From: Pocillopora damicornis
Lineage: Eukaryota
DNA length: 64,000 bases
Direction of reading: 5' to 3'
NCBI RefSeq assembly: GCF_003704095.1
Contig: NW_020845533.1
Location: 310,001 to 374,000, forward strand
Below the pieces are notes generated by a model. That model made no database searches. It was given only the letters and a program-made list of their open reading frames with translations, and was not told the DNA's origin. Positions within the stretch are counted from its first letter, which is position 1. Each line of letters opens with the position of its first letter. Below are positions 1 through 64,000 of this stretch, one piece after another. Position numbers and translations under genes: made by a program.

Positions 1-1821
1 GCTCCAAACGGCCTTTACAGTTTTGTTTGAGGTGCAGGCATGAAATTTGATAGCACGTTCCTCCCCACTCTTCACAAAACTCGTGCTAACTTCAATAGTT
101 TTGTTCATGGCGGATGCGTTAAACTTGATGGATCTTTGATTTCCATCGATACCGTAACCAAAGATAGTCTCAGCAGTTCTGTTGAATCCAGTGGCATTGA
201 ATTTTATGAGCTTCTCATTGGTGAGGTTAACGAAGGTCCATGCTGTCTCAATCGTCTTGTTCATGGCAGATACGTTGAGCTTCAAACTCTTCTCTCTGAC
301 GAAATTCAAATATGATAAGGTTGTTTCGAGAGTCTTGTTTAGGCAGTTTGCTTTAAACTTCAATCCCTTTTCACTTGTAAAGTTGAAAAAAGTCCATGAG
401 GCCTCGGCAGTTTTGTTGAGAGCACTGCCTGAGAACAACAAACTCTTCTCAGTTCTTAAATTGACAAGCGTCCACGTGGCTTTTATGTTCTTATTGGCAA
501 AATTCGCTTCCAATTTCAGGTTCCTCTGTCTGTCCGTACTCAGCAAGGTCCATGTGGCGTTCATCGTTTTGTTCAGGACGCTTCCGTTGAAAATCAACTT
601 CTTCTCATTGGGGAAGTCAAGGAAAGTCCAAGACGAGTTGATGGTCTTGTTTTCTGCACTGGCTTTAAACTTCAATTTCTTTTCGTTGGCAAGGTTCAGG
701 AAGGTCCATGTGGCATCGATGGTCTTGTTGAGAGCACTAGCTTTGAAATTCAGACTCCTTTCGTTTTCCACGTTTGCGAAGCTCCAGGAAGAAGAGATGC
801 TCTTGTTGAAAGCAATTCCCTGGAATTTCACGCTCTTTTCATTTTGCATGTTCAGAAAAGTCAAGGTGGAGTTCATCATCCTGTATCCACAGTGAGACTC
901 GAATCTTAGGGTCTTTTTGGATCCTAAGTTTAAGAAGGCCCAGGTAGCATTGTAATTCTTTCTTCCGGTACTTGCCTTGAATGTGAAGCGTTTTTCGTTT
1001 GGACGATTCAACAACGTCCAAGTGGAGCTGAAGGTCTTGTTTCCATAACTTGCGTTGAAATTTAAGCTCTTCTGATGTTCCAAGTTCAAGAAGGTCAAAA
1101 AAGAATTGATTGTGTTGTTTCCAACACAAGCATTGAACTTCAAAGTCTTCTCATTTCTCAAACTAACCAATGTCCATGTGGCATTGACGGTTTTATTTAA
1201 AGCGGAGGCTTGGAACTCTAAACTCTTCGCTGTGTGGCGGTTGATGACAGTCCAGCTTGCCTGCGCTGTTCTGTTCAGGGCGGAAGCATTGAAACGTACT
1301 CCTTTTTTGTCGCCGAAATGGAAGTATGACCAGATGATCTCGGCGGTCTTGTTCAAGGCGGTGACATTCATTCGTAATCCTTTCTCTTTCCCTGCATTTA
1401 CGTATGACCACACAGCCTCCAGAGTCTGATTCAGAGCTGTCGCATTGAACTTGATGCTCTTTTCTTGTGTTAAATTATGGAAGGTTAGAACACTTTGGAT
1501 GTTATGATTCAATCCCGAGACGTTTAATCGCATTCCTTTCTCTGTAGTGAGGTTCACGTATGACCACACCGCCTCGATGGTCTTGTTAAGGGCTGTTGCA
1601 TTAAACTTCAAGCTCTGATCATTTGTGAGGTTGAGGTACGTTAAGGCTGCCTCAAGGGTCTTGTTTAGGCCAGTTGCATTAAATCGCAGCCCTTGTTCTT
1701 GCCCAGCGTTGACGTAAGACCAGACGGCGTCGACGGACTGGTTCAGGAGGACTCCCTGAAACTTCACTCCTTTATTTTGTGTCAGATTCAGATACGACCA
1801 GATAGCTTCTGCTTTGCTTCC
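1..1821 (-). repeat. Coding tandem repeat, 78-nt / 26-aa unit, 23 full copies plus 1 partial, consensus about NKTI(E/N)ATWTFLNLxNEKSLKFNASAL
   Basis: Exact 26-residue register with no indels from 1821 to 1, e.g. NKTIEAVWSYVNLTTEKGMRLNVSGL, NKTIDATWTFLNLANEKKLKFKASAE, NKTIETAWTFVNLTNEKLIKFNATGF. Confidence 0.95.
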
Positions 1822-2808
1822 AAGCACGGTGCCATTTATTTTCATGGACTTCTCATTAGTCGAGTTTACAATACCTGTGTACCAGCTGATGACACGATTT
1901 TTGTTTTCATGCGTTCCTGTGAATTGAATACCTTTCTCTTGTCCCGCCTTGACATATGATCCACGTAGAGTAAAGGACTGCTTGCATGGGCGGGCAAACA
2001 GGCGAAGGACCCCTTCATTCTGAACCTTGAGATATCTTCCTGTAAGCTCGATTCCTGCCTGTGTTGGCTTGTTGCTGAAGCTAAAAACAAAATCATCTTC
2101 TTCCTCACCAAGTTTTCCATTGAAGCGGATCTTCGTTTGGGTGCAAGTATGATTTGCTAGGAAACTAATCCTCTTCTTTGGGACGTTTAGTTCTCCAGTG
2201 GAAAACAGGTACTTGCCTGGCCAGTACGTCAAGTTGCTAACATATCCATACGCATTAGAATTGTTGTAGAGCTTCGTCAGCTGTTTAATGGTGTAATTTC
2301 TATATGAAGCGGACAACTGGAAACCCATATCTCGATAAAGGCTATCCGCCTCCGAGTTGTTGAAAAAGTGACCATTAACAACGATTGGGTGTCCGAAAAC
2401 AGCGTCTTTTCCAGAATATGTGAGATTCACTGCGTGAGTGATGTTGTTGTAAGTTGCCTCAAACTTGCCAAAATTTAAGCCAAGAGCAGCAGTAGTCACA
2501 CTGAGAAGTTTGCCATCCTTCTTAATCCACAGAGTTCCGTTTGCCTCCAGGTTTCGCTCCCACGTTGCTCCAGGTGTGGACATTACCGCCATCACATCAT
2601 ACTTGTTATCGTCTTCAGTTTGCAAGCGTTCTGCTATCAACTGATATTTAGTGAGCTTAGGGTCTGTGCGTGTCATTGAAATACTGAAGGAGGATGGGCC
2701 AGAAAATGGGAAGTACGGTGACTCGTAGTCACGGTAAGCCAAGGGCACAGACAGCTGACTGCAGAATGTAAGTCCGAGTACACGTGTCAAATTCAGGCAA
2801 GGTGCAGG
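1..2808 (-). CDS. Giant LLTP exon 15 (936 uninterrupted codons, continues off-window)
   Basis: Acceptor tttccaacag|CCT at 2808. Manual translation shows no stop down to position 1 (PAPCLNLTRVLGLTFCSQLSVP...NKTVKAVWS). Probably missing from the ORF track because it has no stop in the window. Confidence 0.92.
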
Positions 2809-5800
2809 CTGTTGGAAACACAAAACTAGATTTTAATCGTGTAATGAAACAGTAAAAGGGAAGAATAAAAAACCTTTTAGTGCATCTGAACGATTTCAGG
2901 AATTTGCTATTTCGAATTGTTTAGGGCGAAATTTTTTCCTGAAATCCAACAACAATAAATAATTCTTTAAGTGTGCTGGATTTAGCTTTAATTCTTGATC
3001 ACACAGTTTGTTCCTATCCCATCTCATGAGACAGTTTCATCCTAACGGCTGTAATTCCGCTTTGATTCAAAGCATGTCTGCATCGTCTCAAATAAAGGTA
3101 AAGATGCATTAGCCCTGTCCTAAACTGCTCACCTCAATCCTCCTCGGTGTTCCGTCAATAGCTAGTTTCTCGTTGTTGAGAGTAACGAAAAGCGATGACC
3201 TACAAGAAAATTAAGAAATACTTAACATATAGCACCACAATCGTCACCAAGTAAGATTGCGTTTCCTACCACGATGACTGCATCATAAAACGGAGAAGCA
3301 CTTGAAAGTTTATTATTAGAATTAATAAAGTTTCCACGATCTGTTTAACCACAATCTCACTTAACCTAGATATCGTTTCGAAAAAGTGAAATAACGAAAA
3401 GAAAATTTTAGTTTTGATAATATTCTTAATAATAATATTAATAATAATAGGCTTTACTTACGATACGTTGACAAACTGAACAGGCTCCTCTGGGACACCC
3501 AGTTCAAACTTCAAGATTTCTCCTTGAGCATAGGATGCATTTCCCTTGAGATGTGTTACCGTGTACAAAGAGGAATTGACAAGAACGCCAGCTTCAGCAT
3601 ACACTGCACTCACTCCCATACGGCCACTCACGTCCACAATAGCACTAAAAAATAAAAACGCCATCGACAAGTGAGACACGCTTAAGGAAAGAAGACTGCA
3701 TAATGGCAGTACTACCGTAAGGCTGAGGTAGAGTGACTTCTACTCCCAGGTCGGATGAGCAATTCCCTTTTATCACTCCCTCATTCTTATGCTTCCCTTC
3801 GTTGTTAACTATGACAACATGGGAGAAAATCCGAAAAATATATATATATATAGCTTAGATGATACCACACCTGTGGCATCATTCGGGGTAGCTTAGTGCT
3901 GACACCTCCTTCCTGGCATCAGCACTGCACTGGTGAGGCCCAGAAGGCTGAACCAGTACAGTCTGCAGTTATATATATATATATATTTAGTATGTATGTA
4001 TATATAAATATATAAATAAATATATATATCTATACGTAAATACAATAAACTAAGGTCAACTCTTTGGCTGTTTACCAGGCCGATCCTAAGTTTATCTTCT
4101 GTGCACCAAAACGCTTTCGGTAATCAAAAATAAACACATCTACTTTTAAACTCCAATCGTCGTAACAGAAACATTAAACTCTGTCCTAAATTATTTTACC
4201 TGGGTTTGACATGGCCACGTATATCAAACCGCATCTTTCCCCAGAACATGTTCCTGATGTCAAACTTTCCGGCGAGTTCTACAGAGGCCACCGTGGTTCC
4301 CTTGGCACTCATTTTAAGCGGCAGACCGAGGATGGTAGGGACTGTAGTCTCAGCGTCCAAGAACATCATGCTTTTACTGAAGCTCTTTTTGCCACCCTTG
4401 GCTAAAGCAATTAATATGTCGATCACGTTGATCTTGTCTACTTCGTCATTTAACCAGCTGATGTCGTCAAAGCTGAGAAGTCTCAATTCGTTACCAAACA
4501 TCTTCACAGAAACAGCCCCAGAAGGATGATGCTTACGGTTATCCATCTACAAACACGTAACGAAATATGAATCAGTTGAGATGAATAAGCATACTGATGT
4601 TAGGGTGAAAAGGGTTAAGATGTAGTCAATCTCTAAGCTATCGTCTCATATCACATTTTGTTGAATGTGTTTTTTACGATTCTACACGTCCTTAGAAGGT
4701 GAAAACTGACAGGCCAGCATTATAATCTCAACATTAATATGCACCCTGCATGACCACAATGTGCTTAGTTCCTCAAGCTTTTTTCTCCTTTTCACTTTTC
4801 TTCCGATGAAAACATTATAAACCTTATTTTCTATCAAAATTTTACAATCAATCTTTAACCAAAAAAAAAAAAACCAGAACTGTGGCCGTATACACAGTCG
4901 TAACAGTGGAAACCACATTACTTCTCATACATTGATAACAAAAAACACGAACTTACCATACGGTGCAATTTGTTCAAGTTATGTTCCACCTTGTTTAAGT
5001 CCTCGTTCAAGCTCCTCTTTTGTTTGTGTTTCCAAGTCTTTACAGTTCTCTCTTCCTTATCCCTCTCCTCGTGGGGCTTCAGGTTGAACATCTGCATAAT
5101 GCGGTCATCAGGGAAATAGCCGTCTTCTCCGAAAAACTGCTCGATAAGAATCTCAAACCCTTCGAAACGTGCACCTGCCTCCAGGACATTGATGGATGCA
5201 CCGAGGACGTCGACGGTGACGTTCACCATGGCGCTGCGTGGGAAGAAACTGGTAGGGTGGTAAATAAGGTGGCTCTGAGCCGATCCACCGAACCTCAGGA
5301 CATCTGTTAAATATAACCACAAGAGACTTGAAATTATGTTTAGTTAGCAAAGTTTTGAGAACCTTCATCTTTATACAGCTGTAACGCCTGAGAACGTGTT
5401 AGTTTGGAGTATTTGGCATTACAACAACTTCTATTAAACCTTTAACTCCTGAGAGTGATAAGCATCTAATTTCTCCTCACAGTATCACCCCTAAATCAAA
5501 CATTAACTTCATGAAAATAAGGGACATGATCAGAAACTCAAGAAGCTCTCGATTGTTAGACAAATTCTCTTTGCAAGCTCCATAGAAAATGTATAAAGAA
5601 TATGGAGAACATGCATACCAATATTGGGGTGTCAAGGATTTATCCGATTGATATCTATCTTTACTTTCGTCAATTATCTGCTTGATTTTCTAGAGAGAAA
5701 TTCTGTCTTCTTCACACATGCAATATGATCTTACCGCTGTAAAATGAACCTTCCCAGGCACGTGAAAACCTTAGCCTATTCAAGTTGAACTCTCGAAGCC

Positions 5801-8800
5801 TCATTCCATTGAGGGCGTCTTTCATTATTTCAGCTTGAGGGAGACCATGAACTGGCTCAGTGGAATCCATGGCGTTAGTCATGTGGGACCAAACAAAAGA
5901 ACCAACTTGATTGTTCACTTCATGCTTTAGGATTTCGGCGATGCTCCTGAACACCTCTGGACTCGGGCACTTCGTGAGGGCAAGATACGCTGCGATACGG
6001 ATCTCGACATCCACATTAAACTCTTCATAGATCTGCAAGACCTGGTCTGTCATCTGCTTACTACAAGGCAAGCGACGCAGGGCCTCAAGAGCTGCGATGC
6101 TCATGTTCACGGGTGCTTCTAAGTTCCAGGCACATCTGAGCAAGACATTTTCGGCGTTTAAAGGTCGACCGGCGTTTCCTATAGCTTTCAGGGTGATGAT
6201 AAAGTTTTCAAAATCTTCGGGTGTTTGGCCCTTGCATTCTTGACCCAGACGGGACAGGAAGAAGTTTTCAGCCTTTGTGATGGGGTTTTCTCGATCCTAT
6301 AAGGAAAATTAAAATTGATTATGTCAGAACTCTTTCATCAAAGCTTTTCGATAGAAATAATAATAATAATAATAATAATAATAGTAATAGTTGTAATCAT
6401 CATCATAATCATAATAATAATAAATGTAACTGAATACGCGCTTTCAAGTAAAATGTTTCAATAACATTTAAGTCTCAGTAAAGTTTAAATGCATAAAGCA
6501 AACATAAGGACAACCAAAGCTAAAAAAAAAAAAACCAACTTAATATAAGTATTGCGCATACGTTAATCTAAGAGTGCACATTTTGGGGGATGCTTTAAAA
6601 CTCAACTGAAACCCTTTAATCCCTATGATCCACTTAATAATTCTCCCAACTTACTGCTACACTTTTCCTAGTAAATTAAACCGGAGAAGATGGTCTTATT
6701 CCAAAATAACGCCCCTTAGCTGATAAGCTGGTCTGTCATCATAAACTGTTTACATGATAACTTATTGAAATTGCTCGGAGAATTTGCGTATAAATCTTCT
6801 AACCCTTTAACTCCCAGAAGTGATAAACATCTAACTTCTCCCTAAGATATCCTTACGTTATCCAGCCAACAGGTAGTGAGAATACTCGAACATATCAAAT
6901 AGAAGTTGTTGTCTTGGTCTGACACCAAATTCTCGCAATTGGTTTAAAAGGAAATATTTGGTGGCTGGAGGGGAGAATTGACTATTATATCTGGGAATTA
7001 AAGGGTTAAAGCTTTTACCAGACTGGTACAGTATTACAAGCTTTACCTGATCATTACAATCCTGCGGCTTGCTCTCGCAAACTTTGTGAATGAGCGTTCC
7101 GAGAGTCAACATGGCGGTTCTTCCAGGGTTCTCCTCACACAGCTCTAGCACGTGCTCAATTGTTTCCTTTGTGGGATTTGCTGCCATAGCCAATCCCGCC
7201 AGAAACATGTTGCCACGCTCATGGTTGACCAGCTTGTTCCTGATGGCATTACTCATGACCTTTGCGCATCCTCCTGTACCACAGTGAGGCAGAGCATCGT
7301 AGAAGTATTCGCTGAAAGAAAAAAAAAGGTCACGTCAGTAAATGAAATTGTCATGTTTTTTCTCAGTAACTGAAGCTTCGACTGACAAAAATGAAAAAGC
7401 CACTCTCTTGTAATCTCGCATCAAGCTGAAAGTGATCATGCTGTAGTTTGTCACATTACAAAAGAAAACTTAAGCCTGCAAGTCAAGTCCTCTGAATATG
7501 GAGAATATTCAATTAAAAATTTATTGAGATTTGATAACGGCTGCCAAAGCCTCTATGAATAAGCTTGGAGTTGTGTGATCACTCAACTACAATTCACTGA
7601 AAAGCATTTCCATGTGATATTTCTTTATCTAACGATGCTGCCGAAACATCAAGATCAAGCCAATGGACCGTATTTCCCCGTAGCGAAGAAGCAAATACAC
7701 TTACTGCATTTTAGGATCTTCCTCGTTGTGGATTTTCTGCCACAAAGTTTCCATGGCTGGCGTGCTAAGCTTGCGGATGCTGAAAACAAGGCTAGAGAAG
7801 TGCTGGGCCGACTCAGGTTTTGTGGAGTGTTTTGACTCCTTGCTAAGGCGGCTTGCCAAGTAAAAGGCATCAGTAATAGCTTCTTGGTTAGACTGTGGCT
7901 GAGCATGCGCATACTTCAGTGACACAGGGCGAAGTCCCTCTAAAATGTAATGAAATCAATTTTTTTTAGAAAGCAAAACCTGACGTCCAATTTTAAGGCA
8001 CAAGTTAAACTTTTCACATTTATGTTTTGTAAACGTGATTGAGAGCTTAAGATAGGAGACTGTTACAATTAGCTTTTGTTTTCTCTTTTGGAACGCTACT
8101 CTTGAAGTTGCATTATTTTAAGTATTTGATTCTTCAGCATGTGTGTTGCCATTTAAACGAAGTCTGCTTGTCTAATAATGGCTTTGAATAAAGGAAAAAG
8201 GAAAACTTCATCGCAACAATCACGATTTCATGCATCTGTCTATCACATCTACTTCATGTTTACAAACTTCTAACGTAAAATCCGTGCATGAACTTAGGAT
8301 TGCATACTAATTACAGAGCTGGAAAACAGAGAGTACAAAAATCAAAATAAACCACCTACCGAGAGGTACGTTAGCTTCAGATGCGGGAAGGATAGACTGC
8401 AATTCCAAAACTTGTCTATAAGGGAAAGAAAATATATCAGCTCTCGAAAATTCTTTTTATTTATTTTAGAGAAGGAGGATTTTTTATAGAGTACAAGTAA
8501 TCAGAAGCTATGAGATGAAAAATTGACTATTCTTGTCAATCGTACATTTTGAAGTACATGCACAAATTGGGAATAGCTTTACATCTCAGACAAAACAAAA
8601 CGAGTCCATTGTACCTTAAGTATTTTCGTATCACAAAAAATATCTCCTACCTTGTTCTGGTAATTGCTCCAGAAGCGTTTTTGTAACCACCAGAGAATGG
8701 ACGGAAAAGATGTTCCTCTTCACACACTACCCTCTGGGTGCGTTTTTTAGCGGTCAGGTACAGCTTGCATGTACTGTTTGAATGCAGTAAGCTGATGGGC

Positions 8801-11800
8801 TGAAAACAAAGGAGATGGTTATGCTACGTCGAAGAAAGGGTATTTAATACATGGCTAAACCATAAGCGTCTCTAAGTTTCCTTAAATATTGCGTGACTAT
8901 AACGGTAAGAGACACTCTACGTCGGACGGTATTCCTTCGGTTGTTATGCAATCCATATCACACTTTCATCGTCATTTTGCCAATATGCTCACGTAACTGA
9001 GAAACGATCGTGACTATACTCTAACTATGATTATATTTATTGTAACGTAAAATTGTCCCTCTTTTAATCATGATCTGAATTTGAACTTAACAATCCCTTC
9101 TGACTTTCGAGATTGCGCTTGTCTCTAAGTGCCTTAAATTCTACTTGACCTCTTGAAATCAATGACAGAAGAACCTCTCTGTTTACCTTTTCTTCGTAAG
9201 AATGGACGTGAATGCCGATGTCGGTCTGTGCACGATCTGTGCACTCAGTAAGATTGCGTGTCTTGTACACGACTTTCGGGCGTCTGCTCAGATGCCGAGA
9301 TTTAATCTCGTAGCGCACCTTGCACTTACCAACGACATCGTCCTAAAATACAAGACAAAGAACTGAAAAGGTTAATCTCCCTTATACATACAGTTTAATC
9401 AGAAGGGAAGCCTTGGGGACAATATGTCTCAAGGACAACAGGGCCCCTTTCACAAGATGCGCCATGACGTCCTCTAAGCTTTTAGGCCAACTAAGAAACT
9501 TTCATTCGGGAAGTCGATATTTTCAAACAACATTATCGATTCAACGAAAGTACAAGAGGAGCAACCAAAGGATAAATAATCAGCCAAACACATACAAAGA
9601 GAGTAAAAAAATTTGACAATAAAGATGTGGTAGGATCATCCTCTACAAATGCACCAATAATCTATCTATTCAACTCTCGTGAGTGATCAAAATAGAATTT
9701 CTCCTCACCACATGAATACAATACCAAGCAGGCAAGTGATGAGAATTAGGAAGAATGTAATTCAAGAGATCAATATTTGATCCAAAACCTAATTCTCCGA
9801 ATAAAAATCATAACAATTGTATGGCAGACAGTAAGGAGAATAACTAATGAGATTTTGGTGATGCAAGGACTCAACTTAGGATTTATTTCTTTAATGGTGT
9901 GCAGTTTCGTGTAAAAGCTTACACCCCATTCAAACTGACATACTTCACCGTTGAAAGTTTAACTTTTCAAATATTTGAGAGAAACACGGAAAAGTAGATT
10001 TAGTCAGATTCGATTCCAGCGCGACTTGTTTGTAAGAATCAGCATAAAGAAGATCTTACCTCCTCTAAGGTGGCATGGTCGTCAACAAACTGCACCTGAA
10101 ATGCACTGAGGATACCTCTCTTGATGTTCAAGACGTGAGAGGGCTCCTCTGGATGGGCGAGGATATTTGTGATGCGTCCCGCATCCATTCTGAAAACAAG
10201 GTCTTGAGCTTGAAGCTCTTCAGCAAAAGCTGTTGATCCCTGGGATATCTGATAATCCAAGGGACCTGGGTTCTTGCTCTGGGCTTCCCAGAGCTCAACT
10301 GTGTCGATCTGGAGAATAAACAGGTTTGACAAGATTTTAACCTCAAGCAGGAACTTGTTTTTTTGGCTGAAATAAGTGGGCAAAGTGGATTTCAACTTTA
10401 GATCCCTGTGTTTTGTTAAAAGTAAGAGATAAGTTGTCGTAAGCAAACTAAACCTGGAATACATTAGTCCTTGAATTTTGATTTTTTTCCAAAACCAACG
10501 CCCCCGCCCCCGTCCCACCCACCTTGGAAAAAAATTTTTTCTGGATGCTCCAGCATGTTGCCAAAGAATATTTTTTTTGCTATTTTCAACGCGCGAAGAA
10601 AGCGTCTGATAATATGAGTCAAGTCCACAAATTACAATGCAAACTTTATGACAATTAATCACCAAAGGAAAACGTGAGGAATTCGTCGAAGAGGCGGTCT
10701 GGCACGCAAGATGGTAAATATGAGGGAATTTTGGGGGTACAAAGTGCACTCTTAAAAAGGTTTTTTCCCAATTTTCTCGCGTTTCAGCGTCGTTGAGTGG
10801 GAGGTGACGGTACGCTGATATACAGCTGTTTCATCGGGCAATTGATTGGTCACAGTTTGAGAAGGAAATAAAAAACCTTATTCTAAACCAACAAAAGAAG
10901 CACATGACTACTCGGGTCTCAAGTGTGAGGAATGTTTTTTTAACATATTGCTCGCCAACTTTCGTGAGATTTCCGCTTTGCTTGTAATGAACTATTTCAA
11001 GACTTGAAAACCTTCGAGGTGGTCATTGGTTACTTAAGAATATGGACTACACAGTTCTTGTTTAGTCTTTCAGCAACAAGTTTCGTGCTGCGGTTTAGTG
11101 GAATCTACATTTCTTTGCCTAGGCGCTTTTCCAAGGTCAAAATTCTTACGGGAAGCGATATGTTTGTGGAAGGTCCGATTGCATACAGGATATGACTTAA
11201 AATTGGATATCACCACCAACTGAACATTGAACCTCGAAGAAATCAGAGACAAATGAGCATTATAATTATCTTTTTTTCAAAACGCCGGATGTAATCTGAC
11301 TCGGCATGCAATTAGCTGCGTAATGAATCCCCTAGACTTCCATTTGTTGCGTTTCTCCCACAGTTACATTCGCTCTTACTGATGAAAACAAAAGTATTTT
11401 AATTGTCGTTAAGCTAAGCATAAGTTTTCTGCAATTGTATGATCAGTGAATGTTGAAAATCGATTCCTGTCAACCTCATCTTTTCATCACATAATGCTGC
11501 ACGTTTCCGATACGGGGAATTTTAGTACTCGATGCATGTTCAGTCTGAAGGTAACGGTAAACAAGAAAAAAACACTCGAGTCTATCTAATGGCTACAGAA
11601 ATCCTCTAGGGTATTTCCAGATCGAAATATTCAATTCGTAGACAAGTTTATGCGACATAAAAAGTAAGCTTCTAGTAGGTTCTCAATTCTCTCGCGCGCT
11701 TTCTCACGCGCAGTCTTTCAAAACCAGCTAAAAATAATCTTGTGAAACTCGACTTTGGACCGGTTAGCCAGGTTTACATTAACATGATTCCTGCACCTCT

Positions 11801-14182
11801 GACCTCATCATGGATAAACTGTCTCAATTTTCGTCTTCTGTTACAAGCAAATAACTTTTGCCAATTTAACTGAAGTGAAAACGCCATTACTACCCTATTT
11901 TAGACTGGCCGTGGACACACACTAGCAATCGAAGAAAAATTTAGCCATCGCCAATTCTCTTCATAAAATGATGCAATGTTTTGTAAAACAATAGCTCCGA
12001 AGAATTAAAATCCATAGATTATCCACTAGGCTTCTGCATACCGCCAGGTTGAGGTAAATTAACCATTCAGACAATGTATCAGTAACACTAAATAACTTGA
12101 AACGTTACGTAATAAAGAAAGAAAAATGCTTTAAGAGAAGGGATGCCAAAATTTGCACATTGAAACGACAGAATCAATATTAAATTTTCATCCTCGTAGG
12201 GTGGGATGGGGGCGGGAAGCTTGAAGCACTACAAGAGGCAAAATAAATTGTGCGAAGTAAGAGTCGAGGGAAAAAAGGATAGTCGTTTTCATACCTAATC
12301 TTCAAGAAAGTATTCATTTTGTAGACCAATAAGCTGATTAGCAACATCACGTCTTATGAAAACACGCAGATTCCCCTCGCTACGTCTCTTTGTATCTTGT
12401 AAAGTCCGAAAGATTTACCCCAGGAATAACCGAGTACGTGGGATAACACGAAATGTTTGGGAAAGCGCTGCGGCTAGTTAACATTTTATATCATCAAAGA
12501 AAGCGAGTTTTCGTCAGCATAGGTCAAAACTTTTACGAAGTTATGAGAACTGAGAACCTCATTAGTCAAAAGGAATGAGTCTAACAGTGGATTAGAAGGC
12601 GAGATGAGACCGGAAAGAGGGGCTACTATAGGATTGGATAAAATTTATATCCAATAACCAAGGAAAGCAGCATTTCACACGAAACCAAAATCACTTTGCA
12701 AATTATTCTAAAACTGACGATTGACTACAAAGATTGCTTTCTTCGATTATGATGGTCTTATCAAGGTCGACTAGTTTTCATAAAGAGCTATCTTCCGAAA
12801 CAAAAACAACCTCGTGATTGAAGAGCAAATATACCCCTATCAATCACCAAGCATCGAGTTTCGAGGGTCTATAAAAAAAACTTACCTTCAAGACATGCTG
12901 ACATGGTGCAACAGACTTGACGACACATCGTGCGCGGATTTTCAACCCTGAGCGGGCAGAGGACGCGCCTGTAACACTACTTATTGTTTCTCCTTCATAG
13001 TTGTAAGGAAATTCCTTTAAATGGTGAAATCTGTTCGACCCTTTGTAAAAGAGAAGCAAAAAAAAAAGGTCAATCAATCTGGAAAGAGAGCAAAACATGT
13101 AACACAACACACGTGCCCTGTGACATTTGCCACTGTCCCACGCGTGCTTCCAGCGTGCTGCAAGCCAATCAAACCCCATGCATTCTGTGGAATTGATTGT
13201 CAACAAGTCCGTCGGAGATTCGATGTCATTTCCGGAATTTTTTTTTTCTACCGCGAGAGTCCCATGACTCAGAATAATGCAAGGGGAAAACGCAAGATTG
13301 ACAAAAAAATACGTTATAATGATTGTAAAGTTACATGACAGGACCTTGTGATCTCAAAAGGCAAAATCCCACTGATCAGGATACCGTGGCAATCTGCCAT
13401 TTTCGAACACGTTCACTTCTCGCGGCTCGATAACTTCGCTTAAATTTAATTCGAGACAAAGATAATTTTTAACGCAGAAAATCTAATCATTACTTACTTT
13501 TGTCGCATTCCGGCGGCCTATCTCTATGAAGAGATCTGGGCGCTGTAAGAAATGTACAGAAGTAACACGTTAATCAAGGCATCGAGCTCCCTGAGGAACA
13601 GAGATGCTGTGACATAATAGAAAACATAAGGAACAATAAACGATTCAGGAGAACCTGAAACAAGATCAACCAAAGATAAAAAGAACAATCGCCAATAATT
13701 TTTCTGTGTCCCTCCAGCATTTAACATAGATCTTTTCTCTTAAGTTCTTTCGGGACAGAACCAGATCGACACGATAAAGAACCGATGTGCCCCCGAGGTA
13801 TCCATGGATTTCGTGTTCTTAGCTTGCTCGGGCAAATTTTACCCGAACTTCCCTCAGTACAAGGGCAAATTTTGACAATTTGACAGCACATTGTTTCCAA
13901 ATCGATCTACGTCTCAGTGATTTAAGGGGCAACAGCAACTAAGAATACAGAAGGAGCGAAATCGACCGAGCGAAAAAATTTCCAAATCATGTCGAAATAG
14001 TGCACACGCAGGCAAATGCTGCAATCAAGAAAGATGCAAAATTGATACAGCTCGGTATTTTGAGTACAAAATCCTGATCTGATTGTCAAAGAATAAAACC
14101 TTCTTGAAGTAAAATGAAAGCGATAAAATCACGTACCCGCAAATGCCCCTGTGGCCAACAACACGAATAAAATGGATCTCAT
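1..14182 (-). CDS. Large lipid transfer protein (apolipophorin II/I / apoB / vitellogenin superfamily), 3'-truncated by the window edge; 15 exons, 1890 aa visible
   Basis: Exons: 14182-14137, 13542-13498, 13040-12886, 10308-10060, 9342-9187, 8799-8651, 8415-8360, 7939-7705, 7311-7047, 6296-5735, 5303-4957, 4546-4200, 3644-3462, 3199-3133, 2808-<1. All are GT-AG with matching phases. Signal peptide MRSILFVLLATGAFA. Vitellogenin_N/LLT motifs: YNYEGET, VLNIKRGILSAFQ, EEDDVVGKC, CEEEHLFRPFS, LKAIGNAG, EIRIAAYLAL, NQVGSFVWSHM, FFPRSAMVN, EQFFGEDGYFPD, VPTILGLPL. Confidence 0.93.
3853..3970 (+). mobile_element. Short element with a degenerate type I hammerhead ribozyme, inserted in a (TA)n tract in an LLTP intron
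   Basis: actgca-CTGgTGA-ggcc-cagaa-ggct-GAAc-cagtaca-GTC-tgcagt at 3924-3969; TA repeats on both sides. Confidence 0.6.
5434..5642. mobile_element. Degenerate piggyBac-type MITE
   Basis: Starts ttaaacctttaactcc and ends gtcaaggattta; body similar to the partial copy near 59030-59140. Confidence 0.55.
6356..6424. repeat. (AAT)n-rich microsatellite
   Basis: aataataataat... run with interspersed variants. Confidence 0.85.
6803..7005. mobile_element. piggyBac-type MITE
   Basis: TIRs ccctttaactcccag / ctgggaattaaaggg, flanked by ctaa and ttaa; about 200 bp, non-coding. Confidence 0.75.
9670..9876. mobile_element. Degenerate piggyBac-type MITE (same family as 61890-62085)
   Basis: Shares gtgatcaa..agaatttctcct, caagtgatgagaat, tgatccaa.acc.aattctcc and ggcaga.agtaaggaga with the copy in a DOT1L intron. 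Confidence 0.6.
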
Positions 14183-14229
14183 ATCGCGTTGTAGATCCAA
14201 AGTGCGACTGCAGAAGAGAAGCAACCTCT

Positions 14230-14445
14230 CTTCGTTTTTACAGAGCCACTCCTCACCCCCGGTGAGAACAAAAGGCCACCGATCAACAAACGCCAGCGGA
14301 GATGAGTGACGTCTCGAACTGAAAGCGGCCAATCAGCGCTCAGTTTTGAAATAAAACAATAAAAATTTGCCAATCAGAGTCGTTGTTTTACGTAACTAAG
14401 TCAAAGTTCAAATCTTTTCTTTTGCGGAAAATCAGCCAATGAAGA
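14230..14445 (-). promoter_or_regulatory. Putative LLTP proximal promoter (three CCAAT boxes, DR1-like and CRE-like motifs)
   Basis: CCAAT at 14329, 14370 and 14436; AAGTCAAAGTTCA at 14398-14410; TGACGTCT near 14307; all 50-260 nt upstream of the ATG. Confidence 0.45.
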
Positions 14446-16504
14446 CGAGGGTTTTGTATTCGGCAAAGTGAAATCTAATAATAATCTAACATCCTTTCAC
14501 AACAACAAGAGTCCAAAAGTACAATATTGGGATTATAAGGATCTTGTTACTAGACTTAAAAGAAATATTTTTTAAAACCACCCACAGTCTCAAAAACAGA
14601 ATATTGGGACGAAAACCCTTAAAATTGCAAAATATTAAAGCAGATGTGCTGATGCAGGAAAGTTTAATCTGCGACGCAATGCGAGATTTAGGAGCGCTTC
14701 GTTTAGCAACCATGCTCATGTGGCGTTAAGTCAGGAAAGGGCCGTCTAGAATTTAATCCAAGTATAACGGTGCGATCATAATTCGCTAAAGACTAGTGCT
14801 GTTCGTACAGAGAAGTCAAGGAATAAAAATCTAGTGAGGTCAAAGAGTCAGATATTGGTTTTTGAGGGTAACACGAGCTCAACAAAGAAAGAAAATCAAT
14901 TCACGCGCCCCTTGATCATGCTTCATCATGAGTGATCTTATCAGAAAATATTATTATCAGAAAATATTAAAATAAAGCTGACAAGCTGCAAGGTAAATAC
15001 TGGAAGATGTTACCCAAAAAGATGTGGTCATAAGATTGAACCATTTCTGATTTATGAGAGGCTTAGAAAAGAACTTAATGCTTTTCTTTTTCGCTCGTGC
15101 GTGTTCATTTTTCAAGTCAGGCCGTTTGTAGAAAACGAGATACTCCAGTAAACATCAGTATCGGAGGACAGGTGAAAGGGGGGGGGAGGAGTGTGTCTGA
15201 CAATCTGAATGTCTGTAGAGATTTCCTTTAGTGTTTTCTTTCTCTCCTTTGTTTAGTTGAAAATCAGTTTATACGTTGAGGACAAAAGAACAGGGAAATA
15301 TTCCCATCAAGTTTCATCTCGTACAGAAGAAAATAAGCGTAACCCAAAAATCATGCCATAAACCTCATGTGAGAGACACTACCTTTCATCAGATACATCC
15401 ACCCCCCTCCCCCCCCCTCTCTGAAACGAAACCCTTTCAAACGCTGTCCAAGGAGATATTGAAAACAACTTTGACGGTCCAGGCAAGTGAAAGTTTCATA
15501 TCTTGCGGGAGCGTTTTCAACAAAAGAAACGTAAAAGGTAGTTACGCAAAGCTCACGACATCGGAAAGTGCTGACACTTCGTTTTTGGCGATGAAACATT
15601 CCACTTGAATATTGTAATAAAAAGGATGGAAAAACATAAGCTTCGTGGTGGTCGCACGCGCGGAGGCACGAACATTTCCATTACCTGTGTTACTTGCGTC
15701 ACATATTTATTCACAATGTGACCGGAAATTCTTCAAGACTTTATGAGCTTAATATCCGATGATTTCCTTTCTGCTCTTGGTTGTTATCTCTGAAAACGCT
15801 GATTTATTTTCTTTACGCTCAGCATGACTGTAGTAGTTAAATTTGATTGACTCTGCTACTTCAACCTTCCGCTTAACAACGCCGCTGAAAAACCTGAACT
15901 TAACGTTTCAGATAGATGCTCTTTTCTCAATGTGGCTTGACAAGCCTTCCTTTTTACTCCACAGGTTTTTTAGTTGATAATTTGTACCCTTGGTGTATTT
16001 AATCGGGTTAAACATGACGATGCAATCGTATTTCCGGCATCTCACCTTAAGACTGTCGTATCCTCTCTAATCACGAGAAACCCGAAAAAGGGACCATTGC
16101 ACTGCTCTAAGAACTTTGTTGAAAGCTTTCACATAATACTCGTCAAATTCACATACCCTTGACGCTTGCGGATGAAACACGAGATATGAAAGGCTCTTCA
16201 CCTATGTCAGCGAAAATCAGTTTTGAAAAAATATAATTTATCGACACCATTAGCATCTCAAGACATCACTGAAAATTATAACTCATAAAATTACCTTAGG
16301 CAAACATAACCTATGCACTTTCCAAAACATATGATATTCATTTTAAGACTGTTATGTTAAAAGAACGGAAATGAAGTAAATTAATAAGATAAATTTTACC
16401 TGTTATTACTAACTCGCCCAAGGCAATAGTTATTTCTGTACCGCTAAACACCGTGATATGATGTAGGTAGATTCCTTTCATAAACATGATAAAAATGGAA
16501 GATG

Positions 16505-16585
16505 ATTCGTTTTTATCGACTGAGTTGATAATGCAAATTCTAGGTTCTAAGGCTGACGTTTCGAACGTAGCACTTCGTCAGAGAA
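16505..16585 (-). mobile_element. Short repeat with a minimal hammerhead ribozyme motif
   Basis: Minus strand reads ct-CTGACGA-a-gtgc-tac-gttc-GAAA-cg-TC-ag followed by ttatcaactcagtcgata; homologous to 51299-51455. Confidence 0.6.
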
Positions 16586-18659
16586 AATGGAATCCTACCA
16601 ACCCGTTGGGTTCTACTGAAATAGCAAAGCTGACACCATGTTAACAGTGGGAATTGACTAGCTTCATTAGAACACTGAGTCTTGTGACTTCATGTTAATT
16701 TTGCCTCGCGTAAGTATTCTTGTTTTCATAAGTACAAGGAGTCGGGATAAATTGTTAAAAGAAAAGTTGAATTTCCGTTTTCTTGAGACATGCACGCTCG
16801 AGTCATTGATCTATGAATAGACTTGATGACCCTCTATGATTTTAAAGACGTTTGGTTACACCTTCCATCAGATTTAGTTGCTTCTCTGACGGAAAAAAAT
16901 AAGATTTGACTACAGCACGTTTTAAATGGAGACTTTATACGGCGAAAGTTTACACCAGAAAAAGATCTGCTGAGACAGTTAGGAAACGATACTTAGGGTC
17001 ATTCTTTCTCCAACTTCGACAATTGACTGCCCTTTACCTAGAAAACATCAGCAGCTAGAACTTGATGGAGTCAATAAATTATAACTGTTCCGTCAAAAGA
17101 CAGAAGAAAAGAAATCGTAATTAACCGATACAAGCCTGATATACAAGGAAGAATATTGTGTACGGGGATTGCAAATGGCAAGGTTGAATTTTTGGCATCA
17201 TGACATCAAACATGGTTCAATAAAGGAAGGCTAACGAATGAGATCCTTGTGACTTTGTGCTTGGGTCACTGGCGGGCCAATCCATTTTTGAATAGAAATG
17301 CGCCTGATGGACTTGAGAAGTTCCAAAATGCTTCCTGCTTAAGATAATCAGAACACCCAGACCAAACAAAGCTATCTGTTGTAATTTACCACCCAGGTCC
17401 AACAGGACTTCTTCATACCAAAGAAACGAGAACTTTCATCGGCTATATTTTTTGACAGTTACCAAAATTTTTCTTTCCTAATTCGTGACTCGATGTTTTC
17501 CTCGTGTTGAATTGAAATAATGAGTAACTTATCGTTGTGACTTTGAGGCTCGTAAGCTGTATATGACTTTTACTACAGATTACTAGAATCATCTGTGAAC
17601 TGAAGTCTACGGATTTCCTTCAATCAAAAGCAACGTAACTCATTGCATATAGGCTTTATAAATGTGTTTTCTAGCCATTCATTTGGATATATTTTTCGCG
17701 TTTAGAAATGTATGAATAACCGTTGAATGATGATTGTGCAGATGGAGATCAAGTACTACCAGTTCAGTCGCTCAAAAGTAGCTTAGGCTTGTAAACTCTA
17801 CCCACATAAAAACCCAAAAGTGACCGATTTCGATTCATAGCTCAATAGTTTTGCAAATATTAATATCTTGTAAGGTTATCATGGCCTTCTAGTGTATTGA
17901 AAAGACTTCTTAAGGTATAAACACTCTTTGACACCGTAGGAGTTCAGTTCTTCCTTCTCAAAGCCTTCACTCTTCGTGTTTAAAGGTCTTTTTGACTTTG
18001 GCTGCGAAAGAAGTAAAAGTTGGTGGGTCAGGTTTGTTTGGCAATTTTAGTTATTGACCTATGCATGCAAAGTTCTCTGGTAAATTTCTACAAATCAACA
18101 CGTAAAATGAAAAAAACAGTGCGTAGGTAGTTCCGGAAGGCTGGCGGTTGTAAAAATTAATCCTTAGTGGTTCCCGTGCACGATTCCGCAAGTTCCTCTG
18201 TTTTCTTGGCCAAGGCAACTTAAACGCAGAAGTGCAATTCCTTACTTCCCCCTTTCCGCCCATGCAATGTGCAAAGCATAATTCACTCCCTGCATTTTTT
18301 TTGTAAAGTGGTTGTTATCATTTGCTGTATTTGCCAAGGCGTATGACCTATCTAAAATTAGTTGCTATCTAAAACGCTTTATTGCTAGTGATCACGTCCC
18401 ACATATGCCAGATTTTAAATTCAATTTATTATCAGTATTTTTTAAAGTTCCAACGTTTTAACGTTTAATAGACAAAAATCACAGAGAGGTGACGTACCTA
18501 ATGTGGGTGGAATATGTCTCGCGAAATTTTTCGTAGACGTGCCTATCTCTTACTTCTTGTTTTGCAAACTGAAGATGAGTTTCCGGTAATATTTTCGCAC
18601 TTGATTGATTGCGCATGCTTCAAGTGGCTATTACGTCGCTGCAGGTATTATCAAAATGA

Positions 18660-18736
18660 TAGCCCACGTGTAGCTGTACCCTCCCCCCGCCAAGGTGAAA
18701 CGGAAGCGAGGGGAGGGTACGGCTACACGTAGTCTA
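18660..18736. repeat. Short foldback / MITE-like hairpin
   Basis: tagcccacgtgtagctgtaccctcccc ... ggggagggtacggctacacgtagtcta inverted arms. Confidence 0.75.
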
Positions 18737-19573
18737 CCAAAAAGGCCAAACTCGTTTACAGTGACTGTGCATTTCCCTAGGAAAACGAGATGCTCTTGTA
18801 ATTGGATGTTGCCAAAACGTCTGCGTCCAAAGTTCATTTAAGGCCTCTGGCTGGATAATACATCAGGGGAAAAGGAAGCTGACACTAGAGACCAACTTAG
18901 AGTCATTCTTTTCGAAAACAAAGTTTTCTAAAACGTAGATGGGAAAATTTTTAAAAACAGATCAGCTAAAGGTCGCTGATTCTGGCAACAACAAAAAAAT
19001 TTCAAATGTATATTTTAACTGCACCATGATGAAGAAGTAGGTGTAGATATGAATTTGTCATTTCGGAAAAGGAAAAATTGGGGGAAAAATATTATATCAG
19101 GGGTGTTGAGCTTCTGATTACACTGAAGATAGGAAAGAAAGAGCAACACATGTGGGACTGACTTGATATCTTGAACCAGAAATTACTGGTTCACATTATC
19201 ATTAGTAGATTACGATTGCAGCTGAAAGTTCTAAGGAGGCATAAAAAAATAGTTGAGTCAATCATAAACACCACCTCATTCCAGATGGAACCGAATTTGT
19301 ATGAGAGAAATTTGAGAAGTCCATATTATGAGCTTGGGCTGCCTGTGGGGCCCTTTACCCTTTTGACCCAAAGACTGCGATATTGATTCTCCTTACTCTC
19401 TAGCATACATTTCTTGTGTTATTTGTTTCGAGAATTTGGTCTAAATTAAACAATAGCCTACAATCTATATTTTTCTTTTTTATCTTTATTGTATAGTGGG
19501 AAAATACTGCTGCAGTGCTTTACACTCCCGAGAGTTAGATAAGAGTTTAAGAGACTGGAAAAACAGGATATGT

Positions 19574-19780
19574 AGGTTAACAATTGTTCATATACCCTTT
19601 GATACCATCACGTACCAAGAGAGGTTTGCATCAATCATCTTGTATGGTCGCCACCATGAGGAGTTGCTTCTCCTAGATTTGCGGGAAAATACACATACAA
19701 ATTCGTGGCCTATTCACGTGCTTTCCTTCAATTATGACATGTTTACTTCATGGTCAAGGGTATCAAACACTTGTTTAACC
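19574..19780. mobile_element. Degenerate MITE with about 30-bp TIRs
   Basis: ggttaacaattgttcatataccctt ... aagggtatcaaacacttgtttaacc. Confidence 0.45.
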
Positions 19781-21674
19781 ATAAGGTTATCACCGCAGTC
19801 ATTATACTAATTTGTTACTGTAGCGTAATCACACTGTTGATGGATTTGTTTCGCTTCACTGGCTCGCTTCTCACACGGAAACGTTGGTACAGTGCCAGGA
19901 GGTACACTAAAATGCTGAAAGGCTACAATAGCTTACACTTTTCTGTCTATTTAAGCTTTTTCTTTTTCTCTTTTTCTTCGGTTACGACAATTAACGTAAC
20001 CCATGGCAGCATGTGCTATTGTGTGGTTCCTATCTGAACCATTCGAAGTAACTTATAGATATAGCTATTTTGGAACTTACAGAAATAAACCCATATATCT
20101 AGTCTGAGATTAGAAAATTTCCGCTCTCTTTATTGTTGCTTTCTGGAGAAATTGCTTGGTGAATGAGCCTTCATTTCTGCAAACAACTGAATGGAAGTCC
20201 AGGAATGTGTTAGGTAGTCCGAGGTGCTTATTATAAAGAGGATGAAATGTCACTTAGATACACACGCCCACAGTTCTTCACGTGAAAAACTATCCTCTTT
20301 TATTCAGTATGGTTCCTGATTTGTTCGGATTGAAAAACCATAAAATTATTCTAGAATTTCCTTTCTAAAATTCCCTTTACCTTTCGACATTGGATGCAAC
20401 ATCAGGTCCACTTCTATAGAATACACAACAAGTGTGACAAAATTGGTGAGACGGCGAAGAGCACGCAAAGTTTTTGACATCCTGGACATTGTCTTTTTGG
20501 ACAGCCCATGGGGTAACAGCCAGGAACACGCGAAGTTGTTTATTGTCTGGACTTTTAGCGAGCTAAGATCATGCAATTTTCTTACCGGCCTGGATCGTGG
20601 CCAACCATAAACAAGTGGTAGAATACCATGACTGACTGCGGCAAGGCTAATATAATGGGAAGGTTTTTCGAGCGAGAAAGTAAAATCATGATCTGGCAAA
20701 TAGCTAATATCGATTTTCAGTGACAGACGAGTGAGGTGGTCGTTTCAGGATCGTTGAGGGGATAAGTGAGTAACTCGATCGTTACTAACATTTTACTGGT
20801 TAGGGGCTCGTAAATGAACAGAAAGTACGCATAACCACACTTTGAAAACGAGAAAAAGGAATCAGATATGAAAAGAAGCTCCTTCAAAATTATAAAAAGC
20901 TGTCTTTGGATGATACAAGAGTGCAGTGTCTGGCTGCTGCGAATACTAGCCGTTGACCTAAGTTTTTTAAGCTTACTGAAGCGGGTTGAGGTTCAGATTT
21001 CCGAACCTCTCAGAGTTTTCAATATTATTTTTAAATAGAGTAACGCACAATAGTCCTTCTCTATTTTTTTTTCCAGCTTTTACCAACCCCTTATTCCACT
21101 TTTTCTGTGTTAAACCGTTTAAGCCGCTTCGTTTAGACGGTATTTAAGAAAGTGTTTGCCTTTACTTATCTTTCTACCCTTAATTTTTTTCACGTGCCAC
21201 AAAAATAAGAGGATAAGAATTGCGCGCATACCAGGAGGTATGAAAAATTTTTGGAAAGTTCTGTTGCGGTTGGACATTTCTTTTATTTTGTGTAAAAAAA
21301 TTTATTTATGAATATCTACTAATAAATTAAATTCAGAAGTTTTCTTTCAGTCAGCAGATCATTTATTTCGAAAGAAGTTGGTAATACAGCGTATTCTCAA
21401 CTGTTTGTACGAGACGCTGACTGATTTCACTAAATACTATTAAATTTTAGAACTTTGCTGTGCTTATAAGGGCAGACACCACAGGCAGACCACACTATGT
21501 GTACGTGGTTAATAATTGTTGACACGAGACAAACAGAATATGTGAGAGTTATGAATAAAGCTCTGAAAATTGCATACCTAAATTACATCTCAGGCTGAAT
21601 ATCTCAGTAAAGTTAAATTAGGTCTGGATAGAACAGATATGTAACGAATTTAAGAAAATAAACAACACTTCTTA

Positions 21675-21709
21675 AAAACATGTTTCGACAGTTCTTCTGT
21701 CATCTTCAG
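21675..21709 (-). ncRNA. Minimal hammerhead ribozyme motif in the Penelope 3' repeat
   Basis: CTGAAGA-t-GACAG-aagaa-CTGTC-GAAA-catg-TT. Confidence 0.65.
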
Positions 21710-23315
21710 TTCTGAAGAATACAAAATACAAAGTTGAATTTAAAGTGTGTAACAAAATGCTGATTGGACAAAATAAATAGTAACGGAACAATGTATGCAT
21801 TTACAAGGAAAGTTTTAAATTAACATGATTAAGTTGGTGATTAAGAGTAGGTTTCTCCCATTGAATGTGGATAGCTTCTGAAAAGTTGTGGGAGCGTGAT
21901 CTAGGATGTTAAAACACTCATCAGAACAAAGAGTGCGACATTGTGGAGAATTGCGTAGATGTCTGAAAATGTGAGAGGTCCCATCACTGACTAATTGCTC
22001 ACCTACGCGTGTGGATAAATGTCGAGAGGTTTCGCCGACATAGCAGGCATTACAGCCCGCACATAAAAACTTGTAAATCACACACGTACGGAACCCACAA
22101 GGAATAGGGTCTTTCACACCAAACATATTGGCTATTTTAAATGATGAAAAAACCAACTTAATATCGGTGTTGTTACAATAACGCTTAGCAAATTGGCGAA
22201 CCTTTTCTTTCGTGACAAAACAAAAAAGGCCAATGTAAGGTAATTTAAAATAGAAGTTAGTAATAGTGTCTGATACGGAGACCGGGGGATTGCTCTCATT
22301 ACGGGTGAGGGTGAGGTACCGATTGACAACCCTTTTAACCAGATGGGCTGGAAAAAGATTCTTTCTAAGGATTTCAGTGAGTTTCTTGATGTTTTAGTGG
22401 AAATCCAACCATGTGCTGTTGATCTTGTAGGCTCTATCAACAAGAGTGCGAATATGACCCAGTTTGTAGGGATAAAGTATGAAGTTAAAATAATTAGTCA
22501 ACAGGCCCGTGAAGGTTTTCTTGCGGTATACACTTGTGACGGGAAAACGGGTGTCACTGTTGATTAAAACATCGAGGAATGGTATTTTGTGGTCTATTTC
22601 TTTTTCCTTAGTGAACCTAATGTTATGATGCCTGAAGGTTATATAATTGAAAAATAGTAGCGCATCGTTTTCCGAAAGAAATAAACAAAATGTATCGTCA
22701 ACATAACGGCGGTAAAATAATACCTCTGAGCCCTGCCAATTTTCCAACCATAACTTTTCATGATGTCCCATAAAGAGATTAGTAAGAACAGGAGAGAACG
22801 GAGAGCCCATAAGCTACACCATATATCTGGTCGTGGAAAGACCCTTTAATAGGAAATGGGTCTGGGCGGTGGCTATGGAGGAAGACTTTTAAGCTCAGTG
22901 CTACTTAACTTGAGGTCGGAGTTACCATCAGAAATGTACCTGACCGCTAGGTCAATGCATTCTTCAAGAGGTATGTTTGTAAAATGACTGGGATGTCCTG
23001 GACGAAAGTGAAGGAGTCCGAGGTACAATGTTCCGTTGGAATGTCAAGTGTTAGCAGATTGCACAGATATTTAGCCAGGTTATAGTTGTCTGTTTCAATA
23101 GCGGACGCAATGGGCTTCCACAACTTTTCAACTTGAAATCAAAGAAGCTATCCATATTCAATGGGAGAAACCTACTTTTAGTCACCAACTTTATCATGTT
23201 AATTTAAAACTTTCCTTTCAAATGCATACATTTATCTGTTACTATTATTTGTTTTGTCCAATCAGCATTTTGTTACACACTTAAAATTCAACTTTGTACT
23301 TTGTATTATTCAGAA

Positions 23316-23350
23316 CTGAAGATGACAGAATAACTGTCGAAACATGTTTT
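23316..23350 (+). ncRNA. Minimal hammerhead ribozyme motif in the inverted pseudo-LTR
   Basis: CTGAAGA-t-GACAG-aataa-CTGTC-GAAA-catg-TT. Confidence 0.65.
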
Positions 23351-24899
23351 TAAAAAGTGTCGTTCATTTTCTTAAAGTTAAATTAAGTGTTAACCGACTC
23401 ATTTGTAGTGTTTTTCTCCCTCATGGGCCTTCCAAGCGTATTTTACGAAAGTACTTTTGGCCAAAGGTAATTTCGTGACGGCCAATGAAGGCCAAAAAGT
23501 ATCACAATTAAATCGATTAAAATTTCAATTTTACTTTATTGAGATTTCAGACCGAGATGTAATTTAGATATGCTGCAATTTTCAGAGCTTTATTCGTAAC
23601 TTTCATAGATTCTGTTCGTCTCGCGTCAACAGTTAGTAACCACAAACACATAAAGGGGTCTGCCTGTGCTGACACTACCGTAATTGAACAAAAAAATTTA
23701 CTTTACGTTTACTCTCTACCTTGTCGTCTCTCTTCGGGTATTTTTTCTCGTTTCTTTTTTCCTACATTTGGGGAACTAAAGCAACTAATTTTGTCGGATT
23801 TTTAACTGAGGAGCTAAGATAAAAGCAAATCCAGCAAAAATTGATTACAAAAAAGTCCTTGATTTTTAAGCTACACAGCAGCATTACGCGATAACGAAGT
23901 ATCGTAACTAGACTCAAGTTAGACCAATAACTTACGTGCGAGCCTAAACTGCCATTATTTGACAGCGACAAACTGTTTTGCGACAATTGACATATATTAC
24001 TCCTGACGGACAATCAATCTCAATATCAAAGGATCTTTAATTTTTAGTAGAACGGCATGGCCAGCTACCTCTGACATATGATGCCGATTACTCGAGTGTT
24101 CCACACTACCTTGAAGACTTTTCCTATCCACTGAGAAAGCCAATAAATCTTTAATAAATCTCACATTCCATTTGCCTCTGCTTGCCGGAAAAGCGCCTAG
24201 AAGTGACCCCATGTTCTGCAGGCTGGGGGCTCCTGTGATGTAACACACACCTACACGCCAAAGAAACACCTTGCAGGGCATGTTTTCAAATATCTTGTAT
24301 AGTGGTTGAGAGATCAACTTTTACTTTTTACGTAGAAAGCTCTCTTGAGTTATTCATCGTTCCCTGGAAGGAAAAGAAACCACATAAAATAAAGAAGACA
24401 AGTAACCTTTCCAAAATAGCGTTTCCTTGTTGTACCCTTGAGATCCAAACATAAATTTTCATTATCGTTTGCAATAAATTTCTTATTATGCTTGTTGTGA
24501 GAATTAGGCCATGAATTGCCCTATGTCCTCTGGTTTCCATGTTACTTTGTTCTCATCACGTGTCCACTCGACTATTTATACGTAGTAGAAGGAGAAATTA
24601 AAAATTAGTAGCTCATGTGATTGAACCTTGAATGTAAGAATAAGCTCTGCGAATGACGCCGTACTTGGATTTTGACTTCTCTCGTGGGAAAATTCAGGCT
24701 TTCTTTAACACCCTTGTTGGTATATTGTCTTTACTCCTTAGCAACTTTTCGTACAACTTTTCAGCTTAGAATTCTAGCTCAGTTTGAGTAGAAAATGCCA
24801 TTCATCTGATTATATATAGGTGATAGTAACTTAGCTGTCAATCCATGTCGATCGTCCATGAAGTCACAATTTAGATCCGGCAAAACAAAAACAAGATCG

Positions 24900-25470
24900 A
24901 CAATGGTTTCTAATGGCTATCCTTCTTCATTTGTATGAAAACTCGCAAAGACAACAAGGGCAACAACCAACAAAGAGCCCGCGCAGGAATTTAAATCTAC
25001 TGCCGTTCTCCCTTGGTGTATCAGAGGTTCTTCGCCGCTGCCTACAACATCAAGGCATACGGACCGTTTTTAGGTCGGACACAACACTTAGGTCTCACTT
25101 AGTACGACCTAAAGACGCCCTGGAACCATCAAAACAAGGCGGTGTCGTTTACAAGATCCCATGAAAATGCGGCAAAGTGTATATCGGTGAAACTGGAAGA
25201 TCAATGCGAGAAAGGATGAAAGAACATGACGAAGACATACGGTTTACTCGTACTCAGACCTCTGCGGTTGCGTAGCATGCTAACGAAACGGGGCATATTC
25301 CTATTTGGAGCAATGTTAAGTTTATTGATCGTGACCCCCACTGGTACACACCTAGGGTTAAAGAGGCTATCCATATAAGACTTCATCCCAACAACATCAA
25401 TAGGGAAAGCGGAATCGAAATTCCACGAGCTTGGATACCCACGATCAAACAACAAAACAGCCGATTTATG
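24900..25470 (+). mobile_element. Second Penelope-like relic (RT C-terminal linker + GIY-YIG endonuclease) with in-frame stops
   Basis: NGYP...GVSEVLRRCLQHQGIRTVF...LVRPKD...GVVYKIP*KCGKVYIGETGRSMRERMKEH...SAVA*HANETGH...RVKEAIHIRLHPNNINRESG. Confidence 0.88.
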
Positions 25471-26039
25471 AGGACCTCAGAATATGACTTCATTGGAGAG
25501 TTATGTAGAAAATAATATTTAAACATCGTTACATAAAGACAAAGTAAACGGCAAGTTCGAGAAGACGAGGAGGAATGGAATATATAAGTAGGGAGATTTC
25601 AAGGAAATTCCCATACAGAAATCAGTTTTGGTCAAATAAATGACGGTTACATTGGAGAACGGATTGGAATTCTTTCAATAAGTGCAATTGGAGAATAGCT
25701 CACCGAAAAGCCAATTACCATGAAATCTGTAAACACTTTTTCTTTTTTTTTTTTTTTTTTTTTTATAAGAACCCTTTTCATAAGAACGTTCAGACTGAGA
25801 CCAACCAAAATTTTAAAGACATCCTAGGAACATATTAGGTTGAGAGTCAGTTGAGAACCGTCTTTGTTTTGCTAATTTGTGAGAAGTATAAGTATAGGTA
25901 AAAGAAATGCAAAACTTTGGTATAATTCGAAAATTAATTCTAGTATTAAGGGACCTTTTTTTAACTTTAACAATGCGGGTTTCTCCACGATACACTGAAG
26001 CAAAACTCAGTTTTTAGTCGAACTTAATTGATTCATTTT

Positions 26040-26810
26040 ACAATAATACACGTGCAAAAATTTCAGCGTGCTCATCGGCTGAGAACACGTCAATTAATCC
26101 CAAATAGTGCAGAAAGTTGAAGTTTAGTACAAAAAGCTAAAATTGAGTGCAGAAAGTTGAAACAAAATTGATTGACAGGTAAGTCGCGACAGCGCAGCAA
26201 AACAAAATGGCGGAGAAATGGTGAGGAGAAAGTTCCATACAACGTTTTAATTCAAAGTTTGAGTGAGAATGCTAAAAACAGAAAACCTAGCCAGGGGGTA
26301 ACTAGTGGTTAAAAATGAATATGAAAGTATGAACCGGAGCCCCTGAGTAATATTCTCGAGGAGTTTTACGGAACAATTCGTTGCGTAAGACGGGGAAGAT
26401 TGCGAACGTGATAGCTTTCGTATAATGGTTACTGCTGTTAACAGATACCTAACGGAGAAAGAGTATAAACGCTAAATTATTCTCGAGAGAGGTTTTGAAA
26501 GTTTTGAGTAAGTTTTTGCGGGAAAAGATCGACAACTTCGGCAACAAGACAAAGCAAGCGGCCCAACCGGCGATCCATGCTACGGAATAAGAACAGCTAA
26601 AGAGGAAAACAGAGTCATATTTTTGCTTGTATATTGTTAACTAGTAATCACATGACTTTTCCCGTGCAATTTGAGATAATAGGAACTCGTATATTTTTCG
26701 AAGCCTACAAACTGCCCTTGCTCTACAGGCTCGTGCAATATGGTTAGCCTTTGAAAATTGACTCGTGTTAATTTGTCCTAAATTGCAGGAGAAATCACGT
26801 TATTACCTGT
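26040..26810 (+). mobile_element. Crypton/DUF3504-like (tyrosine recombinase) non-autonomous relic
   Basis: Broken frames at 26343-26570 read LSNILEEFYGTIR / DGEDCERDSFRIMVTAVNRYLTEKEY / GKDRQLRQQ, resembling the Crypton-V/ZMYM/KIAA1958 N-terminal block (recognised from memory). Confidence 0.55.
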
Positions 26811-28975
26811 ACATGCTTTACCGCACAACTTTAAAAACATGTTAAGAACGTTTTCAAGCTCAACGGCGAGAAAAAAAAATAAGAACGTTCTGCCTTAACT
26901 CCCAAATTAGACGTAAATAGACTATTTCCTCACAACAGGATACGATATCAACTAATCTAAGTTGTAAAATAAGGTCGTAAAGAGAATAAAAGATGATAAA
27001 CTAGCTTTCATGTTTTCACTGAATAGTTTACAATACATATTATTTCCATTCATATTCCCAACATCAAGATAACAAAGTTCCCAAAATAATGTTGAATGTA
27101 ATATACTTTCACTTCCATCAAATTTTTCGCCGTACTTTTCTGGTATAAACGAATGTAAACCTTTTAGGTTTCACACTTACAAGAACTGGACTGATATTCT
27201 CTTGCCACGAGTCATCTGCAATTTCATCAAATTTGGAGGGCCACGCGGCACACAAAAAAACTGCCTTCACCTCTGGTGAGATCACAAGGACTATAAAACC
27301 TCTGCTCAGTTAAACAGAGAGACCTTGAAGAGGCGTCAATAAGCCGAGGAGGAATAAGGACAAGTTGGGTTGGAGAAGGCCAAAACAATCAACTTGAAAA
27401 TTGCATAATTAATTTTTCAAGAGGCAAAACGTGACGATTCTCTTTGCAGAAGACCCTGTCTCGACCCCTGAATAAATTCGACTCCGAAAAGAATCCCGAG
27501 AGATAAATTTCATGTGTTATCGAACACTTAGGAATCTATCTTGTACTTATTTATGGACTGGAGATACAAACAAGCATCTCTTTTTGAGGATTCCTTTAAG
27601 TCAGATTAGTTCCGAATGAGCCAGAGTAAAACAGAATTTTCAGTCTGCCTTTCATCTTTTCGCAGTCCATGGATTGAAGATACTATCAGCATGAATATCG
27701 TAAAACGGAAAAGAGTTCAAGTCCAAGTTCATGTGAAATTGGTCCCACGTCGCTAATGATTGCTAAGTCATAGACAAGCATCCCTTATTGATGTTTGTTA
27801 TAATTCAGTTGATTTCTGAGTTGACTAGGGGAAAACAGAATGTTCACATTCTGTCTTCTATCTTTTCACAATTTTTTTGAAAAGCTGAAACAGTGAAATT
27901 AGGTATCCATGAATTGGAACCTCTATTCCCCGCCCCCTTTCCTATGAGACATCTCACTTCCGCCCAGACAGAAAATCGGGCCGGTGTTTTGTGTTTCCGC
28001 ACTCTAGCAGTCACTATTCCATGCTACAAGAGACTTCGATGTATGAGCATCCAAACGAAACAATCAAACACTACTTCTCGGTGATTTGTTTGTCATTAAG
28101 TTTCGTGTCAGGAAACGTTTTGAGAAGAGGAGAAGAATCCCGAAAACTCCCGGAAAACTCTTGCTGCGCAAATGTAATTCTTTAGATTTTTGATTGGATT
28201 AACATTAGATTGGGATTACAAGTGTAATGTATTTAGGCGGTAAAGGTGGCTTTAATTTCTAGTTTGCATTATACCGTGAGCCAAGCCCAGCCGAAGCTTC
28301 AAGAAAATTCCTCGTTCTTTTGTGGCCCGTCATGCTGTACTAGGTTGGTTCCTTTAAAACCCTAACGTACTGTCTGCCCTTGATAAGCACTTTTAACAAG
28401 TAATTTTTTCCAGAGTAAGTCCGACAGTTTGTAACGAGGTGATCAAAAGTTCTTCATGTAATTTCGAGCCTCAATGGTCGGTGGAATGAAAGTTATAGAA
28501 ATGTTGCTATTTGAATTTTTGTGTTTATATAAATCTGAGTAAGAGGCCTTCTTTACAGTAAAACTCGATTTCGTAAAAAACGTAATTGGGACTTCCAAAC
28601 CAATAGAGACGCTGTTGAGTAAAACATCTGCACTATGACTAGAAGAAATGACTATTAGGCGATTTCCCATGATTATGTCAATTTATTTTTTCGCTTGAAG
28701 TTCTGAGAAGGTTATATTTACATTAATTCTCAGTGTTACATTCAATCATAAAAAAGTGAAACGGGTATGCCCTGGAGTACAGTTACGTGATCTGCAACGT
28801 AATAAAGGAAAAAAAATAGTTTAAGGCGATTATAGCCTTAAGCTATTTCTCACGCGAGGTAAACTAAGCAGAAAAAGGAAATAGTTCTAACGAGATGTCG
28901 TAAAACTGGCGTTGCTCAATAACTCCAGCAACTGGATATGGATAAATACGTGTGAAAGAGGATGTTATACAATGA

Positions 28976-29195
28976 ATGACTGAAGCCTACTCGGAGAAAA
29001 AGAACTCCGAGTGCTCCTGGTAGGAGTCGGACCTACGACCTTCCGATTAGGACCTCAGATACTCTACTACTGGCCTTTTAATTAGGCCCATAGTGACAAA
29101 CTTCCTGAATACTGCTGGGATAGGAATGTCGATAGGTGATGCCTATGCACAATGATGATGTAAATGAAGGTGCTGAATTGTAAGCCAGGTGTTTT
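28976..29195 (-). mobile_element. tRNA-derived SINE-like repeat
   Basis: Minus strand tagtagag...cggaaggtcgtaggtccgactcctac (B-box-like); flank atactgctgggataggaatgtc resembles 63897-63920. Confidence 0.5.
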
Positions 29196-29296
29196 AAGCA
29201 TAAATTATATGCAATTGTTTCAAATATTTTTGAATATTGATAATCATCATCACTTATCACACATGGTATCTTCGTTTACGAGGTAACTACTAAAAA

Positions 29297-29446
29297 CAGG
29301 GCCCAGTTGTATAAAGGACGGATAACACCATCCGACGGATAATTGCTATCCAGCGGATAACTGTTAACAAAATCTACCATGCTATTCACCGGAGAGCGAT
29401 TTATCCAGTGGATAGCATTATCTGACATTAGAACAACCGGGGCCAG
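29297..29446. mobile_element. MITE with GGCC-type TIRs and internal ggata/tatcc repeats
   Basis: cagggcccagttgt ... acaaccggggccag; repeated ggataa/tatcc motifs. Confidence 0.65.
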
Positions 29447-30791
29447 ATGAATAAAAGGAGGATAACCATGGTTGCCACGGTTTTCAAAACTCGTGGATGT
29501 TTCCTTGTAAAATATCTATGACTAGGTGAATCAACCGTCTCATAAATTAGTCCTGATAATGAGGTTCAACGTTCCCTTCTAGCCGTTCTCTTTACCCATG
29601 TGTTTTTACTTTCAACCACACGCATAAAGCGTAAATGAATCGATAGCTCCTGGAAAATAGGATTTTTTTTTTCATTATCTGCTATCTGACCTGCCAAATA
29701 TGCTATGAAAGGATAGGTAGGCAATGAAAGATTTTTTCCAGTTTTATATCGCCTCATCGAAACACGATAAAGCTGGACGAATTCAACAAACAAGCAAAAA
29801 TGAAAAAATGCTCAAATATACGCACGAATCTGACACAAAAACCTCTCATTAACCACCAAGAAGATAAGAGGCAATCCAGGTATTGGGAGTGATTTACACA
29901 ATCGTACGCGCTCCGATTGTCTCATTCGAACCAAGCGCTCGGTCTCGGCTTGAAACCGAAAACAATCGTTTTGGGGCCTAGTCTCTTTCGCAGCCGTTGT
30001 TTGGTCTCGTCACGCAACGCGCTCTCTCTCCCACCACCACTCAAATGAACTAAAAATAATTGAAGTACTCCTGTGTGTCGATAAATCTAGATCTGTTCCC
30101 TTGTATTTCAATCCATGGATAAGTAAGCATTAGGAATTACACAAGACAAAAATACGCATTGCTTTTGGTTGAATTTATTTGGTTTGAATGCTTTCAGGTT
30201 ACATTATTATAATTTTTAATAAGTACTACGAAAATATGTTTAATCCTGTTAATGTGTCTGAAAATAGGATCGGGATATGAAGAGCCAGGAAGCACGTGAC
30301 TGCCAAGATTTTCAGTGAGTCCCCACCACACGATCAAATTCTTTGAAGTAGGTGACGACCATCAAAAACCTACATTTATACAGTTATACAAGCCAGAAAC
30401 TGAAGTTTCTGGCTTGAATAACTTGTTCTTTGGTGGAGATCTGGAAGTTCTAAAAACATTCATCTTGTTATCGAAATTTTTAACACTGCATTACATATTT
30501 ATCGCACTCCCTATACGAAAAACCTATTTGCAAATTGTCGACCCCAACCTTCCCTGCTTCCTCACAAGGACTAATTCACCTTTCTAAATCGTGATCAGTA
30601 GTCTGTCTTTTAGTGAAAGAGCATTTCTCTGGTCTCTCTGTAAAAACCAAAGAAATGTGTAAGTTGGCAGCATAGTAAATAACTCATTCTGTTAAAATTG
30701 TTAATTACCGTGCCTCATCCAAGAATAGGTTTCTTTTGCACACACTCTCACTTTGGGGTACTTACTTAAACCCGGCAGCCGATGATTCAAC

Positions 30792-30833
<42 letters not shown>

Positions 30834-30839
30834 TAATAA
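30792..30839. repeat. (AAT)n microsatellite
   Basis: About 13 perfect units followed by variants. Confidence 0.9.
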
Positions 30840-33800
30840 CAAATGCTCTATTTAAACTGAAAAAACGGATCAGCGAATTCATCAAAAAGAACGCTGGTAT
30901 AAACCGGTGATCAGTACATAAAAATACTATTAAAAATACAATTCACCATCGATACAAGTTAAGATTGAATTAAAAATTGCCAAATTTAGACTATCATTAA
31001 GACTAAGACTATCACTTTGCTGGTCATAAAGAAAAATTTAACGGCAATCTGCAAGGACAAATCAACAATTTCGAGATTTTCTGCCCAGTAAACAATGTCA
31101 TATACTATCTCTCACAGATTTCGTTCATCATACTGTTTAGCTGTTCCACGTATACATAATCATTGAAGTTGGCTTTAACTCAATATCATTTTTTGTCTGT
31201 TTTGTTATTAATAGAATTTTGTGACCCCCATCTCATTCGATGCTCTTTTTAGTTCATAATTCTTGCTATCCTAATATTACAATACAGTAATATGTTTTAA
31301 TTTTTTACTCATATGGTCAGAGCTCAAATGCAGCCGTGATATGTGAATTGAAAACCTAATTTCAGCCGCGATCCTCTTGTTTTGTGGACCGTGTTCTTGA
31401 ATTATGATTTGATAATATAATCTCAAACATTAATTGACTCATTCAAAATTAATTTCCGGCAATAGACTCCTGTTACAGGTTAATGGAATCATCGACTGAG
31501 GATTTTTTCAGTATTTGAATCACGAGGGGCCCTGTTATCCTGTAGTTCTCTTTGTAAAAAAAATGAAGAGGAAACACGAAGAAGACTTTTCCAAAAGAAA
31601 AAAGACAATCTCAGTTGCATTTTGCTCTAGAACTACAACTTGGTAAGTGAAAAATTTAGAATTGGCAAACATACGTGACTTATGGCTGTCGGGGTGTCCT
31701 TTGGGGTAAATTTGGCTGGTGTCCAGACCGACCCTGTCGCCGAAATGTTCAAGAAGTTCTTACTGCAGATTCGAAGGGCTTCAAAATGACCGGTCATTTA
31801 ACATTTTCGCGGAATTGAGTCCTCGACAGCAGAGCTTTTATGGAATATTTTTCGATAAACTTGAAGGAAAACTATCTGACTTTCGTTAAAGAGAGTCTCG
31901 AAGTGGGAAGACGTGGTTTAGTCTAAGAATCGAGCGATTTTCGAGAGTGAGTCAGTCCGTTGATTTAACGAAGCCTTCTTCCCTTCTTCACCTTAGTACA
32001 GTCAATAGTGAGATAAAAGCTCAGCTAAAACTCGACGGAATGGCCTAAAAATTGCTTCCAGAGAACAAAAATAACATTATCAACACTATGTGAAGGTTAG
32101 AGTATATTTGCTTCATTATTTTACGGAGTTACAAAGCGGAGCCTAAGCTCCCATTCAAAGCTTTATAATATTATCCTCAGAAATGGCTATTGTCAACTCT
32201 GCACGCGTGGTTCGACCATGTTGACTTGCGTGTTAAGTGCAATGGCAGCGAAGAGCGAAGATTATGACAAATAAGTTCGAGTTTTGGTTTCGTTTGTTCT
32301 CTTGGCAGAATTTAAGATACGATCAAACCGCGCACGGATATCTTGACGATGTAATGTTGTTGCTTTGAACTTTTCATCGATACATTTCGCACACGATGAG
32401 GATGGGCAATCATATTGCCGAGCACAGCTTTTTTTTCGTATTAAATAAGTTAAGGTCATCACCATAAGATTCAAACTTCTGTTGTTGAAAATAAATCACA
32501 TGGAATTCCCTTGCGTTTTCGAAGTCGAGGTCGCTTCAAAACAGAACAGACCTTGTGCACTGTGAACTCGTCTGAGGAATTTCGGACTTACATAAGTTAA
32601 CTGGAGTAATCTGTGATGGACGTTTTCTCGTTAACTTAAAATGAAATACGTGATTTGTGGAATTGCTTAAACTACAAACAAGAATCGGACCCTTCACCGC
32701 TCCCGCCCCCCTTCCAATACTATTGGGATACGGAGAAGAATTTATTTCTATTTCTATTCAAGGAACAAAATACTTATTCTTTTGTTTCTCAGTTTTCGAT
32801 GAGTTATTTCATAACTTTGTTCATGAGAATTGAAAATGTTGATATTCTCTTGCCTCGTTGAACACTTAAACTCGGACAGTATTCTTTTCCGCCTGGGAAT
32901 ATTTCAGATTACCGGCCGCAGGAAAATGTCTGAAAATCTGCCATGGGCTAAAATTTCATCAAAGGGTTGCATAAATAACCCTAATCCATTAATCTACACT
33001 AGACGCCGGAAAAAGCTCAATCTAAACAAATTATAGTGCCATTGGCTTATTAAGTAGTGAAATTGTGGTCGAATGTCATAGAATGCGCGCAGACATGATC
33101 TCACATTTGATGCCATAGGAAAGTTTGATGTAAGAATTGGTTATTCTCATACAGAATGATAATAAATGCAAGCCCTCTAACGCGCAGGATCAATTTCACT
33201 GGTATGATTCTTGTTTTTTGGCTTTCTCTTATAAATAATCTCCTCTTCATCCTCCATACAATCGCTGTATCTTATTATTCCTTCGTTTTCTTCTTCCTGG
33301 ATTGTGGCTACTCAGTAAGAAAACGTGTCTTTTGCTCGTTATACTGAACGTTAGTTAGCGCACCGGCAGATTCAGAGAGTTTTTTTGTTCTTTAAATAAA
33401 GGTGATATAGCTCAAAAATTCCCCCCTGGCCGCTCATCACTCCATTTTTCTTTTATCTATGCATTTATTTGTTTACACAGTATCAAAAATTGTTAAATAC
33501 CTATGAAAAATACTTTGTCGCTGGTTTGACGAGGCGTTTAGTCTCGGCGTAGAGACTCATCAGATACTTCTCGGAATTTTCTATCAAACTCGTTGAGCAT
33601 CGCGCTCAAAGTCCGGTCCACAAATTCAAGAGGTTAGCAGTCTAGCTCTCAATCGCAGAAGGATTCCCAACCACACTTGTAACTTGTAAACGAGTTGCAT
33701 ATATTTTTTGTACTTATATCTGATTATTCATTTGTCAAATGGTGTCAAAACGATTAAAGCAAAATATATGGTAACATGGAAAATTGCGAAAAAATTTCAT

Positions 33801-36800
33801 TTCATTTATGAAGCGAAGATAGAGTAGGTCACGCTTCATCACCAGATATCGGCCACGGGGAAATTCTTCTTTTTTCATAAAAAATAGGAAATTGATCTAA
33901 CGTTACATTTTGATTCTCATGCTAGAATGATTTTTAAAAGAGGGTCTGACTCGATACCTAAAATGAACATACTTCAACAACTTTCTTTTTGTATTTCGCT
34001 TTTCCAAAAAATTATATGAACTGTCAACGACGGTTAGAAGATGTTGATACATTTGATATTGCTTAGCTTCGAAAAATAAGAGTGCAGAGAGAAATCTAGT
34101 TGCGTTATCGAGGCAAGCTTTGTCCTAAATTCATAATAAGATAGAGTATGCCAAAACTAATGACCTAAAAAATTATCTCCAGTCTCTAAAGAAAGGCTAT
34201 CAGTATTAGACACATGTTCCATCTCAAAAATACTTAATTTCTTTAGTGCTGTAACCGAACAATTGCGCTTAAGCGGTTTTTCATATTTTCTTTGACCATT
34301 GACCCAAATAGTCAAATTTACCTGCTCATTCTTTTGTCTTTGATGGTTCAATTTTTCTCTTCTACACCAGTGTAACGAAAGGAAAGAAGCAGTTCATTTT
34401 ATCATGTAAAGATGCACATAAGATCATTGACAAGTGCATAAAGGACTGATCAACTTCATCTCACAAATATGAACTGAACACTGAAAATATTTAATTTCTT
34501 GTTATCATTTGTTTTCAATTTTCTCCTTGCCCCAGAGTTTTCTCTTTCAAATCGTTACAATAGGTGAGTGTCAACGTATGGCAGGTCTCCAAAATGTTGT
34601 TTACAAACCTTTACATTTGATGGGCTTGTAAGGGGACCGACTGCTATCTGATTCAGAAATGTTTTTCAAAAAATAAAATTTTTGGAATTCTTTTTTTAAC
34701 CTTTCACTCCCTAGAAAAATTTGGAAACATCTTTTTGACAGCAAACAGGGCTGCAAATTCTTCCGAAGTTCCCTAGCCACACATTGTACTTGTCTCTACA
34801 GTATCTGACTTAAAAATTATGATGGTGGAATAGTTATTATGGGCCAGCTAAACTCTTTTTTGTTTAAATTTAGGGTTCGTTATTCCGTGGCATACAGATG
34901 ACTAAGCCTCTACGACGAGCCCGTTGCAAGTGGCCTTCAGGGGGTACAACATCTGATCGCCAGGTGATTGTTAGATCTATTTCTCTTAGAAGTTCTTACT
35001 AGTTCTAATACTCAAGTCTACTTGAAAATTCAGCAGAAGCAATTGTGCATCATCTCGAATTCAGAGAAATACGGAGTGTGCCCGTTCTTCTTTCGCTAAT
35101 ACCTCTATCGCTTGCTTGTGCAAGGTTTTTTCTTGCGCTTTTGCTTGCGCCTGTGCACTGACAAAAATCAGCCTCAATGATCACAGGCTTCACGAAAAGG
35201 AAATTTTCAAGGCTACGACCAATCATACCTATGTTCAGCAAAAAGGCAAGTTAAGCCCTTCACAACCTGTGGCGAGACGACACTCAATAATTGCGGTCAG
35301 AGATAATGTTTCTCTTATTCTAAATATAATTATTTTTTTCGATAACACAAATTTGACAAAAAAAGTATTGCATAATAATCGTAATGAACCTACGTATGCC
35401 TATACACGTGACAACCGTGAACAATTTTTTGAAGTTTGTGGGCTAAAATATTTTCTTCCAGTAATTCTCTTATGTAACTTGTATATCATTGTGAAGTTTA
35501 CATTCCATTTGTAAGTTTTTGAAAATATTTCCAAATCTTTCCTTGGTCATTGAAAGATGATCTGATGGAACAGTTAAACCCAAAAGCTGAACATACCTTT
35601 TGTCAGATAGACTTTTTTCCCTAAAAGTTTATAAGAATAGTGAGTACTCTATAGGAGTTGACTAAAATAGCATCGAAGTTAGAAATATGAAAGAAACTTT
35701 TTCCTTTCTCAATTGAATGATCTGTTCATCCGGTTGTGACTAATTTTATGCACCCCAAAACTCAACAAACTTTTTCCTCAACTTTCTACCGCTTTCTTGA
35801 CCGACTGCATTTCAGAAGGTCGCTGCAGATTCTAGTGCTTTGAAATTAGTCCTGAGGTATGTAAAGGTCAGAGGCTTCCTTTTCATATTCAAAACACTGA
35901 CCATTAACTCAATTAAAACCCTCGAACACTCTTTGGAACCATCTTGAAGAACCTAATTGGTCTTTGACGGATGCACAAGCCGCGAGTCATTTGATCAATA
36001 AGACAATTATAAATGTAGCTGATGAAAAGATGAAGCCATAAATAGGAAGGTATTCGAGTAGGGCTTATTAATTCATCATTGCCACCTCTCACTTGAAAAA
36101 TAGTTATTTAGCTTCAACCCTGACTCCGTTCATTACTTATAAAAAATTATAAGAACAAGCTTCTAGGCTCGAAGCCTTGAGGACGAAACGCCTTTAAAGG
36201 AAAAAAAATTGAAACATAAGTATTCAATCCTATCAAGAAAATCAAAGAAAGAGCCTGATTAAAGAGATCATTGAAAAATTTGCAAATTAAAAGACACACG
36301 CAAAATGTAACGATATACTGCGACGAAAAGGAAAGAAGAAAGCGACGAAACAGTAGAGTATCAACATGGTCACAAAACGAAAACTCTGAAAAACATTAAA
36401 ACGGTCTGGCATTGCTAGCTGCAATGAAGGTCTTTAATAGCTTTGTGCGGCATACTTTAGGAACAGAAGAAAAAAAGTAAAGAATGGCTCCAGTCAATTT
36501 TTTTCGGTGAACGCGGGTTCAAGGTAAAACCATTTAAACAGATGTAAGTATACATGACATCAATTCGCGACTATTAATCACATTGCCATAAGAAGATTAA
36601 CGGTATCTGGCTCTCATTGTTAGGGATTTCAGTCGAACAGTTAAGAATTGGAAATCAGCTGTTTATCTTATTATCTGGAACAAGCATCGCTGCTTTATTT
36701 CTGATTTACAATTCTTCCAAACATAAATTTCTTTAAATAGTGCACTTTATCTTTGCCTGTTACAAGTACATGATATTTCTGCTTGCGGTGAGTGAAATAT

Positions 36801-38923
36801 TCATGGCCACAAGTCGCACAAGTGATCATGTTGAAATAAGTAAGTTTATAAATTTTACTCGGCCATGATGTAAAACATGAAATTGTACGTCAGTAAAAAC
36901 CGTTCCAGTTTTTAGTATTCCTAGAAAGTAAACAGAAAATCAGCTAAAAGAAGAGATCCCGGTAAGAGTATCACCATAATCTGTGGTTTACGTTGAAAGA
37001 TAAAATGAAAGATGTAAGAGATACGCAGTTATTTGTTCTCTCTTTTTTTTTACATTTTGTAAAGAAAGAATGTTGATCTTGTGAATGCAAATTAAGTGAA
37101 GTAAAAAAGCAAAATGCTGTCAGTCTTGGCAACTTCTGGCACTTCTATTTAAGACTGAATTTTCTTCCCCACTTTATCGGTGGTGGAAGAAACATTTGTT
37201 AAAATACAACATAATATGTACATATAGATAAAATGAAAAATCGTTATTTAACCTGAGCGCTCTATGTTAAGGATCATGATTTTGTTCAAAATATAAAGTA
37301 TTCAATAAAATCGGCTCTATGTCTTAATTCGCATTGATATAAACACGTCGTGCACGGACTTCTTCAAATTATTCAGTAATCAAAACAGTGCATATCGAAA
37401 ACCAAGTAAACCTGTCCAACAATAAAGAAAGATCTTGGCAGCATGTAAAACTACGGAATCATTTTTAAGGTAAGGAAAGGAGAGATTCAGAATTTTAGAA
37501 AGTTGTAAGAGATGGTCATTTTAATCCAAGAAACTTCAGTTTAAACATTTAAGCCCCATGGAATATCAATCACAGCATCCCTTAAAAAAATCTTGTTTAA
37601 TAACTTTCATTCACAACTCGTCTGATTTGGTCGTCATCCACTTGCGAAAACCTGTTCGATCGTGTCGCATGTAAAAACAAAACATTTGCTGTTTTTAAGG
37701 TGGCTGCTATCGATAATCCCGCATTGGAATTTCATCAACAGACAACGCGTGTGCCAGTTAGACATACGACCCGGGAATTGACAAGAGCGATCGCACCACG
37801 GACACTTGATACAACGATTGACAATATAATTTGTGTCAGCCAAGGAAAACTACCTCTCAGGATGGTATATAAGTTAATTACCACAAGGACACCGTATATT
37901 TTGCGATAAAAAAACGACGACTAAATATCTTAGGAATGATTGGATTGCGCACCACCCTGAGAGAACTTTGCACCAAAAAATCCTCATTGTTGCACCCAAA
38001 ATAGATCGTCTGACGCTTGATAAGGAATGTTAAACTAAATTGTTACAGAGATTTTGATGAAACAAGCTTAATAGAAAATTCATAGATAGGTGTCTTATTT
38101 TTCCTTGGAGAACCATTATTCAAATTTCCTGGTATCACATAGGTTTCACAGACTTATCCTAACGGAAACATTCCGATCTAAACAAAACAAAATTCATAAT
38201 ATCTCGAACAAGTTTGAGTTTTAACTATCTCCAATACATTTTTTTTAGATATAGTTCTGCGAACGAGGGGTACAATACAATACTACTGGAAAAAACAAAG
38301 AGATCCTTAATATCTCAGTCGAGATTATTCTTATCATACACACTGACCTCTCAGTTAGTAAAAAGTTAGTCATTATGAAAGAAATCACAGTCGAATTTAT
38401 CCTGTGCACTATCATCAGATATGACAACTCGTTGAACAAATAAATTAATGGAGATTCGATAGGAACAGCTGGCGAACAATAAATGCATTACCATACGTAA
38501 TTCTAAAATAGTCTTTCTTTCATTGCTATCATTATTCTTTTAATAGTACCTTTCATGCAATGAAATCCTCATACATAGCTAGGAAAAGATAGTGTTGTTG
38601 TTTTATTCTTGTTCAAAGGGTTGTGAGCAGCGAATATTTCATGTGTTTAAGTTTTACGACTTTCCATTACCTTGTGCTGTTGCCAGAAATCCATTGCACC
38701 TCACCAACCGTCCAATTTCGTGTGCGAACTGTAAGATGATAAGAATATTTTCAGATAACTGAATAATGTTCTTAACAGGTTAAAAGGACACTATTTATGG
38801 AACGTTTTTCCATACTGAAGTTGTTTGAAACACAGTCGCTCTTTGTACGTGTGTTGTTTACAGAGCGTATTGCGCGTATGTTTAGAATCGTTTGCTCTAC
38901 ATACTTCAAAACATTACTGGGGT

Positions 38924-38960
38924 AATTACTAGGGCAATTACTAGGGCAATTACTAGGGCA
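38924..38960. repeat. 12-bp tandem repeat (aattactagggc) x3
   Basis: Directly visible. Confidence 0.85.
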
Positions 38961-41512
38961 GTTACAGACTCGTTTTACGAGAATACCTCACGGTTTTCAG
39001 TGAAGTCTTGAAAGTTTCTGTCTCCTTCTGCGTATTTTCTTGTTTTAAGGTGACTCACTCACCTCACTTTCCAGGACAGCTTTGTTTTATAGGGTACTAC
39101 TGTATTTGAGACACTAGAGCATGCATGTGAGATGAAATATTTCCTAGTTTGACATCGATGAACTGAGCACATCTTAGGAATATGAACTGAAAGTCTTTTC
39201 GACATGCAATCATTGCTTGGATTATGTGACGATGAGAATTCATAATTCACCCTTAACTCAGATCTTAGAGGGACAGAAATGATAACAAAGGAATTTTACT
39301 GACCCGAGGTCGGATTTAATATGTCGTATTTCTTTGGCAACTGAAGGATTTGACTTACAACCGTAAGTTAGAAAACTATTTCGTGATCCAGTCACGATTG
39401 TACTAAGTAACTAAGGACTTGAGGAAAAATACCTTTAATCCCTGAATTGATTCATACCTTAACCTTATAATGAGGTATCAAGACCCTTAAAAATTAATGA
39501 CTTGATTTATATCCTTTAATGTTTGTGGCTAACAAGAGAGATTTTCATTCAGTGATTACACCCTGGAGGGAAACTTCGAAAAAAGGGGCTAAATTCAGCA
39601 TCGGTAGAGCGTAAGAGTATAGAAACTGATTAAGATGTAGAAAAACTGGCTCAAAGTCACACGTGTTGCCGAGGACCGGTAGACAGTTAATTATATTAAT
39701 AGTTAGAGTACTTTTGTGACTCAGAGAAGTTAAGTACCATTCTGTAAAAGGGTAAGTAAGTTTTAAGTGAAATAGAATTTATTGAACTGATGAAAGAATA
39801 TGCATCGCTGTTAGTCTGCTCTTTTAAGCTTGTTTGCTAGGTGATAAAATTTTTAACTTTTGTCTTCAGGAAGGTCAGATCAATTTTGAACTCACCTTTC
39901 CAACCTGTATAACTATCGAAAAATTTGTTTATCAGTAATTCTTTACAATAGTTTTGGACATTGATTAACACATTTGACATATACTCAAAGGAATTTTGAG
40001 AAACGTGCAAATAAACATAACGTCCTTTTCGCTCTTGATAGACGCACAGTAAGATATACCATTAATGAAACCAGATAGGGCATTAAAGATTTGATATATG
40101 GCGTCTGTTTACATCATAAAGAAGGGATTACGAGGACATTCTTACAAGGAAAGTAACAATAAAAGCCTTAAGTTTAGAGCAGAGTCAACCTGCTAACCGT
40201 TCAAGCTGCTACATTTTGATTAGAGAAACTATACAGTTATTGATTTTAAGTTCGATGATAAGGGGATTAGACCATTTTCGGGATAATCATTAGCCTTGCT
40301 GTTTCTTTGCTTAGCTTATTTGCAGGTTCATATCGTAGAAACGATGCGTGGGCGTTTTTGCGGAAGCACTGCATTGGGAGCTCAGGCGTTGAGTGACTAC
40401 TGATAATGTTATTTTAAAACAATTTTTGACTTAAGTGTATCGGCTTTTCTAGTTGTAAGACAACACGTCGCCTTTCTTCGTGATAGCTTAGCTAGGCTAA
40501 GTGCCCTTCTTATGAGCAGTCGGCCGACACCCTGGATAAAAAAATTAAACACATGCCAAGCATTTATTCTCCCTCTCAAAGGCGTCTGAGTCTAAAAATA
40601 GGCCTTGCGTTTCTTACGGCAAGTGATCGAATAATTTCCTCGGTAGTGAATCAACGCTCGTTTGCTGTTCGATACGACGATATTTTGAGTCTAATGTAAT
40701 GTAATGACTTTGATTTTTATGTTACCATAGAGAAAGCACATTAAGTAATCTATACATACTACAAGTAGGAATTACAATGTCATTTAGCCAGAAACGTTTC
40801 ACGTGTGCCTGAAAAGAGTTTAATGCCTTCACTTTACTCTTATGCTAATACAATTAAGCATAATAGGTAGCATTAGGCGGTATTACATATTCAGTCTGAA
40901 CAAGTGGGTAACAAAATTTGCTCGTTCCGCAATGTTTGCAGTTTTTAGCCATTTCTAATGTATTGTAGAATGCTTTCTGGCTGCTAATATTTTCAGTAGA
41001 AACAACAAGGAATAGAATGCATTAAAATCAACGTAATAAAGAATTCTGGCCATCTTATTAGCTTCCTTTTCTTTTTAAATGCTTTAATGGTTTCGCAAAT
41101 TTTCAGCGGGTCACTAGTTTTTCTTAAATCATTTCCAAAGTTCACGTTACAGACAGTCGGCGTCAGAAAAAGAAATTCAATGGCTTGCTTTGACATCTAC
41201 TTCTACTTAATACCTTGCGTGTGTGCATTTTTGGTACGTACAAATCTTGTTTACGACATGTCACTCCCACTGAAGTGCACGGAGAAAATGTATCACAGTT
41301 CAACAAACTGTTTCACCTACACTAACAAATTGGTCTCAACAGTACGTGATTGGAACGAGTTTTGATTTACTTTCTGCGTATTGTATACAGGAAACCCTTA
41401 GGTTTTGGCGAAACCACTCGTTTGATGATTTGAGTAACTCTGAACGTGTGCCAACCGCTAAGGAACACTTAAGGGCGTGAGCACAAGTTCACCTCGGAAA
41501 CCTGAACTTAAC

Positions 41513-41863
41513 ATGCATGCACTATCTTTGACTGCTCTTGCCTTGAACATAGTCTTAGCAATAATTTTCAGCAGCGCAGGAGAAGAAAGGTTACATGAAA
41601 ACGCAGTTCCAATCATTTCTATGGGTAAATTGAGCGCAGGCAAACTATGCCGTTTTTCCCCTCAATTTTGGTCTTTTTCATTTCGATTTGTTCTAGAATT
41701 GCGCGCGATTGAAATTGACCCTACAGACCCACCCAAGGTCACAGATGTCACAGCAACTGAAAGAAGGATTTCGTCAGCTAAACGATCTCAATGCAGCACC
41801 AGACCTAGCCTTACAAGATTTAGACGAGGAATGCGCAGGTTAACAGGGAACATGGGAGTTTAA
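41513..41863 (+). CDS. Candidate small secreted prepropeptide, 2 exons (41513-41624, 41697-41863), 92 aa; possibly a pseudogene
   Basis: aacATG start; signal-like MHALSLTALALNIVLAIIFSSAG; 72-nt G|gtaaat...pyrimidine tract...ttctag intron; acidic spacer, RR/KR sites, basic C-terminus; AATAAA at 42109. Confidence 0.45.
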   Translation: MHALSLTALALNIVLAIIFSSAGEERLHENAVPIISMGKLSAGKLCRFSPQFWSFSFRFVLELRAIEIDPTDPPKVTDVTATERRISSAKRSQCSTRPSLTRFRRGMRRLTGNMGV

Positions 41864-44800
41864 AATTGCACAAGACTGAACTGGTGGGCTTTTCTGCACA
41901 GGATTTTCGGAAAAATCCATCCAATTCGAGTTTTTGCTCTCCCGTTTTTGAAGAAAGTCTTGAATTTCAGTCCGAGACTCCTGACTCACGGAAAGGAAAT
42001 CATGCTGGTTGAATGCAGTCCGACGGTTGTCGGAAAAGAGGGCTCAGACTATTGTTTTCTTCTCATTGTCTAACTCCTCGAATGAAAAAAGATTAACGAT
42101 TTATTATAAATAAAATTTATAGTTCAGTTAATTGACGATTGATCTCAAATTCTCAGCTTACGTGTCTCTCTTTTCAGTAGCCGATGTAAGATTACCAGAA
42201 TACCATTAGCTAAACTGACAAAAATTCTGAGACATCCCTCATCGTAACAATACCCTTAAAGCCGCTTTATGCTACGGAAACCAGGATAAGCTCCGTTTGA
42301 TGAACTACTTGGTTATTTGAAGACGTAATCCTTCATGGGACAAATTGACTAACACTGTTAATCGAATTGCCTAGAAATCTTCAGAAAAGATGCTATTAAA
42401 TCCCTTTGGCTATCAACTTCTTTCTTTACTTTGAGGTTAACCATTTAAACACCTAAACCCAAGGCGCCGTGAAAGAAAAAAAAACCGTTTGTAGATTTAG
42501 AAGGGTATCTTTACTGCACACTCTCAAATTCCAAGACTGACCGACATGTTAAAGCTTTGAAATTTTGAAATTCCGAGCTAAATCCGTTTTAAGTACCTTT
42601 AACCAAAAATAAACAAATGTGGGTCGCTGATTGTCGATGTACATGTAGTTAATGATAAACTATCCGCAACATGTCAGGAGACATTTCACTTTGTCGAACA
42701 TTTTCCGCATTGGCAAAGCAACATTGTCTAGTGCTTTGTTAAAATTGTTTGCTCAGAAGTACATTGACAAACCAAAAGGAGACAGACAGATTATTTTGGC
42801 TGCTGAAAATTTTTCTGGGCAGTGTGCAACCACCACACAGTGCGCGTATCTCTCAAAGCAAATGGATGTTATCTGTCGCTAATCTAGTGATTTACTGTAA
42901 TGATTTTGGCAAGTTTCTCCATGACCCAGTACAAACTCGTGAAACTATTTAAGCAATGCAACCTCTAAAAAAGTTTATTTGCGAGGGGAAGCTTTATTGA
43001 GTTACACATTTAAAATGGTTGTTTGTCAATTACTAAACACCCACGCACAAACATAGCAGGAAATCGATTCCGTTGACGTTTGTTTGCGGAAGAGGTTAAA
43101 AGAAAAGTTTGTTTGCGCTCACAAGCCATAACATATGGTAAATTTAAACTAAGAGTTTGCAGCTGTTTTCAAGTTTTAATCAGTCGATGCTCCGCCATAA
43201 CACTTTCCATGATTTGTCACTCCAATTTCGACTATCTATTAAAAAAAAAACCTTTCATATGAACAGATACAAAAGCGCGTGCTCCTAATATTAATATCTA
43301 TGCAGCTGATTCAAAAATAACAAAATTCAATATAAATGTTAAGATTTTGCTGGAAGCCTCTAGGCTTTATGCGATAAAATAGTTTATCTCATCATACAAT
43401 CAAAATTTAACCGTGTAATTATTTTTAGGTACGGCGGCAAATAGTCCCCTAAAAGCTGATAATTTCGTTTTGCCTTTCCAAGGTGATTAGTCTACAGATG
43501 TAAAACTGATTGACAAGCTTAGGGAAATGAGTGTGTTGCAACCCAAAGTGCATGTAATTTCCAAACCAGTTTAGTAACAGTGGATGACTAATTCATACCA
43601 CAACCAACATTTTCTACTTTAGTAGTTTGCATTTCCTTCGCATTGAAAGAGTATTTACTACCTAAAACTCCTGCATCCGTGAACTAGAAACATGACCCTC
43701 GAAGTCTTCGCTAAATCGCGTACAGGCCTTATAGATAATGGCTCGCTAAAGAACCCTGTAGCCAATTTTTCTTATCTTTGTGGGCGATTTTATAAGCTTC
43801 TGTGGGAAGTAAAAGACATAAAATTTTATAGAATTATAAAAAGACGTGCGCAGGAATTCACTCCCCTGGTCACGAAACACTCATCAAATCTATACACAAA
43901 AATTGCCCGGCACGTATAACACTCGAACGCATTGCATTTCTGTTTGACGAGGTTTTAAATCAAACGGTCATTAAGATCCTACATGGGTCAAGAATTTCCA
44001 CCTTAAAAGTCGTTTTTCAGACATTTAATGCAGAGTAGTTCGAATTAGTGCCATCATCTGCTAAAGTTGGGGTAAGTGTTGGAATCCGGAGTATTAAGAT
44101 TCCTTTAGTCTGATTTTGTGAACATGTATCTATTAGCACTGACATCGTAGCCTGATGAGATTTGTAAAATGATGCAGGCTGATACCAGCTCTGACCTCTT
44201 TTCATTAGTGGGGTTTAAGCTTACAAGAGCCTATTTTGAATAAAATATCGCTAATTCCTTAATCTCTGGGGACCTATCATTATTCGTTTAGTCGAATTTT
44301 GCCATGAAATTTTCAACAATACGCCGTTTGCATTGTACCTTGGTGACAAAGAAATATATTTTCCTATTAACATCAAAGATGAATGTGTTGACAGTCAAAG
44401 GCTGTACACTATGACAGGCAAGAGAAATAATAAACTGATTTTAATGAGATTAAAGAAAACTGGCAACGACCTGTTGATGATAAGGGGAGTGCAGTGTTTA
44501 GCTATCACCTCCCAAACTATTAGCAGACATTCTCGACAAATAATACGACTAGTTACCCAACGAGTGCGGCGGGTAATGGGATGAGTAGGAAATTTCAAGA
44601 ACCGGAAATTGCAATCACCTCTTGATTGAGAGATTAGTGGTTTATATGGTTAGCCCTGTCAAAATCAGCTCGCCGGTGAAACACTTCCAAGGAGATCAAG
44701 AGGCCTGCACAACAATATAAAGACAATAAATTAGACATGTGATCCGATGAAAGGTTGCGTACATGTGATTGGTCAATTCATCGGTTTATTGACAGCCTTT

Positions 44801-44962
44801 GCGCTTGTGTACAATCCTCTTTGTTAAAATGCTTCGATCTCACGAGGTGGTAATCAAACTGTTTCCTGCGCTTATGAGCTTATGAGCTGTGCAAACAGGT
44901 TTTGTGTTAATTTTCCAACTCATCGTCATCAGACCAGAGCACTAGTCAATGCTCGTGCTAAA

Positions 44963-47181
44963 ATGGCCGGATTTTCCTGCAGCGCAATTTTAGCACTCTA
45001 TCTAACCGCGATAACGTTTCCTGAAGGAGACGCTCTGAGCGTGAACCGTGATAAAGCTACTACATCGCCTAGTAGTAACACGTCGCTAGCACATGTTAAA
45101 ACTCCGACGTCAATTCCCACTTCAAATGGATATGTGCAAGATCAGAAACCGACCGCCAGTGGAAACAACGACCTATATACCGAGGATTCAGATATGTACA
45201 AATTGAGAATCGAGATTATCAAAGCCAAAATACTTAAAAAACTTCAAATGGACAAACAACCAGTCGTCCACATAGAAAAAACAAAGGACAAAATGATCGC
45301 AGACCTTCTTTTAAGTTTAAATCTTATTGATATGAATGACGATGACAGTGAAACGGAAGAGTACGAAGACAGAAAGTATGACAAGACGAGCAAACTCATT
45401 GTTTTCGGCGAAAAAGGTAAGAGGAACAATTTTGCGTGCTCTAAGGGGTAGATACGAAGTCGCATTTTGTCATGTTTCTCCACAGATTATTTCCATCAAG
45501 GTCATGGTCCGGCTTTCAAGTTTTGCCTTTGTTTTCAGGACGTTTTGATACCGGCATGGTCAAGAGGGCAGCAGTTAAAATATTTCAGCATATTTCTTGT
45601 CAATTCACTCGTCACCGCAGACAGTAACAGAGCAAAGTTCAAGAGCTAATGTTGCAACAACTTCATAATTACACAAAATGCTGCCTTGACGTTCTAGATA
45701 TTAGTTCTCGGCACCTCATGCGGTGTTAACTGAAATAACGTGTTTTGTTTTGAATTCTGCTTCTAAGTTAATGGTCATTGTGTTACGAACATTGGGAGGC
45801 GGAGTCGCTCTATATGTCCTTTCACAACCGCTCAGAGAGTGCTTTGGAAATTGTTTTAGTCCTGTCACGTAGGTTTATTGCAAAATATGGAGGGAGAGTG
45901 AACCAATTTTCGTCATTCCTTACTTCATTAAAACCTTGCATCGGTAGCTTGTAGTTTATCTTCAACTAAGGACACGGAATCTTAGAAACATGTGCCATTC
46001 TACCATCTCACATTAACAAAATTATCCAGACAGTACCTATGAAAGAATGTCAAACTTTATATAAAAGGAGGGGCACTAGGAACAATTGGTATTAATTCAA
46101 ACAACAGTTAATAGCAGGTGAAACAATAGGATGCATGCAAATAATCAAAACCTTCAATGTTTTCATATTTGACAAGTATGTGGTATACAAACGTTCTAAA
46201 GAGGCATACAAAAAAATTCACATGGGCTAGCTTTAATTTTTTCGCTGCTAACTGATTGATGATCAAATATCCCTTCTAATTATGTTACAAAACTATATTT
46301 AACTTAGTCTAATGAATTACCCGCTTTCTTTCTCTTCAATTTTAGCTAAACTTTCACCTTCGAAATCAAAGCGCAAATTTTCCGAGAAGTTGATTTTCCA
46401 GTTTAGAATTGAGCCAAAATCGCTGTCCAGTTTAGTGCCCTCTGCGTTTCTGTGGGTTCATAAACGGAAAAGCAGACAACACGAGCTAAGGAAGAAAACA
46501 CTTCACATTTATGCACATGACAAAGAGTCACCCAGAGGCACCTCCAAAGTACCAATCCGCAGAACGACGAAGACCAAGTTAAAATCAAAACGAACTGGCT
46601 CAGGATGGGAAATGATAGACGTGAAAGAAATCGTTCGGCACTGGTTTAACAAGACAGCTAACCAATACGATGCTGGCAATGGAACTGGCAATGGAACCGA
46701 CAATGGCGTACAGGCCTTAGAAATCTCTTGCCTGGACTGTGATTCGAACGTTAGTCAGCTAATCAACTCGCGAGGCAGACTACGGCCATTTCTCGTTATC
46801 GACTTAGAGAAGCCAAGAACACTGAAGAGGAAAAAACGCGAAGATAACGGTTGCCCTGCCGGGCAAGCAGTATCGTGCTGTCGCCGCACTTTTTACGTGG
46901 ATTTCGTCAAAATTGGCTGGGATTGGGTAATACATCCGCAGGGATTCTATGCCAATTTCTGTGAAGGTTCTTGTGACAGCCTTCATACGAGAGTTACTAG
47001 TGAACGAGCCATCATACTGCAAGAGGCGGCAAAAAAAAACCTGGGTCCACCTGCTTACACTGGTAGTTGTTGCTCCCCCACAAAAATGTTGCCCTTTTCA
47101 ATGCTGTACTGGGACGATGAGTATAACATTGCAAAAAAGGACCTACAAGATTTGAAAGTTAAAGAATGTGGCTGCTCTTAA
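44963..47181 (+). CDS. Activin / inhibin-beta-like TGF-beta family ligand precursor, 2 exons (44963-45416, 46346-47181), 429 aa
   Basis: Signal peptide MAGFSCSAILALYLTAITFPEGDA; prodomain LRIEIIKAKILKKLQM, GSGWEMIDVKEIVRHWF, RPFLVI; furin site RKKR (46828-46839); 113-aa mature domain with 9 Cys (CCRRTFYVDFVKIGWDW...FCEGSC...CCSPTKM..SMLYWDDEYNI...ECGCS). Confidence 0.95.
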
Positions 47182-49799
47182 AATGCAAAGGAAGACATAA
47201 GTAGAGCCATTGACATCCGCAGACGCGTTTAGCTTATTGAGTCTGAAGGTAACAAGGCTGTTTGAAAGTTAGCTATCTATTTTTGAAGCAAATTTTTTGA
47301 CGTGGGATGTTGGATGTTTAGATTTAAGATGAGAAAAAAAAAGGTGACTTTAGTCTTCATATATAAATTCCTCAAAAGAGTACAGAAGAGAAATATGATA
47401 GCCTCTTCAATACCCCGAGGCATTATACCTCTGAAGTGACGATTTTATTGGTTTTGATACGTAAATACCTTGATCATTTAACCTCTTCGAATTCACGTAG
47501 AAGTGCAATGTTGCTATTTGATATCGAGCTTAATGCTCATCTAGGGCTTTGATTTATTTTTGCACGCTAAAGAAATAAACATAACTGATAGAGTAGAGTA
47601 TTTAAGACGATGAACTGACCCCTTGTAGCGCCACGTGTATGATGCCCTTCGATGGACATAAACTATTGTGATGTGATAATTTGCTAATTCCGGTGGCGCT
47701 GCGAGATAATTCGGGTGTTGATGTCCATCTCAATCACGCCTATCTTAATACCAAATTGAAACTGGAAATGGCAAATTTATCTTACAAAAGAACAACTGAT
47801 CATCGGCAAACAAGGGATATATATACATGTATGTTAGGAATGACGCTCTGTGGGGTTGTCTGAACATTGAGGTCTTCCATATGCAAAGCATTGCGGAAAA
47901 CCATTACTAAATGTATCACTTTGCATGCAAAGTAGGTTTCTAAAACCATTGTTTAAGGATGGTTGAAAAGACAAATTGAAAGCAGAAGCAATATCAAAAC
48001 CCTGTTGATCAATACTGATTGTTGAGAAATAATTGTTAGACCAGGAGTAAGGGAAGGGGGTTGATGGCTGACTCCTAACATTGAAATTCTCCGTCTGAAA
48101 TACTACCTAATTCAAGTTTATGGTTCTTAATTCGGTAGCGGTTTCATATCATTTGAGAAGGAAGGGCTAACAAATTTTTTTCAGGTGATAGGTGGTTAAT
48201 ACCCAAAAAGTTCAGTAACACTTCCCCAACCAACGGACCTTTGCGAGGAAACCGTCTTCCTATGAAAGACAAAGAACCCAAGTCTGACTTAGAGAAATAA
48301 ATATTTTGATATTTTAAACAGCCTCATTTCTTCCTGAAACCTGGCACTCAAGTGCTGTTTAATATGTTCTTAAATGCAAGGTAAAAATCTGAAAGTAGTT
48401 CTGCATTATACTACTATTAACTCACTTGTTGTGCGCTCAAAAAAGCGGCCGGCGGAATGATTTGAAATTTTTCGTAAATTTAGAGAGTATATAATGTGGC
48501 ACAGCCGTTTGAAAAAAACTTTTTGTAAGGTAACTTGGTGAGATTTTCTGTGACGAGTGTGTTAGTTTTTTTAAATTTTAGACCTGTGAGGCAACTTAGA
48601 ATGTTTAGTAGGCAAGAAAAACACACGATTTTTCAATAAAGTATTGTTTTCATCCTATAGATTCCACGAACATTTATGTTTTTCTTAACGAGGGGTAATT
48701 AGTATATTTTGGGAAGCAATGGATACCCAATTTCAGACCAGTGGACGGTCTCGTTGAAAAGTTCTTTTTTAAATGCAGGGAGGGGAGGAGAATCTTTTAG
48801 TTCCAAATTATCTATAAGAAGGAGAAAGAAAGTAAAACTAAAAGCAGCTTTCACGCCGAATGGCTTAACCTAATTAAGTCACATTCAGCCCGAGCTCGAT
48901 ATACGAGAACATCTGCACTCGATTGTCATTACGCAATAAAATTCGTGTAAGTAAAATCCTGACATTCGGAGCCAAATATCAGGAATGTAACCGAAAAATA
49001 ATTGGATATTTCGCCCCATTCGAGTGTTTCTAAGTCTTCAGTGAGGTTTTTAGGTCGAGTATGGGCTATTTAGGCGGTTTTAAGTTCCTTCGCTTTTTTA
49101 TGTACATATATTTCCCAACACAAATCTTGTTATTCTTTCTGTTGCGTAATAAAAAAGTACCGAAAGGTTTACTCATACATCGAAGTGAAGCTTCCTGTTG
49201 TTCAGTTGCAAAGGAAAAAGCGCTTTGAAGAAAGAGCGTCGCTACATACTCCAGTAAGCAATTTCCTCCTTCCCTCAAATGTATGCAGAATAGGAAGTAG
49301 GTCCACTGAATTTTCAAGCCAAACTACGCTCGTTGAGACGACTGGGTGGGGTCAACACCCAGAGAGGTGCTGTAAAAGCTTGTTGTACGGACAGTTATCA
49401 GGAACCCAAAAAGATCAATCGTCACATTAGAACAATGGCAAAACTCCCCTAATAACGCAAATGAAACACATGAACCAGTACGTGCCCCATGGGGTACACA
49501 AAAACATCACGTCCGATAGTCAGACGTTTGCCCTCAGCAATGTTTTTCAAATCCAGCAAAGTTGAAGTCGTCAAAGGTCACTAAAAATTTACTGTTGATG
49601 AGTGTCATATGAGAAGAGTTCGTTTCATTTACCAGATAACATTTAAATTCTTTAGGATCACCCTGGGAAAAAGTATCAAATTGAAATTTAAAACTGAATA
49701 GTTCGGCGGGTGTCGGAGAAAAATGTAATGTTGGATGTTTGCTTTTGATGTTCTTGAAATTCTTTTAAGAACTTAAAATAGTACCAGATTCTCTAAGAA

Positions 49800-50001
49800 T
49801 AGCCTTTTCCAGGTGCTCAGTTAGTAAAACTGATGGATATAAAAAAACGGGGCGATAGTAGTAGCAGAGCGCAAAAAAGGAAGTAGATTTGGGTCGGGTC
49901 TTGACTCGACCCAAACCTCCCCTGTTTTTTCGCCAAGTCGCTACCATCGCGCCATTTATTATCAGGCTTCGTTTTATCGATTGAGCGCCCGTAACAGGCT
50001 A
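49800..50001. mobile_element. MITE with tagcct...aggcta termini
   Basis: tagccttttccaggtgctca / tgagcgcccgtaacaggcta; internal palindrome tttgggtcgggtcttgactcgacccaaa. Confidence 0.6.
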
Positions 50002-50947
50002 CAATAAGAGAGAGAAAAACTTTTTCTTCTAAACAAGAAATCATACGATTAAAAACGAACTCGGAATAACGACTTATCCAGCATTTTGATATGAGATGAA
50101 GACGGTGTTTAGCGAGGGGGGTGGGAATGGGGGCTCTCCTAATTTTCTAACAATTCGGGTCATGGATATTTTGCGATCTAACATTTGCTTGAAGTGAATT
50201 ACTTCAGTTCATATGTTAATAGAACGACAAAAGAAGAAACCAGTTAAATGAATGACTAATTGCTCAATGAAAGCCAGGTGGCAATCGCCGTGAGATAGAA
50301 GGGAACTCTTTTGGCTTTTCTCCTATTTTTTTTCTTTTGCTCTAATTTGATCGATGCACGCCGTTGGAATTGTCTAGGTGACGTTTGCAGTCCAGCCAGG
50401 AATACATGACTAATCTGATTATGAAAAAACTGGCTCAGAGGGAGAGACTATTCATTCGTACTGAGACTTTTGCTTTGCGTCGACCAGGAAGTGAAACAAT
50501 TGGTTGCTGACCAACCGTAAATCCCTAGCAACGGGCTCGAAGAATGGTCTTCGAGAATTTCGAGTTTTCCGGTTCATTTTTGTTTTATGGCACTTTGTAA
50601 TAACTTGCCCTTTTTGTGATAGGTTCTTGCAACACAGTATTATTTCACAGATTAGGTATTTTCGGATTCCCTCCTGCGAATAATAGTTTGTCAAGTAGCA
50701 GTTCGTTGGCGTTTGAAAAAATAAATGGACACATTACTCCAACAGTTACTTCAAGAATGATAAGTCCCAAGAACCATTTCAACAGTTGCTCTGAGATATC
50801 GCCGATATCGGCGAAATCTCGGAAGAAAAAAGCACAATGTTCGACGATAATCGTTTGTATTACTTTTAGACAGTACTGTAATTTTGGCCGTGATGTTGAG
50901 ATTAGAATTTGCGTCAAGATGTTGTTAGAAATTGCGTAGACCAACGA

Positions 50948-51048
50948 TTATTACAAAATGTTGCAACCCTTATTACAAAATACTGCAACCGTTATGACAA
51001 AATGCGCAGGTTGTTTCAAAATACGTTTTTGTTACAAAATGTCGCAGC
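50948..51048. repeat. Degenerate tandem repeat of about 21 bp (ttacaaaatg core), possibly a transposon subterminal repeat
   Basis: Five caaaat-containing units. Confidence 0.55.
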
Positions 51049-51298
51049 GATAATTTTTTAAAAACGTGAAGGTATTTTGACTTTTTTTTCACCAAGGTAA
51101 CCCTTTAATTCGTGAAAGTCACGGAGTCACACCAAAATGTATCTTCCAAATCAGCGCTTCATTTCCCTTTAGAATTCACGCACGCTTCTAATTTGATCTG
51201 CGTTGTAGACACACGCACACACAACCCCAAAATCCCTTAGTTTGCTCCGACATAAAGCTAACCCTGGAACTGATTTAAAGCTTTTCAAAATCCCTTCC

Positions 51299-51455
51299 CG
51301 CTGACCAAGGGTTACTGCTCAAAACGTCAACTTAGGAAACTCTTCAGTTACAGTGGTCAGTTTGCGTTATCAACTCAGTTGATTAAATCAATTATGTCGT
51401 TGTGATCACAACCGATGCAGTACCACAGCTTCTTTATAAACTTACTCCCTTTTTT
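51299..51455 (+). mobile_element. Decayed copy of the hammerhead-bearing short repeat
   Basis: CTGACcA-a-gggt-tact-gctc-aAAA-cg-TC then ttatcaactcagttgat; core mutated. Confidence 0.55.
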
Positions 51456-52744
51456 CCTGGCACCCTACCTACCTACCTCGATCAACTTGCGGTTGATAAG
51501 CAACCAATTCATTGGCTCGGAAATATACCACTGTCACTTTTTGGATGTCATAACACTGTCGGCCGGCTGCGAAGGTCAAAGTAACTGCTCGTAATTATTA
51601 TTAAATAAATTTCGCAAACAAATTCACCGATCTTTCTTTCGCCCCAGTTATTGGTACTTGTTGAGTCTCCTCTTAGAGTTAACATATTGACTCTTGCAGA
51701 AGGTTATATAATGTAATCATTGCTAGACATCAATCCATAATAGCGTAACCGAAATTTTCCCATTATTAGTGGATCTATAGGTGTGGAGCAAGTATGTCTT
51801 CATATATACTTTTAAAAGTGACTCAGCCACACTTTGTCAAAGGGCGCCGAGAGTAAATTAAGACACTCGGCTCAAATTACTCAAAATGTGTATGCAGTCA
51901 AACCGAAGTTCCTACTTCAAAGCGAGCAGGAGCCCTGGTAACGTTGATGGGCTCCTGATGCTGGTTGATGCATCAAGAGAGGCTATACGAATCAATGTTT
52001 GATTTTAGGCGCTCTATCCAATCGATCTTCAGCGCAATTGTCAGCGAAAATGAATTAAGAATCCGCGCGCCAAAAACATTACATACGATAAATTGAATTA
52101 TTCCTAGAAGGTGACTTCTCATCGACTGATATGTAAAAAAAATTGACCGATATTATATCTCTAACCACAATGAACGAATGTCACACCTAGCCGTTCCCCC
52201 TTTCCCCTCCACCTCCCCCTAAAAAAAGACGGTAATAAAGGATTTTTTTGTCAGAATAGTCCTAGGGATATGGTCGTAAACGAATGTTTACACCGTGGTT
52301 AACAACTAGATTAACTATTGTGCCAGCTCAAAATATACTTGTATTTCCTAGCCTCTAGTAGTTTCCATTTTAAATCAGTATTGTATGATTTCAACCTATG
52401 AAATGCAATCTGTGTAAGGCATTTAATCTCGGTAAACGATTGTTTAGAGATCTCTCAATAAGTTTATAACAAGCTTCCCTCTCTACAATGAACCCAATCC
52501 CTACGTCCTGTAGCTACTCAGATCTTTCACGGGAAGCTCAAGAAAAACTTTCAGTTCCAACTTCGTGAATAGTTTTAAAGTGGACCAATTTCACTTATGA
52601 GACATTTGTCGATCTTGCATTATCTCTTTCGTGGTTGGTAAAAACAAATGGTTTCCTGAACGACTCTACGATGCGTTTTAAAATATCCCGGAGCCTGGGA
52701 TAATAATCTGTAATATTCGGCGTTAAAAGAGTTAATGGGGCCTA

Positions 52745-53714
52745 CAGGCCTTGGTTCCTGGAAAGCCTTTCCCTGATTAGTCATCCTATCGATTTTTTAT
52801 CACTAGGATAATTAATCTAGAAATAAAAAGACGTTCCCGAAAGTAGGTTTTGTCCCTCGAATAAATAATTTTGAACACAAAACAGTTTGATCGGTTTAAC
52901 GAATTTATGCGTGAGGAGAAAAGGTAAAAAAAGGAGAAAAGAATGTCGAAGATTGAATTAAAGGAAGTTGAGAGGAAGGAAAAGGGAAGAATAAAACAAA
53001 CAGTCAATAAGGAGAGTCGAACAAAAAGCCATTTTGTTTGTTTTGACAAACTTTGATTTACTTTTTTCCCTAATTAGTAAGTTAAACGGTCTCAATAGGT
53101 GTCCTGAGTCTAACCTTAAATTTATCCCTAAGATAGAGTTTTCGAGATAGTGCTTTCAGACTAGATTTTTTTCCTGGTTAAAGTGTTTTCATCGTAGATT
53201 AATGATGGTAATGGGACCGAGAGGAGTCCTATTCAGTCTGTAATCATACAGGTGATTAACAAAATCAGACGACCGCAAAGCGAGAGTCCGATTTGTCAAT
53301 CACAAGCATGATCACAGACGGAATTGGACCACACGAAATCTTGTTACCATTTAATCATAACCGTTAAAATTACCGAAAACAACAAATGCACTTAGGACAG
53401 ATATCTCCGGTGGAGACAATATCTGAAGTAAAACATTCCTCCATTTTGGAAATTCTTCCTTTTTGTTTGGGGGGGGGGGGGGGGATAAGTGGTTGTTGTT
53501 ATGGTTATCGTGATCAATTATGTCATATGCGGATATGGCTGAGTAGAATTGGTATGATTGGCTGCTTGAACTGTCCGATCACAATCAACTGTTCGATTAC
53601 ACTATCCGATTACAACTGTGAAAGATAAAGCAGCTAATGCACCAATCACATTTGAGGAAATTGGAACGGTTATGATTAGACCTTATTTAATCAGCTTTCC
53701 AGGAACCGTGGCCA
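52745..53714. mobile_element. GGCC-terminated non-autonomous DNA element with a nested hairpin repeat (about 53200-53678)
   Basis: ggccttggttcctggaaagc...ctgatta / taatcagctttccaggaaccgtggcc; inner inverted pairs tctgtaatcatac/gcatgatcacaga and taatcataaccgtt/aacggttatgatta. Confidence 0.55.
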
Positions 53715-56700
53715 GAAAATTTTTTCACACATTTGTCAGAGAAATTCCAAAAAAATCTCATGTAGATTCGAAAGCGTTTCCTCTTTACAGATGGTAAATG
53801 GGAATTTTTCCTTACTTAACACAGATCTTAGGTAAGTATTACATCAAACTGCAAAAATAATTAATGGCAAACGGTAAGAAATAATCTAGTGATGTACATT
53901 CATCATAATGTAAGTCTTTTAGCTGTGAGTATGGGATATTTTTCTCATTCTGTTAAATTTGTATGTCAATGAATTGAGAAGTAAAGGAGATGTTACTTAC
54001 ATTTTTCCACTCGCCTTTGTAATAAACGAAGAACTTTTTAATATTTTCTTTAATTTAGCGTTCTTGTCCACGAATCCTACTAGAAACTTCATGTCTAAAT
54101 TTAAAGAATTAAATCGTGAAGGGTCTCAACCGACTGACGATTTGAATTTGTAGCAAATTAAATTGTAAGCGGACCGTATTCTCAAAAAATTAAAGTTAAA
54201 ACGTCAAGAAGGTATCAACAAAATTCAGCTAAAGGTTTAACATACCCTCTCACGGCGAGGCTGATTCGCTCGGTTTGGTTGATGAGTTCCTTGCTTCAGC
54301 CCTCGGAAATAAACTTTATATCCTGAATTTTTCCTTTGCAACGGTTTCATGCTCCTATTCATCCAATTCAAGGTACAAGAATTTCATTGAAGACTGTAAA
54401 TCAGCAAAAACTTCTCGGTGAGATCTGTTGTCCATTTGCAATTTGAAAGAACAGCACTCACAACTTCACTTGTGCCACCCGCGTCGGGAATTTCCCGCGC
54501 TTAGCAAAAGGTGTAATCACGTGACGAGATTAAACCAATCAACTGTGGGTGGGAAGCTGTGGGTGGAGGAGTAGGAAGGGTGTAGAGTTTCTTTCGGACG
54601 CCCATCGAGCTTTTGCAATTAATTAATAAACAATTTGGTCCTTTAGATTATAAACTGGTCAGATTTACATTTGAGAATTAACAACTGCAATTGCAAGTTC
54701 TGCAGATTTTTATGTTGCTCTTAAGAGCCTTATTTCAAAATATCAAGGTTGGTTACTGTTTTTGGTGATCATATCAGTCTCAGAAGAATAAAAAAAAAGC
54801 ACTCATTTCGTTTTTGAGCAAATTCAGACAGTTTACTTTATTCGTGAATGCAAATCAACTTTGTCAGAACTTAAATATAGTCCCGGAGATACCACGAAGG
54901 TTTTCGAGTCCTTAGGGATGGGTACTCATGTATGGAAAGCCCTGATTTTGCTTCTCCTACAAAGTGACCTCTATGTCTGTCTTCCACATGCGACTTTTTC
55001 CGTTGAGGATAAAAAAATCAGTGCCACATAAACAGTTCTGGATCTGCCTGGGGATCGGGGAAGTCGGGGAAGGGTCATGGAAAGTGACTGGAGGATTTCA
55101 GGCGGTGATTTTCAGTTGAAACGGAGGGGAATCAGTCGTCTCCAAGAGGGTTAAAAGGGAAGGACTGTAGATAACGGACTGCCTATTAATTACCAAAGAG
55201 GGAGATCATGAGAACACTATAGAGCCTTTTATTATTATTATTATTATTTTTTTTTTTTTGGGGAGGGGGATTCTGGTTTCTCTGACCTCCCACTCCACCT
55301 GGCGATAAAGAATGATCAGTCCCCAGGGCGATTCTAAGCCTTGATCAGCGCGCGCCAAGCATGGTGTTTTGCACTGAGGGCATCAAGATAGCTTTTAATA
55401 TCGCTGATGTCAGAAATGTTAGGGATTGACAATAAAATTTCCTAGTATTCGCCTACGGCGTTCGCTACGATTCATTACGCTCGCATAGCTTCATATAACC
55501 GAAAAACCTGATCATCGATGTGTCTAATGCGACATTTCAAAATGCCGGATAGCAGCCTCTTGGGGAAGCTTGAAAACAAACTTGAAGCGCCAATAAACTT
55601 CCATAGGTGTGAAAAAATCGTCGGTGGTACCCAGCAGATATAAGGTGGTATTTGCTGGCTTAGCGATCTGATCGAGAAAAGGAATAGATAGCTTTACCCA
55701 GCATAACGCTCATCATGATTTCAGTTTCTCTTTAAGACCCACCAATGATGTAGCCAGCTATGAACCTGCTAGCAAAGACAGCTGACAGGCATGAAAGTGT
55801 TTTCAACCACGAAGGATTTCCCCGCTGCTGATGAGTTGATGAATTCCCTCAGGAGGATTTTAAGTTTTATGCTTCCCATTCCTCATGCCGTCGAAAACTC
55901 ACCTAAGACCGCCAACTACATCTACGTTGTCTAAGTTTTTCAAAACGTGGGGGGAATGCGAAGGTTTTTACGTTTTTATGTCATTCATTAAACGACGTAA
56001 AATACGTCCTATCTGAATCGTCCCCCACCGAAAAAAAAAGTTCACGCCTCGCTCGAACTGCCCCTGGTTCTTCTCCCATCGCTATAACTAATTTATCAAG
56101 TCGTATTTAACTGAATTAATTATTCACAGCTTTCGTTGAAGTTGAATTTCTCACACTTGTTTTGATTTGTTTTGGTTTTTCAAGAATTCAAAATTATCCT
56201 AACCCTTCTTCCCTTACAAGGGAAAGGAAAAAAGAACTACGCAGGTTGAAGCAGAATTGGACCAATTTTTCCTAAGGCTACCACGGCAATTTCATAAACC
56301 TCCCCACCCTCCCATCCCCTCCTCTACGTGCTCTTAGTTACAAGTATTGTGAGTTTTCACGGCAACTGAAGAAAATAATCAAAAGTGAATAAAAAAGAGT
56401 TTCACATGCAACCAACCATGATAGAGCTTTTATTTCTACTGTTTCCAGCAATTTGTTTCAAAGTCCAAGATGCTCTCTACGTATTCGTGCTCGTGGGTTT
56501 GAAACGGAAAAAGAAGTACTTTAAGTTTTTCCTGCTCGTAAATTATCCATTTTTTCTGATCACTAATTCGTGAGCGTGGATATATATATGGTGGCAGTTG
56601 CAGATGCATAACTGAACATTCTTTTCTCTCCAAAATTGCCGTCCTAACGTTTTCCAGAATATTTAACTGAAAGTCTTTTTCAGTTTTTGGTAGTAACTAC

Positions 56701-56959
56701 AGCTTCCCACTCTCGGGAAGCGGATGTGAAATATGTCAAGTTGTGGGCGTCATAAAATAACAATTGGAAACGGAAACAGGACGTTAAAGTACATTACGTA
56801 ATTTCAGAATATATAAGTTCACTGATACTTCGCTTTTCTTCTAGTCCTTGTCAAGTTATCGCGTTTTAACTTCGTTGAAAAACCGTCTTGAAGACTTCGT
56901 GGTCATAAACATTTCCCAGTCACAGGTGTACAACAATACCTCAATTATCTTATCACCTT

Positions 56960-57134
56960 TTATCCAATCATAAGGCTCTAAATTAACACGTGATCAGAAG
57001 CGTGCAGCTGAGCCTGGCATGGCGCGGTCGCGGAACTGAGAGGTGGCAACAAATATGGCGTCTGAAGAAAGTTTGGAACATGCTGGCCGTTTTTGACGAG
57101 GGATTGTGGATTTTTTGACATGTATTTTAACGAT
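56960..57134 (+). promoter_or_regulatory. DOT1L promoter / 5' leader (CCAAT, E-box, YY1-like ATGGCG motifs, CpG-rich)
   Basis: tccaatca near 56963, cacgtga near 56987, catggcg at 57018, aaatatggcg at 57051. Confidence 0.5.
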
Positions 57135-63741
<6,607 letters not shown>

Positions 63742-63789
63742 GTGAGTTGTGAATCAATCCAAATTTTTCCTATCAAAGTGGTTATGCAA

Positions 63790-64000
63790 TTCAAGGAAAT
63801 GAAACGTCCGTTTTTCCCAATGCTCTACTACTGAGCCACAGAGACTCTATGATGAGCAAGGCCCATTACAAAGTTCATGTATGAAACGCGTTCTGCATAC
63901 TGCTAGGATCAGCAATGTCATTAGTGTCATGTTTTGTAAATAGAATAAGAAAAATGGTAAGTTTTGAGCTTGACAAAGATATAGAGAAAGGATGTTTTTT
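63790..64000. repeat. SINE-associated interspersed repeat fragment
   Basis: gctctactactgagccac...atactgctaggatcagcaatgtc, related to 29060-29130. Confidence 0.4.

What the first reader, a model, noticed from the sequence alone, without database searches (positions are those of the whole stretch)
1..1821. Gapless 26-aa amphipathic beta-hairpin repeat array in an apolipophorin/apoB-like protein: a possible modular lipid belt
Seen: 23 full units plus a partial one in perfect 78-nt register. Each unit has two segments with strict hydrophobic/polar alternation (T-I-x-A-x-W-x-F and S-L-K-F-x-A-x-A-L) joined by polar turns (NxxNEK, LNKT). Established: apoB wraps lipoprotein particles with a long continuous amphipathic beta-sheet, but that sheet has no obvious sequence repeat. 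Inference: each unit is one beta-hairpin, so the array builds a 46+ strand one-sided sheet by tandem duplication. Copy number could set particle size, and the array may show how the apoB-type belt arose. I do not recognise the repeat as a named family.
Basis: partly seen in the sequence, partly recalled or inferred. Interest (0 to 1): 0.85.

Follow-up and report, generated by a model that had tools for sequence, protein, structure and literature searches.

The report
Repeat-built lipid belt in coral apolipophorin
A stony coral's relative of apolipoprotein B builds much of its lipid-wrapping beta-sheet from about 30 gap-free 26-residue hairpin units. The unit number differs between coral and sea-anemone species, which gives a natural test of whether belt length sets lipoprotein size.

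Summary
On the minus strand, 24 clean 26-aa units lie in window 1-1872. The array runs off the window edge to 30 clean units plus degenerate ones. It sits in one 4,518-aa open exon that polyA RNA contigs show to be transcribed and spliced.

The gene is the coral orthologue of apoB/apolipophorin. Its order is signal peptide, Vitellogenin_N, open beta-sheet, DUF1081, array, helical tail, VWD.

One face of the sheet is hydrophobic. The N-glycosylation sequons sit on the other face and in the turns.

The unit is conserved across Hexacorallia, with 14-36 copies. Copy number explains the length of the beta region (27.2 aa per unit, r2 0.997). Pfam has no family for the unit, and I found no paper describing it.

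Lipid binding and control of particle size are inferred, not shown. I rate it a new variant of a known kind. The scan noted this same stretch in two other first-stage notes.

The parts
1..1872 (-). 24 clean 26-aa (78-nt) hairpin units, numbered 2-25 of the array. The array continues off the window's left edge for 6 more clean units and several degenerate ones (contig G000:C2168 down to about 308,900).
   Evidence: Register table. Unit-HMM spacings all 26. Lag-26 score 2.17 vs -0.69 +- 0.07. AF2 gives two strands per unit.
1873..1950 (-). Degenerate first unit (KAGQEKGIQFTGTHENKNRVISWYTG), the transition from the irregular sheet into the array.
   Evidence: 2 of 26 matches to the consensus, but predicted as strands continuous with the array.
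1951..2499 (-). Non-repetitive up-and-down beta-meander between DUF1081 and the array.
   Evidence: AF2 model 2 shows strands of 8-12 residues with short turns, pLDDT mostly 80-90.
2500..2799 (-). DUF1081 (PF06448) domain at the start of the giant exon.
   Evidence: Pfam E 2.8e-08, 34.6 bits against a cut-off of 25, aa 12-111 of the open frame.
2809..3132 (-). Intron. The giant exon starts at 2808.
   Evidence: RNA contigs of 4 runs join 2808 to 3133, with ends CT..AC on the + strand, which is GT..AG on the minus strand.
3133..3197 (-). Small coding exon.
   Evidence: RNA contig pieces and joints. tblastn with orthologue P0053 aa 935-958.
3460..3644 (-). Exon, end of the Vit_open_b-sht domain (PF09172).
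   Evidence: Pfam E 3.3e-06. RNA joints 3197|3460 and 3644|4200.
4200..4547 (-). Exon, Vit_open_b-sht (PF09172).
   Evidence: Pfam E 4e-21. RNA contigs.
4960..5313 (-). Exon, Vit_open_b-sht (PF09172), with a conserved multibasic site KQKR|S at 5014-5025.
   Evidence: Pfam E 2e-22. tblastn. Multibasic site conserved in six hexacoral orthologues.
5736..6296 (-). Exon, C-terminal part of Vitellogenin_N (PF01347).
   Evidence: Pfam E 3.8e-22.
7041..7313 (-). Exon, Vitellogenin_N.
   Evidence: Pfam E 3.9e-12.
10060..10323 (-). Exon, Vitellogenin_N.
   Evidence: Pfam E 7.1e-12.
12883..13035 (-). Exon, start of Vitellogenin_N.
   Evidence: Pfam E 6.2e-07.
14132..14182 (-). Probable first coding exon with the signal peptide MRSILFVLLATGAFAGT. 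The ATG is at 14182.
   Evidence: Read from the sequence. Matches the N-termini of full-length orthologues P0053 and P0023. The exon boundary itself was not checked with reads.

Best explanation
The window holds the 5' half of the single apoB/apolipophorin-type large lipid transfer protein gene of a pocilloporid stony coral, probably Pocillopora damicornis.

Directly after the conserved lipid-transfer module and DUF1081, a 13.5-kb exon encodes a long up-and-down antiparallel beta-sheet. Its core is an array of about 30 gap-free 26-residue units. Each unit is one beta-hairpin:
- strand A, positions 7-16 (EKSLKFNASA)
- a two-residue turn, L17-N18
- strand B, positions 19-26 plus 1-4 of the next unit (KTIEATWT-YLNL)
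- a turn at positions 5-6

The cross-strand register puts L10, F12, A14, A16, I21, A23, W25 and Y1 on one face, with Lys at the edges of that face. It puts E7, S9, K11, N13, S15, T20, E22 and T26 on the other face.

I infer that the hydrophobic face lies on the lipid of a lipoprotein particle, as the apoB100 beta-belt does. I also infer that the polar face and the turns, which carry up to three N-glycosylation sequons per unit, face the water and are heavily glycosylated.

Adding or losing units lengthens or shortens the belt by about two strands (roughly 1 nm) at a time. Across Hexacorallia this changes the beta region from about 1,240 to 1,810 residues.

Shown here: the repeat, its expression, the gene family, the predicted hairpin register, the amphipathic pattern, conservation of the unit, and the link between copy number and length.

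Inferred only: lipid contact, glycan occupancy, belt geometry on a particle, and any effect on particle size.
For: Repeat and register.

Gene family and order of domains: Vitellogenin_N, Vit_open_b-sht, DUF1081 and VWD all score above Pfam cut-offs. The exon map comes from a full-length orthologue. Named orthologues are 'Apolipophorin' in Stylophora pistillata and Acropora cervicornis.

Expression: polyA RNA-seq contigs from four runs cover window 1-2808 without indels and splice at 2808|3133, 3197|3460 and 3644|4200. One contig of 16.4 kb spans four exons. Orthologue P0053 is a 6,307-aa ORF on a 19.7-kb Logan contig.

Structure:
- AF2 on 10 stacked units: pLDDT 91.4, 20 strands of 10-12 residues, turns of 2-3.
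- AF2 on 624 aa with 16 true orthologue rows: pLDDT 80.5, 46 strands, the same register, and a sheet continuous from DUF1081 into the array.
- Foldseek: the top four PDB matches of the long model are apoB100 (9e9r, 9bde_A, 9ea7, 9bdt_A; E 2.5e-07 to 5.7e-06, prob 1.00, rmsd 20-24 A, against about 39 A for LptD barrels).
- The short model also hits apoB100 with prob 0.99-1.0 and rmsd 11-15 A, against 27 A for porins.

Match to the apoB100 belt: that belt has 120 strands, mean 11 residues, is 4 nm wide, and starts right after the baseplate (PMC11839476). Strand length and position are the same here.

Amphipathy: column hydropathy alternates. The beta hydrophobic moment has z 5.9 at 160 degrees and 1.2 at 100 degrees. 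The sequon Asn sits only at positions 18, 13, 3 and 22, never on the hydrophobic face.

Conservation: the sea-anemone and coral unit consensus sequences are nearly identical. Third-codon identity between units is 35%, so the units are kept by selection, not by homogenisation.

Copy number: 14-36 units. Beta-region length between two conserved anchors = 859 + 27.2 (+- 0.5) x units, r2 0.997, n = 12. Pocillopora and Stylophora differ by exactly one unit, 26 aa.
Against: No coordinates of the models were available to me. The one-sidedness therefore rests on strand parity and column hydropathy, not on measured burial. L2, L4 and often position 24 are hydrophobic yet fall on the 'polar' face.

Two of the five AF2 models of the 10-unit tile had pLDDT about 55. 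The pTM of the long model is 0.42.

The first alignment had only 8 rows, and they were built from internal repeats.

No lipid, glycan or particle data exist for this protein. In Nematostella the orthologue ApoB co-localises with fatty acid only partly (10.1101/2022.01.24.477498).

The 12 species in the regression fall into two or three related groups, so they are not independent points.
Confidence: 0.75

Rival explanations
1. The array is a beta-meander, but it does not lie open on a particle surface. Instead it curls into a very large barrel-like or cup-like domain, or pairs face to face with another sheet (its own post-array beta region or a second molecule). That would enclose lipid in a cavity, as vitellogenin and MTP do, rather than belting a particle.
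Against: The rmsd to barrels is 22-29 A even though nearly all residues are aligned, and it falls as the barrel gets wider. It is lowest for apoB and the 36-strand SprA, which fits a weakly curved open sheet. A run of 60-130 strands far exceeds any known barrel. Foldseek ranks apoB100 first. Gap-free growth in one-hairpin steps across species is easy for an open belt and hard for a closed barrel.
Confidence: 0.15
2. The main role of the array is to display a dense coat of N-glycans, as a mucin-like hydrated, protease-resistant or lectin-binding scaffold in the mesoglea or on secreted material. On this reading, the amphipathic pattern serves only the protein's own folding.
For: There are 53 sequons in the array against 17.7 +- 3.5 expected, and 244 in the exon against 55.8 +- 7.0. 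The N13-x-S and N18-x-T sequons are conserved from anemones to corals. Echinoderm and amphioxus orthologues are also saturated with sequons.
Against: Acroporid arrays keep the repeat and its hydrophobic pattern with only half as many sequons, 0.9-1.0 per unit against 1.8. So the hairpin is more conserved than the glycan sites. The array sits exactly where the belt starts in a lipid transfer protein. A glycan coat and a lipid belt do not exclude each other.
Confidence: 0.07
3. Each 26-aa unit is one coil of a beta-solenoid (beta-helix), with the nearly invariant Asn18 forming an asparagine ladder.
For: A unit of 26 residues and one almost invariant Asn per unit (29 of 32) are typical of solenoids. 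This is from my own knowledge of pectate-lyase-like and LRR folds.
Against: Both AF2 runs give two long strands (10-12 residues) and two tight turns per unit, and antiparallel neighbours. A solenoid would have three short parallel strands. No solenoid appears among the Foldseek or VIA matches. Asn18 is replaced by Asp, Lys or Ser in many Acropora units with no loss of the repeat.
Confidence: 0.02

Closest known systems
Beta-belt of human apolipoprotein B100 (PDB 9e9r, 9ea7, 9bde, 9bdt; PMC11839476)
   Same: The same superfamily and the same place in the protein, directly after the N-terminal lipid-transfer module and DUF1081. A continuous antiparallel amphipathic sheet with strands of about 11 residues. 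It gives the best Foldseek matches of the 624-aa model. The total beta region is of similar size: about 1,680 residues between anchors here, against 1,774 belt residues in apoB100.
   Different: The apoB100 belt has irregular strands (3-16 residues), nine large inserts and only a weak 28-aa periodicity in residues 1500-2000. The coral belt has a gap-free 26-aa module repeated about 30 times. The coral protein keeps a C-terminal VWD domain, lacks the ApoB100_C family among its precomputed Pfam hits, and is about 15 times richer in N-glycosylation sequons.
Insect apolipophorin-II/I precursor and other invertebrate apolipophorins
   Same: The same order of domains, Vitellogenin_N, open beta-sheet, DUF1081, beta and helical regions, then VWD. 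A conserved multibasic site sits in the lipid-transfer module, where, by my recollection, insect apoLp-II/I is cut by furin. Public annotation calls the coral orthologues 'Apolipophorin'.
   Different: The bilaterian members examined show only weak periodicities of 50-57 aa in their beta regions. They are shorter (3,300-4,800 aa, against about 6,000) and are depleted in sequons.
Nematostella ApoB (v1g84136; 10.1101/2022.01.24.477498)
   Same: It is described as the single cnidarian apoB orthologue. Other sea-anemone proteins of this family examined here carry the same 26-aa unit, with 14-15 copies. It supplies the only functional data for the group: expression in endocytic gastrodermal tissues, and partial co-localisation with labelled oleic acid in mesogleal cells.
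   Different: That paper contains no occurrence of the words 'repeat' or 'beta-sheet'. I did not examine the Nematostella sequence itself.
Outer-membrane beta-barrels (FimD, LptD, BtuB, VDAC, Tom40)
   Different: They are closed barrels of 19-26 strands in membranes. The rmsd is 22-29 A and sequence identity 3-8%. The coral protein is a secreted animal lipoprotein component with 60-130 strands. This is a resemblance of topology only.

Membership tests
Large lipid transfer protein superfamily, apoB/apolipophorin (APO) clade | N-terminal lipoprotein module (Vitellogenin_N, PF01347) | tested here: met
   Four exons in the window hit PF01347 above the cut-off, covering profile positions 1-590.
Large lipid transfer protein superfamily, apoB/apolipophorin (APO) clade | Open beta-sheet domain (PF09172, DUF1943) | tested here: met
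   Three exons, E 2e-22, 4e-21 and 3.3e-06.
Large lipid transfer protein superfamily, apoB/apolipophorin (APO) clade | DUF1081 (PF06448) following the open sheet | tested here: met
   E 2.8e-08, 34.6 bits against a cut-off of 25, at window 2500-2799.
Large lipid transfer protein superfamily, apoB/apolipophorin (APO) clade | Long amphipathic beta region after the N-terminal module | tested here: met
   AF2 predicts 46 strands in 624 aa. Beta hydrophobic moment z 5.9. ApoB100 is the top Foldseek match.
Apolipophorin-II/I type (as opposed to vertebrate apoB) | C-terminal von Willebrand D domain | tested here: met
   The exon at L004:8560-8970 (minus), downstream of the giant exon, hits PF00094 with E 1.5e-09. 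The orthologues have it too.
Apolipophorin-II/I type (as opposed to vertebrate apoB) | Furin-type cleavage site inside the lipid-transfer module | tested here: inconclusive
   KQKR|S at window 5014-5025, with a multibasic site conserved in six hexacoral orthologues. Cleavage itself cannot be tested here, and the insect position is from memory.
Vertebrate apolipoprotein B-100 | ApoB100_C domain (PF12491) and absence of VWD | tested here: not met
   The precomputed Pfam hits of the coral orthologues list VWD and not PF12491, while sturgeon, paddlefish and python apoB list PF12491 and no VWD. The window's own tail was not scanned against PF12491.
Vertebrate apolipoprotein B-100 | Binding to an LDL-receptor family member and assembly into a lipid particle | not testable with these tools
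   Needs biochemistry.
Beta-solenoid repeat proteins | One coil of short parallel strands per repeat | tested here: not met
   Two antiparallel strands of 10-12 residues per unit in both AF2 runs.
Any named repeat family (Pfam-A, PDB sequences, ESM Atlas clusters) | A significant match of the 26-aa unit or the array | tested here: not met
   Only sub-threshold, scattered Pfam hits in the array. No PDB sequence hit at E <= 1. No usable Atlas hit. Only 15 proteins matched among 1.84 billion cluster representatives; at least the nine best are exon ORFs or fragments of this same gene family.

The most novel reading that the evidence does not exclude
The hexacoral apoB-type belt is a quantised, glycan-coated ruler. 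The number of 26-aa hairpin units (14-36) sets belt circumference and hence lipoprotein particle diameter, roughly 15 to 22 nm if the belt closes a ring.

The same way of building a belt, tandem duplication of hairpin modules, arose repeatedly in the apoB/apolipophorin clade. Echinoderms have a 35-aa sequon-saturated array, molluscs, arthropods and tunicates have weak 50-57-aa periodicities, and vertebrate apoB-100 has a faint 28-aa trace. On this reading the apoB belt as a whole originated from a duplicated hairpin.
Probability: 0.3. Interest if true: 0.78.

Novelty: new variant of a known kind. Interest (0 to 1): 0.6.

Why it matters
The apoB100 belt was resolved only in 2024, and it is irregular, huge and hard to manipulate. 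Here evolution has made the same kind of sheet from a near-ideal module, one hairpin of 26 residues with no gaps, and has varied the number of modules 2.5-fold between living species.

That makes a long-standing question directly testable: does the length of the amphipathic belt set lipoprotein size? The test is to compare particles from anemones or short-array corals with those from long-array corals, or to express arrays of a defined number of units.

It also offers a small, repeat-based model system for the folding, lipid binding and glycan shielding of amphipathic beta-sheets.

For coral biology, it describes the main candidate carrier for moving lipid through the mesoglea.

The patchy, extreme sequon enrichment in hexacorals, echinoderms and amphioxus, against depletion in vertebrates, molluscs and arthropods, is an unexplained pattern that deserves its own study.

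Tried and rejected
- Tandem Repeats Finder on the DNA found no 78-nt array. The units are too diverged, at 51% nucleotide identity.
- A stacked alignment of overlapping 12-unit tiles failed. MAFFT staggered the tiles by their true overlap (A1). I replaced it with non-overlapping 10-unit tiles (A2).
I did not read through any stop.
- The PDB sequence search with the 944-aa window exon gave no hit at E <= 1.
- The ESM Atlas gave no usable hit.
- The sub-threshold Pfam hits in the array (BTD, Peptidase_S66, Tab2-like_N and others) are all below their cut-offs and scattered, so I dismissed them.
- Beta-solenoid reading: rejected on both AF2 runs.
- Closed-barrel reading: not excluded by fold scores alone, but disfavoured (see the rivals).
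- Concerted evolution or recent expansion: rejected. Third-codon identity is 35%, and the units are one-to-one orthologous between the window and Stylophora.
- L002 on contig C4375 is not a second gene. It is a scrap of about three units with stop codons.
- No complex prediction was run, because the report claims no protein-protein binding.
- I built no joined spliced protein of this gene. Exons were searched one by one by reference, and natural orthologue proteins stood in for the full length.
Full report
**1. The observation**

The repeat is on the minus strand. Window 2832 down to 1 is one open frame. Laid in rows of 26 residues, it is in perfect register from window 1872 to 1. That gives 24 clean units, preceded by a degenerate one at 1873-1950.

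The window is G000:C2168:310001-374000. With the flanking contig fetched, the frame stays open for 4,518 codons, down to C2168:299279.

A profile built from the units finds 30 clean units with all 29 spacings exactly 26. Degenerate, shifted units follow. The consensus is YLNLTNEKSLKFNASALNKTIEATWT.

The mean BLOSUM62 score at lag 26 is 2.17, against -0.69 +- 0.07 in shuffles. Tandem Repeats Finder finds nothing in the DNA. The units are 51% identical in nucleotides and only 35% at third codon positions. So this is an old repeat held at the protein level, not a recent expansion or an assembly artefact.

**2. The gene**

- Upstream exons on the same strand hit Vitellogenin_N and Vit_open_b-sht.
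- The first 100 residues of the giant exon hit DUF1081.
- An exon just downstream of the giant exon hits VWD. All of these are above Pfam cut-offs.
- A full-length orthologue (P0053, 6,307 aa) maps exon by exon from about window 13,035 to the contig beyond the window.
- A signal-peptide-like start, MRSILFVLLATGAFAGT, lies at window 14182.

This is the architecture of the apoB/apolipophorin clade of large lipid transfer proteins. I searched the exons one by one and built no joined protein.

**3. Expression**

PolyA RNA-seq contigs of four runs from four studies cover window 1-2808 with no indels. They join 2808|3133, 3197|3460 and 3644|4200, with GT..AG ends on the minus strand. One contig of 16.4 kb spans four exons. 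These are contigs, so they show presence and splicing, not expression level.

**4. Relatives**

phmmer of the 650-aa array against 1.84 billion cluster representatives gave only 15 hits. At least the nine best are exon ORFs or fragments of the same gene family in other cnidarians. Named members include 'Apolipophorin' of Acropora cervicornis.

A search with the N-terminal module of P0053 returned named full-length orthologues:
- Stylophora pistillata 'Apolipophorin'
- Oculina
- Montipora
- the sea anemone Actinostola
- the octocoral Dendronephthya
- Hydra
- many bilaterian apolipophorins

The window's units are 18-26 of 26 identical to their one-to-one counterparts in Stylophora, apart from window unit 12, which has no counterpart there. 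The assembly has 234.35 Mb in 4,393 contigs, which fits the 234-Mb Pocillopora damicornis assembly (PMC6208414). I infer a pocilloporid, probably that species.

**5. Structure**

I made two AlphaFold2 runs with differently built alignments.

- Ten units, with eight rows of non-overlapping tiles from four genomes stacked in register (A2): mean pLDDT 91.4 and pTM 0.69. The model has 20 strands of 10-12 residues joined by turns of 2-3 residues. Three of the five models scored about 90 and two about 55.
- Window 937-2808 (624 aa), with 16 rows of true orthologues (A3): mean pLDDT 80.5 and pTM 0.42, with all five models at 75-80. The model has 46 strands and the same register in the array. The non-repetitive 200 residues before the array form the same kind of meander, continuous from DUF1081.

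Each unit is therefore one hairpin:
- strand A at positions 7-16
- a turn at 17-18
- strand B at 19-26 plus 1-4 of the next unit
- a turn at 5-6

A solenoid would need three short parallel strands per unit. It is not predicted, and no solenoid appears in any fold search.

**6. Fold comparison**

Foldseek on the long model ranks four human apoB100 entries first (9e9r, 9bde_A, 9ea7, 9bdt_A). Their E-values are 2.5e-07 to 5.7e-06, prob 1.00 and rmsd 20-24 A. LptD barrels follow at about 39 A. The short model hits apoB100 with prob 0.99-1.0 and rmsd 11-15 A, against about 27 A for porins.

|---|---|---|---|
| 19-26-strand OM barrels | 15-18 | at most about 330 | 22-29 A |
| apoB 9coo_A | 11.5 | 248 | 18.2 A |
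| apoB 9bde_A | 8.8 | 535 of 624 | 25.5 A |

Chains over 3,000 residues, which include the full apoB100 models, are not aligned by that tool.

My reading is that all of these share the up-and-down meander and none matches in global shape. The rmsd falls as the target's curvature falls. So the model is a weakly curved open sheet, but I could not inspect coordinates to confirm this.

The apoB100 belt has 120 strands of mean length 11, is 4 nm wide, and starts right after the baseplate (PMC11839476). Strand length and position match here.

**7. Amphipathy and glycan sites**

Mean hydropathy by column alternates:
- Hydrophobic: positions 10, 12, 14, 16, 21, 23, 25 and 1.
- Polar: positions 7, 9, 11, 13, 15, 20, 22 and 26.

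With the predicted pairing (14 with 21, 12 with 23, 10 with 25, and 25 with 12 of the next unit), the hydrophobic positions share one face. K8, K19 and N3 lie at its edges.

The beta hydrophobic moment is 5.9 SD above shuffles at 160 degrees and 1.2 SD at 100 degrees. Exceptions are L2, L4 and often position 24, which are hydrophobic on the other face.

N-x-S/T sequons in the giant exon, against shuffled sequence of the same composition:

| Region | Sequons | Expected |
|---|---|---|
| Array | 53 | 17.7 +- 3.5 |
| Helical tail | 160 | 27.4 +- 4.2 |
| Whole exon | 244 | 55.8 +- 7.0 |

In the array the sequon Asn sits at position 18 (25 of 30 units), 13 (15 units), 3 (7 units) and 22 (6 units). 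It is never on the hydrophobic face. Whether the sites are occupied is unknown.

**8. Distribution and copy number**

The unit-HMM finds the following:

| Group | Proteins | Units |
|---|---|---|
| Stony corals, long arrays | window, Stylophora, Oculina, Montipora, Acropora, P0053, P0001 | 29-36 |
| Hexacoral proteins of unknown species | P0003, P0039 | 15-16 |
| Sea anemone and close relatives | Actinostola, jgi61, jgi62 | 14-15 |
| Octocoral and hydrozoan | Dendronephthya, Hydra | none |

Dendronephthya shows only a faint lag-26 signal, as do the related exon ORFs P0006 and P0007. Hydra shows no clear one.

The anemone consensus, FfNlt.EKsLKFNASALNKTvEAaWS, is almost the coral one.

I measured the number of residues between two conserved anchors: LTKYQL in DUF1081, and LTWNTST at the end of the beta region. 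It is 979-1,019 outside Hexacorallia, 1,239-1,289 in the short-array proteins and 1,655-1,810 in the long-array ones. A regression on unit number gives 27.2 +- 0.5 aa per unit, an intercept of 859 and r2 0.997 for n = 12. The points are not phylogenetically independent.

The window and Stylophora differ by one unit, exactly 26 aa. The first eight units are collinear between the window and the distant coral P0001, while later units are not.

At 13 residues and about 0.48 nm per strand, which is my assumption, the beta region would span about 46 nm with 14 units and about 68 nm with 36. The apoB100 belt is 61 nm.

**9. Beyond corals**

- Four vertebrate apoB-100 sequences share a weak lag-28 periodicity in residues 1500-2000, -0.18 to -0.26 against a shuffled maximum of about -0.55 +- 0.04.
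- Echinoderm orthologues have a strong 35-aa repeat with about four sequons per unit.
- Molluscan, arthropod and tunicate members show weak lags of 50-57.
- Sequon density is 3-5 times expectation in hexacorals, echinoderms and amphioxus. It is 0.2-0.6 times expectation in vertebrate apoB, molluscs, most arthropods sampled, Styela and Hydra.

So the statement that apoB has no obvious repeat is roughly right for vertebrates. Module-built belt regions seem to recur in the clade, and the hexacoral one is the cleanest.

**10. Known or new**

The gene family, its presence in cnidarians and some biology of the Nematostella orthologue are known (10.1101/2022.01.24.477498). The orthologues are annotated as 'Apolipophorin' or 'uncharacterized'.

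Four full-text searches found no description of this repeat. Pfam, PDB sequences and the ESM Atlas have no family for it.

I therefore rate it a new variant of a known kind: a known protein family and a known kind of sheet, in a so far undescribed modular, copy-number-variable and sequon-saturated form.

Two other first-stage notes of this scan describe the same stretch from the neighbouring window. They are not independent evidence.

**11. Verdict**

Confidence that the array is a hairpin-per-unit amphipathic sheet forming the belt of the coral apoB/apolipophorin orthologue: 0.75.

The particle-size corollary and the origin story are open, with probability about 0.3.

Interest: 0.6.

Noticed in passing
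Contig beyond the window: exon aa 1751-4518 (window about -2420 to -10720; L005 and L004): After the beta region, the same exon encodes about 2,770 residues of helix-like sequence with 160 N-glycosylation sequons, against 27 expected. It includes 11-aa repeats VQNYTxxLxAx at exon aa 3190-3270. That is the period of the amphipathic helices of exchangeable apolipoproteins. The Stylophora orthologue carries a precomputed Apolipoprotein A1/A4/E (PF01442) hit.
   Followed up: partly
window 5014-5025 (minus): A multibasic site KQKR|S lies in the open beta-sheet exon. It is conserved as RRRRR, RGKR, RRRR or RGRR in six hexacoral orthologues. This is a likely furin-type cut, like the one that splits insect apoLp-II/I.
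   Followed up: partly
P0181 (Patiria miniata) aa 2600-3020; also P0184 and P0180: Echinoderm apoB-like proteins carry a separate 35-aa tandem repeat with about four sequons per unit (NNMTGF..F.RI..NASLNFTSKLANLTT....E).
   Followed up: partly
P0089 (Branchiostoma APOB), P0187, P0185 and others: Sequon density splits the clade. It is 3-5 times expectation in hexacorals, echinoderms and amphioxus (282 sequons in 4,197 aa). It is 0.2-0.6 times expectation in vertebrate apoB-100, molluscs, most arthropods sampled, Styela and Hydra. I have no explanation.
   Followed up: partly
P0187, P0185, P0186, P0189 (vertebrate apoB-100), residues 1500-2000: A weak but shared lag-28 sequence periodicity occurs in the first beta domain of four vertebrate apoB-100 proteins.
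   Followed up: partly
L002 = G000:C4375:170925-174212, around 1544-1792: A scrap of about three units of the array, 81% identical in DNA to window 313-608, lies on another contig. It has stop codons and sits next to 375 N. It is a pseudogene fragment or assembly debris.
   Followed up: partly
L008:3140-3943 (orthologue P0039): One coral orthologue has a run HHHHHHHHRHHH inserted exactly at a hairpin turn of the array. It is one of the few indels seen in any array.
   Followed up: no
P0013 and P0014 (JGI metagenome 'hypothetical proteins'): Two unrelated-looking proteins matched the array weakly (E about 1e-04). They have their own 26-27-aa periodicity. Their origin and fold are unknown.
   Followed up: no
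window 3417-3449 and 3970-4034: Simple AT-rich repeats, (ATAATAATATTA)n and (TA)32, lie in two introns of the gene.
   Followed up: no
window 41513-41863 and 44963-63741: Other first-stage notes on this window concern a candidate secreted prepropeptide and a TGF-beta ligand next to DOT1L. I did not examine them.
   Followed up: no
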